A stretch of 64,000 nucleotides of DNA, from contig JBMOPW010000014.1 of the NCBI GenBank assembly GCA_049322915.1, positions 1,028,224 through 1,092,223 on the forward strand, written 5' to 3'. Numbering within the stretch: position 1 is the stretch's first letter; each line of letters starts with the position of its first letter. This document shows, in pieces, positions 1 through 64,000 of this stretch. Source of the DNA: Candidatus Zhuqueibacterota bacterium (lineage in GTDB: Bacteria; Zhuqueibacterota; Zhuqueibacteria; Thermofontimicrobiales; Thermofontimicrobiaceae). A program made the position numbers and the translations under genes. The notes below the pieces were generated by a model, which was not told the origin of the DNA, ran no database searches, and saw only the letters and a program-made list of their open reading frames with translations.

Positions 1-92
1 TATCGGCTGAACAACTGGAAGAGATTCGGCAACAGTTTGAGGCGGGAATGATCGATTTGGAAAAGCAGGCAGATGACTATTTTCCATCATAA
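1..92 (+). CDS. 3' end of a gene truncated by the window edge, possibly a DUF374 / lysophospholipid acyltransferase-family protein
   Basis: The frame from nt 3 reads SAEQLEEIRQQFEAGMIDLEKQADDYFPS* (TAA 90-92) and overlaps the lpxK start. The helical tail and position upstream of lpxK resemble DUF374 proteins. Confidence 0.45.
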   Translation, partial: SAEQLEEIRQQFEAGMIDLEKQADDYFPS

Positions 93-1146
93 ATTTTTCC
101 AGTATGCGTTGTATCCATTCTCTCTGGTCTATGGTCTCGTTGTGTGGCTGCGGAATCGGTGCTATGATCTGGGTCTCTTCAAAACATACCGGGTCGAACA
201 GTGCACGGTCATCAGCGTCGGAAATATTTCCGTTGGAGGAACTGGCAAAACGCCGGTGATACAATTATTAGCTTCCTTAATAAAACAGAGAAAAAAGAAA
301 GTCGCCGTGCTGAGTCGGGGCTATGGCCGGCAGAGCAAAGGCACCCGGATTGTCTCCGATGGAAATAAAATTCTGGGCAATGCCAGGGACTGCGGCGACG
401 AACCTGTCCTGTTAGCGCAGCGTCTTGAAGGCGTACCTGTTGTGGTTGAAGGCGATCGTTACAAAGGCGCGCAATTCATCGTGGAACAATTTAGTCCTGA
501 CGTCATTTTATTAGATGATGCGTTTCAGCATCGGAGATTGCATCGGGATTTTGACATTGCCCTCGTCGATGCCCGCGTTGGTTTTGGGGGTGAATTTCTT
601 TTACCGGCCGGTTTTCTGCGCGAACCTGTGAGCAGCCTCAAACGCGCCGATCTTATCTGGCTGACGCGCACAGATCAATCCGGCGAGCTAACAAGTATCA
701 TCGGGCGGATCGAGACTGTCACGAAGGTAGCGAAAATTGAAAGTGTGCATGAAGCGACTGCCCTGGTCTCGTGTTCCACCGGCGAAGCGCTGTCGCTTTC
801 ACAACTCCTGAATAAAAGAGTCCTGCTTTTCTCAGGTATTGGTCATCCTGATTCGTTTGAGCTGACCGTGGCCGGCTTCAAACCAAACCTCGTTGGACAT
901 GTACGATTCTCCGATCATCACCGGTATCGTCGCTCAGACATCGACATGATTGTGAAGATGGGGGAGACATCGGAAGCGGATTTCATTGTGACAACTGAGA
1001 AAGATTTTGTTAAAATTGTCGACTGGGTTCAGGAATATCCCATGCTTTACTTTGTTGCCATCTCAATTAAAATCACAGGCGGGACAGGGCTGGGCACTTC
1101 AACGTTGAGAGAATTATTCATTCAAACAAGCGATTCAGAAAACTAA
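73..1146 (+). CDS. lpxK: Tetraacyldisaccharide 4'-kinase (lipid A biosynthesis)
   Basis: VISVGNISVGGTGKTP, SRGYG, GDEP, LDDAFQH, LLPAGFLREP, FSDHH and TTEKD motifs. Confidence 0.96.
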   Translation: MTIFHHKFFQYALYPFSLVYGLVVWLRNRCYDLGLFKTYRVEQCTVISVGNISVGGTGKTPVIQLLASLIKQRKKKVAVLSRGYGRQSKGTRIVSDGNKILGNARDCGDEPVLLAQRLEGVPVVVEGDRYKGAQFIVEQFSPDVILLDDAFQHRRLHRDFDIALVDARVGFGGEFLLPAGFLREPVSSLKRADLIWLTRTDQSGELTSIIGRIETVTKVAKIESVHEATALVSCSTGEALSLSQLLNKRVLLFSGIGHPDSFELTVAGFKPNLVGHVRFSDHHRYRRSDIDMIVKMGETSEADFIVTTEKDFVKIVDWVQEYPMLYFVAISIKITGGTGLGTSTLRELFIQTSDSEN

Positions 1147-1181
1147 AGGCTGTATAAATTTTCTATCTGTTGAAAAAGTGC

Positions 1182-1210
1182 TTGTAAATTTAAATTAAAT
1201 TTTTTATTAT
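1182..1210 (+). promoter_or_regulatory. Putative sigma70-type promoter for the NtrC-family gene
   Basis: TTGTAA-17 nt-TATTAT upstream of an AGGAG RBS and the GTG start at 1250. Confidence 0.5.
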
Positions 1211-1249
1211 ACAACTGACAGAATATAGGGCAAGCGACAGGAGAATAAC

Positions 1250-2632
1250 GTGACAAATTCGGGACGGATTTATAATATATTAGTCGTCGATGATGATAAA
1301 AATATCGGGAAGCTCATCAAGAGTATTCTGCTCCTCGAGAAAAATTATGAAGTCGTCAATGTCATCAACGGCGAAGCGTGTTTGAAGTTCATTCAGGAGC
1401 AATTGCCAGACCTGGTCATCATGGATATTCAGATGCCAGGCATCGATGGGATCGAAGCGCTGAAGAAGATAAAGGAGTTCGATTCCCGCATTCCCGTCGT
1501 GATGATGTCCGCCCACGGCAGCATCGAAAAAGCGGTGAAGTCAATGAAGCTTGGCGCTTACGATTTTATCACCAAGCCCCTGGACCAGGATCGGCTACTG
1601 ATCACCGTGAAAAATGCGTTGATGACCAGTTCCCTCAAACAGGAAGTGGACGAATTAAAAAGTGAACTGAAACAGAAATATACCTTCAGCAATATTGTCG
1701 GGCAAAGCGGCGTCATGCAGGAGGTGTTCAAATCAGTTGAAAAAGTTGTGAACAGCAACGTGACCGTTTTGATACAGGGAGAAAGCGGGACTGGAAAAGA
1801 GCTCATTGCACGGGCAATTCATTATCATAGTAAAATCAGGGCGAGTAAAGCGTTCGTGGCTGTGAACTGCACTGCATTGCCTGAATCGCTGCTGGAAAGC
1901 GAGTTGTTCGGTCATGAGAAAGGCTCGTTCACTGGCGCTTCAGGTCGACGCATCGGGCGATTTGAACAGGCGAATAATGGGACGATTTTCCTCGATGAAG
2001 TGGGATTGATGACGCCCACCACGCAGGCAAAAGTGCTGCGGGTTTTGCAGGAGCGCGAATTTGAGCGCGTCGGTGGCGCTGAACTGATCAAAGTTGACGT
2101 CCGGGTCATTTCAGCCACCAACCGCGATCTCGAAGATGCCATGAAAAAGAGTGAGTTTCGCGAAGATTTGTATTATCGAATCTCAGTGTTCCCCATCAGA
2201 CTACCGTCATTACGGGAGCGAAAAGAGGACATACCGCTTCTGGCTGCCCATTTCCTGAAAAAATATAGCGACCAGGAGAATAAACAGATAGAGGGGATTT
2301 CGCCTGACGCTTTGGAATTGTTGATGGCATACAACTGGCCTGGCAATGTCAGGGAATTGGAAAATGCGATCGAACGCGCAGTCGTCCTGTCAAATGACGA
2401 TGAAATAACAGCTAAGGAATTGCCATCGGCGGTGCGTTCACTTGGCGAGAAAAAATTATATGAAGCAGATAATACACTTTCAAGTTGGATAGAGAAATTG
2501 GAGGAAGAAGCGCTGCGCCAGGCTTTATTGGAGAACGAGGGAAATATTTCCAAGACGGCCAAAAAGCTTGGAATTGGTCGCGCGACAATCTATCGCAAGG
2601 CGAAGAAGTATGGCCTGCCGATGGTGAAGTAA
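1250..2632 (+). CDS. Sigma54-dependent response regulator (NtrC/AtoC family: REC, AAA+, Fis HTH)
   Basis: REC (VVDDD, DIQMP, KP), GESGTGKE, ESELFGHEKGSFTGA, FLDE, WPGNVREL, C-terminal AKKLGIGRATIYRK. Confidence 0.95.
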   Translation: MTNSGRIYNILVVDDDKNIGKLIKSILLLEKNYEVVNVINGEACLKFIQEQLPDLVIMDIQMPGIDGIEALKKIKEFDSRIPVVMMSAHGSIEKAVKSMKLGAYDFITKPLDQDRLLITVKNALMTSSLKQEVDELKSELKQKYTFSNIVGQSGVMQEVFKSVEKVVNSNVTVLIQGESGTGKELIARAIHYHSKIRASKAFVAVNCTALPESLLESELFGHEKGSFTGASGRRIGRFEQANNGTIFLDEVGLMTPTTQAKVLRVLQEREFERVGGAELIKVDVRVISATNRDLEDAMKKSEFREDLYYRISVFPIRLPSLRERKEDIPLLAAHFLKKYSDQENKQIEGISPDALELLMAYNWPGNVRELENAIERAVVLSNDDEITAKELPSAVRSLGEKKLYEADNTLSSWIEKLEEEALRQALLENEGNISKTAKKLGIGRATIYRKAKKYGLPMVK

Positions 2633-3004
2633 TCGAACTTAGAAAAGACTGATAGCACATGCGTCAGTCTTTTTTATTTACAGCTATTCGACTACCCGTT
2701 GAAAGGTAGCTTCCTGCTTCCCGGGGAGGCTGAAAAGTGTTACGCCTCCGGGCAGGACGAATATCTCGTTCCTGTCTGCTGCATCATTATCTTCAAATTG
2801 TTTCCTCTTCATTTATTGAATAACTCCCACATACAACACCATATCTTTCTCAAAAAGAGAATTCCCTTTTTTTGCAAGCAGTTGGAAATCCGATTTTTCC
2901 ACATTGTGAGATAACATCATTATCGAACAAGGGATTAGCACGTTTGAAAAATCGCATTTTTTCCACAGTGGTTTCTTTGATGTCTCATTATGAAAACCCT
3001 TCAT

Positions 3005-3058
3005 TGTGCTATATTGAAACATTTGTTTCAGTACTATACATCGTCTCAATGTATAACA
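3005..3058 (+). promoter_or_regulatory. Three tandem (T/C)GT-N11-ACA dyads, candidate enhancer-binding-protein sites
   Basis: TGTGCTATATTGAAACA (3005-3021), TGTTTCAGTACTATACA (3024-3040) and CGTCTCAATGTATAACA (3042-3058), about 80-130 nt upstream of a -24/-12 promoter. Confidence 0.55.
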
Positions 3059-3134
3059 GAATAATCAAAAGACATAACCATAATAGAATCAATATTAATA
3101 AACTGATAGGAAAAACTAAAATTCAAAATATTAA

Positions 3135-3150
3135 TGGTATAAAAGTTGCA
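3135..3150 (+). promoter_or_regulatory. Sigma54 (-24/-12) promoter
   Basis: TGGTATAAAAGTTGCA has GG-N10-GC spacing and lies about 55 nt upstream of the ATG at 3204. Confidence 0.65.
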
Positions 3151-3203
3151 ATTAATGAGAAATATCAATTTTATAGCATATTAACCCAAAATTTGAAAAG
3201 TGA

Positions 3204-4328
3204 ATGGAATCAGGAAAAATAGTCCCATTAGTGCGCAAGATTTGTGCCTGTAGATATTCTCCCAGTGATCTCACAGATTTTGTAAACATTTCCCAGAAGA
3301 TAGCCATCAGCTATTTGAAATATTTGGAGGTCATTGGTCGGAATATCCGGCCCAAAAAATCAGAGGGGGTAAATGAATTAGAAGATGTTGCAATTGATTG
3401 CATTGCCGGATTATTCATGCGAAATGAAAACGGTGAATTCATTCAATTGCAACGTTATTTTGAACCACAGATAAGGCAGTCGTCCGAATTCAGTGAAATT
3501 GAAGCTGCCAGCATGCTTCGCAGATTGATTGTCAAAAAGACAAAGCAAGAGTTGTCCCGAATTTTCAGAGAACGCGATCCTGAAGGTGCGAAAATAATCC
3601 GAAACATTAAAGTCGCCATCCGAAGCTCGAATGAATTGACGTCTTTCAGGGAGATGGGGCGTGAATTTGTTTATCTCGAATCGGTGTCCGACGATGATAC
3701 GGTAGCCGAAGAGAATCTCTTTTTGAACGTAGCAAATTCAGCGGACGTCGATGTGATGCCACGGACTTCTCTCAAATCGGAGCGATTGAAAAATCCGATT
3801 CCTGAAAAAGTGCTGTTTCAAAGTTTTCTTCATAAGTACAATCCGTCCGATTCTGTGGCAACGATGATGAAGAAAATGTTGACCATTGTCGGTGACCACC
3901 CTGATTATCAGAGGTACCTGGCGATTGATGTTATTGCTTCCATCATTCGCGACGTCACTTTCCAGCACGTCCGCGAGAAGCTTTCGAACACAGTGGATAA
4001 CCATTCACCGATGAGCGATTTGCAGACGAAAGAAATCGACCAGGTCAACGTGGCAATTATTGAACTGATTCAGAAGAAGATCAATCAGCAATACCTGGTC
4101 AAGAAAAAGGTATCGCCGGAAAAGGCGAATATTTATGGCCGGGCGATCGTCGATTTTGTCCATGAAATGACCCAGGGAAAAGAGACTGATTCCAATTTCA
4201 AATATTTGAAACGTTACATTCCCACCTTGACTCAGCAGCAATACCGGGAAAATGAACGGTCCATATTTGAGTACCTGGTTAAAATTACCAAAAAATCACT
4301 AAGAAAAAAACTAAAAGAGCTATTATAA
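3204..4328 (+). CDS. Hypothetical protein, possibly a highly divergent ECF-type sigma factor
   Basis: Soluble helical 374-aa ORF. ELEDVAIDCIAGLF resembles the ECF region-2 'EDxxQDxFxxL' pattern, and a ZAS-motif protein follows. Confidence 0.5.
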   Translation: MESGKIVPLVRKICACRYSPSDLTDFVNISQKIAISYLKYLEVIGRNIRPKKSEGVNELEDVAIDCIAGLFMRNENGEFIQLQRYFEPQIRQSSEFSEIEAASMLRRLIVKKTKQELSRIFRERDPEGAKIIRNIKVAIRSSNELTSFREMGREFVYLESVSDDDTVAEENLFLNVANSADVDVMPRTSLKSERLKNPIPEKVLFQSFLHKYNPSDSVATMMKKMLTIVGDHPDYQRYLAIDVIASIIRDVTFQHVREKLSNTVDNHSPMSDLQTKEIDQVNVAIIELIQKKINQQYLVKKKVSPEKANIYGRAIVDFVHEMTQGKETDSNFKYLKRYIPTLTQQQYRENERSIFEYLVKITKKSLRKKLKELL

Positions 4329-4530
4329 TTTTCCGTAAAAAAGGAGACTTGTTTGTATATACTATGTAAACTTAAATAGAATATAACGCCACAAGGCAAC
4401 AGAACGGGACTTAACTATTTTGAGCTTTTGGGGATCAACAACAAAATCGTAATTCGATAGAATATTCAACCAAGTAGAAATAGCGTGAGTCCTTTTTTGT
4501 TTTAGGACATTTCGATGATTCATTCAAATC

Positions 4531-5127
4531 ATGAGAAATAGAGAGAAAAACGATTGCCCTGATCTGCTTCTCATCGAAGCCTATGCTTCGAAGCAGAAGC
4601 TATCTAATGAAGATCAATCCCTTCTGTTGAAACATCTTGAGCTTTGTAATCGGTGCAGTGATATAGCGACAGAGCTCCAGCGGTACTATGAAATCTTCAA
4701 TGACGAAATAAGAAAACCTGCCCATAATTCCTTGTTCAAGTTAGTCGATAAAATCGAGCAGGGACGTGTCATCGTAGCGGGCGTCTTACTGCATCCTGAA
4801 GAGCCGCTGAACTCTCATGTCACGCTTGGATACCATTCCGAGATTGTGCTGACAAACGAAAATCTTCAACCCGTTGATCTTGATGATCTGGACTGCATCC
4901 CCGTCGATGAAGATGATATTCTCATTCGAGCGATCCAATCTATCTCAACGTTGGAAACTACGTTGTATTTGTACTCGCACAAAGAAAAACTGTATCACAA
5001 TGTGACGCTTGAAATGGAGTCGGGTCAGAAAGTATATTCGAGCGATCAAGTAGGAAAAATCGAAGTTGGCAGTTTCGATTTGAATAGCCTGGACAACCAG
5101 TACATTTTAGTGACTCCGAAGCGATAA
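4531..5127 (+). CDS. Zinc-finger (zf-HC2/ZAS) anti-sigma-like protein
   Basis: N-terminal CPD...HLELCNRC (HxxxCxxC); acidic soluble C-terminal domain with no obvious TM helix. Confidence 0.65.
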   Translation: MRNREKNDCPDLLLIEAYASKQKLSNEDQSLLLKHLELCNRCSDIATELQRYYEIFNDEIRKPAHNSLFKLVDKIEQGRVIVAGVLLHPEEPLNSHVTLGYHSEIVLTNENLQPVDLDDLDCIPVDEDDILIRAIQSISTLETTLYLYSHKEKLYHNVTLEMESGQKVYSSDQVGKIEVGSFDLNSLDNQYILVTPKR

Positions 5128-5269
5128 TCGATGTTGCACCGTTCCCCTGTGAGTGATTTTAAATTTCAGAAAATTTACCGATTCCTTCTGTTTGCTTCCC
5201 CATCAGAGATGTGTTATCTCAATTCCAAAATTAATAGCTGTTTTATCCTGATTTATTTTACAATTTTCC

Positions 5270-6340
5270 GTGTATATGAAAAAACCTGGTTACACTGAAA
5301 TATTCTTTTTCATTGCGATGATCATTGGCATCAAGGCTCATTCCTGTCTGACTGCTGAAGTCATTTATTTTATCCATCAGCCTCAAATGGCACTTGAGCA
5401 GCGCATTCAATCTGCATTGCATCTGGCGATGAAAAAATTCGATGGCAGAGAAATCTGGTTGGCGTACTCGCTTGATTCAAACGCCGTGCAGAGCCTTGAT
5501 GCGCAGACTTCGCATCAGGAAAGGATGGAGCAGCAACCACTGACGCAGCTTCTGATGCAGGATGCTGCCGGTCTACCAGCCCTTCTCGTGTTAGATTATT
5601 CGCTGGAATCTGGCTATCCGTATTTGCACCATGCCTATATCTTTCCGGAAAATGACCGGGGCACGGAGGAAATCCGGCCAACGATCTGGTTGGGCGTGCG
5701 CAGCGCCAAACAAAGCCTGGATTGGCTGCAGAAACAATTTTATATATCAAAAAGCCCGACTCTCAGCAAACAGTTGGTGCATTGCATCGGTATGCACGGT
5801 TGTGAAGAAGCTGTTATCGAATTCAATCGGGCGGTTCTCTTCTCCCAATTTTCAGAGCCGATAAAATCTGAAGCGCTCGCCGGACTGAGCCTTCAGGAGG
5901 CGCCTGCAAGCATCCGAACCATCGTCTCGGTTTTCTCGATGAACAATGCGCCGAATCTCAAAAAGCGGGCTATCGCCGAACTGAGTCAAATGCAGGATGA
6001 ACGGGCGCATCGGTATATTTTTTCCATTGCGTCGAGCGGGAAAGATGTGCGCTTGCGGAAAGAGGCAATTTTCTGGCTGGCTCAAATTGGATCGGACCAG
6101 GCAATTCAGGTACTACTGCAAATTTTCAGTTCTGAACTAGATCCGGCGATGAAAGAGTACACGATCTTTTCGATCGGACAATTGCCCCAGGGACGGGGTC
6201 ATGAAATTTTATGCCAAATAGCTGAAACCAATTCCGATGAACGAATGCGGGAAAAGGCCAGATTCTGGATGGGCCAGTCCAGCGCTCAGCGGTTCAACGT
6301 TCTGTTGAAAGAAATGTCCGATGAGCAATCTGTAAAATAG
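5270..6340 (+). CDS. HEAT-repeat protein with N-terminal signal/anchor
   Basis: Hydrophobic N-terminus; repeated helical units LKKRAIAELSQ, LRKEAIFWLAQ, MKEYTIFSIGQ, MREKARFWMGQ. Confidence 0.75.
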   Translation: MYMKKPGYTEIFFFIAMIIGIKAHSCLTAEVIYFIHQPQMALEQRIQSALHLAMKKFDGREIWLAYSLDSNAVQSLDAQTSHQERMEQQPLTQLLMQDAAGLPALLVLDYSLESGYPYLHHAYIFPENDRGTEEIRPTIWLGVRSAKQSLDWLQKQFYISKSPTLSKQLVHCIGMHGCEEAVIEFNRAVLFSQFSEPIKSEALAGLSLQEAPASIRTIVSVFSMNNAPNLKKRAIAELSQMQDERAHRYIFSIASSGKDVRLRKEAIFWLAQIGSDQAIQVLLQIFSSELDPAMKEYTIFSIGQLPQGRGHEILCQIAETNSDERMREKARFWMGQSSAQRFNVLLKEMSDEQSVK

Positions 6341-6389
6341 ACAGAAGACGTTGGGGGGTAAAAACTAACCGGCGATGATGCTGTAACAG

Positions 6390-6416
6390 AAAGGGCGAAT
6401 ATTCAATTCGCCCTTT
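6390..6416. terminator. Hairpin between convergent genes (bidirectional terminator)
   Basis: AAAGGGCGAAT-attca-ATTCGCCCTTT inverted repeat. Confidence 0.7.
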
Positions 6417-6420
6417 ATCG

Positions 6421-6543
6421 TTACGACTTCTCTGACTTTTTTTTCGTCTCGTCTGACTTCTTCATTGCGTCAGCGACTTGCTGTTTTTTGTATTTTAATT
6501 GGTCTTGATTCTTAAGAATTTTTTTTGCCACACGCTTTTTCAT
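6421..6543 (-). CDS. Small basic protein (40 aa) absent from the ORF track
   Basis: GGAGG RBS 5 nt before ATG; MKKRVAKKILKNQDQLKYKKQQVADAMKKSDETKKKSEKS*; fills the gap between the phosphomannomutase gene and the terminator. Confidence 0.65.
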   Translation of the reverse strand: MKKRVAKKILKNQDQLKYKKQQVADAMKKSDETKKKSEKS

Positions 6544-6560
6544 GATTGCCTCCGGTTTAT

Positions 6561-7934
6561 TTAAAAATCAGAATCGTTAAATTTCACATCCGGGTATTGT
6601 CGCATTTTATGTTTAAAGATGGATATGATTTCCTTCAAACGCGTCTCGGTCTTGGCTTCGAATCGAAGCACCAGAACGGGTTGCGTATTTGAAGCGCGAA
6701 CCAGTCCCCAGCCATCGCCGAACAGGACGCGAGCGCCGTCGATATCAATGGTCTCGTAGTCCTTTTTGAAACTTTTAGCGATGTCGGCTACGACATCGAA
6801 CTTTGTATCGTCGGAACAATCGACGCGGATTTCCGGCGTGCTGATGAAATAAGGGATATCATCGATCAGTTCCGATAGTTTCTTTTTTGAACCGGCGACG
6901 ATTTGTAACAGCCGGCCTGATGCATAGATGGCATCGTCAAAGCCAAAATAATCATCGCCGAAAAAGATATGCCCGGACATTTCGCCGGCGAACGGCGAAT
7001 TCACTTCCTTCATCTTGGCCTTTAACAACGAATGGCCTGTCTTCCACATCAATGGTTTACCGCCGAATTTTTGAATATATTCCGGCAGCGCCTGGGAGCA
7101 TTTCACATCAAAGACGATGCTGGCGCCCGGTTTCCTCTGCAGCACATCGCTGCTGAACAGGGCGATGAGCCGGTCAGCGTAAATTTGCCGGCCAGTTTCA
7201 TCGATGGCGCCGATGCGATCACTGTCACCATCGTAACCAATCCCAATATCCGCATGCGTTTCCAATACTTTTTTCTGCAGATCCACGACATATTTGGGAA
7301 CGGTCGGATCTGGCAGATGATTGGGGAATCTCCCATCCGGCTCGCAATAAAGTTCTATCACTTCACACCCCAGCGATTCCCAGAGCTGAGGGGCTATGGT
7401 GCCCGCAGTCCCGTTGCCAGCGTCGATGACCACTTTCAATTTTCGATTGAGCTTGATTTTTGATTTAATCGTTTCCACATACGTGGGAATCATGTCCTGG
7501 GATTGGGTTTTCCCGTTGCCTGTTTCAAAATTGGAGTCGCCAATAATCTTTCTCAGATTTTGAATGCCGCTGCCATAGATGGATGCAATACCTTCGCACA
7601 ATTTCAACCCATTGAATTCGATGGGATTATGGCTGCCTGTCACCATCACGCCGCCATCAACGTTGAGGTGGACAATGGCAAAGTAAAGCACGGGTGTCGG
7701 TATCTGGCCGAGGATGATCACGTCGCCGCCTGTTGCCGTTATTCCCCTGACGAGCGCATTCTGAATTCTCTCCGATGATAATCTCACATCGCGACCTACC
7801 ACAAATTTTTTCCAGCCATTTCGCCGCATGTAGGAACCATAGGCCTTCCCAATGAGTTCGATTGCCTCATCGGTCAAATCATGCTCGGCTATTCCTCGAA
7901 TGTCGTATTCCCTGAAGATGTTTGGATTGATCAC
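6561..7934 (-). CDS. Phosphomannomutase/phosphoglucomutase (AlgC-like)
   Basis: IFREYDIRG, TGSHNP phosphoserine loop, DGDSDR metal loop, GEMSGH, RASNTQP. Confidence 0.93.
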   Translation of the reverse strand: MINPNIFREYDIRGIAEHDLTDEAIELIGKAYGSYMRRNGWKKFVVGRDVRLSSERIQNALVRGITATGGDVIILGQIPTPVLYFAIVHLNVDGGVMVTGSHNPIEFNGLKLCEGIASIYGSGIQNLRKIIGDSNFETGNGKTQSQDMIPTYVETIKSKIKLNRKLKVVIDAGNGTAGTIAPQLWESLGCEVIELYCEPDGRFPNHLPDPTVPKYVVDLQKKVLETHADIGIGYDGDSDRIGAIDETGRQIYADRLIALFSSDVLQRKPGASIVFDVKCSQALPEYIQKFGGKPLMWKTGHSLLKAKMKEVNSPFAGEMSGHIFFGDDYFGFDDAIYASGRLLQIVAGSKKKLSELIDDIPYFISTPEIRVDCSDDTKFDVVADIAKSFKKDYETIDIDGARVLFGDGWGLVRASNTQPVLVLRFEAKTETRLKEIISIFKHKMRQYPDVKFNDSDF

Positions 7935-7951
7935 GCCAGCCTCCTATACAA

Positions 7952-8839
7952 TTAGTTACAGCTTAATTTTGCTAATATGACACGGGGTAATTTATTCAAA
8001 TCATAAATGACTTCGATGGAGTGAAAATGGGCGGCGCCGGCGAAGATATGCTGCACCGCCTCTTTCTGCGTTGCGCCAATTTCAACGGCAACAAAGCCGG
8101 GCTTTTTGAGCAATGTCCGGGCAAGTTCAGCAATTCGATGGTAGAATAGAGTCCCGTCTGTCCCGCCTTTGAGGGCAACCGCTGGTTCGTAATTTCGCAC
8201 CTCGATGGGCAGATCATGAAATTCGTGATCAGTGATGTAGGGCGGATTTGAAACGATCGCATCGAACGCCCGCTCCGTTGCAAACAGCGGTTGAAATATA
8301 TCCCCTTCGAAGAATTCGATTTTATGGTGAACCTGATGGAATTCCGCATTGAGTCTGGCGACTGCCAGCGATTCCGCTCCGATGTCCAGCGCTGTGATGT
8401 TTGAATTTTCAAGATGCTTCGCTAAGGCAATGGCAATATTGCCGCTGCCGGTGCCAATGTCCAGCACCTGAATTGATTTATCCGGCGAATCATTGGCCTT
8501 CAGTTCGTTTAGCACGGTTTCCACGAGCAGTTCTGTTTCAGGGCGTGGAATGAGAGTGCTTTTATTCACGCTCAGTTTCAGCGAAAAGAACTCTGTTTCA
8601 CCGGTCAGGTACTGAATCGGCTCGTGTTGGGCGCGGCGCTTCAATGCATCCCGCAGCGCTGCCAGTTCAATGGGAGAGAGCTGTTTTTCGAAATTGAGAT
8701 AGAGCTGGACGCGATTCATTTTTAGCACATGCGCGGCAATGAGTTCAGCATTGAGTCGAGCATTTTCGAACCCGCGCGATTTGAGAAAGTCCGTTGACAT
8801 GGTGATAATATCGATCACTCGATAAATTTTATCTTCCAT
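7952..8839 (-). CDS. prmC: Release factor glutamine methyltransferase
   Basis: LIPRPETE, DIGTGSG and SNPPY motifs; directly downstream of prfA. Confidence 0.96.
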   Translation of the reverse strand: MEDKIYRVIDIITMSTDFLKSRGFENARLNAELIAAHVLKMNRVQLYLNFEKQLSPIELAALRDALKRRAQHEPIQYLTGETEFFSLKLSVNKSTLIPRPETELLVETVLNELKANDSPDKSIQVLDIGTGSGNIAIALAKHLENSNITALDIGAESLAVARLNAEFHQVHHKIEFFEGDIFQPLFATERAFDAIVSNPPYITDHEFHDLPIEVRNYEPAVALKGGTDGTLFYHRIAELARTLLKKPGFVAVEIGATQKEAVQHIFAGAAHFHSIEVIYDLNKLPRVILAKLSCN

Positions 8840-8842
8840 GCG

Positions 8843-9907
8843 CTACCCGGCTTGAAGTCGTTCGGTTCGATCTGCGATCTGCAATTGCTCGATCATTTCG
8901 TACAAATCGCCCTCGAGAATTCTATCCAATTTATAGAGCGTCAAATTAATACGGTGATCCGTCACGCGGTTCTGCGGGAAATTGAATGTACGGATTTTTG
9001 CGCTGCGATCGCCGGTGCTCACCATGGATCGACGGGATGCATCCAGCTTGGCGCGCTCCTCTTCCAGTTTCTGCTCGTACAGCCGTGCGCGCAATACCTT
9101 CAACGCCTTTGCTTTATTCTTGTGCTGCGATTTCTCATCCTGACAGGTCACCACCATGCCGGAGGGGATATGCGTGACTCTCACCGCCGAGTCTGTGGTA
9201 TTCACACTCTGTCCGCCTGGTCCGGAGGAACGGTACACGTCGATTTTTAAATCGCCGGGATCAATGTGTATGTCCACTTCTTCAGCCTCCGGCAGCACGG
9301 CGACAGATGCCGCTGAAGTATGAATTCTCCCACTCGCTTCCGTGGCCGGCACCCGCTGCACCCGATGCACACCGCCTTCAAATTTCATTTTACCGTAGGC
9401 ATCGTCGCCGTTCACTGAAAACGATATTTCCTTGAATCCGCCAATTTCCTGGGGATGCGACGAGAGTATTTCAATTTTCCATTGTTGCTGCTCCGCGTAC
9501 TTCATGTACATTCGGAACAAATCCCCTGCGAACAGGCAGGCCTCGTTTCCTCCTGTGCCGGCGCGAATTTCGACGATGGCATTTTTCCTGTCCTCAGGAT
9601 CCGTGGGCGTGAGCAAAAGTTTCAGTTCGTGTTCCACGGTCCCGAACTGACCGTTCAATTCCTTAATTTCATCTTCAGCCAGTTGAATCAAATCCCGATC
9701 ATGCTCATTTGCGATGATGTCTTTGGCCTCGGCGATGCGGTTCGTGATGGAGATGTACTCGTTGGACTTTTTCACAATCTCAGCCAATTCCCGCTGTTCT
9801 TTAGCCAGCGTCCGAAATCGATTTTGATCCTTGAAAATCTCAGGATCGCTCAAAGACGCTTCAAGTTCATTATTGCGCTGAATGATTTTATTTATCTTGT
9901 CTATCAT
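8843..9907 (-). CDS. prfA: Peptide chain release factor 1
   Basis: EIRAGTGG, VPATEASGRIHTS (PxT motif) and GPGGQ. Start placed at ATG 9907 because a GGAG lies upstream; the ORF track starts at 9919. Confidence 0.97.
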   Translation of the reverse strand: MIDKINKIIQRNNELEASLSDPEIFKDQNRFRTLAKEQRELAEIVKKSNEYISITNRIAEAKDIIANEHDRDLIQLAEDEIKELNGQFGTVEHELKLLLTPTDPEDRKNAIVEIRAGTGGNEACLFAGDLFRMYMKYAEQQQWKIEILSSHPQEIGGFKEISFSVNGDDAYGKMKFEGGVHRVQRVPATEASGRIHTSAASVAVLPEAEEVDIHIDPGDLKIDVYRSSGPGGQSVNTTDSAVRVTHIPSGMVVTCQDEKSQHKNKAKALKVLRARLYEQKLEEERAKLDASRRSMVSTGDRSAKIRTFNFPQNRVTDHRINLTLYKLDRILEGDLYEMIEQLQIADRTERLQAG

Positions 9908-9924
9908 GGACTTTACCACTCCAA

Positions 9925-10860
9925 TTATGGCTCGGATTCAACTGCCAGAACGACATTTGGATCATCTTGAAATGAGATGCCCAGAGAGCCCTTTAATGCG
10001 ACCAGAGCGACTTCGAGCATAGATTCGTCCGGTTCGCGGGCAGTGATTTTTTGCAGCCATAAGCCAGGTTTGATGAACATTTTCACGATGGGATTATCCT
10101 GTCGCTTGTCGGAGAGCTTGATCAATTCATAGGACAGCCCACCGATGAGCGGCACAAATGCCAGACGCAGAAGTCGGTCGAAAATCGTCTCCGGTCGGCC
10201 GAACGCCATGAAAACAACAATGCTCACCAGCAATACGGTTAAAATGAAGCTGGTGCCGCAGCGGGGATGATACGGCGTAAATCCCCGTGAATTTTCAACG
10301 GTCAACTCGTGTCCGGCTTCGAATGCAAAAATCGTTTTATGCTCGGCCCCGTGGTATTGGAAAATGCGTTGAATATCTTTCCACAGGGTAATCATGCTGA
10401 GGTACAGGAGAAAAATGATGACCCGGAAGAGACCATCGACGACATTGAACCAGAAACCGCTTTTTGCGCCGACCAAATCTGTGAGGACGAGCGGCAGATA
10501 AAAAAACAGCGCCAGACCAATGCCCAGAGAGAACACAATCGTCGCAATCAACCAAAGGGTGGACAGCCCTTTTTTCCTGGCCTGATCAGGTTTCTTCGTT
10601 TTCTCATCTTCCCCGATGGCAATATCCCCTGAGAATGTGAGGGCTTTGATGCCAAGAATCATGGACTCAATCAGGATAACGCCGCCGCGAATGCTGGGCA
10701 GCCCCCAAAACTTATTGCGTTTCGTCAGCGACTGGTAGGGGTCATTTTTCAATACAATTTTTCCATCGGGACGGCGAACAGCGACAGCGACGCGGTCCGG
10801 CGATCGCATCATTACGCCTTCAATCACTGCCTGTCCGCCTACCTGGAGTTTATTTTTCAT
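9925..10860 (-). CDS. DUF1385 family membrane protein
   Basis: [19 protein letters not shown] and HPRCGTSF motifs; conserved position between rpmE and prfA. Confidence 0.92.
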
Positions 10861-11008
10861 GATCATTTCCAAAAACTCAAATAATGCACCCATCGAACCC
10901 ATTGGCTTGAAGGTTCAAACGCTGAATTGATGGAGCAAAAATGAAAAAACGGAATACGTGATCCCATTGGGATCAATGTTCGTATTCCGTCCTATTTTTA
11001 AAAACAAG

Positions 11009-11242
11009 CTAAGAGTTCTTTTGAATTGTGGTTTTGTTCTTATTATCAAAACCGTATTTTTTCATAAATTTCTCAACGCGACCGGTGGAGTCGACCAATT
11101 TCTGTTTACCGGTAAAGAATGGATGGCAATTCGAACAAATATCCAGCCGCAAATCGCCGACCGTAGACCTCACCTGAAATGTATTGCCGCATGCGCAGGT
11201 CACGGTTCCGACCTTATATTGTGGATGTATTTTTTCTTTCAA
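11009..11242 (-). CDS. rpmE: 50S ribosomal protein L31 (zinc-binding type)
   Basis: [24 protein letters not shown] and GRVEKF; TTG start at 11242 with a GGGAGG RBS. Confidence 0.96.
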
Positions 11243-11345
11243 TGGTATAACCTCCCAGACACGAGCTTCTGTAATTGATGACTTGACGCCTTTCATTGAC
11301 CTGGTTATTATTTTTTTCGGCCAACTTTATAAAAATGAGTCGGTA

Positions 11346-11374
11346 AATATACGGAGATTTTATTTTGAATGCAA
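11346..11374 (-). promoter_or_regulatory. Putative sigma70-type promoter for rpmE
   Basis: Minus strand TTGCAT-17 nt-TATATT just downstream of the rho stop. Confidence 0.5.
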
Positions 11375-11385
11375 GAAAAATATTG

Positions 11386-12633
11386 TTACGACTGCATGGA
11401 TTCTAAAAATTTTTTATTAGAGCGCGTCCCGCGCATCCGTTCCAGGATGAATTCGATGGCCTCGGTGGGCGTGTATTCGCTGAGAAGTTTGCGAATGATC
11501 CAGACCCGATTCAACTCCGTGTTGCTGAGCAGCAACTCTTCTTTTCTCGTGCTCGACTTGTTAATATCAATCGATGGGAAGATTCGCTTGTCCGCCAGAT
11601 TCCTGTCGAGGACCAATTCCATATTGCCGGTGCCTTTGAATTCTTCAAAAATGACTTCATCCATTCGACTGCCGGTATCGATCAAAGCAGTGGCAATAAT
11701 GGTCAGGCTCCCGCCTTCCTCGATATTTCGCGCCGCGCCAAAGAAACGTTTCGGTCGCTGCAAAGCGCTCGCATCAACACCGCCAGAGAGGATCTTCCCG
11801 CTATGCGGAACGACGGTATTGTAAGCACGGGCCAGACGAGTGATGCTATCCAGCAGGATTACGACATCGTGTTTATATTCGACCAGCCGCTTCGCTTTTT
11901 CGAGTACCATTTCGGCAACCTGCACGTGGCGTTCTGCCGGCTCATCAAATGTGGAGCTGATAACTTCCGCCTTGACAGATCGTTCCATGTCGGTGACTTC
12001 TTCCGGGCGTTCGTCGATTAAAAGTACAATGAGTTTAATTTCGGGGTGATTGGATGTGATGGCATTGGCGGTGGATTGAAGCAGCGTTGTTTTCCCTGTT
12101 TTCGGCTGAGCGACGATCAGTCCGCGCTGACCTTTGCCTATTGGAGTCAGCAAGTCCATGATGCGCGTTGCGTAATTTGTCGCCGTGTATTCCAGTTCTA
12201 TCCGCGACATAGGATAGAGTGGCGTCAGGTTATCGAACAGAATTTTCGTTTTCGCCTCTTCCGGGTTCTCGTAGTTGACCGCTTCAACTTTGAGCAGTGC
12301 AAAGAACCGCTCGTTCTCTTTTGGGGGACGAATCTGGCCGGATACTGAGTCACCAGTACGCAAGCCAAACCGTTTAATCTGGGATGGAGATACGTAAATA
12401 TCAGCCGGGCCCGGTAGGTAGTTGTAATCCGTTGATCTTAAAAAACCGTAGCCATCAGGCAAAATTTCTAATACACCTTCCGCGAATATCAATCCCTCCT
12501 GCTTGGTCTGTTCTTCCAAAATTTTGAAAATGAGTTCCTGCTTTTTCAAACCTGTTGACCCTGAAATTTTCAAATCCTGAGCGACTTTGGTCAACTCAGA
12601 AATTTTTAATGTCTTCAACTCTGCAATGTCCAT
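11386..12633 (-). CDS. rho: Transcription termination factor Rho
   Basis: [55 protein letters not shown]. Confidence 0.99.
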
Positions 12634-13042
12634 AGCATCGTCCCTTCTTATGTATTGAAAATGCTTTTAATAATTGGCAAAATTATGTTTTACTATCGGA
12701 TTTTTATGAATTATCTTTACCATACTCAAATTGATTTGCCATACACCTGGTTTTTATTTGATTGTTGAGCATGGTTGCCCCATTAATATTGTGGTACAAT
12801 ACGAGAGGTACTACATTTGAGGAAATTTTGGTGTTAAAAATGAAGTAATCCTTTACTGCATTTGTTCTGTCAATTAAGTATTTCTTGTGTCTCACCTTTG
12901 GATTTGCACGCTCGTAGCAAAGAGGGTGGATGTGAATTTGTAGATCAGTTCGAAAAGTATGGTTATTACATCGCACTTCAGTCGTCACGATACGATTGGG
13001 CTCATCCCGACTGCTTTCAATCGCGCTGCATTTTTGCACAGG

Positions 13043-14140
13043 TTAAATACGTTCCTCGGTTTCAGCATCGAAAAAGTGACATTTGTCCATGTTGAATGTG
13101 ATGTCAATGGTGGCGCCAACTTCAAAATTATCCCCGGTATTGATTCGGGAGACAAACGGATGAATGCCGGTATTCAGATACAGGAATATTTCATTCCCCA
13201 TCGGCTCGACCACTTCCAGCAGACTTTTCACCCGGGACGGATTGCTCAGGGAAGGAGCAAAACGGGAATCAAAAATATTTTCGGGTCTGATGCCGAAGAT
13301 GATCTTCTTTCCAATCCTGCTGGCTAATTTGGTACGGAACGAGTCCGGGATTTGAAAGTTGATTTTTCCTTCTTCGAATGCGAGTCCGCCGTTATCAACC
13401 AGCGTGCCGCTCATGAAATTCATGGCCGGACTTCCAATGAACCCGGCGACGAATTTATTCACCGGGTAATTGTAAAGATTCAGGGGCGTGTCGATCTGGT
13501 GCACAAAGCCATCTTTCATCACAACAATGCGGTCGCCCATCGTCATCGCTTCCATCTGATCGTGGGTCACGTAGATCATCGTTGTTTCCAATCGATTGTG
13601 CAGTTTGCTGATTTCAGTGCGCATTTGAACGCGAAGTTTCGCATCAAGATTGGACAATGGCTCGTCGAACAGGAACACTTTTGGCTTTCGAACGATAGCT
13701 CGCCCTACGGCAACGCGCTGACGCTGACCACCGGACAGCGCCTTGGGCTTCCGATGCAATAGTTCGTGAATCTCCAGAATCTCAGCCGCCTCCTGCACCC
13801 GCTTTTCGATTTCAGCTTTTGGGAACTTGCGCAGCTTCAGGCCGAAAGCCATATTCTCGTACACCGTCATGTGAGGATACAGGGCATAATTTTGAAACAC
13901 CATGGCAATGTCGCGATCTTTGGGAGGGATGTCGTTGACCAGGCGGTCGTCGATGAATATTTTACCGCTGGTTATTTCTTCCAAACCGGCAATCATCCGA
14001 AGCGTTGTGGATTTTCCGCAGCCAGAGGGGCCGACCAGAACCATAAACTCTTTATCCCGGATATCAATGTCAACACAGTTTACTGCAACGACATTTTTCT
14101 CAAAGGTTTTTGATACTTGCTCTAATTTAACGTTCGCCAT
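13043..14140 (-). CDS. Carbohydrate ABC transporter ATP-binding protein (MalK/MsmX/UgpC family)
   Basis: GPSGCGKST, VFQNYALYPH, LSGGQRQR, DEPLSNLDAKLR and a C-terminal TOBE region; no permease genes adjacent. Confidence 0.93.
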   Translation of the reverse strand: MANVKLEQVSKTFEKNVVAVNCVDIDIRDKEFMVLVGPSGCGKSTTLRMIAGLEEITSGKIFIDDRLVNDIPPKDRDIAMVFQNYALYPHMTVYENMAFGLKLRKFPKAEIEKRVQEAAEILEIHELLHRKPKALSGGQRQRVAVGRAIVRKPKVFLFDEPLSNLDAKLRVQMRTEISKLHNRLETTMIYVTHDQMEAMTMGDRIVVMKDGFVHQIDTPLNLYNYPVNKFVAGFIGSPAMNFMSGTLVDNGGLAFEEGKINFQIPDSFRTKLASRIGKKIIFGIRPENIFDSRFAPSLSNPSRVKSLLEVVEPMGNEIFLYLNTGIHPFVSRINTGDNFEVGATIDITFNMDKCHFFDAETEERI

Positions 14141-14446
14141 AGCTACTCTGGAATCCCTATATTTGCTGATGTAAAAAAGGATTGGAAGCTATTATTCCTC
14201 CCTTTCTTATTGTAATGAAAAGCCGGATGATTAATTTTAAGAAAGACGTGTGGAAAAAATAGCTGCTTTAGATATTGAGGAAGTTGATTAAGAGTAAAAT
14301 CACGAAGCTCAAGTTCTTTAAATTACTTCACCTAATATTTGTAGTTCTTTGATTGATCGGCTAATTTATTAAAGGATAAGTCACCGAAGGATTAAGGGAG
14401 TTTATGATAAGTTTTAATATTCTTTTTACCAGGTGAGTTTTGGCTC

Positions 14447-14475
14447 AATTTAAAAAACTTTCTTTATAAAGTCAA
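14447..14475 (-). promoter_or_regulatory. Putative sigma70-type promoter about 300 nt upstream of the ABC ATPase
   Basis: Minus strand TTGACT-17 nt-TAAATT. Confidence 0.45.
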
Positions 14476-14595
14476 GAACTTTTCTTGAATTTTAAGAAAA
14501 TTAAATAGCTGGGTTATAACCATTTTTTTTCAACTGAGTGACCAGCCCGAAAAAGACACTGCAATACAGGCTCGGAATTCGGTCGCACGCCGGTA

Positions 14596-15897
14596 TTAAA
14601 AACATTTCACTGCAGTCGGCGCGGATTTCTGATAAAACGATTCCATCACTTCGCTCACCGTATAGTGCGAGCCGGCGCAGAGAATGAGGTCTGTCTTCTG
14701 GGCTGATTCCATTGCGTAGGCGAATCCCTCGGCCACGCTCGCTGATTTTTTTACATTCGGAGTGAACTTTCGGGCGATGCGCGAAATCGTCGAGGTGGCT
14801 AACCCGCGGTGGGTATTGGCTTTTACAGCGATGAATAAATCCGAGATGCTCGCTAATTTATTGATCATGAACATGAAATTCTTGTCTTTGCACACGCCGA
14901 AAACGACAATCAGCCGATCGTAATTATAAATTGACCGAATGGATTTTTTCAAATAGGCTATTCCGTGCGCGTTATGGGCGACGTCGATGACGACTCTGGG
15001 ATTGTAGGAAATTGTCTGCAATCGCCCCGGCCATTGAACGTCCAGCAGGCCGTGATAGATGTCTTCAATTTTTATGGGCATGAAACGCGAGTTGATGATG
15101 TCCGCAGCAGTAACTGCCAGAGCAGCGTTGTGAATCTGATGTTCGCCGATGAGCCCGATTTTTAATTGCGGGAAAACCGACCCATTGATGGCCATATCCA
15201 GTGTCGTAAATTTCTCTCCGTATTGGAGGTTACTGATTTTCAGAAGCCTATCCACCTGGATGTGCTCTGCATTCTGTTCCTGGCATGTCTTTTCGAAAAT
15301 AGCTTCGACACCTTTATAGCGGCAATTCGTGATGCAGATAGTCCCTTGTTTGATGATACCGGCTTTTTCAACGGCGATGGATTTGCGCGTCGGTCCTAAT
15401 TGTTTGGTGTGATCAATTTCGATGTTGGTGATGATTGTCACCAGCGGATTGATGACATTGGTGGCGTCCAGTCGCCCCCCAAGTCCGACTTCAATCACAG
15501 CAATCTCGACTTTTTTATCTGCAAAATATAAGAACGCGATAGCGGTCATGGCTTCAAAAAACGTGCATTTATACTTTGCGATCAATGGTTTCAATGATTC
15601 GATGTATTTCACTAAATCGTCTTTGCTGATCGGAATGCCATTGCACTTGATGCGCTCGCCGACATAGGTTAAATGGGGTGATGTATAAAGCGCCGTGTTG
15701 TATCCGGCAGTGGCTAAAATGGACTCGATCATTGCTGAAGTTGAACCTTTTCCATTAGTGCCCGCAATATGAACGAGTTTGTATTTTTCCTGGGGATTCC
15801 CCAATTCCTTCAGGAGTGATTTTATTTTTCCCAGACCCAATTTCCAGCCAAGGCTATTCAAATTGTACAAATATTCAATTGCCTGGTCGTAATTCAT
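14596..15897 (-). CDS. folC: Folylpolyglutamate synthase / dihydrofolate synthase
   Basis: HIAGTNGKGS, YTSPHL, EVGLGGRLDATN, WPGRLQ, DVAHN. Confidence 0.96.
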   Translation of the reverse strand: MNYDQAIEYLYNLNSLGWKLGLGKIKSLLKELGNPQEKYKLVHIAGTNGKGSTSAMIESILATAGYNTALYTSPHLTYVGERIKCNGIPISKDDLVKYIESLKPLIAKYKCTFFEAMTAIAFLYFADKKVEIAVIEVGLGGRLDATNVINPLVTIITNIEIDHTKQLGPTRKSIAVEKAGIIKQGTICITNCRYKGVEAIFEKTCQEQNAEHIQVDRLLKISNLQYGEKFTTLDMAINGSVFPQLKIGLIGEHQIHNAALAVTAADIINSRFMPIKIEDIYHGLLDVQWPGRLQTISYNPRVVIDVAHNAHGIAYLKKSIRSIYNYDRLIVVFGVCKDKNFMFMINKLASISDLFIAVKANTHRGLATSTISRIARKFTPNVKKSASVAEGFAYAMESAQKTDLILCAGSHYTVSEVMESFYQKSAPTAVKCF

Positions 15898-16246
15898 AAA
15901 AATTCTTTTCCTTTGTTATCAGCATTTAAGTACGAGGAAGCGTGGTCATTTCAAAACTGAATAGATGCATCGTTGAAGTTCACAAGAACTGAATTCGAGT
16001 AGAATAGTCAGCGGTTGAGGTATACAATCGGTAACAGGATTGGTAGAAATTTTCTCTGCGGACTGCTACATTAACCGAAAATGAACAGTAAACATAATAT
16101 AAAATTTAGAATTTTGCAAGAACTTTTTTCACTCCAACATGAAGCTATGCAATTCCTTATCATTCATTTGGGATTTAATTGCATATCTCCCATGCGTTAG
16201 GATAGCGCATCGCTCAGGTTTTGAATGTGCCAGGAGGCGCCTGGAA

Positions 16247-16585
16247 ATGAAGAGACGGAGGTTGAAAATAACGCCATACAGAACAGGGCCGAAGTGGAAA
16301 ATAAGTTGGATTACTCTTTCAGAAATTTTTCAGATGGGCTGTTGGATTGTCAGTCTGTTATCATCGCCGGGAAATGGGAATTCCATGTCGCTGTGGGGCG
16401 GCACTCCGGCAGACACCTTTCGCGTTCGGTGGTTTCTCAATTTTATGCACGAACGACTGCGGAGGCATGACCGCGAAATGCTGCTGAATCTGGCTAACGA
16501 CGAAATGGTCGTTGCGCATTCCGTCGGGACTGCTCCCAGGCTCCGACATGACAAAATGATGCGCCGTTTTCAGCGTGTGGGTTGA
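16247..16585 (+). CDS. Hypothetical protein (112 aa), uncertain
   Basis: GGAGG upstream of ATG 16247 in the same frame as the 16139 ORF; ends just before a hairpin; no recognisable motif. Confidence 0.3.
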   Translation: MKRRRLKITPYRTGPKWKISWITLSEIFQMGCWIVSLLSSPGNGNSMSLWGGTPADTFRVRWFLNFMHERLRRHDREMLLNLANDEMVVAHSVGTAPRLRHDKMMRRFQRVG

Positions 16586-16594
16586 AATAAAAAA

Positions 16595-16693
16595 ACCTCC
16601 CGGGAGTTTGCCTGCTTTCATCATTCATCCGATGAAAGGAAAATGGAAACTCCGGGGAGGTTCGAAGCGCCCCTGGCAATTTCATCCAGGGGC
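16595..16693. terminator. Two hairpins downstream of the PorV-like gene
   Basis: AACCTCCCGGGAGTTT...AAACTCCGGGGAGGTT long stem and GCCCCTGG...CCAGGGGGC short stem. Confidence 0.5.
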
Positions 16694-16702
16694 ATAATTT
16701 TT

Positions 16703-17755
16703 TTAGAATGCAAGCGCCATGGTGAACATGTGGCCAGTGCCCAAAATTTTAAAATCGGTGTAGCAATAATCAAATTGAACATAGGCAACATTCAGGTCAT
16801 ACTGAATACCGCCGCCAAAGGTGTAGCTGGCAGTATCGTATGAGCTGTAGGCATCGTCCTCCACTGAAATGCCACGGAAGCCGGCTCGCAGCGAGAGAAT
16901 TTTATTCCATTGATACTCAAAACCGAAATTGGAGCGCAGCAGCGCGTCATTGGGATCGTAGGCATCGGCGTATATTGTCATGCGGTTCATGTTGCTTTTT
17001 ACCAGTTGACCTTCGATGCCCACCAATTCGGTGGCTAAACCCATGCGAAAAATCAGGGGCAATGGAAAGCTATCCGTTTTGAGATAAGCGTCATCCGTCA
17101 ACGCGCCAGGATTGGTGGGATAACGCTCGGTAGTCACTTGCAGACCTGGCCCGGTCAATTGCATCTGCCCGCCAAAGTTGCTGAGGCACATACCCAGTTT
17201 CAGGCCCATGACGCCAGTATCCAGCAGCGATCCCAGATCGATGGCGACGGTGTGCGCTTTTTGGTGATAGGCGCCTTCGCGGATATATTTCACAGTACCG
17301 CCCAGGCTCAACCGGTCGGTGACAAATCGGCTGTAGGTGATGCCCAGGCTGTAGGCTTCCCAGGAAAAATACGTCTCGGTGCCATCCGGGCTGGCCAGCG
17401 TTGTAATTTCCATATCGCCGGAGTCGAGGTACAACGCACTGACGCCGATGGTGCTGCCTCCACTCAACGGCTGTACCACACCGAAGAAGTTATAGGCCAT
17501 GTCAGCGTACAACTGATTCCGTGAGACTGCAAGGGAGGTGCGTTGGATGGATGCAATGCTGGCCGGGTTCCAGTAAAGACCGGTGACATCACCGGCGACG
17601 GTGACGGCGGCCTCTCCCAGTGCCCCGGCTCGCGCGCCAACGCCGAGCTTCAAAAATTGCGCCGCCGATGTCCCGACACGACTAATGTCCTGACACAATC
17701 CTGGAACGGCAGCAATGAGACATATGATAAGCAGGCTTGCTAAGAATTTATTCAT
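16703..17755 (-). CDS. PorV/PorQ-like (UPF0164) outer-membrane beta-barrel protein
   Basis: Signal peptide, GTSAAQFLKLGVGARAGALG, YWNPA, alternating beta strands and C-terminal Phe. Confidence 0.88.
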   Translation of the reverse strand: MNKFLASLLIICLIAAVPGLCQDISRVGTSAAQFLKLGVGARAGALGEAAVTVAGDVTGLYWNPASIASIQRTSLAVSRNQLYADMAYNFFGVVQPLSGGSTIGVSALYLDSGDMEITTLASPDGTETYFSWEAYSLGITYSRFVTDRLSLGGTVKYIREGAYHQKAHTVAIDLGSLLDTGVMGLKLGMCLSNFGGQMQLTGPGLQVTTERYPTNPGALTDDAYLKTDSFPLPLIFRMGLATELVGIEGQLVKSNMNRMTIYADAYDPNDALLRSNFGFEYQWNKILSLRAGFRGISVEDDAYSSYDTASYTFGGGIQYDLNVAYVQFDYCYTDFKILGTGHMFTMALAF

Positions 17756-17818
17756 TTTATCTGATCTCCTTGTTTGACTATGTGAATCCGTTAGAAAATG
17801 GAAGCCAATTTTTTCACG

Positions 17819-20800
17819 TTATTTAAGAATGACAAACTTTCCAATTTTTTTGTTGCCGTTTGGAGTTTCGACGACGTACAGATAGCATCCGTAGGCGATT
17901 TCCTGCTGGTTGAACGATAGCATATTCCACCATTCCCAGCCTTCGGTTTCGCTTTCGTGATGCATCGAGTAGACTCGTTCGCCACTCAGGGTGTAAATAT
18001 GAATATCACATTCGCTCGGCAGGTTTGTAAATGCCAGCTTTCTGTAATTGGCATCGAGTTCCCATTCGGCGGAAATCATATACGGATTGGGAACAACCCT
18101 GATTTTTTCCAGGTCTTCCAATTTCACAGCGCGATTCATATACGCTAACGTGTTGACTCGGAAGAAATCTCTGCTGCCATCGAAAGGCTTGCCGCTGACC
18201 AGGCGAAGGATATCGCCAGTCACCGGCGTGACGCTCGTATCTTGTTCCGTGATGGTCGTGTCGAAGACCATGCTGTCCGGTGTGACAAATGTGGTATCAA
18301 TATCCGTGATCACCAGAATGGGTGGAGCGGTGAATTTCAGTGTGATTGTGAATGTCCCATTTTCCTGGACTTTTAACTCATCCCCGCTGGTCCAGGTGTT
18401 CCTCATTTCCTGGGTTGTGTCGGCCGGATTGGGCGGCGGGAAGTGAGCAAACCGCGCTTTTTTATTCAATGTCAGATTCCAGATTTCGAACGGAATCGTA
18501 TAGGTCGCCGGGAAAAACGCTGTATCCGGTTCATCGGTGAAGCGAATCTCATAATCGTACGGCCTCTGTACGACGAAAGTTCCTGAGAAATTCCAGTTAC
18601 CCACTGATCGTGTTCCCATGGTTTCGTGGAACCATTCCGAGGAATCGGGATCGAATTGAATTGATTCGAATTTCTGATCGATAGCGATCGTCATACCATC
18701 GATTATTTGAGAGACCTGGCCCTGAATGTTCGTAGAGTTATCGATTATGAACTCGCCGGTATCTTCATCTTTCATATCGAACGTCTTAGTCGCGCTGGTG
18801 CTATCATCGAATGAAATGAGATAGCTATGTCCGGTGATGGCATAGGGATCGACAATCTTGATACTGAACAGATGATTGGCATAGCTGCCAGCCAGCGGCG
18901 CGACTTCGATATCGGATTCAACATAATTCGAAGGCGTTTTGCCGGGGACAACTTCCACCAGGTTCGGAACCGCGCTCGGATTATTGCCTTTGGCTGTTTC
19001 CAGCGAATTCAACGGCGCCCATCCATCCGGGTTGAGCGTCACGTCATCGGAGACGCCCCGGTCGTACGCAGTCACGGAGTACCAATAGGTCTTTCCATTC
19101 TGAACATTTTCATCCACGTACATGTGGACGATGCCCGTGTTGCTGCCTAAATTGAGATAGGGGTATTGCTTGTCCAAACCGTACACCGTATTGTTCAAAT
19201 CAAATTGGGCAAGGGGAACGAACCCGACTTCGACGCCATATCCATCAAAAATTTTATCGCCCCACTCGTTGCTGGTCGGTGGCGCAGTGGAACGGTAGAT
19301 TTTATACCCTTCGAAATCGCTGTACCCGCTCATCAAATCAATTGCTTTTTCAGCGGCGTCGTCCCAGTACAGGGTCACTTTTCCATCTCCGGCAACTGCC
19401 GATACAGTTGGAGTCGGAGGCGGATCTGCGCCCTGATAATTCAGTTCGTACATGAACTGGGCTGTTCTGGCGTTGAATTTGACATCTGTAGTATCGTCGC
19501 CAATCACGAGTGCGAAAGAGAATGTGGTCGTATCGCCGGAGGCCAGATCGAACGGGCCGGAACTCATGATGAAGACGCAGTCAGTTCCGCCCGGGAACAT
19601 TTCCTTGAATCCTTCCACCGAGTCGAAGTGTTTATTCAATGTGCCATCCGGGGCCGGCCAGAAATAAGCATCTTCTTCTTCCGGGGATATATCTGTGTTA
19701 TCGCCCGAAATGACTTTATATTGAATCAGTTCCGTCCGCGTATTATCGATAACGCCGGGCCGAGAACCCCATTCGAACCAGTGCCAGTCGGTGATGCCCA
19801 ATTGCTCTCCCTGATACCGGTCAATAATGCCGTCATTCTCAAAATCGATATCATGAGGAGCCGGAGGCGTTTCCAATAATTTGATCGCCGGGAAGGCTTT
19901 GTAATAGGAATCAGGGAAGTCACCAGTGCCATATCGGTAGTCGTAAATGAAAGCCATGTTATAATGATAGGTGGTGTCATTCTGAACATCATACTCGTTT
20001 GCAATAAAAGCCATCCAGTCCAAATTGTCGTGCGGTCGCGTTGGGATGTCTGAATCGTTGTAAAAACCAACATATACACCGTGATAATCGTAGGGGCTGT
20101 TATTGATTATCTGCATCGGGAAAAAGATGATGTCCTCGGCATAGGATCGGCCATAGGAGAGTCCTGAGATGTTCATTTGAATTCCGAGCGAATAGCCCTG
20201 GCTCGTATCGCCGTCACTTTCTGAATAGACCAGACCCTGATTATTCTTATCGTATTCGGTCATGCTGAAAAAGATCTCTTTGTCCGAATAGAATTTTCCA
20301 ACAAGAACTGTGTCATCGGAAGTTGGACATAATTTCCAGGGACGGGTGGGATTGTTGAAATCGAAATCAGTCGCTGCCACAGAATCGATGGTAATTTTTC
20401 CGGTCACTGGATCTTTAGCCCATAGCCCTGGCCAGTACGGGTATCCATTGGCATCCTTCGGCCAACTGGCGGGATAGACGCTGGTCGCCATCAGGGGAAA
20501 ATCAGCCAATGTCGTCGCGGCAGAATTGACATCCCCATAGGTGAGATCGCCGGAATGGACATTGCCGTACGAGTTAGCTTTGGGGCCCCAATCGTCGCCA
20601 GTCCCGTCGATGCTCGCTGAGACAGATGGGCCTTTAAGCATAAGATTCCCATTGATGTCCGTTGTATACGGCGTCCAGAGCGGATCCTGAGGCACGCCGA
20701 TCATCATGCTGAGTTCCGGTATGTAGGAATGACCTTTGTAATCCACGCAGGAAATGTCGCTATAATCCCATGTTGAAAGCCGATTGTCGTTGATGATGCC

Positions 20801-20971
20801 GTGTATCAATTTCCCCATATCCAGCATGCCAACTGCCAGATCGATGGAGTGAGTTGGTTTTTGCAGAGAAATATTTTGTTTATTCTTATTTTTATCAACG
20901 GCATAAACAGAAAAAATTCCGATCACCAGCATCAGAATTACTGTTAAGCCGAAGAGCACATATCGCTTCAT
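17819..20971 (-). CDS. Large secreted protein (1050 aa) with an FN3-like region and a C-terminal sorting-type (FlgD-Ig/T9SS-CTD-like) domain
   Basis: Signal peptide; SSGPFDLASGDT; PPPTP...GDGKVTLYWD...FEGYKIYRS...YWYSVTAYD; C-terminus IRVVPNPY...FTNLP...IYTLSGE...W...GCYLY...GKFVILK. Confidence 0.8.
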   Translation of the reverse strand: MKRYVLFGLTVILMLVIGIFSVYAVDKNKNKQNISLQKPTHSIDLAVGMLDMGKLIHGIINDNRLSTWDYSDISCVDYKGHSYIPELSMMIGVPQDPLWTPYTTDINGNLMLKGPSVSASIDGTGDDWGPKANSYGNVHSGDLTYGDVNSAATTLADFPLMATSVYPASWPKDANGYPYWPGLWAKDPVTGKITIDSVAATDFDFNNPTRPWKLCPTSDDTVLVGKFYSDKEIFFSMTEYDKNNQGLVYSESDGDTSQGYSLGIQMNISGLSYGRSYAEDIIFFPMQIINNSPYDYHGVYVGFYNDSDIPTRPHDNLDWMAFIANEYDVQNDTTYHYNMAFIYDYRYGTGDFPDSYYKAFPAIKLLETPPAPHDIDFENDGIIDRYQGEQLGITDWHWFEWGSRPGVIDNTRTELIQYKVISGDNTDISPEEEDAYFWPAPDGTLNKHFDSVEGFKEMFPGGTDCVFIMSSGPFDLASGDTTTFSFALVIGDDTTDVKFNARTAQFMYELNYQGADPPPTPTVSAVAGDGKVTLYWDDAAEKAIDLMSGYSDFEGYKIYRSTAPPTSNEWGDKIFDGYGVEVGFVPLAQFDLNNTVYGLDKQYPYLNLGSNTGIVHMYVDENVQNGKTYWYSVTAYDRGVSDDVTLNPDGWAPLNSLETAKGNNPSAVPNLVEVVPGKTPSNYVESDIEVAPLAGSYANHLFSIKIVDPYAITGHSYLISFDDSTSATKTFDMKDEDTGEFIIDNSTNIQGQVSQIIDGMTIAIDQKFESIQFDPDSSEWFHETMGTRSVGNWNFSGTFVVQRPYDYEIRFTDEPDTAFFPATYTIPFEIWNLTLNKKARFAHFPPPNPADTTQEMRNTWTSGDELKVQENGTFTITLKFTAPPILVITDIDTTFVTPDSMVFDTTITEQDTSVTPVTGDILRLVSGKPFDGSRDFFRVNTLAYMNRAVKLEDLEKIRVVPNPYMISAEWELDANYRKLAFTNLPSECDIHIYTLSGERVYSMHHESETEGWEWWNMLSFNQQEIAYGCYLYVVETPNGNKKIGKFVILK

Positions 20972-21054
20972 TTAGTATTCCTCCTAAAAGTAGAGAAGTG
21001 TGAAGTACATTTTGATCTGGAATTAACAAAAGATATCCATCGTCAGGGCGTCAA

Positions 21055-24000
21055 TCAGAATTCAAATCTAAAGCCGAGATCGATAGATCTGCCCTGCATC
21101 CAAAACCAGGGATGATCCCAGTTTGTGCTATAGTCGGTCCTGCTGTAGCCGGGATTCGGTTGAGTCGGGCTTCCAGTTTCAGAATACACGCTGAGAATAT
21201 TTTTTCGATCAAACAGATTGTTCACACGGGCGATGATACCAGCTCGGATATTTGTGAACATGGTAAAATCTTTTCGGAATACGGCATTCACGGTATAAAC
21301 CATGGGACGCCTGGCTGTATTCGGCTCAAGAGATCGACCGCCAATGGAGGGCGTATAGGGATAACCGCTGCGCAATTGAATTGTATACTGCATCAGGAAA
21401 TTTTCCAGTGGTTTAAAACCGAAAAGTTTCGGTCCTTGGTTTTTGAGCAGTTGAATTCCAAAATGCCCGGTGAGTTGGTGCGGTGCATCTACGCCGGAGA
21501 GATACTCTTTTTTGGCAACGGTTTCCGATGTCACGCCGTCCCAGTAGCCGGACCAGGAATAGAACTGGTTCATTTTTGACTGCGACAGGGTGTATTGCAG
21601 TTCGCCAAAATAGTTATCGCTGAACTGTTTTTCAATTGTGATATCTATACCTTTGGAACTGCCGAAATCATTGTTGGTGATAATGCCGTATGAATAGCCG
21701 CCGAGACTGTCCGGATCAAAGCCAGAGATTCGGAAACTGCCGGCGTTGCCATTATTCTCTTTCGCCCACGCGGCAACGCGAATGACCCAGAAATCGCTCA
21801 TCTGGTAATCCACGCCGGCTTCGTAGGAGATGGTTCGCTGTGCATCCATGTGCGCCCATCCGAAGAAGGGAAGTGGCGAGTTCATATCCAGATGCTGGTT
21901 GGTGTACAAATCGCGATAGTCAGGCACCTGGAAGAAATGGCCGTAATTGAAATGGAATGTGGCGCGATCAGTGATCGGATGACCCACGCCAATTCGGGGG
22001 CTGATCTGATATTTTTTCTTGCCTTCATCAACGCCGGACGTGGGATCGGTCCAATCCGCCCAGGCGCGTCCTTTGGAATTGGCATAGTCCATCCGAACGC
22101 CGAGGTTGATGATGAAGTTTTTAAAATCCATTTTATCCTGGATATAAGCGCAGAATTCCTCGGGCTTTAAATGGTAGTAGGAAGGATAGCCATGAGCCAG
22201 CCAGGGATATTGATATTCGAGGAACATGATACCGCCCACTCCCTGGCCAAAAAGATCGTTCGTCAGACCGAACGTCTTGTATTCCAATCCCAATTTGATT
22301 TGATGCGAACGCTGTGCCTGCCATGTCATATCGCCTTTCAACTGAAGCGATTGCTGGAAATTTTTTGCCCAGTATTGCTGGGGCGAACCGCGATAAACTT
22401 GTTTAATGCTGCCGTCTTCCAGCGTGTCATAGCGGACGAAGGTCAAGTCGTGATAGAAGCCATTGTTGGAGGTTGGCGTTGGGTATTCTTGGGGGCCAAA
22501 ATCAACCCAGTAATTGGGATCATCATAGAAGACCTGATAGGCTTCGGAGAATTCGTCGGCATGGCCGGGTGTGAGTTCATGGCCGTCGATGCCGTGAACG
22601 CTGTAGGAGCGCGATTTGTAAAAGCGCGACCCGCGAATTTCATAAAACAGCTTTGGCGAAACCTGATGGGTGAAAATAAACGTCTGCTGATCCGTGCGGT
22701 CATCCAGCACATTCAATCCGCTCTCCGCCCAGGTATAGGCCGATGACCAACTCCGCTGCACGCGCTGATTGAAGCGCAACGGGATGATGAGCTTCATGTT
22801 GGGAGTAATGCGCCACGCCAACTTCGCAGTGATGTCCCAGTTTTTGTTGAAGCCAAAACTGCGCCAGCCTTCAATATCATCCCAGGCATGGAGCTCAGCG
22901 TGACCATCTCCGTCCCAATCATCCCGATAGCGCCAAGCCTTTCGCCATGCGCCTGTATTCCATTCGCGAAGCACATCGCCGGCATAATAGTAGCTTTCAT
23001 TCTTGCGAAGCTGTTCGATGTTTTTCACTTCAGTGATAATGCCTTTTTCAATCTGTTCAACAATCTTTTGATGAACAGGATTGTCTGGATTATCGATGAT
23101 GGAATTGATCGGCGTGGGATCATAGGTATGATCGTCGAATTCGTAATAGTAGGGTTTCTTGTAGCCCTGTTCCCCTGAGAAGAAGAACGACATGCCCCTG
23201 ATGAAAGGAATAGGCCCGCTGATGGAGCCGATAACCTGATGGGCGTCTCGTACATCATCCGCCTTTGAGAAAAGTCCGGTGATATCACTGGAGTTATATT
23301 CGGTAACGATGTTGTACCTGGTGCCGCCCTCTTTGGTGACGATATTCACCACGGCAGATTGGGCTTCGCCGTATTCGGCATCGAATGCACCGATGATCGT
23401 CGTGAGTTCCTGAATGGCTTCCCTGTTGACGCTTGTGCCCATACCGGCATAGATCGCGTCTTCCACGTACATGCCGTCCACCATGTATGCGATCTCACCG
23501 CTTCGTCCACCGCGGACATGCACCTGATCGATACCACGGGTTTCGAATCCAGTGATTTTATTGCCTTCGTCCATGATGATAACGCCGGACTGCATGGCCA
23601 TGATTTCCTGCGCCGAACGCACCGGCATGTTTTCAATCATATCGGAGGTAATGGTCGCGCGCTTGCTGGTGATTTGTGGCTCGATCAATGGCCGTTCGGC
23701 CGTGACGGTCACGGCTTCGCCCAATTCCATCACAGTGGGCTTGAGCGTAAAGTTCACCTTCACTGTCAAGTCGACATGGACTTCGATTTGAGTGGACTGA
23801 CCCTGATACCCCATCATGGTTGTCTTGATGGTATATTTTCCAGGCGGAACGTTGATGATGAAGAAGTAGCCATCCATATCGGTGGATGAACCCATCGTGG
23901 AATTTTCTAAAATCACATTGGCTCCGGGCAATGGATCTCCTGTTTCAGCATCTTTGACAAATCCTGAAACTTTGCCTGTGGTTCCTGAATGAAGATGAGA

Positions 24001-24063
24001 ACCCAGGAACAGAAGAACTAAGATACCAAGAGCGCTACACAGTAACATTTTTTTGAGACGCAA
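21055..24063 (-). CDS. TonB-dependent receptor with an N-terminal carboxypeptidase-regulatory-like domain
   Basis: GTTGKVSGFVKDAETGDPLPGANV, plug HVRGGRSGEIAYMVDG, FDAEYG, NIVTKEG, barrel SPRIG and NNLFD, C-terminal Phe. TTG at 24063 has a GGGAGG RBS; the ORF track starts at 24090. Confidence 0.93.
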   Translation of the reverse strand: MRLKKMLLCSALGILVLLFLGSHLHSGTTGKVSGFVKDAETGDPLPGANVILENSTMGSSTDMDGYFFIINVPPGKYTIKTTMMGYQGQSTQIEVHVDLTVKVNFTLKPTVMELGEAVTVTAERPLIEPQITSKRATITSDMIENMPVRSAQEIMAMQSGVIIMDEGNKITGFETRGIDQVHVRGGRSGEIAYMVDGMYVEDAIYAGMGTSVNREAIQELTTIIGAFDAEYGEAQSAVVNIVTKEGGTRYNIVTEYNSSDITGLFSKADDVRDAHQVIGSISGPIPFIRGMSFFFSGEQGYKKPYYYEFDDHTYDPTPINSIIDNPDNPVHQKIVEQIEKGIITEVKNIEQLRKNESYYYAGDVLREWNTGAWRKAWRYRDDWDGDGHAELHAWDDIEGWRSFGFNKNWDITAKLAWRITPNMKLIIPLRFNQRVQRSWSSAYTWAESGLNVLDDRTDQQTFIFTHQVSPKLFYEIRGSRFYKSRSYSVHGIDGHELTPGHADEFSEAYQVFYDDPNYWVDFGPQEYPTPTSNNGFYHDLTFVRYDTLEDGSIKQVYRGSPQQYWAKNFQQSLQLKGDMTWQAQRSHQIKLGLEYKTFGLTNDLFGQGVGGIMFLEYQYPWLAHGYPSYYHLKPEEFCAYIQDKMDFKNFIINLGVRMDYANSKGRAWADWTDPTSGVDEGKKKYQISPRIGVGHPITDRATFHFNYGHFFQVPDYRDLYTNQHLDMNSPLPFFGWAHMDAQRTISYEAGVDYQMSDFWVIRVAAWAKENNGNAGSFRISGFDPDSLGGYSYGIITNNDFGSSKGIDITIEKQFSDNYFGELQYTLSQSKMNQFYSWSGYWDGVTSETVAKKEYLSGVDAPHQLTGHFGIQLLKNQGPKLFGFKPLENFLMQYTIQLRSGYPYTPSIGGRSLEPNTARRPMVYTVNAVFRKDFTMFTNIRAGIIARVNNLFDRKNILSVYSETGSPTQPNPGYSRTDYSTNWDHPWFWMQGRSIDLGFRFEF

Positions 24064-24147
24064 TGTCAGTTCCTCCCTTAATTGGTTCATAAAATGTATA
24101 ATTTATTTTGAAACTTTTAATTTTCTCGTTCGTTACAAGGAAAGCAC

Positions 24148-24249
24148 AAAAAAAGACGCCTGCCCGGAATACTCCGGCAGTGATCACAATTTTTGTGTAT
24201 ATAAGATTAAGGTCATAGGTGGTCCTTCGCCCATTCCATCTATGACCTT
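24148..24249 (-). promoter_or_regulatory. Structured 5' leader: long hairpin plus terminator-like hairpin
   Basis: Arms AAGGTCATAGGTGG (24209-24222) and CCATCTATGACCTT (24236-24249); then, on the minus strand, CTGCCGGAGTATTCCGGGCAG-GCGTC-T7 (24180-24148). Confidence 0.5.
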
Positions 24250-24270
24250 TTTTATTAACTGTCCCAAAGA

Positions 24271-24286
24271 TGCAAGATTAATGCCA
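24271..24286 (-). promoter_or_regulatory. Sigma54 (-24/-12) promoter of the TonB receptor operon
   Basis: Minus strand TGGCATTAATCTTGCA is a near-perfect match to TGGCAC-N5-TTGCA. Confidence 0.8.
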
Positions 24287-24452
24287 TTTTTGTAACATCT
24301 CTTTTTGAGCTTTAACTTCAAAATTTTTAATAAAAATAAACCAATAGATTCCCCCCATTATTTATTTCATGCAAATCACTGCACGAATCCTGGTGAATGA
24401 TTTTGCACGCTGTTCAGACTCGGAAGATACCTGATGAATGGTCTGTCAGCTT

Positions 24453-24487
24453 TGTTCAACATTAAACATGTGTATCAGCGTGGAACA
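24453..24487. promoter_or_regulatory. Tandem TGT-N10/11-ACA dyads, candidate activator sites
   Basis: TGTTCAACATTAAACA (24453-24468) and TGTATCAGCGTGGAACA (24471-24487) lie between the sigma54 promoter and the divergent activator gene. Confidence 0.5.
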
Positions 24488-24642
24488 GGACTTCGCCTTA
24501 CAATATCATTATTGTAACTTCTTAGGTATGTTATTAATTAGAAGATAATTAGAAGATTGAGCCCCGAAGAAATGGGTCATCTTGTGATGGCATGGTATTT
24601 GTCTTTTGTCAAAGATGAATTCAACGAGACGAAAGGGAGATT

Positions 24643-26136
24643 ATGAAAGAGTGCCAGACCATCCTGCTGATTGATGACGATTTTGATATGCATACCATCT
24701 GCAAACGGTATATTGAAAAAGGCGGTTACCAGTTTTTATCAGCGAGAAATGGCAGGGAAGGATTGGAGATCATCAAGGCCGGGCGGGCTGATCTGGTGCT
24801 GCTTGATTACATGATGCCGGAATTGGATGGGGCTGAAGTATTTCAAATTTTAAGAAACGAGCCGCATTTTGAGCATGTGCGGGACGTGCCGGTTATCATC
24901 ATGACAGTTCTGTCGGACAATTATGTTGAAAAATCCGAATTGCTCAAATCCGGTGTTGCGCTCTTTCTGCAGAAACCGTTTGGATTCAAGGAATTAATCG
25001 ACATCATCGATAACGTGTTTGTCACGACTGCCATTCGTAAAAAGCAACGCGAGGTTGAAGCTCAAAAGATCGAGGAAGCGGAGCGGCTCTTTGATGAAAA
25101 TAAGCTACTCAAAAATCAATTCCAGGAAAAGTACAGCTTCAATAATATTGTCACCATCAATTCAAAGATGCGGCAGATTTTCGACAAGATTGTGAAGATT
25201 GCCCATACCGATGCCAACATCCTGATTTATGGCGAGAGCGGGACCGGGAAAGAACTCATCGCGCGGTCCATCCACGCCACCAGTTCGCGGAAAGATTTTT
25301 CGTTCGTGCCGGTCGACTGCGTTGCATTGCCGGCATCGTTGATGGAAAGTGAATTATTCGGGTATGAACGGGGCGCGTTCACCGGCGCAGTGAATGCGAA
25401 AGGCGGTCTGATCGAGTTGGCCAACAAAGGCACATTTTTCCTTGACGAGATTTGCGAGCTGAATTTCGATTTGCAGGCCAAGTTGCTCCGCGTCCTGCAG
25501 GAGCGCCAATTCCGCCGGCTCGGTGGCAAGAAATTGATTCATGTGGATATCCGCATCATCTCCGCGACCAATAAAAATCCCGAAAGAGCCATGATGGAAA
25601 ATCAGCTCCGGGAAGATTTATATTACCGGCTGAATGTCATTCCCATTCATGTGCCGCCGCTTCGGGAGCGCAAGGAAGACATCCCGTTGCTCGCCGAGCA
25701 TTTTATCAAGCGGTTCTCCAGCCATAATGGAAATCACAAGATCCAATTATCCGATCAGGCAATGGATATTATAACTGAGTACCAATGGCCGGGCAATGTT
25801 CGGGAATTGCAAAATTTAATGGAGCGTTTGGTGTCGCTGGCCAACAGCGATGTGGTGGACGTCGATGATTTACCCAAAGAAATTCTTGAAAATTATGAAA
25901 TACAGCATACGGTCCTTTCCAATGACCTGCCGCTGAAAGATGCGCGCCGCCAATGGATCGCTCAGTTCGAACGAAATTACCTGCTCAATCTTTTGATGCG
26001 ATGCGACGGCAATATCTCCAAAGTCGCCCGAATTGCTCAGGTGAACCGGATGACTATTTATCGGCTGCTCAGCACCTACAATATCAGTTTCAAAAAGTCC
26101 ATCATCCAGAATGAGCCGGCCGGATCATTTCGATAA
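24643..26136 (+). CDS. Sigma54-dependent response regulator (REC, AAA+, HTH)
   Basis: LIDDD, DYMMP, GESGTGKE, ESELFGYERGAFTGA, WPGNVREL and a C-terminal HTH. Confidence 0.95.
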   Translation: MKECQTILLIDDDFDMHTICKRYIEKGGYQFLSARNGREGLEIIKAGRADLVLLDYMMPELDGAEVFQILRNEPHFEHVRDVPVIIMTVLSDNYVEKSELLKSGVALFLQKPFGFKELIDIIDNVFVTTAIRKKQREVEAQKIEEAERLFDENKLLKNQFQEKYSFNNIVTINSKMRQIFDKIVKIAHTDANILIYGESGTGKELIARSIHATSSRKDFSFVPVDCVALPASLMESELFGYERGAFTGAVNAKGGLIELANKGTFFLDEICELNFDLQAKLLRVLQERQFRRLGGKKLIHVDIRIISATNKNPERAMMENQLREDLYYRLNVIPIHVPPLRERKEDIPLLAEHFIKRFSSHNGNHKIQLSDQAMDIITEYQWPGNVRELQNLMERLVSLANSDVVDVDDLPKEILENYEIQHTVLSNDLPLKDARRQWIAQFERNYLLNLLMRCDGNISKVARIAQVNRMTIYRLLSTYNISFKKSIIQNEPAGSFR

Positions 26137-26151
26137 ACCGTTATTGGCTTG

Positions 26152-26194
26152 AAAAAAAACGTTCCCGCAATGCCTGTGGGAACGCTTCATTTTT
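26152..26194. terminator. Hairpin between convergent genes
   Basis: A-run, then CGTTCCCGCA-atgcc-TGTGGGAACG, then a T-rich tail. Confidence 0.6.
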
Positions 26195-26228
26195 GGAGTA
26201 CACTATCATTGAAAAAACAATAGGCGCG

Positions 26229-27521
26229 TCATCTATTTCCTTCTGTTATTTCCATCGCGAAATTCTCCATCTCACCCAGATTCCTTAAATCCAGATATTC
26301 ATCGTCATCTACCGGCAGCGCCAACTGGGTCAGCATAGGATCCTCCCCCAGTTCGTCGATTCCAATCACTTTGATTTCCTGAATTGGCCCGTTCAGAAAA
26401 TCCCCGCCCTTGCGCATGAGAAATGTCACACTGAGCAGCATCAGAACCATCTGGCCGACGCCGATGAACGCATCGACAGTGTGACCATGTCTCAGCAAAA
26501 TAGCGGTGAGACCGAACACTGTGGTCAGGATGAAAATCATCAGGGACGTCTGCCAGGCGGAAAAACCCACGGCCAACAACCGATGATGCATGTGGTCCCG
26601 GCCGGTGTAATCGAGAAACTCGCGGATGGAATGAACTTTTTGAGTGACGATGCGGGAGACCATCACATAGCCCAGGTCGAAGATGAGAATGCCCAGAATG
26701 AGGAGCGGAATGCTGATGGCCTTGATGGTATTGCCTTCGGCCCACTCGCCCATGAGCGCGAAGACCGCCAGTAGGAATCCGATGAACGTCGAGCCGCTGT
26801 CGCCCAGGAAAATCAACGCCGGCCGATTCCTTCGAAAATTATACGGGATAAATCCGAGACAGGCGCCCATCAGCGAAATGGCTAAGAGCGTGAGGGTGTG
26901 CTGATGGGTCTGGATGGCGATGATGCTGAAAATCAACGAGCAGATAATCCCGATGCCGGACGCCACGCCGTCGAGGCCATCCATGAAATTGAACGCGTTG
27001 GTAATGCCGATCACCCAGGCAAACGTCAACACACAGTCCAGAAGGATACCCCATGTCGTGTCCGGGAACAGGTTCAAAATAATGCCGGATTTTATCAGGA
27101 TGAATGTGGCGATGATTTGGCCTGCCAGTCGGACTTGTGGTGACAGGCCGCGGATATCGTCTATCAATCCCATGACAATGATCAACCCGGCCGCCAGAAG
27201 CACGCCCCGCAATTCATACGAAAAATACAGGCTCAGACAGAGCGCTGCCACAAATGAAATGAAAATTGCCAGTCCGCCCATGAGCGGGGTGGCCTTCGAG
27301 TGAAATTTTCGGGAAGCATTGGGCTCATCCACAGCTTTCAATTTCCGGGCGAATGGCCGCATGAGGGGCGTGAGGATCAGCGACGACAGGAATGAAAAGC
27401 CGAGAAGAAATAGCCACATCATATTCTGCCGGAAGAACCAGAATTGCGCATTTCCAAAGAACAACCAAACAACACTGACCAGCCAGATTGCCGCACAGGA
27501 AAAGTACCACATGGAAATCAT
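26229..27521 (-). CDS. Undecaprenyl-phosphate N-acetylhexosamine-1-phosphate transferase (WecA/TagO, MraY-like)
   Basis: TPLMGGLAIF, GLIDD, NAFNFMDGLDG, IFLGDSGS and DHMHHRL motifs; many TM helices; extra acidic C-terminal tail. Confidence 0.92.
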   Translation of the reverse strand: MISMWYFSCAAIWLVSVVWLFFGNAQFWFFRQNMMWLFLLGFSFLSSLILTPLMRPFARKLKAVDEPNASRKFHSKATPLMGGLAIFISFVAALCLSLYFSYELRGVLLAAGLIIVMGLIDDIRGLSPQVRLAGQIIATFILIKSGIILNLFPDTTWGILLDCVLTFAWVIGITNAFNFMDGLDGVASGIGIICSLIFSIIAIQTHQHTLTLLAISLMGACLGFIPYNFRRNRPALIFLGDSGSTFIGFLLAVFALMGEWAEGNTIKAISIPLLILGILIFDLGYVMVSRIVTQKVHSIREFLDYTGRDHMHHRLLAVGFSAWQTSLMIFILTTVFGLTAILLRHGHTVDAFIGVGQMVLMLLSVTFLMRKGGDFLNGPIQEIKVIGIDELGEDPMLTQLALPVDDDEYLDLRNLGEMENFAMEITEGNR

Positions 27522-28594
27522 ACCGTCTCTCTCACAATTTTATTGAATGTTTCGACAATATAGGCCTGTTCGTCAGAGGTCAGCCCGGGATAGATCGGCA
27601 GGGAAATCGCTTGATCGTAGACGGTGTCCGTGATGGGGCAGGCCTTTGTTTTCACAAAATGATGGAGCGGTTTGAAAATAGGTCGCCGGCAACTGATGCC
27701 GGCCGCATTCATTTTGATGATTATTTTATCGGCACGAATGGGTACTTTTATAACATAACGGTAATAGATGTGGCTATTATTTTTCGGGACTTTTGGCAAT
27801 GCGACCGGCAGGTCGCGAAACGCTTCTGTGTACGCGGCGGCTAAACTTTTGCGCGTCTGAATGAATTCGTCCAATCGGGCAAACTGGCTCAACCCCAGCG
27901 ATGCATGGATGTCGCTCATTTTGTAATTGTAACGCAGCATGAAATTTTCCTTCTCATCCACCTCGCGCAGATCGCGGATTTTCTCCGTCACTGATTTTGA
28001 ACGCGCGCAGACCATGCCGCCTTCGCCGCAGGCAATGACTTTGGTGGCGTAAAACGAGCAGACCGTCAAAGCGCCGCAACTGCCGGCCAGTCGGCCATCG
28101 CGGGAAGCGCCAAGCGATTGGGCGCAATCTTCGATGATGGGGATGTCGAGAGACTGGATCGGTTCCATCTCGACCGGGCAACCGAACAGATGGGGCACAA
28201 TCACAGCTTTTGTACGCGGGGTGACTTTTCGGTGCAAGTCGTGAATATCCAGATTCATGGACTCGAAATCCGTATCGATGAGCAATGGCGATGCGCCGAC
28301 ATACCGGAGCGCGTGCAGCAGGGAGACGCAGACGTAACTGGGAATGGCGACCTCATGGCCTCGCCCGATGTTCAAACCCAGCAACGCCAGGTGCAGGGCG
28401 GTTGTGCCTGAATTCGTGGCCACTGCGCCGGCCAGGGAAAAGAAGCCGGCGAGTTTTGCCTCAAACTCTTCGACATAATAGCCGCCGGATAGCCTGCGCT
28501 CCGAAAGCGCCCGGGTTACGGATGCTATGTCAGTCTGGTCGATACTTGGTTTCGAATGCGGGATCATGATTCCTGCCGTTCGCTGGGACATCAA
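27518..28594 (-). CDS. DegT/DnrJ/EryC1/StrS family aminotransferase
   Basis: NSGTTALHLAL, IIEDCAQSLG, SFYATK (PLP lysine), GEGG, SLPIYP. Confidence 0.92.
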   Translation of the reverse strand: MMSQRTAGIMIPHSKPSIDQTDIASVTRALSERRLSGGYYVEEFEAKLAGFFSLAGAVATNSGTTALHLALLGLNIGRGHEVAIPSYVCVSLLHALRYVGASPLLIDTDFESMNLDIHDLHRKVTPRTKAVIVPHLFGCPVEMEPIQSLDIPIIEDCAQSLGASRDGRLAGSCGALTVCSFYATKVIACGEGGMVCARSKSVTEKIRDLREVDEKENFMLRYNYKMSDIHASLGLSQFARLDEFIQTRKSLAAAYTEAFRDLPVALPKVPKNNSHIYYRYVIKVPIRADKIIIKMNAAGISCRRPIFKPLHHFVKTKACPITDTVYDQAISLPIYPGLTSDEQAYIVETFNKIVRETV

Positions 28595-29229
28595 ATGGCT
28601 GTTTCGCCGGTGTTCATTTCCAGCGTGAGCCGCTGGGCCAAAAACGCCTCGGCGTATTTCAATCGGCCCTGAATTCCCCGAAAATTGACATTGGAGTGGG
28701 CCATTTCCATGATGTTCAAATTGCGAATATTGGTTTTTGTGATTTGCGAATGATGGGCCTCAAGCAATCTTTTCTTCTCTTCCAGCACTTCTTCGATATC
28801 GACGAAAATTGTGGGATTGAAATTCTGAGTGGTTGGCCCTTCATAAAACAGAAAATTTCGGACATACCGCCCGGCGGTGATGGAACATTGCGCCAGAGTC
28901 CGATGATCTTGATGGGTGTCATCGTAATAATGCACAAACACGTAATCCGCATGGATGATGTGCATGATATTTTCCAGATCGGAGATGAGCTTCTGGTGCA
29001 TGGGAATAGCCGTGTCCTGATAACCGCCCCAGAAAATGCGCTTCACTCCCATCACCTCGCACGATTTGATCTGCTCCTGTTTCCGATCCGTGCCGTTCCT
29101 GCCAAACTCGCCGTTGGTGGCAACGAAGACAAAAATTTCATTCCGCGGGTCCTTGGCCCATTTGAGCAGGACGCCGCCGCAGCCATATTCAACATCGTCG
29201 GGATGCGCTCCAATTGCCAGTATATTCAT
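28591..29229 (-). CDS. PIG-L / LmbE family de-N-acetylase
   Basis: AIGAHPDDVEYG, DTHQDH and HHSQ motifs; start placed at MNILAIG (29229), while the ORF track extends to 29370. Confidence 0.9.
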   Translation of the reverse strand: MNILAIGAHPDDVEYGCGGVLLKWAKDPRNEIFVFVATNGEFGRNGTDRKQEQIKSCEVMGVKRIFWGGYQDTAIPMHQKLISDLENIMHIIHADYVFVHYYDDTHQDHRTLAQCSITAGRYVRNFLFYEGPTTQNFNPTIFVDIEEVLEEKKRLLEAHHSQITKTNIRNLNIMEMAHSNVNFRGIQGRLKYAEAFLAQRLTLEMNTGETAI

Positions 29230-29926
29230 ATCGCGTTTCTTCCTTGCTTGATAAAATCTCCAGGCTTTGATCGCCGCAGTTGAACAGCAGATCCAGAACC
29301 GACATGTACGGCTCAAAATTGCCAAATAATTGCCGGTACACCGGGTGCGAATAATCCTGAAACACGACATCTATATTGGCGTCGTGGTAGGTTTTCAAAT
29401 TCATGTAGGATTTGCCCCCGGCACCAGCGAGATAGGTTGTCGCGCCAAAGTGTTGGGCTATTTTGACCAGCCGCTCATCCGGCGTCTCCGGCAGCGGCGG
29501 CAGTTGGGAAGCAATGTACACCGGCGTATGGATGTTCAGCAATTTCATCAGATGCTGAATGACGTAAATGTTCAACGCGGAGAGATACTCCCACCGGATC
29601 GTGAACAGGTCTTCTATCTCATTCCAATAGGTTTCGAAGAATGGCGCATTGTGGTAGCTGGTCATGATGGCGTGGACATGCTTTGCCCGCCAATCGCGGG
29701 TCGGGCAGATTTTCACATGCTGGATTTTCTGCCCGAAATGGTGCTCCACCGGCACCGTCAGCCATTGCCATCCCTGACTGGTTTTTATGCGGTTTCGGTT
29801 TTGCCATTCATTTTTTTTGAATTGAACATTGTCCAGCAGAACAAACATATCCGCCTGCTGAATTTTATCGAAGAAACCGAGCCACGGTAAGTACTGAGGC
29901 TGATGCACGGCGAGGATCATAGTCAT
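29189..29926 (-). CDS. WbqC family protein
   Basis: HQPQYLPWLGFFDK, LDNVQF, WQNRNRI, WLTVP, YLAGAGG, SVLDLLFN. Confidence 0.92.
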   Translation of the reverse strand: MTMILAVHQPQYLPWLGFFDKIQQADMFVLLDNVQFKKNEWQNRNRIKTSQGWQWLTVPVEHHFGQKIQHVKICPTRDWRAKHVHAIMTSYHNAPFFETYWNEIEDLFTIRWEYLSALNIYVIQHLMKLLNIHTPVYIASQLPPLPETPDERLVKIAQHFGATTYLAGAGGKSYMNLKTYHDANIDVVFQDYSHPVYRQLFGNFEPYMSVLDLLFNCGDQSLEILSSKEETRYEYTGNWSASRRC

Positions 29927-29957
29927 TCCTTTTCATTTTGTTCATGTGAATTCAATT

Positions 29958-31625
29958 TCAATGATCGGCGCTGGGATCGCTTGCAAATATTGGATTTGAG
30001 GCAAGCACGGCCCAATTATTTCGATAGATTAAAAATCGGTAGTAGCTCTTTCGCCCGGCCGGTATGTCGCCGTCGCGAAAGGCAATTGTCCAGTTCCCTT
30101 GCCCATTCGGCTCGAAGCGGCGAATCGCCTGCCCGTTCCGAATGAGCTCCAAATGATACGTCCCCGGCTGTGTGAGCGTCAGGCTGATGCGGATTTCCGG
30201 AGGAAAAGCGCCGGAATACTCCTGCCCGGAGATGGCGACGCATCCGGCATTGGCATCGCTGAGCGCGAATGTCTCAAGATGAATGAAATCCGCCGCGAAA
30301 TTCCGGGTCGCGTACATGCGGCCCGCGCCCAGGGCATCCATGATGGCGGCCGCGCTCCGCTCCTTCGCCCAGACCGGCGTCAGCGTTTCGCGGAGCATTC
30401 TGGGATCGTCCTGTTCCTCGAAATCCAGTTCGCCGATAGCCCAGACCGGCCTGTCCCGTTTGCCCAGACAGTACTGGTTCAGCACCATGTCCCAGATTCC
30501 GCCGGGCCGGCCGACGTGATGCATGCCCTCCCAGAAAATGGCAAACCCGGTGTAGTTGAACGTCTGAAGCAGCAATTCCGGATACGGCAGCGTTTCCACG
30601 TCGATGCTCCATTCGCTGGAATGGTAATGCGCTTCCGGGTGCGCCCAGAACGTCAGCCCCTGTTTTTCATTGACATAATCGATCAAATCCTGGTACGGGC
30701 CGGCGCCATAATCGCCGCTGTACAGAGAGTATTTCGTGGCTTTCCAGGGATAGCCGGCAAGGACGGCCAGAACACAACCGACCATGCTGATCTTCAAGAC
30801 AATGCCGGCCCATTTTCTTCGCCCGTCGCCCGGTTGTTGCCGTTTGACAATCCGAAAGCTGTAAGGCAATTCATCCCGGAAATGGCTTTTCACCTGACCC
30901 TGCGGCGTTATGAAATTGGGATAGGCCCGATGATTCACCACGCGCAGCGCAGTCCCGGCCGAAGCCTTTGCCTTGTTCGCGCGGTGCATTCGCACAAAAC
31001 AGCCCAGCGCAACGATCAGGCCGATCAGCCCGGCGACGCCGATGATGATTTTCACTCCGGAATAGGGACCGAAGCGATTGTTGAGCGGCGACGGCAATGC
31101 GTCCACATCCCCGGCGCGATTCAGGCCCAGAACCAGCACATGGCGATGCCAGTTTTTCAGCCGCAAATTATTTGAAACGAAGCTGCCTTCCCAGTGATAA
31201 AACGGGACGGCCTCGATGCCTGGAAAAATGATCACCCCGGGCGTTTGCTGGTCAATGGCGCGGATTGTGTCCAGATATCGCGCAGCGCCCAGTGTGTGAA
31301 TCGAGGGCCGATGATGCCGGTATTTCAACGCATTTCTGAAAGGGAAAATTCCGTACTCGGCGGAGACATGATCGTGATCGGTGATGAAGGCCGCGTCCAG
31401 TTTCTGGGCGCTGAAAAATTCCGCCATCGTTTCCGGCGAATGCTTCCCGCCGCTGATCTGCGTGTCGCAGTGTATCGCAGCATTGAGTCGGATATAGCCG
31501 TCCCCGGCCTGGCATAAAGAAAGCACCCCCAGCGCGCCAAACAGAATGATGCATCGATCGATGAAATTCCCGCACATAACCCAAATCACAATGAAGTCAG
31601 CCGTTAATGTCCTGCACCTGCTCAA
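29958..31625 (-). CDS. PHP-domain (metal-dependent phosphoesterase-like) membrane protein
   Basis: IHCDT..SGG, ITDHD, PGIE, HVLVLG, WAHP and GELD motifs; two internal hydrophobic helices; C-terminal YYRF...LASNPIF. Start uncertain. Confidence 0.65.
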   Translation of the reverse strand: MSRCRTLTADFIVIWVMCGNFIDRCIILFGALGVLSLCQAGDGYIRLNAAIHCDTQISGGKHSPETMAEFFSAQKLDAAFITDHDHVSAEYGIFPFRNALKYRHHRPSIHTLGAARYLDTIRAIDQQTPGVIIFPGIEAVPFYHWEGSFVSNNLRLKNWHRHVLVLGLNRAGDVDALPSPLNNRFGPYSGVKIIIGVAGLIGLIVALGCFVRMHRANKAKASAGTALRVVNHRAYPNFITPQGQVKSHFRDELPYSFRIVKRQQPGDGRRKWAGIVLKISMVGCVLAVLAGYPWKATKYSLYSGDYGAGPYQDLIDYVNEKQGLTFWAHPEAHYHSSEWSIDVETLPYPELLLQTFNYTGFAIFWEGMHHVGRPGGIWDMVLNQYCLGKRDRPVWAIGELDFEEQDDPRMLRETLTPVWAKERSAAAIMDALGAGRMYATRNFAADFIHLETFALSDANAGCVAISGQEYSGAFPPEIRISLTLTQPGTYHLELIRNGQAIRRFEPNGQGNWTIAFRDGDIPAGRKSYYRFLIYRNNWAVLASNPIFASDPSADH

Positions 31626-31664
31626 CGTATCGTATCTGTTAAATCGACGTTTATTGAAAATTGA

Positions 31665-32921
31665 TTAGCAATGATGTACAATGTGTGAAAAATTAAACCG
31701 GGGAGAAGCCTGATTTTCAGCGCAGGAATGACCCGGGTCGTCTTCAGCGGCCAACCGCGAATAGAGCTGCTCCGTTCTATCGATCATGTTTTCGAAATGA
31801 TAGTGGCGGCAGGTGTTCTGCGCGTTGGAGATGAAAGCATGCCTCATATCCGGGCAGGTCATCAATGTTTGCATGGCTGCGGCCAACGCCCGGGGCTGGT
31901 CAGCCGGGGCCAGCAGTCCATTGGCATTGTGCGCAATTATTTCGGGAACGCCGCCGACGCGGGTGGCAATGACCGGCACGGAACAGCTCATGGCCTCGAG
32001 AATGACGCGGCCTAATCCCTCGTTGCGCGAAGAGAGGACGAACACATCGAAGAGAAACATGAGGTCCGGGACGTCGGTGCGATTGCCCAAAAAAATCGTG
32101 TCATCGGCAATGCCCAATTGCCGGGCAACTTCCTTCAGTGCAGCGCTCTGGGAGCCATCGCCCACGACGACGAACTTTGTGGCGGCGCTGCCGGATTGCT
32201 GGTACAACCGACATGCCTCTAAAAAAATGTCGCAGCCTTTGACAGGCTCCAGGCGACCGACCCAGCCGATCACTTTCTCACCGTTCAGGCCGAGATGATG
32301 TTTCAATGCATTCAGTCTGCCATTGCCGGGATATTTCACCGGGTACTGAATGCCGCACGGGATGACGGCGAATTTCTGTGAGGGAGCGATTTTGAAGTGA
32401 ACATGATCCTTCTTCCCCAGCCGCGTCAAGGTGATGATTCGGGTGGTGCACCTGGCCAGCAATCGCTCCAGGGCGATGAAGAATTGGGTGGACGCGCGGT
32501 TGAAATAGCCATAAAAGATGTGTCCGTGGGGCGAATGAATGCGCACAGGAACGCCCCAGTAGGCAGCGGCCAGTCGACCTAAAATGCCGGCTTTGGATGA
32601 ATGCGTATGAACGATGGTAGGTTTCAGCGCGCCGATCAGCCGGATGAGTTTCACCAGGGCGACTGCATCGAAATAGGGGTGAATGGCGCGGCGAAGTTCC
32701 GGCACCACGATGAGCGGAATTTTCCCTTCGCGGCGACAGGCGATATAGGCCGGGTGCGGATCGCGGGTCAAGCCGGTCACGCACGTCACATCGTAGCCGC
32801 GGGACTGCACCCCGGCGCACAGCGTCAGAACTGTGTCCGCAAGTCCGCCTTTATCCAGTCGGGTGACAATGTGCAGCGCTGTTTTTTTATGGTGTGTCAT
32901 TGGCATGGCCACGTCAAACAT
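31665..32921 (-). CDS. Glycosyltransferase family 4
   Basis: VHTHSSKAG, VGRLEPVKG, SSRNEGLGRVILEAM, TRVGGVPE. Confidence 0.93.
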   Translation of the reverse strand: MFDVAMPMTHHKKTALHIVTRLDKGGLADTVLTLCAGVQSRGYDVTCVTGLTRDPHPAYIACRREGKIPLIVVPELRRAIHPYFDAVALVKLIRLIGALKPTIVHTHSSKAGILGRLAAAYWGVPVRIHSPHGHIFYGYFNRASTQFFIALERLLARCTTRIITLTRLGKKDHVHFKIAPSQKFAVIPCGIQYPVKYPGNGRLNALKHHLGLNGEKVIGWVGRLEPVKGCDIFLEACRLYQQSGSAATKFVVVGDGSQSAALKEVARQLGIADDTIFLGNRTDVPDLMFLFDVFVLSSRNEGLGRVILEAMSCSVPVIATRVGGVPEIIAHNANGLLAPADQPRALAAAMQTLMTCPDMRHAFISNAQNTCRHYHFENMIDRTEQLYSRLAAEDDPGHSCAENQASPRFNFSHIVHHC

Positions 32922-33020
32922 GATAGTATTTTACGCATATTTTTCAGACTAATTTGGGCAGAAAATTTTAATACTTTTTTTATGACTGCTCAGCCACCAA
33001 GTCTCAAAGGCGCGAAGATA

Positions 33021-33072
33021 GCTGAAAGCTGATTGCTGATAGCTGACCGCTGAAAGCTGACCGCTGACAGCT
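33021..33072. repeat. Heptamer tandem repeat (GCTGANN) x7
   Basis: GCTGAAA GCTGATT GCTGATA GCTGACC GCTGAAA GCTGACC GCTGACA GCT. Confidence 0.85.
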
Positions 33073-33140
33073 ATAAGCTTTTTACTTGAATTTACCTGCC
33101 ACGCATTTTCCGAACCCGGGTCGGGCAGTTTTTCAGCGCC

Positions 33141-34301
33141 TCAGTACCGATAGAACTCGGTGCATCGGGAGCAGACTGAAAAGCATCGGCGTTGCTTGAC
33201 ATGGCTTCGGAACGATCGATACCCCGGGCCATTCCAAATCTGTTTGAACGATTGCTGCATGATATTGCCGGCGTTGAAATTCATGGAATGAAACGGACGG
33301 ACGGAGCCATCCGGGAAAATATACGCCACCATCCACGGACTCAGGCAGCGATAGGGGTAGGCGCCGGATCGGAAATCCCACTGCGAATAATAGGCGCGAA
33401 TTTCTTCCGCAGGCAGATTGGGATAGAACGAGATATCGACGCCGTTTTTCAACCGGGTCAAATCAGAAATCTGGCTCAGCAGCGCGTCCACGTCCACATC
33501 CGGCAGACCGTCGCGCACAAATCCGCGCCAGTCCGTTGGTTCGGTCCTGAATTGGCTGAGCAATTCGGCGCGGAAATTTTCGTACTGGCCGGCGTTGATG
33601 AAAATCAAATGATGAAACGTGATGGACTTCGCGCCGGTATTGCCGGCAATTTCTGCCAGGGATTTCAAATGCCCCACGTTTTGCGGCGTGAGCACAGAAG
33701 TGATGTTGATGACCGGCCGGTCGCTGCCGCATCTGGCCTTCAACTCATTGATCTGCGCAATGCCCCGGAGAATGGAACTGAACGCGCCGGGCTTGTTTCG
33801 AATCGCATCGTGAATCGGCTCAGGCCCGTCCAGCGAAATGATCAGTTCGTCCAACTGACTGTCGACAATCTGAGCCGCGAAGCGGTGCAGCAGCGTGCCG
33901 TTGGTGATGGCGTTCACGCGCAGCCGATGGTGTTTGGCGCGCTGAACAATGGCGCTCCAATCCCGGTGCAAAAACGGCTCGCCCCCGAACAGAGTGATGT
34001 TGGGCCGAAACGAACGCACCTCATCCAGCAGGTCCAATAATTTCTGTGTGGGCAATTCATCTTCAGGACGCGAGCGCCGGTAAATTCCGTTTTCGCCCCA
34101 CTGTCCGCACATGCTGCAGCGGAGATTGCAGCGATAGGTGAGGAACAGGGAGATGGTCTCCGGATGGGCGCTGTAACCGTTTCGGAACTGATACGTCAGA
34201 TAGGAGCGCGCTCGCGACTGAAGCGCCCGCAGTGCATATCCCGGCTGGGACAATGCTTTTTTCAGTGTCCGGGACAAATTACGTCGGGGAATGACTGGCA
34301 T
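33141..34301 (-). CDS. Radical SAM protein with a twitch-type C-terminal domain
   Basis: CNLRCSMC, GGEPF, TNG and SLDG motifs; C-terminal CLSPW...PDGSVRPFH...GNI...IWNG...CSRC. Confidence 0.9.
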   Translation of the reverse strand: MPVIPRRNLSRTLKKALSQPGYALRALQSRARSYLTYQFRNGYSAHPETISLFLTYRCNLRCSMCGQWGENGIYRRSRPEDELPTQKLLDLLDEVRSFRPNITLFGGEPFLHRDWSAIVQRAKHHRLRVNAITNGTLLHRFAAQIVDSQLDELIISLDGPEPIHDAIRNKPGAFSSILRGIAQINELKARCGSDRPVINITSVLTPQNVGHLKSLAEIAGNTGAKSITFHHLIFINAGQYENFRAELLSQFRTEPTDWRGFVRDGLPDVDVDALLSQISDLTRLKNGVDISFYPNLPAEEIRAYYSQWDFRSGAYPYRCLSPWMVAYIFPDGSVRPFHSMNFNAGNIMQQSFKQIWNGPGYRSFRSHVKQRRCFSVCSRCTEFYRY

Positions 34302-34303
34302 GG

Positions 34304-35482
34304 CTACGATTCCTCCAGAATGATCCGGGCGGCCTTTACCAATGCGCTGCGCGCCGCCAGCGGATGCGTGGGTATGAGCAGCAAGCGCTTCGCAAAATAG
34401 CTGGCATTGGGGAACGGATCCGGTTCCGCCGAATACCCCAGAGGATACGCCGGGTGATCGATGCGGTGAATCGGTTCCGGATAAAGCGTCGTCGCTTCGA
34501 TGCCCGAATCCATCATGCGCCGGAGCGCCCTGTCGCGTTTCTCCGGCGCATCGAACAGGAGCGGGAACTGGTTGTAGGCGATCCGCGTCCCGGGTAGCAG
34601 TTTCGGTAGATGGATGAATGATGCGCCCTGCAAGGACTGGTACAGATAATCCCCGTTCTGCGCGCGCCGTTCCGAAATCTTCGCTTCATCGCGCAGCATG
34701 GCCGCGGCAAGATTCGACTGGAACGCCGGATATTGGTACCGTTCAAAGGTGGTGTGTAGATGCCGGTATTTGAATTTCCGAATGCACGGCTCAAGGATCG
34801 AATACACGGCAGGCCGGATGGCCAGTGTGTAACCAGCCGCTCTGGCAGCGAGAGCCAGTTTCTGAGAGGCCGTCAGTACGTTGAAGCGCCGGAGATCGTC
34901 GGTCGCAGATTCGAACCAATCGCGCCGGTTGGTCACCAGGCAGCCGCCGGAGAATGTGGTGAGATTTTTTCCGCGGTTGAAGCTGAAAAATCCAATATCG
35001 CCGAGACTGCCGGTGTAGCGGCCTTCGATCTTCGTGCCGAACGATGAGGCGGCGTCTTCGACGAGGGTGATGCGATGGGCTTCGGCGATGCCGCGCAGCG
35101 CCGACATATCCAGCGGCAGCCCGAACGAATGAACCGCGAGTATCGCCAGGGTGTTTTTTGAAATGTGGCCGGCGACGTCTGCGAGGTTCATGTTGAACGT
35201 GTCCAGAGAAATATCGCAAAGCACCGGTCGGAGCCCGGCCGCTGTGATCGGCAGAATGAGCGACGGCGCTGTATAGGCCGGCAGAATGATTTCACGGCCG
35301 GAGTCAGTTTGCTGCAGCGCGGATAAAATCAAATAAAATACCGCAGTCCCTGAGTTGGCGAAGCAGCAATAGCGGTTGCCGGTCAGGCGCGACATGCGCG
35401 CGGCAGCCTCGCCGTTCTTGCGAACGATGAGGCTCGCGAGCAAATCTCTGACCGGTATGGGTGTTCCAATCGATGGCGTCAT
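34304..35482 (-). CDS. DegT/DnrJ family PLP-dependent enzyme (divergent)
   Basis: NSGT, LPAYT, VEDAASSFG, FSFNRGKNL (Lys present), LLIPTHP. Confidence 0.85.
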   Translation of the reverse strand: MTPSIGTPIPVRDLLASLIVRKNGEAAARMSRLTGNRYCCFANSGTAVFYLILSALQQTDSGREIILPAYTAPSLILPITAAGLRPVLCDISLDTFNMNLADVAGHISKNTLAILAVHSFGLPLDMSALRGIAEAHRITLVEDAASSFGTKIEGRYTGSLGDIGFFSFNRGKNLTTFSGGCLVTNRRDWFESATDDLRRFNVLTASQKLALAARAAGYTLAIRPAVYSILEPCIRKFKYRHLHTTFERYQYPAFQSNLAAAMLRDEAKISERRAQNGDYLYQSLQGASFIHLPKLLPGTRIAYNQFPLLFDAPEKRDRALRRMMDSGIEATTLYPEPIHRIDHPAYPLGYSAEPDPFPNASYFAKRLLLIPTHPLAARSALVKAARIILEES

Positions 35483-35489
35483 TACTCGC

Positions 35490-36098
35490 TCATGGTTGTT
35501 GTTTGGCCCGAATCACGAAAACATAATCCCACGCCAATGGGAGCCACGGTATCCGGACGGGAATTCGCTCAATGATCTCGCAGTTCAGCCTTTTCAGAAT
35601 TGACCTGAGTTGTGACTGCGTAAAACCCTGAATGGGGAATCGCGCCAGCCGTGAGAAAATGGCGTATTTCAATTTCAGCAATACATTGGAGCCGTTGCGA
35701 ATGTCAAGGATGATCCGGCCTTCCAGCCGGCAAATCCGGGACATTTCCGCGATCAGCGCCTGGACCTGGTGCGCGGATTTGAAATTCATCGTTGTGTTCA
35801 AACACAGCACTGCGCCGAATTGTGCGGATTTAAACGGCATGGCCAGGGCGTCGGCTTCGACGAACGAGGCATGACCGCTGCCGGTTTTCTCCCGGGCGCT
35901 CTGCAACAAGCCGCGCGACACATCCAGCCCGAACAGCCGGGCCGGCGACTGCTCACAGAGTTCGGCCAACAAAAGGCCATTGCCGCATCCGGCATCCAGG
36001 ACCGGGGACTGATTTTTTTCGCGATGCCGGAGAGCTTTCTCCCTGACCTTTCGGCTGAGATAGCTGTTGAATGCATTTTCTTTGTGGTCGTTGTTCAT
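35490..36098 (-). CDS. Class I SAM-dependent methyltransferase
   Basis: VLDAGCGNG, GLDVS, ADALAMPF, EMSRICRLEG. Confidence 0.9.
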   Translation of the reverse strand: MNNDHKENAFNSYLSRKVREKALRHREKNQSPVLDAGCGNGLLLAELCEQSPARLFGLDVSRGLLQSAREKTGSGHASFVEADALAMPFKSAQFGAVLCLNTTMNFKSAHQVQALIAEMSRICRLEGRIILDIRNGSNVLLKLKYAIFSRLARFPIQGFTQSQLRSILKRLNCEIIERIPVRIPWLPLAWDYVFVIRAKQQP

Positions 36099-37249
36099 CC
36101 CATTGCAGCTTTCAATTGTTCAGCCAGTGCCTCCCACCGGAACGATTCGATGCAGCGATTGCGGCCGTTCTGTCCCATCGTCTGCGCCAGGGCGCTGTTT
36201 TCCAGCAATTGAACGATGGCTGTCCTGATCATCTCCGGCGCTTCCGGATCCACCAGCAGGCCAGTGCGCCCGTGTTCCACCGCCTCGGCCGCTCCGCCAT
36301 GATTCCCGGCAATGACCGGTTTGCCGCAGGCCGCCGCTTCCAGAAAGACAATCCCAAAGCCCTCGATATCGCCGCGCAGGTGCGCATCGTTTTTCGTCTC
36401 CCGATTGGGAAGAATGAAAATATCAGCGGCGTTGTACAGCGCCGGCAACTGGTCGTTATCCACGCGACCGGAGAAAATGACGCGGTCGGTCACTCCCAAT
36501 TGCGCGGCCATCGCTTTCAATCGCGGCTCCTCCCGTCCGGCGCCGGCGATGAGATAGGTCAGCGCCGGATAGTCCCCGGCCAGAAGGGCAAGGGCGTGCA
36601 ACACCATGTCATGGCCTTTTCGCTCATCCAGTCGCGACACCGTGAGCAGCACCGGCTTTGACCGGAGATGGTAGCGCTCGCGGAAATCATTGCTGCCGGA
36701 AATTGGCCGGAAGAACCGGGTATCCACGCCGGGCGTGATGACCGTTATCCGTCCCGGGGCAATGCCGGAGCGAACATATTCCTGTTTCGTGGACTCGCTA
36801 TTGGCAATAATGTTATCGGCATGTTGTAAAATTTTTTGTATCGCCTTTGATAGCAGCGGGATTCTGCCGAAGCGGATGGATTCGGAGCCGCAGACGAAGA
36901 CGATGTATCGCGTGGCAAAAAGCCGATGGGACAACCAGCCGGCCAATCCAGTCGAAAGCACCTGTCCGCAGAGCAGTGTGTTGATGTTCAATCGGGGGAC
37001 AAGGATCAGCGCCCAGAAAGCGACGCAGACCATTTTCAGCAATTTGGCAAAACAGGATTCGCCGAGCGGCAACCGTTTCCGAATGACCCGGCATTCGAGG
37101 CTCCGGTCGACTTCGCGATCCCCTGAAGTGGCCGGCGCAAGTATGTTCGCGCTCCCGGCCGGCATCCAGCGCCAGAGCTGATAAAAATAGGTCGATATGC
37201 CGCTGATGATGGGCGGAAAATCGTTTGTGAGCAGAAGAGATCCGGACAT
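36095..37249 (-). CDS. Glycosyltransferase family 4 (PimB-like)
   Basis: TNDFPPIISGI, VSRLDERKG, EGFGIVFLEA. Confidence 0.93.
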   Translation of the reverse strand: MSGSLLLTNDFPPIISGISTYFYQLWRWMPAGSANILAPATSGDREVDRSLECRVIRKRLPLGESCFAKLLKMVCVAFWALILVPRLNINTLLCGQVLSTGLAGWLSHRLFATRYIVFVCGSESIRFGRIPLLSKAIQKILQHADNIIANSESTKQEYVRSGIAPGRITVITPGVDTRFFRPISGSNDFRERYHLRSKPVLLTVSRLDERKGHDMVLHALALLAGDYPALTYLIAGAGREEPRLKAMAAQLGVTDRVIFSGRVDNDQLPALYNAADIFILPNRETKNDAHLRGDIEGFGIVFLEAAACGKPVIAGNHGGAAEAVEHGRTGLLVDPEAPEMIRTAIVQLLENSALAQTMGQNGRNRCIESFRWEALAEQLKAAMG

Positions 37250-37301
37250 TGTCGTGTCAAAAATTGTGGTGAAATTCCATTCGTCCCGGCCGGGATCTGT
37301 T

Positions 37302-38225
37302 TCAATCCAGTTGCTTTTGAATGCCGGCCGCGCGGGTCGGCACGGTCAAAAATGGGCTGTGGCTATCGCGAAAATAATAGCTTCGCATCCCGTCGAACAG
37401 CCCTTTGAGGCCGAATAACAGAACGCTGACCTGTCGGTGGCGCAGTCCACCGCGGACAATATTGCCGATCCGAAACGCCATGAACAGCGGCAATGTAATG
37501 CGCTTGAAATTTTTGAAAAATAACAGACTGTAGTTGTGGCCATACCAGTAATACCAGTGGCGCCGGGACCGCGGACGACATCCGCCATTGTCCGCTTTCA
37601 GATGAATGACATTGGCAGCCGGTTCGAAACGGATGGTGTAACCCAGAGATTTCAGCCGCAGGCAGGTGTCGGTTTCTTCCAGAAACGCGGTGCCGCTAAA
37701 TCGCGTATCGAAGCCATTCAACGTGCGGAGCGTTTCAGCGCGGAACGAGAGATTGCAGCCCATGCCGTGGTCGATTTCGGCTGGCATGTCGCTGTTGAAA
37801 TTATCGACTTGCCGGCCGGTGATTTGGTTCATCGCGCCGACTTTGACGCAGTGCACCTCGCCGGAATTTTCAATGACGCGACCGGCAACGGCGCCCACTG
37901 CCGGATCGGAATAATTTTTCTCATGCGCATCCAGCCACTGCTGGCCGGGGATGATGTCGTCATCGCAGAACAGGGCAATGTCTCCGCGCGCCAGGGCGAG
38001 ACCAAAATTCCGCGCCCGGGGCAGGCCCCTGATTTCGGTGTGAAAATACCGAACGCGGGGATGGTAGTCCCAATGCTGTCTGTCCAGCGGATGGTCGCTC
38101 TGGTCAACCACGATGACTTCAAACGACGCATGGGTGAGTTGGCTGATCCGCCTGAGCGTTCCGGCGATCATCTCCGGCCGATTGTAGGTCGGGATGATGA
38201 TGGAAAGGGTCACGGGCGTTGTCAT
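37302..38225 (-). CDS. Glycosyltransferase family 2
   Basis: SIIIPTYNR, VVDQ, ARNFG, FCDDD, GCNLSFR, EETD. Confidence 0.93.
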   Translation of the reverse strand: MTTPVTLSIIIPTYNRPEMIAGTLRRISQLTHASFEVIVVDQSDHPLDRQHWDYHPRVRYFHTEIRGLPRARNFGLALARGDIALFCDDDIIPGQQWLDAHEKNYSDPAVGAVAGRVIENSGEVHCVKVGAMNQITGRQVDNFNSDMPAEIDHGMGCNLSFRAETLRTLNGFDTRFSGTAFLEETDTCLRLKSLGYTIRFEPAANVIHLKADNGGCRPRSRRHWYYWYGHNYSLLFFKNFKRITLPLFMAFRIGNIVRGGLRHRQVSVLLFGLKGLFDGMRSYYFRDSHSPFLTVPTRAAGIQKQLD

Positions 38226-39431
38226 CTATTCTCTGTCAGTTTTCATCCGATGTTTGCTTTGCTGATCCGCATTCCCGACTGCGGCAAAGCACAATTGCTC
38301 TATCTTCTGCGCGGTGTGCGCCCATTGAAACCGGGCGAAAACAGCCTGCCTGCCGGCGGTTCCCAGTCGTTCTTGCTGGCGCTCGTCGTGGAGCAGGCGG
38401 ACAATCGCCTGGCTGGCGGATTCGGGATCCGCAGCATCCACAGCGATGCCGCACCGATGCGACGCAACGAATTGCATCAATTCCGGCGCGCGGGAGACGA
38501 TCACCGGTCTGGCGCAACTCATGTATTCCAGAATTTTGATGGAGCGGCCGGCCACGTGTCCGTTGTTCGTGTCGAACAGCAACAGACAGGCGTCAGCCGC
38601 GGAAATGCAGGCGGCGACGTCTCGTTGGGGGACCGGGCCGATCCAGACCACAGCGCTCGCCAGACCGAGTTCCACAGCGTAGGCCATGAGGCTTTTCCTC
38701 AGAGCGCCATCACCGACCAGCACCAGCAGCGCGTCTTTCTCCGACGATTTAATGCGGCTGAAAATAGAGAGCGTCCCGTGCACTCCGTGATGGGGATAAA
38801 AGCTCCCGGCGTACATCAGGATGCGGCCGCGCTCCGGCAGATTCAGTTTGCGCCGGGCCTGGATTTTATCCATCGGCCGGAACAAGCGGACATCCACGCC
38901 ATTTTCGATGGTGATCATTTTCTGGCCGGGAATGGCATAGCTGCGACGTAACCGGCGTTCGAGCTGCGGCGTGACCGCGATGAGCCGGTCGGCGCATCGC
39001 AGATTGAATTTTCGGAACAATTCGATGATGGTCAGCTTCCATCCGGGATTGCCGGCCTGGCGCAATTCTTCCGTCACCATGCCGTTGATTTCCACAATCG
39101 TCGGTATCTGAAAAAGATGTGCGATGAAATAGGGAGCAAAATTAAGTCCCATTTCCCGGATATAAATCAGCCGGGGATGGTCGAGCGCTGCATGTTTCAT
39201 CAATTGCCAGAGCAGCCGGAGATAATAGCCATGTTCACTGAAGAAACATCGGGATCGCGTTTTGATTCGGATGAACCGAGCAGGCATATCGCCGGGCATG
39301 TTCTCAAAAAACGGGGCGAACAGCGTGACGGCATGCCCCAGCCTGGCCAATTGGCCGACGACCGCCAACACATGGGTTGCCCCGGCGGCTGGCGCGTCTA
39401 AATTTTCGTAGCAGACGTAATATATTTTCAT
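38226..39431 (-). CDS. Glycosyltransferase family 4
   Basis: NGVDVRLF, YAGSFYPHHG, VGDG, SIKILEYM. Confidence 0.9.
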   Translation of the reverse strand: MKIYYVCYENLDAPAAGATHVLAVVGQLARLGHAVTLFAPFFENMPGDMPARFIRIKTRSRCFFSEHGYYLRLLWQLMKHAALDHPRLIYIREMGLNFAPYFIAHLFQIPTIVEINGMVTEELRQAGNPGWKLTIIELFRKFNLRCADRLIAVTPQLERRLRRSYAIPGQKMITIENGVDVRLFRPMDKIQARRKLNLPERGRILMYAGSFYPHHGVHGTLSIFSRIKSSEKDALLVLVGDGALRKSLMAYAVELGLASAVVWIGPVPQRDVAACISAADACLLLFDTNNGHVAGRSIKILEYMSCARPVIVSRAPELMQFVASHRCGIAVDAADPESASQAIVRLLHDERQQERLGTAGRQAVFARFQWAHTAQKIEQLCFAAVGNADQQSKHRMKTDRE

Positions 39432-39469
39432 CGTTGCGAATCAACTTTTCGAACTTTACAGCGGCTAAG

Positions 39470-40112
39470 TCTGCTCAGGTTCTGGGTTTAAAGGTTCAGA
39501 GTTCAGGGTTCAGGTTTCAGGGTTCAGGTTTTAAAAGAATATTCATTTACAACATATAAAAAACGAAGGGATTCTAACCTTGAACCCGGAACTCTGAACC
39601 AGCCAACCGGAGTCGTTACACATTGGTTTTAAAAAAAAGTATCGAATATCGCATTCACCGATTGGAGGAAAAAAATGGACATCCTGCCCAACTTCGTGAC
39701 CTGGTGTCAGTGGCAGTTTTTTACGCCTGAATAATTGCCGACTTTTTTGCATGCCTCCCGGGAATAGTTATCGACGACTGATTGAAATGTGTGAATTAAA
39801 AAAGCGTCGCATTTGTCAGAATCAGCAATTCGCCTGTCGCAGTTGATTTCTGATCATGACTTGAAATGGTGGGGCGCTGCTCCGGTTCCAGGGTTAAAGA
39901 TTCCCGGCTCAGGGTTAATAAGAATATTCGCAACTGTCAGGTTCATCGTTCCAGAGTCCCCGGTTCAAGGTTGAAGAAAGACGGGGGACTCAGGATCAAT
40001 GCTGATCGGATGGAAAACTAACTTCTGGAAACAGGAATACGATCTCATTTATATTTAAAACGTCATTAACAGGGAACCTTGAACCAGGAACCTGCTAACC
40101 TGAGTCGAGACC
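39470..40112. repeat. Intergenic cluster of heptamer-containing (GGTTCAG/CTGAACC) MITE-like elements
   Basis: GGTTCAG-type units at 39478-39530 face complementary TGAACC units at 39580-39600. A related copy spans about 39880-40110. Blocks GAATATTCATTTACAAC and ATTCTAACC...GAGTCGTTAC recur at 47740 and 48083. Confidence 0.65.
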
Positions 40113-40208
40113 AGGGGTGTTAAATTACTGTCATAGATTTATTTTACGTTGCATATTTATGTAATTTATTTAAATTGTAGCTTCGGAACGAATCAGGCGG
40201 AGATGAAC

Positions 40209-43200
40209 ATGACCCATCGAACTAAAAAGACCGGAGACCACATGCCGGACCTGGAGCAATTACAATCGCGCATTTCAGAACTGGAATTGCGGCTGGCGCA
40301 CTATGAAAAAACAGAGCCGATGCTGCCATCGGACGATGTGCTGTTCCGCACCATCACCGAGCAGATCGATGCCGCTGTCATTCTCATCGAGAACGGTAAG
40401 ATCGTTTATACCAATCCCCAAATCGAGAAGATGGTTGGCTACTCAAGCGAGGAGATGCTGCATCGGTCGTTTTTGGACTTCATTGCCGGCGATGAAAAAG
40501 AAATTTCAGCGACATTGTATGAGCAGCGAATGAAGGACAGGGATTATTCCGGCAAGTTCGAACGATCGCTGCTGCATAAAAATGGAAGCACCATCATGGC
40601 AGAAATTTCGGCCAAAGTCATCCCGGTTAATGGGCGGATGGTGAGTCTGATTTCATTTTACGATATCACCTCCCGCAAGCAAAATGAACAGGTGCTATTG
40701 GAAAGTCAGTTCATTCTGAATGAAGCCCAGGAAGTGGCCAATATGGGCAGCTTTGTGTGGAATTTGGAAAGTGATAGACTTGACTGGTCGGAGAACATGC
40801 TCAAAATCGCCGGGCTGAATCACGAGAATTTTATAGGTGCATTGCAGCCAACAATTCAAAGTCTGGTACATCCTGAAGACAGAGCGCGGGTAGCTAAGGA
40901 AATTGCGGACATGCTGAGGCAGAAGCAATCCAGGCCCATGACGTTCCGCATTCTCCGACCCGATGCTTCGGAGCGCGTGCTTCGGTCCTACTCCCGTTTT
41001 TATTTCGATGAGAATGGAGAAGTAAAAAAATGTATCGGCATCCATTTCGACATCACGGAACAGGAGCAGAACAAGGCGAGGCTGAGCCGGCAGGAATCCA
41101 TTTTACACACACTGGTGAACGCGCCCTTTGATACAATGGCCTTGATGGAGAAAGATGGAACCTTGCTGAGCATCAATGAGAAAGGCGCGGAACGCCTCCA
41201 TTCAACCCCGGAGCAGTTGATCGGGAAAAATATTTATGAATTGTTCAGCCAGGAACTGAATCAATCCCGAAGAGGTTATGTGGACCAGGTTTTTCGCACT
41301 GCCCGGCCGGTCAGTTTTGAAGATGAGCGCGAAGGCCGCTATCTCATGAACAGCATCTATCCGGTGCTGGATGCAAATTGTCAAGTCAATCAAGTCGCAG
41401 TGTTCGCGACTGATATTACCGGCCGCAAAATGGCCGAACTCGATCTGAAAAAAAGTGAGCATCTGTTGCGGACGGTGGCGGCGAATTATCCGGCTTACTT
41501 TTCGATCATCGAGAAAGACTTCACAGTCGGCTATACAGCCGGTAGAGAATTCGCCAAACAGAATTTGAATCCGGCTGATTTTATCGGCCGGACGCTGGAG
41601 CAGGTGTTTTCTGAACAGGCGCCGTTTGTCACAGAGCGATATAAGGAGGCATTCGCCGGCGAAGAGGTTACGTTCGAATTATTTATTAATCAACAATACC
41701 AGTTGTACCATGTGGTTCCGCTGAAAGAGGATTCCGGCGCGATCGAACGGATCATGACGGTTGTCGAGAATATCACGGAGCGGAAACAAGCCGAGGAGTT
41801 GCTGAAGGCCAACGAAGAGCGCTATCGGTTTCTGGCTGAGAATACCGCGGATATCGTTTGGATGACTGATTTAAATTTTAATGTAAATTTCATCAGCCCT
41901 TCGATAGAGAAGGTGCTGGGCTTCACGCCTGAAGAACGGATGCAGCAATCCGTGGGACAGATGATGACGCCGGAAAGCTTGCAGGCGGTGATGACGAAAT
42001 TTGCAGACGAAACCCGGCTGGAGGAAGCCGGCGAAGCGACTTACGATCATCTCATCACCATCGAAGTGGAATATTACCACAAGAACGGCTCCACGGTGTG
42101 GATGGAAAATTGCGTCAAAGCGCTGCGGGACGCCGACGGGAAACTCATCGGCATTGGCGGTTCTTCGCGCGATATCAGCGAACGAAAACGGGCGGAAAAA
42201 GTGCTGCGGGAGAGCGAGGAGAAATATCGGATGCTCGTCGAGCGGTCGCTGCAGGGCGTGGTCATTGCTCAGGCCAATCCGGTTCGCCTGAGATTCGCGA
42301 GCACGCCCATGGAAATTATCTCCGGGTATAGCACCGATGAGCTGATACAATTCGATGCAGTGAAACTGAGCCGGCTAATCCATCCGGAGGACAGAGAAGT
42401 ATTTTTCTCCAATTTCAAAAAACGACTTGAGGGTCAGGAAATTCCAGCGCGAGCCCAGTATCGGATCAACCATAAATATGGCGACATCCGCTGGGTGGAA
42501 ATTTACAGCACTCGCATCGAATATGAGGGGCAACCGGCGACTCAGACCGTATTTTTGGATATTACGGAGCGAAAGATTGCCGAAGAAGAACTGCGCTTCA
42601 GTGAAGAGAAATATCGGCGCATTGTGGAGACAGCCAATGAAGGCATCTGGATGATGGATAAAAACTACTGCACCAGTTACGTGAATGAAAAGATGGCGCA
42701 AATTCTGGGCTATTCGGTGCAGGAGATGATCAGTTCGCCCATTCGCTTGTATATCTTTCCGGCGGACTTGCCGGATCAGGAGCAGACATTAAAGCGACGC
42801 GTGCTCGGCGAGAGCGCACAATACGAGCGGCGCTTCCTTCATAAAGATGGTTCGATTCGATGGTTGTATGTTTCAGCCACGCCATTGAAAGACGAACGCG
42901 GTCAATTCGCCGGCTCGTTTGCTATGTTCACGGATATTACCGAGATCAAAAAAACCGAGCAGGAACTCCGCGATAAGCAGAGTGAACTGGAAGAGATACT
43001 GCGCGCGCTTCCCGATGGACTGGTCTACACAGACGTCGACAGGAAAATTGCCAAAGTGAACCCGGCGTTCGAGCGCATGTTTGGCTATCGAGCGGAGGAA
43101 GTGCTCGGTAAAAAAACTGAAATGATCTACGCGAATAAGGATGAATTTACATTGCAGGGATTGATTCGGTTCAATGTCAATGTGGAAGGCTTGTATGATC

Positions 43201-46200
43201 CCTATGAAATAAGCTATGTCCGGAAAGATGGCAGCATTTTCCCCAGTGAAACAGTCGGGACGCCGGTTCATGGCGCTGATGGCAAACCGCTGGGATTTCT
43301 CGGACTGGTGCGGGATATCACCGAGCGCAAGCTCGCTGAAAAGAGAATGCAGGACCACGCCAACGAACTGCAATGGCTGTTCAAAAGCATGATCAATGCG
43401 TTTGTGATATTCGAATCGGTCTTTGATGCGGACGGTCGTTTCATCAGTTACCGGTTCGTCTACATCAACGACGCGTACGAGCGGATCACATCCGTTAAAA
43501 ACGAGGACGTCAAAGGAAAAACAGTGCACGACGTGTGGCCGGAAACTGAGCCAGCCTGGATCGAAAATTATGGCTACGTGGCTGTCACCGGCGTTTCAAA
43601 GACATTTGATTTGTACCATGGCCCCACCGGAAAACTGTACCACTGCAATGTGTATCGGCCCTGGGATTCGCCGGATCGGTTCTGTGTCATTTTTGAAGAC
43701 ATCACAGAGCGGGAAAAGTCGGAACGGACGCTGCGGGAGAGCGAAGAGCGCTACCGCGTCATGTTTGAAACAGCTCATGACGCGATTTTTGTGGCGGATC
43801 CCCAAAGCGGCACACTGCTTGATTTGAATATAAAGGCGGAAAAGCTGACAGGTTACACGCGCGAAGAACTCATTGGTAAACACCAGTCGTTCCTGCATCC
43901 GAAGGAGAGGAAGCAGTTGACCCGCGATACATTCCACCAGGCGACCCGGGAACGGGGCACCATTTTTACAGAAGTTGAAGTTCTGACAAAGGATGGAAAA
44001 CTAATTCCGATTGAGGTGAGCTCCGGCGGAACCGTGACCATCGGCGGCCGCGATGTGCACTTTGGAATTTTCCGGGACATTACCAGACGAAAGAAGGCCG
44101 AACAAGAACTCCGCGAGAGCGAGCAGCGTTTCCGTTCGTTGTACGAAAACGCAACGGTCGGTTTGTATCAGACCACGCCGGAGGGAAAAATATTGCTCGC
44201 CAATTCAGCGATTGTGAAGATGCTGGGCTACACTTCCATCGCTGATTTGTCCAGACGGAATTTGAATAAAGCTGGCTATGACCCACAACACCCAAGAGAA
44301 TCGTTCATCAAACGGGTCGAGGAGAAGGGAGAAATTATCGGATTTGAGTCGGCCTGGGTGGCGAAATCAGGCAAAGTCATCTATGTACGGGAGAGCGCCC
44401 GGGCGATTCGGGACGAATCCGGCAAGACGCTGTATTACGAGGGGACGGTCGAGGATATTACTGAGCGGAGAAAGGCGGAAATCGCCCTGATTCAGAGCGA
44501 GGGGAGATATCGGGAACTGTTCGATGAAGCGCCGGTGGGCTACCATGAAATTGACGCCCGTGGCTGCATCCGGCAGGTGAATTCGACGGAACTGGAAATG
44601 CTGGGGTATTCGAAGGAAGAAATGGTTGGCACGTTCATCTGGAAATTTATTGCTGAACCTGAAGCGCGAGCCAGTGTGCTGAAAAAGGTAAAAGGACAAC
44701 TTGCGCCGGGGAAAGGCTATGAGCGCACATTCATTCGCAAAGACGGCTCCCGTTTCAGCGCGCTGGTCGAAGATCGGCTGCTGCAAAACGAACAGGGCGA
44801 GAATGCTGGAATGCGCGCCACGATTCAGGATATCACCCAACTGAAGCGCGTTCAAAATGAACTCAGGTCGCATCTGGAATTTTTCAAAATCCTCATCGAC
44901 ACCATGCCCAATCCCATATTCTACAAAGACGTTCAGGGCCGCTATCTGGGATGCAATGAGGCGTTTGCATCGGAAATTCTGGGCAGGAAAAAAGAGGAGA
45001 TCATCGGCAAAACCATCAGGGAAATACCGGATACGATTCCTGACGATGTGGCGGAAATTTATCATGAACGGGATATGGAGCTTCTGAAGAATCCCGGCAG
45101 GCAAATTTACGAGACCAATGTGCTCACCGCCAGTGGGGATAAAAAGGATTTCATCCTCAGCAAAGCGACTTACAACGATCTCAATGGTCGTGTGGCGGGT
45201 ATGGTCGGGGTGATGGTGAATATTACAGAGACGAAAAAGTTGCAGGTTCAACTCCAGCAATCTCTGAAAATGGAAGCCATTGGTCGGCTGGCCGGGGGCA
45301 TTGCCCACGATTTCAATAATTTGCTGACAGCGATTCTGGGCAATGCGGAATTCGCCCTGGATCGGCTGAGTCAGAATAATCCCATGCGCGATGAACTGAA
45401 TGAAATACGAAAAGCCGGCAATCGCGCGGCTGCGTTGACCCAGCAATTGCTGGCGTTCAGCCGGAAACAACCGTTGAAGCGAAAGGTGACCAACCTGAAT
45501 CATGTCGTCACCAACATCAAGAAAATGATCCAGCGAATCATCGGCGAAGACATTCATCTCGTCACCAGTCTGGACGAGAGTTTGAGTTCCTGTTATGTGG
45601 ACCCGTCTCAGGTGGAACAGGTGATAATGAATCTGTCGGTGAATGCGCGGGATGCCATGGTCAGCGGAGGCACCCTGTCCATTGGGACGGAGAATATCAC
45701 GCTGGACGCTATCAAATCTGACAAGAATAAAATGGTGAAGGCAGTCAGTTTGGTCATCCAGGACAACGGAGCCGGCATGGACAAAGAGACGCTGGCGCGA
45801 ATATTCGATCCGTTTTTCACGACCAAAGGTCCCGGCGGCGGCACCGGACTGGGTCTTTCGGTGGTTCAGGGAATCGTTGAGCAGCATGAAGGATGGATAC
45901 AGGTGGACAGCGAGGTGGGCGTTGGCACCACATTTCGCGTCTGCTTTCCCGGCATTTCAGCGAAGGTTGAGGCCGAAATGGTCGAGCCTGTTGCAATCAA
46001 AGCCTACCAGGGAAAGAGCGAGCGCATTCTGCTCGTGGAAGATGAAGAGGATGTTCGTAATTTCATCAGCAAAATTTTGACCTGGTACAACTACGCCGTG
46101 GTGAGTGCGGAGGACGCGACCCGGGCGTTGCAGATTTTCGAAAAGGAAAATGGGGAATTCGATCTGGTGCTGAGCGACGTCGTGCTGCCGGATAAAAGCG

Positions 46201-46388
46201 GTCATGATCTGGTGCGGCATCTGCTCAAAATTAAACCCGGCCTGCGGGTGCTCCTCAGCAGCGGCTACATGGACGAAAAAGGTGACTGGGAGAGGATTCA
46301 GGCGCACGGTTTGCCATTTTTGCAGAAGCCGTACGATTTGTTCGAACTGCTCGATACAATTAAAAAGGTACTGTCCGACGCGTTGTGA
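40209..46388 (+). CDS. Cytoplasmic hybrid sensor histidine kinase: about 13 PAS/PAC domains, HisKA, HATPase, REC
   Basis: Thirteen (D/N)I(T/S)xxx PAC ends, GIAHDFNNLL, NARDAM, DNGAGM, PFFTTK, GTGLGL and a C-terminal receiver; no TM helix. Start uncertain (ORF track 40149; GGAG precedes ATG 40209). Confidence 0.95.
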   Translation: MTHRTKKTGDHMPDLEQLQSRISELELRLAHYEKTEPMLPSDDVLFRTITEQIDAAVILIENGKIVYTNPQIEKMVGYSSEEMLHRSFLDFIAGDEKEISATLYEQRMKDRDYSGKFERSLLHKNGSTIMAEISAKVIPVNGRMVSLISFYDITSRKQNEQVLLESQFILNEAQEVANMGSFVWNLESDRLDWSENMLKIAGLNHENFIGALQPTIQSLVHPEDRARVAKEIADMLRQKQSRPMTFRILRPDASERVLRSYSRFYFDENGEVKKCIGIHFDITEQEQNKARLSRQESILHTLVNAPFDTMALMEKDGTLLSINEKGAERLHSTPEQLIGKNIYELFSQELNQSRRGYVDQVFRTARPVSFEDEREGRYLMNSIYPVLDANCQVNQVAVFATDITGRKMAELDLKKSEHLLRTVAANYPAYFSIIEKDFTVGYTAGREFAKQNLNPADFIGRTLEQVFSEQAPFVTERYKEAFAGEEVTFELFINQQYQLYHVVPLKEDSGAIERIMTVVENITERKQAEELLKANEERYRFLAENTADIVWMTDLNFNVNFISPSIEKVLGFTPEERMQQSVGQMMTPESLQAVMTKFADETRLEEAGEATYDHLITIEVEYYHKNGSTVWMENCVKALRDADGKLIGIGGSSRDISERKRAEKVLRESEEKYRMLVERSLQGVVIAQANPVRLRFASTPMEIISGYSTDELIQFDAVKLSRLIHPEDREVFFSNFKKRLEGQEIPARAQYRINHKYGDIRWVEIYSTRIEYEGQPATQTVFLDITERKIAEEELRFSEEKYRRIVETANEGIWMMDKNYCTSYVNEKMAQILGYSVQEMISSPIRLYIFPADLPDQEQTLKRRVLGESAQYERRFLHKDGSIRWLYVSATPLKDERGQFAGSFAMFTDITEIKKTEQELRDKQSELEEILRALPDGLVYTDVDRKIAKVNPAFERMFGYRAEEVLGKKTEMIYANKDEFTLQGLIRFNVNVEGLYDPYEISYVRKDGSIFPSETVGTPVHGADGKPLGFLGLVRDITERKLAEKRMQDHANELQWLFKSMINAFVIFESVFDADGRFISYRFVYINDAYERITSVKNEDVKGKTVHDVWPETEPAWIENYGYVAVTGVSKTFDLYHGPTGKLYHCNVYRPWDSPDRFCVIFEDITEREKSERTLRESEERYRVMFETAHDAIFVADPQSGTLLDLNIKAEKLTGYTREELIGKHQSFLHPKERKQLTRDTFHQATRERGTIFTEVEVLTKDGKLIPIEVSSGGTVTIGGRDVHFGIFRDITRRKKAEQELRESEQRFRSLYENATVGLYQTTPEGKILLANSAIVKMLGYTSIADLSRRNLNKAGYDPQHPRESFIKRVEEKGEIIGFESAWVAKSGKVIYVRESARAIRDESGKTLYYEGTVEDITERRKAEIALIQSEGRYRELFDEAPVGYHEIDARGCIRQVNSTELEMLGYSKEEMVGTFIWKFIAEPEARASVLKKVKGQLAPGKGYERTFIRKDGSRFSALVEDRLLQNEQGENAGMRATIQDITQLKRVQNELRSHLEFFKILIDTMPNPIFYKDVQGRYLGCNEAFASEILGRKKEEIIGKTIREIPDTIPDDVAEIYHERDMELLKNPGRQIYETNVLTASGDKKDFILSKATYNDLNGRVAGMVGVMVNITETKKLQVQLQQSLKMEAIGRLAGGIAHDFNNLLTAILGNAEFALDRLSQNNPMRDELNEIRKAGNRAAALTQQLLAFSRKQPLKRKVTNLNHVVTNIKKMIQRIIGEDIHLVTSLDESLSSCYVDPSQVEQVIMNLSVNARDAMVSGGTLSIGTENITLDAIKSDKNKMVKAVSLVIQDNGAGMDKETLARIFDPFFTTKGPGGGTGLGLSVVQGIVEQHEGWIQVDSEVGVGTTFRVCFPGISAKVEAEMVEPVAIKAYQGKSERILLVEDEEDVRNFISKILTWYNYAVVSAEDATRALQIFEKENGEFDLVLSDVVLPDKSGHDLVRHLLKIKPGLRVLLSSGYMDEKGDWERIQAHGLPFLQKPYDLFELLDTIKKVLSDAL

Positions 46389-46468
46389 CAGACAGCGCCG
46401 GCGCACTGAGCCTGTCGGCTGGAATTGAATGATAATCCGGCGAGGCGCTGGTCAGTGCTATCCATGGC

Positions 46469-47563
46469 TCAATCGGATTGCCTCATCTTTTTCAGGGCAG
46501 GAAAAATTTTGTGCACAGCTTTGTGAAATGCGAACGCGTCCAACTGGTCGACCGTGATCCAGCGGTGGGACGCATGATCCGTCAACAACACGGTCCCCCG
46601 GATGTAGCGAGCCAGATGGGCGACCATCTCGATTTTGAAATGGCTGTAGGCGTGCTTCACCGTGGTGAGGTATTTTTCGATGCGGATATCAACGCCGGTT
46701 TTTTCCCTGATTATCCGACTGCACGCGCTGCGCGCGGACTCCACCTCCTTCATTGTCTCCACTTTCCCGCCGGGAAATTCCCAGAGACCGCCCAATAATC
46801 CCTCCTGATGGCGCTGCACAATGAGCATTTCATCCCCCCGAAAAATAATTGCCACAACGATGGTGTAATTCGGGATCTGTTTGGGTCTGGCCGTTACCGG
46901 GTACCGCTGCACGGATCCAGTCTGAAAACTCAGACAGAAGTTCGAGACCGGGCAGTCGCTGCACCGTGGCGCTTGCGGCGTACACATGATAGCGCCCAAT
47001 TCCATCATGGCCTGGTTGAAATCGCCGGGCGAGCGCGGTTCCAATAATTCGTCGGCATGGCTTCGAAACACTTTCTGCGCCGCGCTGCTGTTCAGCGGGG
47101 CATCGATTTGAAAAAGCCTGGCCAGAACCCGTTTCACGTTTCCATCGACAACAGCGCAGCTTTCCTGAAAAGCCTGACTGGCCACGGCTGCGGCAATGTA
47201 TTCGCCGACCCCGGGCAACTTTCTGATCTCTGCGCAGGTCGACGGGACGCTCCCATCAAATTCCTGTGCGACCTGCTGCGCCGCTCGGTGAAGATTCCGG
47301 GCGCGCGCGTAATACCCCAAACCTTCCCACGCTTTGAGCACCTGCTGGATATCGGCGCGGGCTAAGGCGCTCACATCCGGGAACAGCCTCATAAAGTTGG
47401 TGAAATAGGCGGTCACTTTTATAACCTGAGTCTGTTGAAGCATCACTTCGGAAACCCAGATGGCGTAGGCGTCCCGGCTTTGCCGCCACGGCAGGGAGCG
47501 CTGGTGGGTGGCAAACCAGGCGAGTAGCGCGTCTCGAAATTTTTGCAGGGAGTGATCCTTCAT
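46469..47563 (-). CDS. mutY: A/G-specific adenine glycosylase
   Basis: WVSEVMLQQT, WEGLGYYARARNL, LPGVG, DGNVKRV, CTPQAPRCSDCPVSNFC (4Fe-4S) and NUDIX-like LWEFPGG. Confidence 0.96.
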   Translation of the reverse strand: MKDHSLQKFRDALLAWFATHQRSLPWRQSRDAYAIWVSEVMLQQTQVIKVTAYFTNFMRLFPDVSALARADIQQVLKAWEGLGYYARARNLHRAAQQVAQEFDGSVPSTCAEIRKLPGVGEYIAAAVASQAFQESCAVVDGNVKRVLARLFQIDAPLNSSAAQKVFRSHADELLEPRSPGDFNQAMMELGAIMCTPQAPRCSDCPVSNFCLSFQTGSVQRYPVTARPKQIPNYTIVVAIIFRGDEMLIVQRHQEGLLGGLWEFPGGKVETMKEVESARSACSRIIREKTGVDIRIEKYLTTVKHAYSHFKIEMVAHLARYIRGTVLLTDHASHRWITVDQLDAFAFHKAVHKIFPALKKMRQSD

Positions 47564-47806
47564 TGGCTGAGTTGACGATTCAGGGCAAAATAAAAATTGA
47601 GGTGACTGGTTAGGTTCCAGGTTTAAAGGTTCCCGGTTCTGGATTGAAGAGAATTTTCGTCGCTATTCAGGCATATAGTCTTGCCACGAAGATGTATCTT
47701 TTCCTTCGTGCCTTTGAGACTTGGTGGCTGAACAGATACGAATATTCATTTACAACCTGAATTTCTAAAATGAAATATCAAAAGAGCGCATAACGTATTA
47801 TTTTGG

Positions 47807-47862
47807 TATGGAGTGCATCGACTGTGTCGATGCTTGAATTGACACAGTCAATTCACTCCATA
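47807..47862. repeat. REP-doublet-like palindrome
   Basis: TATGGAGTG...CACTCCATA enclosing hairpins GCATCGAC-tgt-GTCGATGC and GAATTGAC-aca-GTCAATTC. Confidence 0.65.
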
Positions 47863-47987
47863 TTTCATTAGAAATTAAATAGCTAAATTTGATTAAAAAA
47901 ATCCAGTTAAGAAATTTAAGTACAAAATATTAATAATATGAATAACCAGTTAAAATTTTGGCGTCCCTATTATTATTGGATATACGC

Positions 47988-48015
47988 GTAGTGGACGGTC
48001 GCGACCGTCCCCTAC
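47988..48015. repeat. GTAG-type REP-like palindrome
   Basis: GTAGTGGACGGTCGCGACCGTCCCCTAC with a perfect 18-bp core palindrome GGACGGTCGCGACCGTCC. Confidence 0.7.
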
Positions 48016-48208
48016 AGATACGAAAAAGTATCGAATTTATTGCAATTGCTGTCAACTGGTCATTCATATTAATAATGAAATTATTCTAACCCTGAACCAG
48101 CCAGCCTGAGTCGTTACGAATTGAGTATCGCGTTTCGTTGGGAGAATCAGTGCCAACGCTCCGGCGTCGTTGGCAGTGTTGACAGGGGTGAATCGATCGA
48201 TGCCTGGC

Positions 48209-48814
48209 TCAATACTTCCGAATCACCGCCCGCACCAGGCCGATGACGCTGAAATTCTTCTCGTCGGACTTGACATAGATCGGCTGATACAGCGGATTCT
48301 CCGATTGCAGCACAGTACGCCCCGGTTCGGCAACAAGGCGCTTCACCAGCAAATTGCCGTTCAGCGCGATGAGCATCAGATGCCCATCCCTCACCCCATG
48401 GCATCGCTCGAAAATGACGAGATCGCCGGGACGAAGGCCGGCATCCTGCACCGGTTGCGTGTTGATCCGAATGGCGAAAACCTCGCCCTCGCCAGTCAGT
48501 TTGGCGTCCAGCAGCAGTTCTTCCGCGACATTGGACTGAAACGCCATCGGATCGCCGAGCACCGGGACAGGGCGCACCTTCACTGGTTTCGTTTCGCTGC
48601 CGGTCAGGATTTCGATGGCGCGTGACCCGCCCCGTTTCTTCCTGAAAATGTAGCCCTTCTTTTCCAGATAGCTGAGCAGTTGGTGCACATTGCCCAGAGA
48701 GCCGAATCCCTGCCGCTGCAACTCGCGCACTGTGGGCGGGTAGCCGTTGGCTTTAATATTGTACTGAATCGCGCCTAAAAGTTCGCGTTGCCGGGGAGTT
48801 AATTGGTCGGGCAT
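48209..48814 (-). CDS. LexA-like repressor (winged helix plus S24 domain) lacking the autocleavage site and catalytic Ser
   Basis: LTPRQ...GYPPTVREL...LEKKGYI...SRAIEI; VPVLG-DP with no VAAG; INTQPV in place of VxGDSM; GDLVI, LVKR and SENPLY retained. Start set at MPDQLT (48814). Confidence 0.85.
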   Translation of the reverse strand: MPDQLTPRQRELLGAIQYNIKANGYPPTVRELQRQGFGSLGNVHQLLSYLEKKGYIFRKKRGGSRAIEILTGSETKPVKVRPVPVLGDPMAFQSNVAEELLLDAKLTGEGEVFAIRINTQPVQDAGLRPGDLVIFERCHGVRDGHLMLIALNGNLLVKRLVAEPGRTVLQSENPLYQPIYVKSDEKNFSVIGLVRAVIRKY

Positions 48815-49004
48815 TGTCTCACCATTTTGCTGGATTCGAGTCTTTTCGGAACAGCCAGTTGCCGGGAGCTGGCGCAACGGCTGAGGTTGTAACACCATTC
48901 CTTCATCGGGTTCGCAGACTTCACGAAAATCTCATTTCATCGGATCGTTGTTTCTATTTCGGGCGAACGTCGGGATCTGCATCGACCTCACTCATCGGCT
49001 CCCA

Positions 49005-49814
49005 TTAATTCTCCGGTTCGGGTGCATCGCGCTCCGGCCGCTGCGGGAATTGCCCTTTCAAGGCGGAGTTGATGATGTTGATTACCTCCTCGGAAAATAC
49101 CTGCTGGGCCATCCACGACAGGTAGTCCCGATCCGTCTTCACCACATTCCGCAGCAGTTGACCTTTGAACTTGCCAAAAGTGAATGCTGCCTCGCCATTC
49201 TGCCAGATGAATTTTTTATCCGCATCGACGTACCTGTCATCGCGGCGATTGCTCAGTTTATGCAGGTCATCCAGGGTGCGCGGCAGGGTGGCGTACTTCG
49301 TCAGTTGCTGGCTGAAAATTTCCAGCGTGGCCTGCGCATCTTTCAACGCACTGTGCGCGCCGACCAATTCTTTGTTGCAGTAAAAGCGGTAGGCGGCTGC
49401 CAAATCCCTGCGCTCCATGCTTTTGTAAATTGAAAGGACATCCACGATGCGCACATTTTCGGTGCTGAAATTTACCCCGGCCCGTTTCAATTCATTGACC
49501 AGCAGAGGCAGATCGAATTTCAGAAGATTGTAGCCGGCCAGATCGCTGTCTTCAATGATCAAATGAATGTCTTTGGCAATTTCGTTGAATCGCGGTTTAT
49601 CCATGACGTCGAAATTGTTGATGCCGTGAATGTTGGTGGCATCCACAGGAATGGGAATGCCCGGGTTCACCCTTGTCAGAAATGTCTCGGACGTACTGTC
49701 CGGATATACTTTTAAAAGGGCGATCTCCACGATGCGCGCTGTGCTGACATCCAGTCCTGTGGTTTCAAGGTCGAAAAAAACGATAGGTCTGTCGAATTGT
49801 AAATTTAAATTCAT
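49005..49814 (-). CDS. DEDDh 3'-5' exonuclease (DnaQ / Pol III epsilon-like)
   Basis: FFDLETTG, IHGI, AGYN..KFD and HSALKD motifs; C-terminal FGKFKG...YLSW domain. Confidence 0.92.
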   Translation of the reverse strand: MNLNLQFDRPIVFFDLETTGLDVSTARIVEIALLKVYPDSTSETFLTRVNPGIPIPVDATNIHGINNFDVMDKPRFNEIAKDIHLIIEDSDLAGYNLLKFDLPLLVNELKRAGVNFSTENVRIVDVLSIYKSMERRDLAAAYRFYCNKELVGAHSALKDAQATLEIFSQQLTKYATLPRTLDDLHKLSNRRDDRYVDADKKFIWQNGEAAFTFGKFKGQLLRNVVKTDRDYLSWMAQQVFSEEVINIINSALKGQFPQRPERDAPEPEN

Positions 49815-50751
49815 ACGGATTCCCTGTATTTGTCTTTGTTCGCGACTGAGGTATTCTTCCGATGGCCAGCCCGCCGGATAAACGCCCGCCCGTTCATGCG
49901 ACGAAGCGCGACCTTCGCCCGGGGGAGATGCCCCGGCGAAGCATTCCTTCCTTCGTCATCACCTGAGACGATAAATTTTCCGCGCCGCAAATCACATTTC
50001 ATACCATTTTAACTTTTATGTGGCATCGATAGGTGGCTGTTCCGTATCATCGCTGAATAACTGCCACTAAGACACGAAGCCGCTCAGAGAGTAAAATACA
50101 AACAACGTGTCCCGAATAATTCCTCTTGTTGTATTTAATTTCAGTCACGAATTACAAACTGCCCGAGGTTTGCTTGGTGTCTTAGCGCCTTTGAGGCAAC
50201 GAAGATTTCCAGATGTAAAATTCATCGGAATGCCCTCAAAGGTTAGCATGATATAATAAATAATTTGTAACAATGACGAGCCGACGGGTCAGAAAATACG
50301 CTCTGAAGTTACTAAAAAAAAAGCTGTGAGTCAAACAAATTCTTCGCCATTTTGGTCGGGCGATTCCCCTGCATTCGGCGCAGCCTGGTTCACGGTCGTC
50401 ACCGTGCCTCTATGTTTCAGGCGCCCTCCTCGCGCTGCTATTTCATTCCGGCGCGCATCGAACTGAGTATCATTTTCAACACAGCCAGGCTCTCCGGCCA
50501 TTCCGACCAGTCAGCGAAAATCTCAGTCCCGGTCATCTTATGGAGAGATCCCCCTGTGAATTGCACCGTATTTCTCTGGCATTTTACGGCCATCAGCCGA
50601 CTTGGCAAACAGCCCATCTCAAAATGAATCAATTGTCAGTCAAGTATTATGAGATTAATCCGATAATATTTACACGAATGGAGTGTTATGTCGAATGTTT
50701 AACCCGGGGAATAATTTGGAAGATAAACTACCTCGCGTTCAAAACTCACCG

Positions 50752-50952
50752 ATGGACAGAAGGACCTTCCTGTTGAAGTGGGGGAAGGTGTTCGGTGTGA
50801 GCATGATGATGGCCATGACGCCATTGAAGAATCTGTTGAATCTCGAAGAAATCCTGTTCTGGATGAAATTCCGGTTGACTCAGGGTGTGGATACGCTCGT
50901 CTTCTCTATCCTGGAAAAGCTGGGCCGTCACCGGGACAGGTATTTTGATTAG
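50752..50952 (+). CDS. Small protein with a twin-arginine-like N-terminus (66 aa), uncertain
   Basis: MDRRTFLLKWGKVFGVSMMMAMTP...; lies just upstream of, and co-directional with, the 51002 operon; no clear RBS. Confidence 0.45.
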   Translation: MDRRTFLLKWGKVFGVSMMMAMTPLKNLLNLEEILFWMKFRLTQGVDTLVFSILEKLGRHRDRYFD

Positions 50953-51001
50953 AAATAGCAAGTCAATTTCATGATGTCATTTAACTCAGTGGTGCGAAAC
51001 T

Positions 51002-53341
51002 ATGTATTTGAACTATTGGCGATTGAAGAGGAAACCGTTCGAGAATTCGTTTGAACCGGATTTCTTTTTCCTATCAGAGAATACTGCCGATGCGCTGAAT
51101 CGGCTCACCTATTGTATCTCCGAACAAAAGCAATTGGCGTCTTTGACCGGGGATTACGGCACCGGCAAGACATATCTGCTTCAGAATTTGTTCAATAAGT
51201 ACAGCAAAGATAATGTCTATATCCTGTCGCTGAGCGCTGTCAGGCATGTTCCGGGTCGAACGCAGCAGCAGTTCATTCTCGATTACGAGAATGGTGATTT
51301 TGCCGGCAATACGCGACTGGAGTCTGTGCAGGAGATCATGGACTTTCTTTTGGAGAAAGCCCGTTCCGGCCAGCGGAGCATTCTCATCATCGACGAAATG
51401 CAACTCATCGAAGACGACAATGTGTTCGAGGATATTCGGATGCTGCTCAATACGAATTTCGAATATCATTCCGTGGTCACCGTGATCCTGGCCGGACACA
51501 CCAGCTTGCAACAGACCCTGGTTCGGCTGCCGCAACTGCAACAACGGCTGACAGTGAATTGTTATCTGCGGCCGTACACTGATGTCGAGACAGCATCATT
51601 CATCAAATATCGGCTGCGACAGGCCGGGAGCAAAGAGAATATGTTCACCGGGGACGCCATGCAGAAAATTCACCAGATCAGCAATGGCCTGCCGCGGAAA
51701 ATCAACAATGTCTGTGACCTGGCGCTGGTACTCGCATTTATGAGAAAGCACAAACCCATCGACGCCGACATCATCGATGCGATCAACAATGAAAATGATA
51801 TTCTGTTCAAACAGCCGGAATTGCAGGCCGAACAACTGCCCCGGCAAAAGGATGAAAATGCGGAAATAGCCCTCGACGACGAACGGGAGTCGGAGCCAAA
51901 GACGACAAAACTCGCTTTTGACACCCTGGTTGAAAATGCCAGAGCGCGGCAGTCCGAACTGCCTCCGCTGGAAAGTTGGCCGGGAGACGACAGTTCGGAT
52001 GCGGAGAAGTATGTGCCGTTCCGGTTTTCGCCCATGAAACAACTGCACGATGAAAAATCCAGTCCGCTCCCGGATGCCAGTCCGCTGGAAAAGCTGATCC
52101 AGCCGAATTCTGTAACTCCTAAAATGGATGGCTTGAAGAACGCTCAAAATTTCCAGGCGCCGGATCCGTTGAATAAAACCGCCAGCCCCACATCGGAGCG
52201 CAGCGATGCGTTCAATCAGCAGTTGAGCGATTATCTCGCACCGCAAAACAGCGCCCGCGACCTGTCTTTCTCCGACTCCCGGGAACAGCATACCCTGCCC
52301 GGCGGCGCTGAGGAATTTTTAGGCGAAGCAGACCCCCTGATGGCGCAGGATGAGGAAGATGATCTTGTCGATCTGGATGATATTTTCCAGGAGGAGATGG
52401 AGCAAAACCGCAAAGCGGATTCCGGGGTGATTCCTCTCGGCGATGATCTTAACTGGACGTTGACGTCATTCATCTTTCCAACGGTGACGGAATTTTTCCA
52501 GGAGTTGAAAGCCGGGCAGCCGCTCAATCTGGATCGTCTCAACATGGTGGTGGAGACGATCATCAACATCACGCGGGAAGGGGACGAGCTCATCACCCGA
52601 TTGTTCGATACGACGGGCAATCACAGTATGGAAGAGCACAGCATCAATGTGGCAGGCCTGTCGGCTGCGGTGGCTCTGGCGCTGAATATGAGCGATCAGG
52701 AGGTGGAAGAAGTGGTGCTATCGGCGCTGCTGCATGACATCGGCATAATGAAAATAGATCCGGAAATTGTCTTTAAAAAAGGGACGCTGCAGAAACATGA
52801 ACTGGAAATCATCAAGGAGCATCCGTACATGGGCGCCGAGATGCTGCACAAAATCCGCAGCGACCGATATGCCTCATTTCTGCCAACCCTGCGGACAGTC
52901 ATTCTGCAGGAGCATGAGCGAGAAGGCGGCATTGGCTATCCGCTGGGACTGCACGGAGATGAGATTCACAAGTATGCCAAAATCATCGGGCTGTGCGATG
53001 TGTTCGAAGCATCCTGTTTTCGGCGAAAAGAGAGAAAAAGCACCCTGGTGCACAATACCCTGAAGAAAATTATTGACCTGGATGTCAAGTATTTCTCCAC
53101 CCGGATCAAAAAAGGATTGGTGAAAAAGTTGACGCTCTATCCGCTGCATTCTTATGTGCAGCTTAACTCCGGCGAGATCGGGTGCGTGGTGAAGGTGAAT
53201 CAGAGTCACCCGCTGCGGCCAATTTTGGAAATGGTAGCGGATTCCGACCGGAACCGGCTCCCTGCGCCGGAGACGCGGGATCTGTTGAAGACGCCGTTCC
53301 TGTTCATCGAGAATGTAGTGGATAAAGAGGATGTTTTTTAA
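51002..53341 (+). CDS. ExeA/GspA-type AAA ATPase fused to an HD-GYP domain
   Basis: N-terminus MYLNYWRLKRKPF, GDYGTGKT, LIIDEMQ, LQQRL, SNGLPRKINNVCD; acidic linker; C-terminus HSINVA, LLHDIG, EHP, EHEREGGIGYPLGL, CDVFEA. Confidence 0.88.
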   Translation: MYLNYWRLKRKPFENSFEPDFFFLSENTADALNRLTYCISEQKQLASLTGDYGTGKTYLLQNLFNKYSKDNVYILSLSAVRHVPGRTQQQFILDYENGDFAGNTRLESVQEIMDFLLEKARSGQRSILIIDEMQLIEDDNVFEDIRMLLNTNFEYHSVVTVILAGHTSLQQTLVRLPQLQQRLTVNCYLRPYTDVETASFIKYRLRQAGSKENMFTGDAMQKIHQISNGLPRKINNVCDLALVLAFMRKHKPIDADIIDAINNENDILFKQPELQAEQLPRQKDENAEIALDDERESEPKTTKLAFDTLVENARARQSELPPLESWPGDDSSDAEKYVPFRFSPMKQLHDEKSSPLPDASPLEKLIQPNSVTPKMDGLKNAQNFQAPDPLNKTASPTSERSDAFNQQLSDYLAPQNSARDLSFSDSREQHTLPGGAEEFLGEADPLMAQDEEDDLVDLDDIFQEEMEQNRKADSGVIPLGDDLNWTLTSFIFPTVTEFFQELKAGQPLNLDRLNMVVETIINITREGDELITRLFDTTGNHSMEEHSINVAGLSAAVALALNMSDQEVEEVVLSALLHDIGIMKIDPEIVFKKGTLQKHELEIIKEHPYMGAEMLHKIRSDRYASFLPTLRTVILQEHEREGGIGYPLGLHGDEIHKYAKIIGLCDVFEASCFRRKERKSTLVHNTLKKIIDLDVKYFSTRIKKGLVKKLTLYPLHSYVQLNSGEIGCVVKVNQSHPLRPILEMVADSDRNRLPAPETRDLLKTPFLFIENVVDKEDVF

Positions 53342-53426
53342 CCGGACGGCCTGTGAGAATCGGAGAAGACGGACGGGGCGAGTGCGGATGGAGCCGAAGC
53401 TCTTCCTGAGTTGATCATCGCTCCAG

Positions 53427-54614
53427 ATGAAAAATATGATTGTGAATTGTATGAGTAAAGGACGACAAATATCCGGGGAATTCAGCTTTTTAAGGGATGT
53501 CATCCGATCCTATTTGGGCATGACCGGGGGACTGCCGCAGCGCTGCTATCCGTGGAACCGGATCACGCGCCGCGCAGCGACTGAAGGGTTGGCTGGTTTG
53601 TGCTACGAAGTCCTTCTCGAAGAGAAGTTCATCGTCCCGGCGTGGGTGGACCAGTTCTTTCGGTTTATCTACTTCGAGAATGTAGCGCGATACATGCGCT
53701 GCGAGAAGGCGCTCAGCGCACTGCTCCTCGGCGTGGATCAGCCGGTGATTGTTTTAAAAGGTATGGCGCTCGTGCCGCGGTTCTATCACGCCACAGGCCT
53801 GCGGGGTTTTTCAGATCTGGATGTGCTCGTTCGCGCGAATGATGGAGCGAAGTTCGTCGACGCGGTGAAACGGCTCGGTTACCGCATCGCGGAGAGTGAG
53901 CATCAATTGCAAGACGCGGACGGCGTGCAGCTCGATATTCACACCGATTTGTTCGGCTTCGGGCGAATCCAATCCCGCAAGTTTGCCGTGCGCATGAATG
54001 AGGATTTGCCGTGGACAAAGACGAGACAGCTATCGATACAGCAGTCCCGCGCCCTTTGCCTTGAGCCGGAATTGGAAATATTGTATCTGTGCTATCACAT
54101 GGTCAAACATTCATTCCTGAAACTGATCTGGGCCGTGGATATTGCGAAGATCCTGCTGACGTATAAAAACCAATTCCGCTGGGACTATTTTATCGATTTG
54201 GCGCAGGACAGCAATCTCAATGTTTTCAGCTACTATGGCTTGCATTTCACCAATGAAATCGCGTCAGGCCTTGTCCCCCGGGACCGGCTGGAACAACTCA
54301 TGACGTTCCAGTCCAATGCCCTGCAATCGAGCATGTACCGGGCAGTCGTGCAGGGCGACAAAGTTCAGCAATTCGCCGAGCTGTTTTTCATTTCATCCAT
54401 TCAGTCCGGCGCGAAAAAACTGGCATTCATCAGAGAAGTAGTCGCTCCGGCAGCGCCGGTGAGAAAGCAGATTGTCCGAAACAATGCCGCGTCGCAGCTT
54501 AAAATCGGTTTCTATCCGATACGGTTTTTTCAGATGGCTCGAATCGGATTGAGTTGGGCAATGGCCCTGGTGAGGAATTTTTCATTCCGATGGAATTTCA
54601 AATTTAGCGAGTGA
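53427..54614 (+). CDS. Nucleotidyltransferase-family protein (NTP_transf_5-like)
   Basis: LKGMAL...LRGFSDLDVLV...LDIH...YH..KH...WAVD pattern. Confidence 0.85.
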   Translation: MKNMIVNCMSKGRQISGEFSFLRDVIRSYLGMTGGLPQRCYPWNRITRRAATEGLAGLCYEVLLEEKFIVPAWVDQFFRFIYFENVARYMRCEKALSALLLGVDQPVIVLKGMALVPRFYHATGLRGFSDLDVLVRANDGAKFVDAVKRLGYRIAESEHQLQDADGVQLDIHTDLFGFGRIQSRKFAVRMNEDLPWTKTRQLSIQQSRALCLEPELEILYLCYHMVKHSFLKLIWAVDIAKILLTYKNQFRWDYFIDLAQDSNLNVFSYYGLHFTNEIASGLVPRDRLEQLMTFQSNALQSSMYRAVVQGDKVQQFAELFFISSIQSGAKKLAFIREVVAPAAPVRKQIVRNNAASQLKIGFYPIRFFQMARIGLSWAMALVRNFSFRWNFKFSE

Positions 54615-54620
54615 TCATCC

Positions 54621-55700
54621 ATGTTTATCCGAGGTGTGGACCAATGCGTCAGTTCGGGAATCATATCGCTCAGGATTCACGGCGTGTCCGCACGCGTTTT
54701 TGTGGGCGATGAAGGGTTGTTCCGGGAACTCAGCATTGAATTGCTCCATTTTATCGTGAATCCGCCGGATGATGACCGGCCGGAAATTACGGTGCATTTT
54801 CAGGAATATTGCAGCGTCGCGTTTTCGAAAGCAGAGATAAAAAGAATCCGTTCACTGAAGAAAATACGGCTCACCGCTGAGATCGAAAACTATTCGGATG
54901 TGGCCCAGTTGACGACGTACCTGTTCGCGCGAAAAGGATGGAACCCGGACGAGGCGGTGATTCTGGTGCTGTCGCAGTTAGCTTACCTGCTCCGGCTGAC
55001 GCTGAGCCAGAAATACGATGTGGCTGTGTTTCATGGCGCGTCGCTTTCCTACGGTGGTCAGGGGATCCTTTTTGTGGGACAGTCCGGCGCAGGGAAGACG
55101 TCGCTGTCGTATCTGTGCGCGAGACAGGGATTCCAATACCTCTCTGATGAGGATAGCTTTGTCCTGTTCGACACAGCCCGGCGCGTTTGCACATTATTAG
55201 GATTCCAGCGTCGGCTGCGCCTTCACAGCCTCATGCCGTACCGCGCCGGTTCAGGGCATAGCAGCAGGGGGCAGTTCTCCGGCTTCGGGGAGCAGGGTAT
55301 GGTGTACGATCCCCGGCAGGATTGCGCCAATGCTTATTGCCTGCGCGCGCCGTTGAAGAAAATCATCATCCTGAATAATCACCGGCAGAATGCCCGGCTG
55401 ACGTTTCAAAAAATACCGGCTGAGCAGCGGTTCTTCCAACTGCTGAAATATTTTGAGAGCGCAACAGTGGAATACAGCAATGGCCGCGATCTCATAACCC
55501 GCTACAATCGTCGCGGCTTTGACCTGGTCTCGCTGATTGCGCGCAGCTATGACATTTACTTTTTGAATTATGACTTCAGGAAACATTCGTTCGAGCTGCC
55601 ATTCAAAGTCAAAGCGGCGCTCTCGTCCAGCGAGATAGGCGAAGAAAATAATTACGTGCAGGCAATCCCGAGATTTGTCGACACAGGAATTCTGGTTTAA
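54621..55700 (+). CDS. HPr kinase-related P-loop kinase
   Basis: FHGASL, GILFVGQSGAGKTSL and YLSDED (His, Walker A and acidic pair of the HprK fold). Confidence 0.82.
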   Translation: MFIRGVDQCVSSGIISLRIHGVSARVFVGDEGLFRELSIELLHFIVNPPDDDRPEITVHFQEYCSVAFSKAEIKRIRSLKKIRLTAEIENYSDVAQLTTYLFARKGWNPDEAVILVLSQLAYLLRLTLSQKYDVAVFHGASLSYGGQGILFVGQSGAGKTSLSYLCARQGFQYLSDEDSFVLFDTARRVCTLLGFQRRLRLHSLMPYRAGSGHSSRGQFSGFGEQGMVYDPRQDCANAYCLRAPLKKIIILNNHRQNARLTFQKIPAEQRFFQLLKYFESATVEYSNGRDLITRYNRRGFDLVSLIARSYDIYFLNYDFRKHSFELPFKVKAALSSSEIGEENNYVQAIPRFVDTGILV

Positions 55701-55711
55701 AGAGGGTAAGA

Positions 55712-55999
55712 TTGAGCAACCGAGAGAAACGATACCGCATCCCGGCGAATGTGTTATGGCGGGAAGAGAAAGACCGGATTGTCCTGTTCAACGAGGAATC
55801 CGGCGAACCCTACCTCCTCAATGAAATCGGCACCTCTATCTGGAAACTGTGTGTGCAGGAGAAAACGCAGGCGGAGATCATCTCGGTCATGCTGGAAAAT
55901 TACGAGGGGAACTATGAGCAGATTTCCCGGGAGACGCAGCAATTTCTGTCCAATTTGTGCAAGGCGGGATTTCTCAACGAGGTGAAACATGCTGCTTAG
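55712..55999 (+). CDS. PqqD-family protein (stand-alone RiPP recognition element)
   Basis: 95 aa; VLWR...IVLFN...YLLNEIGTSIWKL...II..MLENY...FLSNL..AGFL. Confidence 0.92.
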   Translation: MSNREKRYRIPANVLWREEKDRIVLFNEESGEPYLLNEIGTSIWKLCVQEKTQAEIISVMLENYEGNYEQISRETQQFLSNLCKAGFLNEVKHAA

Positions 56000-57029
56000 C
56001 GCTCCCACAGAGGTGTTCTGGTGCGTCACCCACCGGTGCAATCTCCGCTGCCGATTCTGCCTGTCCCGCTCGACGCGAGTCCGGCAGACGAATGAACTGA
56101 ATGCAACGCAGCGCGAGTTTGTACTGTCTCAACTGCTCGATGAGAAGGTGCTGAAGGTGTATCTGACCGGCGGCGAGCCGATGCTATGCCCGGAGATTCT
56201 GTCCTACATTGCGCGGCTCAGGCAGGCAGGCGTTTTCGTCGAGTTGACGACCAACGCCACGCTGTTGAACGAGGAGCGAATCCGTCGGCTGCGGGATCTG
56301 GACGCCAATCGCATTCAGGTGAGTCTGAACGGCGCGCAGGAGCGAACCAACGATACATTGATGGGTCGCAGCCATCGCCGCATCTGGGAAAACCTGGCGC
56401 TCCTGAAGAAACACGGACTGAAGACCCATGTGAAAGTGACAGTCGTGCGCCAGAACCTCCGCGAAATCGAGCAGCTCCTCCGTCAGTTGGTTCGCAGCGG
56501 CATCGACCAGATCGATATTTCAGAAGTTCATCCGCTGGGACGGGCGTTTGATAACTGGGAATCGCTGAGAGTTGATCTGGAAGACTTGCTGCGCCTGCGG
56601 GAGAACATCACCGCATTTCAGGAACGGACAGGCAAATCGGTTTCGTTTCACTGCGCCACGCTGCAGGTGCACGAAGAGGGTGTGCCGGCGCAATGCACAG
56701 CCGGCCGGCCCGACGCCTCGGCCTGCCAGATTCTGCCGGATGGCAATGTGATTCCCTGCGCGTTCGCGAGCGTGTGGGACGTGACGAATAACATCATGGA
56801 TCGGGGACTTGGGAACTGCTGGCAGGCGATGACCCGGTATCAATATTTCCAGAATCCACATTTGCTGGAAGGGCGATGCGCCACCTGCCTTCGGAAAATG
56901 GAATGCGCCGGAGGGTGTCGCGCTCTGGCCTACTTGTTCACCGGAAAAATTTGGGGAGAGTATCCGTTTTGCCCAATGAATCAGGAGAAGGTCTATCATG
57001 AGCAGCAAAAAGAAGTGGCAGTCGCCTGA
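55989..57029 (+). CDS. Radical SAM / SPASM peptide maturase (PqqE/MftC-like)
   Basis: CNLRCRFC, TGGEP and TTN motifs; SPASM CTAG...ILPDGNVIPC...CATC-x5-CAGGCRA...PFC; overlaps both neighbouring genes. Confidence 0.93.
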   Translation: MLLSAPTEVFWCVTHRCNLRCRFCLSRSTRVRQTNELNATQREFVLSQLLDEKVLKVYLTGGEPMLCPEILSYIARLRQAGVFVELTTNATLLNEERIRRLRDLDANRIQVSLNGAQERTNDTLMGRSHRRIWENLALLKKHGLKTHVKVTVVRQNLREIEQLLRQLVRSGIDQIDISEVHPLGRAFDNWESLRVDLEDLLRLRENITAFQERTGKSVSFHCATLQVHEEGVPAQCTAGRPDASACQILPDGNVIPCAFASVWDVTNNIMDRGLGNCWQAMTRYQYFQNPHLLEGRCATCLRKMECAGGCRALAYLFTGKIWGEYPFCPMNQEKVYHEQQKEVAVA

Positions 57030-57243
57030 GTACAAAACATTGTCCAGCCTGAATCAGCAGGAAAGCGCTGCTGAGCCCTGCTTTCCACGGCTAATTCAGT
57101 CAATGCCCACATGCAATACCATACAATTATTCCGGGTGCCGAGGATCTGCAATATCAGTTGGCCGCAGCAGCGGGTGTGTGTTGCAAGAAATGTTCCCCA
57201 GCGGACCATTCAGTGCTCGCACAAAGTGCGGACGCTGAGTTGA
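56998..57243 (+). CDS. Putative RiPP precursor peptide (81 aa)
   Basis: AGGAG RBS; leader KKKWQSPEYKTL; Cys at residues 28, 39, 51, 61 and 73; ends ...KVRTLS followed by TGATGA; overlaps the rSAM 3' end. Confidence 0.8.
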   Translation: MSSKKKWQSPEYKTLSSLNQQESAAEPCFPRLIQSMPTCNTIQLFRVPRICNISWPQQRVCVARNVPQRTIQCSHKVRTLS

Positions 57244-57314
57244 TGATTTGCTTCGAATGAATCCGAATAGTTATTGATAGAAAGAATGAGTGTTAAATTT
57301 AAGCGGAGTGTCAC

Positions 57315-57689
57315 ATGGCTCAAAATAAAATATTGGTCGTCGATGACGAACCAAAAATTCAACTGTTGCTGACGAATTATTTCTCGAATCGGGGGAATGA
57401 TGTTCGCGCTGTTCCTTCCGGCGAAGATGCCCTGGAAATGATGGAATTCTGGAATCCGGACCTGATCTTTTTGGACATCCAGCTACCTCATCTCAATGGC
57501 ATGGACGTGTTGAAACGGATCAAAATGATGAACGATGGAATACCGGTCGTGATGATCTCCGGGTACGCCACCGAGAAGATGGCAATCAAAAGCCTGGAAT
57601 TGGGCGCCATGGATTACATCAACAAGCCCATCAATTTCAAACGGCTGGAAGAAATTGTCACGTACGTTTCCTCAGTCAAAGAGTCGTAG
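57315..57689 (+). CDS. Single-domain response regulator (receiver only)
   Basis: VVDDE, LDIQLP, ISG and YINKP motifs; 124 aa. Confidence 0.92.
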   Translation: MAQNKILVVDDEPKIQLLLTNYFSNRGNDVRAVPSGEDALEMMEFWNPDLIFLDIQLPHLNGMDVLKRIKMMNDGIPVVMISGYATEKMAIKSLELGAMDYINKPINFKRLEEIVTYVSSVKES

Positions 57690-58664
57690 GTGGAACTGCG
57701 CGGCATGAGGAAAATACCGCATATCCCTTTCTTGATTATGTGGCTGGCGACCTCCCTCGCCGGACAGCCGGATTCGACGCGCGCGCGCGCATCGGAATTT
57801 GCCGCCGGAATGAGCTTGGCCGTCGGGACAGATTATATTCTCGGCCCGGGCGATGTGCTGGCGATTCAGGTCTACTGGGGGAATACGCTCACGCAGAACA
57901 CCAGTCAAACGCATGAGGTCGAGGTACAGCCGGCCGGAGAGATCATCCTGCCCGGATTGGGTGAGGTGTTCATCTCAGGGATGACAATAGTGGAAGCGAA
58001 GTACAAGCTGCTGCGGCAATACAAAGACATCATTCGCGACCCGCGGCTGGTGATAAAAGTCCTCCGCTATGTCAGCCACACGGTGACGGTCTTCGGCGCG
58101 GCGCGCAACGGCGTGTATCCTCTGAAAAGAAATACGCGCATTGCGGAATTGCTGTCCGCCATCGGAGGTCTGGAAAATACATCGGATATGTCGGCCATAC
58201 GCGTCAGTCGAAAAAACGGCGTTATGATTCACGTGAATCTGATGAAGCTGATCGAGAGCAATGATCTGTCACAGAATATCATCTTGCAGCAGGACGATTT
58301 GATTTTGGTCCCCGGCGTGAATGCAAACAAGGTGGTTGTTCTGGGTGAGGTGAATTCGCCGGGCGTGGTGCCTTTGAACGGCAAGCTCACGCTGGTTGAG
58401 GCCGTCGTGAAATCCGGGGGCGTCACGCAGCAGGCGAAATTGAGCCACATTCAGCTCATTCGTTTTGGCGCAAACGACAAGAAAACCTATACCGTGGATT
58501 TATTGGATCTGGTGAAGAAGAAAAAAGCGACTACAGTGCAACTGGAAGCCGGCGACATTGTGTATGTGCCCGGCAAACGTCAGGTGCTGGATGGGATTAA
58601 TACCGTTCTGCGCACCTTGCTGCCGTCGCTCCAGACAGTCCTGTTAGTGAAAACGGTGATGTAA
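57690..58664 (+). CDS. Polysaccharide export protein (Wza/OPX family, Poly_export plus SLBB domains)
   Basis: DYILGPGDVLAI, GEIILPGLG, GEVNSPG, LEAGDIVYVP. Confidence 0.9.
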   Translation: MELRGMRKIPHIPFLIMWLATSLAGQPDSTRARASEFAAGMSLAVGTDYILGPGDVLAIQVYWGNTLTQNTSQTHEVEVQPAGEIILPGLGEVFISGMTIVEAKYKLLRQYKDIIRDPRLVIKVLRYVSHTVTVFGAARNGVYPLKRNTRIAELLSAIGGLENTSDMSAIRVSRKNGVMIHVNLMKLIESNDLSQNIILQQDDLILVPGVNANKVVVLGEVNSPGVVPLNGKLTLVEAVVKSGGVTQQAKLSHIQLIRFGANDKKTYTVDLLDLVKKKKATTVQLEAGDIVYVPGKRQVLDGINTVLRTLLPSLQTVLLVKTVM

Positions 58665-60937
58665 TGACTCAGTATGAATTGAATATCCGGGATTTCTGGC
58701 GCGTCATTCGAAAGCGCAAGTATTTCATCGCAGGGGTCGTGGCGACGATTGCGGTGGTGAGCGCAGTCTACAGCGTTTTGAACCGGCCTCAGCCGATTTT
58801 CGAATCAGTGGCGAGCGTCAAGATCGAGCGGACTAATACGCTGACCGGCGTTTATTTGCAGGCCGTCACCTACAATCCGGAGGACAACATTGCCACCCAG
58901 GCCGAGGTCATCCGCAGTTTCCCGGTGCTTCAAAAAGTGTCGCAGGAGTTGGGCTATGTCGATTCCAGCGCGACGTTCGACCATGTGCTGAGCGATGACG
59001 CCGCTGTGAGCGCGATTCTCGATTTGATGAGCAAAGTGAGCACCAGCCAGGAGGGACTGACCAATATCATCAATATCATCGTCCAATCCGCCGATGCAGA
59101 GGAAACCCAAAAAATTGCCAACACCATCGCCAGGGTCTATATCGCGGAAAACAGCCGGGAGAAAAACCAGCGAATCGTCAATGCGCTGGACTTCATCCGA
59201 AAACAGCTCCAGGTCATCGGCGAACGATTGAACACGGCGGAGGAGGATGTTCGTCAATATCGGGAGCAGGAAAAGCTCATCACGCTCGAGACAAAAACCA
59301 GTATGGTGTCGCGGGAATTGGAGATGACCGAGGATGAATACTTCCAGGTGAAACGCAGACGCCAGGAGATTGAATCCATCCTGAGCAACCTGTCCGCTGA
59401 GAAGGGGGAATTCATTCGAAACAGATTCATCGGACTTGATGGGCAGAATCAGTCGCCGACCTTCTCTCTGCTGGCCAATCGGCTCGCCGACCTGTTTTTG
59501 CAGCGCGATGAACTTCTGATTCATTTCAAAGAAAATCACCCGGACATCCAGCAGTTGGACAAAAAGATTGAGGAGATTTTCAAAAACATCCGCCGGGAGC
59601 TGACTGCCCAGTACGAATCCCTGGTTCGGTCGGAAAAAATTCTCGAAGCCGAAGTGGAAAAATCGCGCGCCGCCTACAAAACATTGCCGCGCGATGGTCT
59701 GGAACTGGCGCGGCTTCAGCGCCGCGTGATGCTGAATGAAGAAATTTACACCCTGCTGGAATCGAAACATCAGGAAGCGCTGTTGCAAAATTCAGAAAAA
59801 ATTCAGGAAGCAGCCCTGGTGAAACCGGCGCTGCGCGGTTATCGGGTGAATCCGCCGGCCTCGGTGTGGACGACATGTTTCATCGGCGGGCTGGTGGGAC
59901 TGATTCTCGGACTGCTGGGCGCGTTCATCCTCGAATCCATCGATACTTCGTTCGAGACGATTGAGGAAGTGGAGCGCTCGCTGAACATGGCGGTCGTGGG
60001 AATCATCCCCTATTACGACAGCCAGATTCTGAAGGAACGGCTTCGCTCGGAAATCAAATTGAATCTTTCGGAGCAGTCGCTCAATATCGGCGCCCGGCTG
60101 ATTTCTTTCTTCGCGCCCAAATCCACGCTGGCGGAGAGCTATCGCGCCTTGCGCACCAATATTCATTATCTGTTCAAGAAGAACGGGATGCACTCGCTGC
60201 TGGTTACGAGCGCCACTGTGGGCGAGGGAAAAACAACCACCTGCGCCAACCTGGCCATTACCATGTCCCAGATCGGACTCAAAACGCTGCTGGTCGATTG
60301 CGACCTGAGGCGGCCATTCATCCATAAAATGTTCGGCATCGAGCGGGAGCCGGGGCTGAGCAATATCCTCATCAACACTGCGCAATGGGAGGATTGCATT
60401 CAGACGATCACCGATATCATGATGGGCGAATTGAATCTGGATGAAGTGCTGCTGGCGCCGGGCATGGAGAACCTCAATATTCTCACTGCCGGAACCGCTC
60501 CGTCGACGCCGTCCGAGTTGATAAATTCCGCCTATATGCCGGAGCTGCTGACGATACTCAAATCCCATTACGATGTGGTCATCATCGATTCCTCCCCGGT
60601 CCTGCCGGCGGCGGACGCCACCATTCTGGCGTCGCGGGTGGACGGCGTGCTGCTGGTTTACCAGGTGGGCAGGACGGCGCGCGGCGCATTGCGCCGGACA
60701 AAAATCCAATTGGAAAATGTCAACGCCAACATGATGGGGATTGTCATCAATAATTTCAAAGTCGAATTGAACCCGGATTATAAGGATTTTAATTATCACA
60801 AATACTACAGCTACGGCGCCGAAACGCCGGACGCAACGTCGGGCGACGAGCGCTCCAACTGGCAGTTCACTTCGATCAAGGACGCGGTTCAGAAGACCAG
60901 GGATGAGATAAAAACCAGGATAAAGGTTGTCAAATGA
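58664..60937 (+). CDS. Polysaccharide co-polymerase / BY-kinase (Wzc family)
   Basis: Two TM helices around a coiled-coil region, ESYRALRTN, GEGKTT, DCDLRRP, IIDSSP and a C-terminal Tyr cluster DYKDFNYHKYYSY. Confidence 0.93.
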   Translation: MTQYELNIRDFWRVIRKRKYFIAGVVATIAVVSAVYSVLNRPQPIFESVASVKIERTNTLTGVYLQAVTYNPEDNIATQAEVIRSFPVLQKVSQELGYVDSSATFDHVLSDDAAVSAILDLMSKVSTSQEGLTNIINIIVQSADAEETQKIANTIARVYIAENSREKNQRIVNALDFIRKQLQVIGERLNTAEEDVRQYREQEKLITLETKTSMVSRELEMTEDEYFQVKRRRQEIESILSNLSAEKGEFIRNRFIGLDGQNQSPTFSLLANRLADLFLQRDELLIHFKENHPDIQQLDKKIEEIFKNIRRELTAQYESLVRSEKILEAEVEKSRAAYKTLPRDGLELARLQRRVMLNEEIYTLLESKHQEALLQNSEKIQEAALVKPALRGYRVNPPASVWTTCFIGGLVGLILGLLGAFILESIDTSFETIEEVERSLNMAVVGIIPYYDSQILKERLRSEIKLNLSEQSLNIGARLISFFAPKSTLAESYRALRTNIHYLFKKNGMHSLLVTSATVGEGKTTTCANLAITMSQIGLKTLLVDCDLRRPFIHKMFGIEREPGLSNILINTAQWEDCIQTITDIMMGELNLDEVLLAPGMENLNILTAGTAPSTPSELINSAYMPELLTILKSHYDVVIIDSSPVLPAADATILASRVDGVLLVYQVGRTARGALRRTKIQLENVNANMMGIVINNFKVELNPDYKDFNYHKYYSYGAETPDATSGDERSNWQFTSIKDAVQKTRDEIKTRIKVVK

Positions 60938-62385
60938 ATGGATTCGGTCTGAAACTTCCACTGCCCCGGCCGTTGATCCGGCCATTTCTTCTGCCGGGTC
61001 TGCTGGCTCTGGTTTTAATCCTCGTGGCGTTCCTCGTGATCAATCTGCCGGTCCCCATGGCGCTGGGGATATCGGTGGTCATCGTTGTGTTCGCTGTCAG
61101 TTTTTTCAAGATTAAAATTGCGCTGGCCGTATTGATTTTTTCCATGTTGCTCTCCCCTGAAATTGGCGTGCGCGAGACAGGCGGCGGCGGGACCACCATT
61201 CGCATCGATGACTTTTTGATTTTCATCATCAGCGTCGCCTGGCTGATGAAAATGGCTGTCACCAAAGAGTTCGGGACGCTCGTGCGTTCCAGCCTGTCGC
61301 TGCCGATTCTGCTTTACGTTGCAACGTGCGCCGTGGCGACCGCCGTTGGCATCGCCGCCGGTCGGGTGGAGGCCAAAACAGGCGTGCTCTTTGTGATCAA
61401 ATACGCCGAATATTTTTTGATCTATTTCATTGTAATGAATCACATGCGGGAGCGGAAGCTGGCGGAATTGTATCTCACGTTGGTCTTTGCCACCTGCGCG
61501 CTGGTCTGTTGTTTCGCGCTGTACCAGGTGCCTGCTGATGGCCGGGTGACCGCGCCGTTCGAAGGCGCCAGCGGCGAGCCAAACACGCTGGGCGGATATC
61601 TGGTGCTTATCTTCTCGATGATGATGGGCATTTTTTTAACGGCGCCGTTCAGTCGAACCATGCGATGGGTTTACGGATCCGTCCTGGCGTTGATTTTTTT
61701 TGTGCTGCTGGCCACGCAGTCCCGCGGTTCCTGGCTGGCCTTTGCCGCCATGTACCTCGCGTTTGTGGTCTTTCACAAAGGCCGGTTCGCGCTGACGCTG
61801 GTCATGGTCATTGCGTTGCTATTCGGTCCTCTTGTTCTGCCGAATTCGGTCAAAGACCGGTTCCGCTACACGTTCAAAAAAGAGTCCGGCTGGGCGGCGC
61901 GCTATCAGGAAAATGTGGCCGGACTGACGCTGGATACGTCAGCTTCGGCGCGCGTACGGGACTGGAAGGAAGCCTGGCAACAGTTCAAGTCCAGACCGGT
62001 GTTGGGCGACGGCGTCACCGGCTGGAAATTTGTGGATTCCCAGTACATCCGAACCCTGGTGGAAACCGGGATCGTCGGCCTGGCAGCGTTCCTCTTTTTG
62101 ATTGGCGCATTGATTCGTCAGACCTATTTGCGATTCAGGGCTGCCCGGGATAAGGTATTTCGCGGGGTATGTCTGGGATTTCTGGCAGGCACAATCGGCC
62201 TGCTTGTTCATGGATTGAGCGCTAATTCATTTATCATCCTGCGCATCATGGAGCCGTTCTGGTTCCTTGCCGGGATTGTGATGGTATCGGACACGTATTC
62301 AGAAAAAGAAAACCTGGAACAGCATGACGATGAGACGACGGGAAGATTTTCTGGTGTTCGGGAGTCCCCGAATCGAGGAAGATGA
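60934..62385 (+). CDS. O-antigen ligase / Wzy polymerase-family membrane protein
   Basis: About 12 TM helices; RVTAPF...PNTLG, TQSRG, R..W...P.LG.G and ETGIVG. Confidence 0.85.
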   Translation: MNGFGLKLPLPRPLIRPFLLPGLLALVLILVAFLVINLPVPMALGISVVIVVFAVSFFKIKIALAVLIFSMLLSPEIGVRETGGGGTTIRIDDFLIFIISVAWLMKMAVTKEFGTLVRSSLSLPILLYVATCAVATAVGIAAGRVEAKTGVLFVIKYAEYFLIYFIVMNHMRERKLAELYLTLVFATCALVCCFALYQVPADGRVTAPFEGASGEPNTLGGYLVLIFSMMMGIFLTAPFSRTMRWVYGSVLALIFFVLLATQSRGSWLAFAAMYLAFVVFHKGRFALTLVMVIALLFGPLVLPNSVKDRFRYTFKKESGWAARYQENVAGLTLDTSASARVRDWKEAWQQFKSRPVLGDGVTGWKFVDSQYIRTLVETGIVGLAAFLFLIGALIRQTYLRFRAARDKVFRGVCLGFLAGTIGLLVHGLSANSFIILRIMEPFWFLAGIVMVSDTYSEKENLEQHDDETTGRFSGVRESPNRGR

Positions 62386-63571
62386 GATTGCGGAAGTGGC
62401 GGACTGCCTGCGTTCCGGCTGGATCAGCACCGGGCCGCGCGTTGCCCGGTTCGAAAAAATGTTTGCCGAATACATCGGTGCTGGGCATGCGATTGCCCTG
62501 AATTCCTGCACTGCCGGACTGCATCTGGCGTTGAAAGTGGCCGGCATTGGCCCGGACGATGAAGTGATTTCCACGCCGATGACCTTTGGCGCCACAGCCA
62601 ACGTGATAGTGAACCTGGGAGCGATTCCGGTGTTTGTCGATGTCAAGCGCGAAACGCAGAATATCGACCCGGCAAAGATCGGGCGAAAAATCACCTCCCG
62701 AACGCGCGCCATTGTGCCTGTTCACATGGCTGGCCGTCCCTGCGACATGGATGAAATTTCAGCGCTTGCGAAGAAGCATCAACTGGTCGTCATCGAAGAC
62801 GCGGCCCATGCGCTGGAGAGCCGCTACAGGGGGAAAAAGATCGGGGCCATCGGAGACCTCACGGCGTTCAGCTTTTACGTCACGAAAAATTTGACCACAA
62901 GTGAAGGCGGCATGGTGACCACGCAGAACGAGGAATGGGCGAACCGCATCAACATGCTTCGTCTGCACGGCCTGAGCAGGGGCGCCTGGAAACGGTACAG
63001 TTCCGAAAAATTTATGCATTATCAGGTGCTGGAGCCGGGATTCAAATACAACATGATGGATATGCAGGCGGCCATTGGCATCCGGCAAATGCCTAAAATT
63101 GAAACGTATCTGAGACGCAGAAATCAAATCTGGGCTATGTACGATGCGGCTTTTCGGGATTTACCGGTCCGACTTCCGGCGGCAGTGGCCGAGGGCGATG
63201 TCCATGCCCGTCATTTGTACACGCTGTTACTGGATGTGGACAGGCTCAATTGCAGTCGCGATGAATTTCAGCAGGCATTGTACGAGTTAAATATTGGCAC
63301 CGGCATTCATTTCATTTCGTTGCATCTTCACCCGTACTACAGAAATCGATTTGGTTTTGCGCATGATGATTTTCCGGAGGCGGCATACATTTCGGAGCGA
63401 ACCATATCACTGCCGCTGTCGGCAAAGCTGACGGATGTGGATGTGTACGATGTGATTCAGGCTGTCACGCACACGCTGAAGAAATTCTGGAAAAAGGAAT
63501 GGTCGCCTTCCGGGTTCGCAAATAATAAAGAAGCGGCGGTGGAAAGCCCTGAAAAGGCGCTGACGCGTTAA
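62324..63571 (+). CDS. DegT/DnrJ/ArnB family sugar aminotransferase
   Basis: WISTGP, NSCTAGLHL, IEDAAHA, FSFYVTKNLTTSEGG, PGFKYNM, SLPL. Confidence 0.93.
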   Translation: MTMRRREDFLVFGSPRIEEDEIAEVADCLRSGWISTGPRVARFEKMFAEYIGAGHAIALNSCTAGLHLALKVAGIGPDDEVISTPMTFGATANVIVNLGAIPVFVDVKRETQNIDPAKIGRKITSRTRAIVPVHMAGRPCDMDEISALAKKHQLVVIEDAAHALESRYRGKKIGAIGDLTAFSFYVTKNLTTSEGGMVTTQNEEWANRINMLRLHGLSRGAWKRYSSEKFMHYQVLEPGFKYNMMDMQAAIGIRQMPKIETYLRRRNQIWAMYDAAFRDLPVRLPAAVAEGDVHARHLYTLLLDVDRLNCSRDEFQQALYELNIGTGIHFISLHLHPYYRNRFGFAHDDFPEAAYISERTISLPLSAKLTDVDVYDVIQAVTHTLKKFWKKEWSPSGFANNKEAAVESPEKALTR

Positions 63572-63704
63572 CCAGGGTTTTCGGAATTGAAGAGAAGGCG
63601 TCGCGGTTGGCGTGTATCGGACCGATGCCCTGAACTCGGTCATTCAATCCCGGGCCGGTGCTTCTTCAACTGAAACGTAACCGATCACAGGGTGGTTAAG
63701 ACTG

Positions 63705-63789
63705 ACAGGATAACAGGATGTTTGGGATAGACAGGATTAATTAACTTTAGCTCTTTATCATGTTAATCAAAACATAATCGTGTAAATCA
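63705..63789. repeat. Short ACAGGAT-type repeats upstream of the GxxExxY gene
   Basis: GACAGGATAACAGGATG...GACAGGATT followed by degenerate complements ATCATGTTAATC and AATCGTGTAAATC. Confidence 0.5.
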
Positions 63790-63803
63790 CAGGAGGCTGC
63801 GTA

Positions 63804-64000
63804 ATGGAACTTGCAAGCTTGACTGAAAAAATTATTGGCTGTGCTTACAAAGTATATAACATGTTAGGATTTTGTTTTTTGGAGTCTGTTTACCCCGTGT
63901 AATAAAACAAATAGAAATTAATAGCAAGAGAAACAATAGCATATTACACGGGGTGAATGAAAATGCCCTGACAATTGAATTAAAAACAATGGGATTTGCT
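63804..64000 (+). pseudogene. GxxExxY-family protein gene interrupted by an insertion; runs off the window edge
   Basis: AGGAGG RBS; MELASLTEKIIGCAYKVYNMLGFCFLESV, then a stop inside the insert. Removing 63892-63956 restores ...ESVYENALTIELKTMGFA. Confidence 0.8.
63892..63956. mobile_element. 65-bp miniature inverted-repeat element
   Basis: Perfect 13-bp inverted repeats ACCCCGTGTAATA (63892-63904) and TATTACACGGGGT (63942-63954) around an A-rich spacer. Confidence 0.8.

Follow-up and report, generated by a model that had tools for sequence, protein, structure and literature searches.

Gene content of the locus

In the window, i.e., the whole analyzed stretch of 64,000 nt, a small gene of the precursor type was found at the end of a set of modification genes, with genes of a polysaccharide locus on both sides. 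The following genes and features were identified:

51002..53341, forward strand: fusion of an XrtA/PEP-CTERM-type ATPase with an HD domain, where the polysaccharide locus begins (HD_5; TIGR03015 at E 2e-51, below cut-off)
53427..54614, forward strand: PF14907 (NTP_transf_5) nucleotidyltransferase, 395 aa (Pfam E 2.8e-39)
54621..55700, forward strand: HprK-like P-loop kinase, 359 aa (weak NCBIfam matches, Walker A, structural look-alikes)
55712..55999, forward strand: discrete PqqD-family RRE, 95 aa (Pfam PqqD, E 4.4e-14)
55989..57029, forward strand: radical SAM/SPASM enzyme (rSAM), 346 aa, without a fused RRE (Pfam Radical_SAM, SPASM)
56998..57243, forward strand: precursor peptide gene, 81 aa (dN/dS, closed other frames, family of 11 peptides)
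57016..57042, forward strand: leader motif W7-Q-S-P10-E-Y-K-T-L15, or WxxPx[aromatic/aliphatic]xxL (W7 and P10 in 11/11 peptides; WxxP reported in the accessible text of PMC13381572)
57079..57216, forward strand: core segment from Cys28 to Cys73 with five Cys (spacing kept in 4/4 close relatives, C-terminal Cys pair in all subgroups)
57238..57240, forward strand: codon of Ser81, candidate kinase site (invariant in 11/11, after Leu or Phe)
57315..57689, forward strand: single-domain CheY-like response regulator, 124 aa (Pfam Response_reg, E 1.2e-31)
57690..60937, forward strand: polysaccharide export protein (Wza-like) and chain-length/tyrosine-kinase protein (Wzc-like) (family-model matches)

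The peptide gene starts with ATG at 56998, ends with TGA at 57241-57243 and encodes 81 amino acids, and the ORF check confirmed the coordinates and sequence given in the first-pass annotation. The ORF shares 32 nt with the 3' end of the rSAM gene, a point absent from the first-pass annotation. Five Cys at positions 28, 39, 51, 61, and 73 are spaced by 11, 12, 10, and 12 residues, and Pro27, 37, 48, 56, and 67 precede them by 1, 2, 3, 5, and 6 residues; the same spacings and offsets had been reported and were reproduced upon recalculation. When residues 27-81 were shuffled 200,000 times, Cys gaps differing by at most 2 arose in 0.55% of cases, and a Pro no more than 6 residues ahead of each Cys in 3.3%; both are post hoc estimates. 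The peptide contains no Gly and no Asp. Glu is present only at positions 11, 22, and 26, and residues 27-81 have a net charge of +8, which agrees with the earlier description of a peptide lacking acidic residues after Glu26 and terminating in Ser81.

No tandem repeats were found in the peptide ORF by TRF, and the search of its own genome revealed no further copies besides 56998..57243. An NCBIfam scan of all 11 family peptides at E<=10 yielded, as best matches, a paeninodin-family model (E 0.12, one of the 11 peptides) and a Trp-rich family (E 2.5), neither of them significant. The counts of promoters and terminators predicted in the region 53000-58000 were within the range of shuffles, with nothing at the peptide gene, and the Rfam search of 48000-64000 returned no matches.

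Evidence for a genuine gene

The 81-codon frame is a genuine gene under purifying selection. The dN/dS ratio of the peptide gene was 0.12 between G000 and G001 and 0.05 between G001 and L020; comparison values of 0.08 for the rSAM and 0.07 for the response regulator indicate that it resembles the flanking genes. Synonymous sites were near saturation (pS 0.64-0.79). In the non-overlapping part of the ORF, the differences between G000 and G001 were distributed over the three codon positions as 18/17/35. The five other frames all contain stops in 3/3 DNAs, and the L020 gene carries an 18-nt in-frame insertion. Homologs are located directly after or overlapping the orthologous rSAM gene in all seven members for which DNA was obtained (the window, G001, L020, L021, G054, G103, and G112; enzyme identities of 38-66%). 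The view of the first-pass annotation that a precursor-like gene accompanies its own rSAM was thus borne out by both dN/dS and linkage. A low-depth 276-nt contig (run X2, 57119-57394), too thin to count, showed three differences in the ORF and three more in the 71-nt spacer; by manual frame reading, two of the ORF differences are third-position synonymous and one alters the variable residue 65.

That no Pfam or NCBIfam family model matches the window's peptide could be explained if the ORF were an untranslated frame that happens to be open in the spacer downstream of the rSAM gene. This explanation is extremely improbable and close to refuted, since dN/dS values of this order were obtained with synonymous sites near saturation, the length and stop codon are kept with a single insertion that is in frame and the other frames closed, and homologs occupy the same site behind orthologous rSAMs that share as little as 38% identity.

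Distribution and conservation of the peptide family

The peptide family is small and sharply delimited. It comprises 11 peptides, and the corresponding rSAM clade about 40 cluster representatives. W7, P10, K76, and the C-terminal Ser are invariant in all 11 members, so that the homolog search beside rSAMs that had been proposed in the first-pass annotation showed conservation of both WxxP and the terminal Ser. Conservation is strongest in the C-terminal tail from K76 to S81, and the last Cys stands 8-10 residues upstream of the terminal Ser family-wide.

The exact five-Cys spacing was found in all four close relatives (the window's peptide, P0002, G001, and L020). Elsewhere, the number of Cys is four in P0007, three in L021, and two in the five B-type peptides. 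The five periodic Cys modules described earlier are therefore a property of the closest members, and the family as a whole shares just a pair of Cys close to the C-terminus, which, apart from K76 and S81, is the only core feature common to the three subgroups. Likewise, the absence of Gly and Asp is true of the window's peptide but fails as a family trait, being broken in L020 (Gly in the linker), L021, and the B-type peptides, the cores of which consist mostly of Lys and Arg.

The motif scan covered 79 metagenome loci, including L020 and L021; the 77 others, with rSAMs of no more than 36% identity, gave five motif matches, none of which ended in Ser or had the Cys pattern of the family. The rSAM-query scan of genome contigs returned only four remote loci at 25% identity, which were uninformative. 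Two of the four matches of the A-type profile against the representatives, P0008 and P0009, were rejected as family members, being long repetitive proteins matched over short stretches. Within the phylum, the rSAM-peptide pair was present in 5 of 167 genomes. These peptides probably represent a rare, uncharacterized family of ribosomally made and enzyme-modified products.

Leader and its predicted recognition

The first-pass annotation had proposed a lasso-type leader of the (Y/W)xxP kind, and the invariance of W7 and P10 supports a leader of the lasso/PQQ type. So does the profile of the RRE, which among solved structures was nearest to the lasso B1 proteins TbiB1 (1.7e-11), 9x90_B (9.7e-9), and TfuB1 (8.4e-6), with PqqD proper at about 1e-3. 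The accessible text of Popov et al. (2026, PMC13381572) describes WxxP as an RRE-binding motif that hardly varies among the paeninodin-like lasso precursors tailored by kinases. The structure prediction suggested earlier for the leader and the RRE separated the pair from controls at the level that the tool grades as weak support: the complex of the PqqD protein with peptide residues 1-40 scored 0.46 vs 0.00 for the best control, a score band in which, according to the tool, predictions are wrong more often than right unless the pairing is likely beforehand. Contacts agreed between the runs to at least 90%, with a partner pLDDT of 55-56.

Radical-SAM enzyme and its possible chemistry

The rSAM contains the CX3CX2C motif (C17/C21/C24) and a full seven-Cys SPASM set of invariant residues (C236, C257, C297, C300, C306, C310, and C328). 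Together with the RRE and the conserved adjacent small precursor, these are the general features of RRE-dependent radical-SAM/SPASM RiPP systems, and the peptide is very likely the substrate of the neighboring rSAM.

The type of modification is less clearly indicated. The best NCBIfam models for the rSAM were PqqE (153 bits, cut-off 381) and MftC (141 bits), followed by the thioether synthases StsB (90 bits, cut-off 625) and PapB (89 bits, cut-off 340). No family cut-off was reached, and since the PqqE and MftC scores lie far below theirs, we left the rSAM unplaced in a family. The nearest PDB entries were PqqE (E 1e-24, the closest), SuiB, CteB, and SkfB. In the peptide cores no conserved acceptor residue was evident, and the number of Cys varied from two to five. 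The rSAM may form sulfur-to-carbon thioethers at the conserved Cys, a tentative assignment to which we give slightly less than an even chance; it is a guess because the enzyme scores best against the PqqE and MftC models and not against the thioether synthases. Of the earlier suggestion, a thioether or other radical cross-link, the thioether part was weakened accordingly.

Alternatively, the peptide could be a substrate of the rSAM that acquires no thioether but a C-C or C-O cross-link or a PqqE/MftC-like modification at the C-terminus, with the Cys serving, for example, in metal binding or disulfides. The order of the model scores, PqqE as the nearest solved enzyme, and the strongest conservation in the tail from K76 to S81 agree with this alternative, as does the combination of a discrete PqqD with no protease or exporter, which resembles PQQ and mycofactocin loci. 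However, all model scores are far under the family cut-offs, the peptides have neither a conserved Glu/Tyr pair nor a conserved C-terminal Tyr, the Cys pair is the sole core feature besides K76 and S81 in all three subgroups, and odd Cys counts (five and three) speak against simple disulfides. We consider this alternative rather unlikely.

Kinase and nucleotidyltransferase

The kinase had only weak NCBIfam matches below cut-off, HprK_rel_B (5.8e-8) and HprK_rel_A. The Walker A motif G..GKT.LS and the motif LS(D/E)EDS are invariant in all four kinase orthologs, and the structural look-alikes in the Atlas (TM 0.64-0.72) carry Hpr_kinase_C or ScmC. The nucleotidyltransferase (53427..54614) is the only PF14907 match in its own genome, and its orthologs adjoin the kinase in G001, G054, and L021. 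Kinase homologs (E<=1e-10) were detected in 3 of 167 phylum genomes (G000, G001, and G054), all of which hold the rSAM-peptide pair. The pair thus occurs in 3/3 genomes with the kinase vs 2/164 without it, although this co-occurrence overstates the case because the related genomes are not independent. Conservation of gene order and co-occurrence of the kinase/nucleotidyltransferase pair with the peptide system are nevertheless observed. A weak kinase match in G112 was rejected, being the housekeeping HprK and not the kinase of the peptide system.

According to the accessible text of PMC8498205, HprK homologs of the paeninodin type phosphorylate the precursor at its C-terminal Ser and are largely indifferent to the rest of the peptide, and in the pseudomycoidin system a nucleotidyltransferase adds hexoses onto the Ser phosphate. 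Sets consisting of an RRE, an HprK kinase, and an NTP transferase without a cyclase are described as LPPs in the available part of PMC13381572, where the kinase target is Ser3 of the core and not a C-terminal Ser; HprK-type RiPP kinases are therefore not tied to the C-terminus. By analogy with paeninodin and pseudomycoidin, the kinase could phosphorylate Ser81 and the nucleotidyltransferase could then extend the phosphate, which we regard as evenly balanced between right and wrong. The terminal Ser noted in the first-pass annotation is fully conserved (11/11), but two genomes that yielded no kinase or nucleotidyltransferase homolog, G103 (85% complete) and G112 (95% complete, 9% contamination), retain this residue as well.

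The latter finding would also fit a role of the kinase and nucleotidyltransferase in the polysaccharide locus with another target, the terminal Ser being kept, for example, for recognition by the rSAM or for a function of the product. In G054, the nucleotidyltransferase-kinase pair occupies the corresponding position in a polysaccharide locus of conserved synteny (ATPase, HD regulator, nucleotidyltransferase, kinase, ..., response regulator, Wza, Wzc), followed by a transglutaminase-like gene, and the rSAM-peptide pair is on a different contig; no second precursor-like ORF was found in this kinase locus. On the contrary, in the metagenomic locus L021 the genes for the nucleotidyltransferase, kinase, rSAM, peptide, and PqqD form one uninterrupted run outside any polysaccharide locus. 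The confinement of the kinase within the phylum to genomes holding the rSAM-peptide pair and the tight packing of the window's genes from 53427 to 57243 (overlaps or gaps of at most 12 nt) also argue against a separate target, and the comparable HprK/nucleotidyltransferase pairs that have been characterized have RRE-bound peptides as substrates, as far as the accessible texts of PMC8498205 and PMC13381572 describe them. A target other than the peptide thus appears doubtful.

Neighborhood and possible role

Genes for a protease, an exporter, or immunity were not found among the genes of the cluster by Pfam and NCBIfam. In all five genomes with enough flanking sequence, including G001, G054, G103, and G112, the peptide gene is adjacent to a gene for a response regulator or histidine kinase. 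Both findings, as well as the polycationic nature of the cores, both in the window and in the Lys/Arg-dominated B-type peptides, would be expected if the product were a modified small protein or a cofactor-like or regulatory peptide retained in the cell and tied to response-regulator signaling or the polysaccharide. However, genes often adjoin regulators, and here this may mean no more than that the operon is regulated. Neither a response regulator nor polysaccharide genes flank the L021 cluster, and a protease and an exporter could be encoded elsewhere; we consider such a role improbable.

A still more speculative possibility, which we rate as very unlikely, is that the lasso-type set and the rSAM cross-linker make a polycationic Cys-cross-linked peptide with a glycosylated C-terminal Ser-phosphate that is tied to the polysaccharide-export locus and is not a free antibiotic. 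It could then act, equally speculatively, as, e.g., a primer, an anchor, or a cationic partner of the exopolysaccharide under the control of the adjacent response regulator.

Proposed pathway

Overall, the locus likely joins a set of lasso-type leader, RRE, kinase, and nucleotidyltransferase to a radical-SAM cross-linking enzyme. The leader KKKW7xxP10xYxxL15 would be bound by the discrete PqqD-family RRE, as the complex prediction weakly suggests. The RRE would present the core to the rSAM/SPASM enzyme, which would introduce intramolecular cross-links, most likely at the conserved Cys, or else a carbon-carbon or other radical modification. The HprK-like kinase could then phosphorylate Ser81 and the PF14907 nucleotidyltransferase extend the phosphate, by analogy with the characterized pairs. 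Without the cyclase and the B2 protease, a lasso ring would not be formed. We infer all of this chemistry, as well as leader removal and export.

If this pathway is correct, tailoring of a C-terminal Ser by a kinase and a nucleotidyltransferase would not be limited to lasso peptides and LPPs but would represent a portable module, also coupled to radical-SAM chemistry. The product would be a new scaffold with a long basic multi-Cys core and a phospho(glyco)sylated C-terminus, and the locus a natural case of one W/YxxP-type RRE serving two very different enzymes. In addition, the position in an exopolysaccharide locus in two lineages would raise a link between the modified peptide and biofilm matrix production. 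No description of a radical-SAM enzyme, an HprK kinase, and a nucleotidyltransferase acting on one peptide was found in the literature.

Comparison with known systems

Sactipeptide and ranthipeptide systems (StsB, PapB, CteB, and SkfB) share with the window's locus a Cys-bearing core and an RRE-dependent rSAM/SPASM enzyme and may serve as a working model of the chemistry, by analogy. However, the window's peptide has no repeat of the Cys-x3-Asp type and no nested Cys/acceptor pattern, and the similarity is low. Kinase and nucleotidyltransferase tailoring is not known to be part of these systems.

The PqqA/PqqD/PqqE and MftA/MftB/MftC systems likewise consist of a small W/YxxP-type peptide, a discrete PqqD, and a SPASM rSAM without an exporter in the operon. 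In contrast to the PQQ system, the PqqE score is below cut-off, the PQQ_PqqD model reaches 20 bits vs 46, the RRE resembles lasso B1 more closely than PqqD proper, and neither Glu nor Tyr occurs in the core beyond residue 26. Neither a conserved Glu/Tyr nor the C-terminal Val-Tyr is present, and no PqqB/C or Mft partners were found in the cluster.

SynChlorMet (ScmC, ScmD, ScmE, and ScmF) and GeoRSP are similar in having an HprK-like protein, a PqqD, and an rSAM/SPASM enzyme around a small peptide. All scores were far below cut-off: ScmD 36 bits vs 100, ScmF 91 vs 400, and ScmE 77 vs 400 for SynChlorMet, and rSAM 107 vs 400 and geo_PqqD 38 vs 100 for GeoRSP; ScmC gave no match at E<=0.01 in the NCBIfam scan. 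Unlike these systems, the window encodes one rSAM instead of two, plus the PF14907 nucleotidyltransferase. No literature was found under the name SynChlorMet, and both systems are known just as database models.

LPP clusters (LppA/K/B/S/D/N) have in common with the window an RRE, an HprK-like kinase, and an NTP transferase, together with a linear precursor and no macrolactam synthase (PMC13381572, accessible text). According to the same source (Popov et al. 2026), the LPP kinase makes the primary modification, at Ser3 of the core, and the leaders carry YxxP, whereas the window's leader carries WxxP. LPP clusters also encode an archaeal-type signal peptidase and an MsbA-like exporter, neither of which is present in the window's cluster. 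The accessible text of that paper describes LPPs from Bacillota and contains no mention of a radical-SAM enzyme.

The closest likeness is to the kinase-tailored lasso peptides. The paeninodin (PadeA/PadeK) and pseudomycoidin (kinase K, nucleotidyltransferase N) systems share with the window WxxP, a B1-like PqqD RRE, an HprK-like kinase, a nucleotidyltransferase, and a C-terminal Ser, as far as described in the accessible texts of PMC8498205 and PMC13381572; for PadeK, the likeness is one of description. The lasso machinery itself is absent, in support of the first-pass inference against a lasso ring. None of the eight matches to PF00733 (Asn_synthase) in the genome falls within the window, the nearest on the contig being about 790 kb away, and the B2 protease PF13471 had no matches in this genome (completeness 96%); only in G054 is the kinase accompanied by a weak transglutaminase-like gene. 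The window's core of 55 residues with five Cys offers no Asp/Glu acceptor for a ring, and the place of the cyclase is occupied by the radical-SAM/SPASM enzyme.

Gene cluster and genomic context

The ORF is the last gene of a tightly packed set on one strand, from 53427 to 57243, in which neighbors overlap or are separated by no more than 12 nt:

53427..54614 (+), nucleotidyltransferase (PF14907, E 2.8e-39)
54621..55700 (+), HprK-like P-loop kinase (weak matches to HprK_rel_B and HprK_rel_A, all under the cut-off)
55712..55999 (+), PqqD-family protein, 95 aa (E 4.4e-14)
55989..57029 (+), radical-SAM/SPASM enzyme, 346 aa, directly before the ORF
56998..57243 (+), ORF of 81 codons with an ATG start

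The set is enclosed by an exopolysaccharide locus, since it is preceded by a gene whose product joins an XrtA-type ATPase to an HD domain and followed, after a single-domain response regulator, by genes for a Wza-like exporter, a Wzc-like chain-length/tyrosine-kinase protein, a Wzy_C protein, and a DegT aminotransferase. A segment of about 1.2 kb (49815-51001), with an exonuclease gene on one side and the ATPase-HD gene opening the polysaccharide locus on the other, contains no long ORF and gave no Rfam matches. Farther upstream (40149-46388, +), a 2,079-aa hybrid sensor kinase is encoded, with eight stretches matching the PAS model and HisKA, HATPase_c, and receiver domains.

The ORF shares 32 nt (56998-57029) with the 3' end of the radical-SAM gene, so that its first 10 codons lie over the last 10 codons of the enzyme in a second frame, an overlap that the first-pass annotation had not mentioned. 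The same overlap is present in the congener G001 and in the metagenome locus L020, and B-type loci (see below) have an overlap of 1 or 4 nt or a gap of 1 nt. Such junctions suggest translational coupling of the two genes.

The peptide gene and its family

The ORF is a real gene. G001 has an identical gene order and an 81-codon ORF in the equivalent position, 68% identical without indels (radical-SAM enzyme, 65%). In the non-overlapping part, differences between the two genomes number 18, 17, and 35 at codon positions 1, 2, and 3. The dN/dS ratio is 0.12 for this pair and 0.05 for G001 and L020 (0.08 for the radical-SAM gene and 0.07 for the response regulator), with synonymous sites near saturation (pS 0.64-0.79). 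All other five frames contain stops in all three DNAs, and 18 nt are inserted in frame within the linker of the L020 gene.

The peptide sequence reported earlier matched the re-read DNA exactly, as did the features described in it: Cys at residues 28, 39, 51, 61, and 73 (spacings 11, 12, 10, 12), a Pro ahead of each Cys in turn (by 1, 2, 3, 5, and 6 residues), absence of Gly and Asp, Glu26 as the last acidic residue, and a terminal Ser. Residues 27-81 have a net charge of +8. When they were shuffled post hoc in 200,000 trials, Cys gaps within as narrow a range occurred in 0.55% of shuffles, and Pro within six residues ahead of every Cys in 3.3%. No tandem repeat was found in the ORF at the DNA level.

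Peptide and profile searches, which returned few relatives, together with inspection of DNA 3' of radical-SAM homologs from metagenomes and from the phylum, where 5 of 167 genomes had one at E<=1e-55, yielded a family of 11 peptides. The A-type comprises the window peptide, P0002 (81% identical), and the G001 and L020 peptides, all with five identically spaced Cys, and P0007 with four Cys at different spacings; its common tail is WPQxRVC-xAxxVPQRTI(Q/R)C-(S/T)HKxxTLS. The B-type (53-58 aa) was found in the phylum genomes G054 (P0003), G112 (P0004), and G103 and as P0005 and P0006; it has an acidic linker, a core mainly of Lys and Arg, two Cys 15 apart, and the C-terminal end KGxKFS. Metagenome locus L021 supplies the single C-type peptide, which ends in QFS, has three Cys at spacings of 11 and 12, and includes Gly and Asp in its core.

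W7, P10, K76, and the terminal Ser (window numbering) are invariant in all 11 peptides; Leu or Phe precedes this Ser, and the distance from the last Cys to it is 8-10 residues. The proposed WxxP leader motif and terminal Ser are thus family traits. The five-module Cys pattern holds for the closest subgroup (window, P0002, G001, L020) and not for the rest of the family, and the absence of Gly and Asp fails as a conserved trait.

In all seven members with available DNA, an orthologous radical-SAM gene (38-66% protein identity) comes immediately before the peptide gene or overlaps it. The remaining 77 metagenome loci (radical-SAM identity <=36%) gave five leader-motif matches, none with the family layout, a terminal Ser, or the family Cys pattern.

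In two of three genomes, B-type PqqD/radical-SAM/peptide loci adjoin a molybdate-type ABC transporter operon (L016 of G054, contig C37, 7361-9963; L115 of G103, contig C146, 2423-4958), with a ModA-like binding protein, permease, and ATPase; the opposite side has two single-domain response regulators, all of these being named from reading of the translations. The G054 radical-SAM ORF (L016, 6138-7340, -) is extended at its N terminus by 56 residues and lacks an adjoining PqqD gene. The PqqD ortholog lies near the start of a different contig (L114, contig C149, 161-499), an arrangement due to either rearrangement or an assembly break.

Predicted leader recognition and the radical-SAM enzyme

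A profile built from five PqqD orthologs was run against solved structures. Lasso B1 proteins ranked first (TbiB1, E 1.7e-11; 9x90_B, annotated as "lasso peptide biosynthesis PqqD family chaperone", 9.7e-9; TfuB1, 8.4e-6), and PqqD proper scored about 1e-3. Popov et al. 2026 (PMC13381572) describe W/YxxP as an RRE-binding motif common to some lasso, PQQ, and LPP precursors, with a nearly invariant Trp at its first position in those lasso precursors that are paeninodin-like and kinase-tailored. When PqqD was modeled in complex with peptide residues 1-40, the prediction scored 0.46 (best control 0.00), where values <=0.60 are rated weak support; contact agreement between runs was at least 90% and partner pLDDT 55-56. 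Among solved complexes, 116 of 157 pass the score mark, compared with 2 of 215 mismatches, but the pass may reflect likeness, because similar complexes have already been solved. Lasso-defining enzymes are missing: the B2 protease (PF13471) had no match in the window's own genome, and none of its eight Asn_synthase matches falls in the window.

In the radical-SAM enzyme, the CX3CX2C motif lies at C17/C21/C24, the C-terminal half has seven invariant Cys, and there is no fused RRE. No curated family was reached, the top scores being PqqE (153 bits, cut-off 381) and MftC (141), followed by NirJ, AhbD, GeoRSP (107), ScmF (91), StsB (90), and PapB (89). The closest solved structures are PqqE, SuiB, CteB, and SkfB. 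At E<=1e-60 the clade comprises 40 cluster representatives, some of which bear the label Candidatus Schekmanbacteria or Bacillota.

Do the kinase and nucleotidyltransferase serve the peptide?

Among 167 phylum genomes, three contain kinase homologs (E<=1e-10), and all three belong to the five with the radical-SAM/peptide pair, which favors a link to the peptide, though kin are not independent. The contiguity of nucleotidyltransferase, kinase, radical-SAM, peptide, and PqqD genes in L021, flanked by GAF and PilY1-like proteins rather than polysaccharide genes, also argues that both enzymes belong to the peptide. Against this, the G054 nucleotidyltransferase-kinase pair lies inside a syntenic polysaccharide locus, on a contig other than those of the radical-SAM/peptide pair and PqqD ortholog. 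The G103 (85% complete) and G112 (95% complete, 9% contamination) peptides also keep the terminal Ser, while no homologs of either enzyme were found in these genomes; the lone G112 kinase match is a housekeeping HprK adjoining PTS genes.

Kinases of the paeninodin type phosphorylate the C-terminal Ser on its side chain, the rest of the precursor mattering little, and in pseudomycoidin a nucleotidyltransferase adds hexoses onto this phosphate (PMC8498205). The LPP kinase targets core Ser3 instead (PMC13381572), which counts against Ser81. On balance, Ser81 is a candidate kinase site with about even chances.

In G054 (L105, contig C9, 6073-8775), the gene after the nucleotidyltransferase-kinase pair of another family's polysaccharide locus encodes a 185-aa protein with weak transglutaminase similarity (DUF553, E 2e-4; Transglut_core3, E 6.6e-4), in the place of the window's PqqD, radical-SAM, and peptide genes. 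This protein is a possible B2-like leader peptidase. G001 has a second PF14907-like gene (contig C9, 85574-89131; E 1.2e-12 to the window enzyme), and the best PqqD match of this genome (E 6.7e-17) lies some 2.7 kb away; the two are possibly another RRE/nucleotidyltransferase system, lacking in the window's genome.

Proposed pathway and comparison with known systems

In the pathway we infer, the PqqD RRE would bind the leader at W7xxP10xYxxL15 and present the core to the radical-SAM/SPASM enzyme, which would modify the conserved Cys in it. For this step our working guess is thioether cross-links, held with slightly less than even confidence; the main rival is a carbon-carbon link like those of PqqE and MftC, the families that score highest with the enzyme. 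Ser81 would then be phosphorylated by the kinase and the phosphate extended by the nucleotidyltransferase. No protease or exporter that could serve leader removal and export is among the cluster genes. The reality of the gene, its linkage to the radical-SAM and PqqD genes, the invariant residues, and the co-occurrence are established, and every chemical step of the pathway is an inference.

A radical-SAM enzyme combined with tailoring by an HprK-type kinase and a nucleotidyltransferase was not found in the literature covered, which includes few subscription-journal papers. "Linear polyphosphorylated peptides" are made by an RRE, an HprK-like kinase, and an NTP transferase without a cyclase (PMC13381572). 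We class the present system as an RRE-dependent radical-SAM RiPP with putative lasso-type tailoring.
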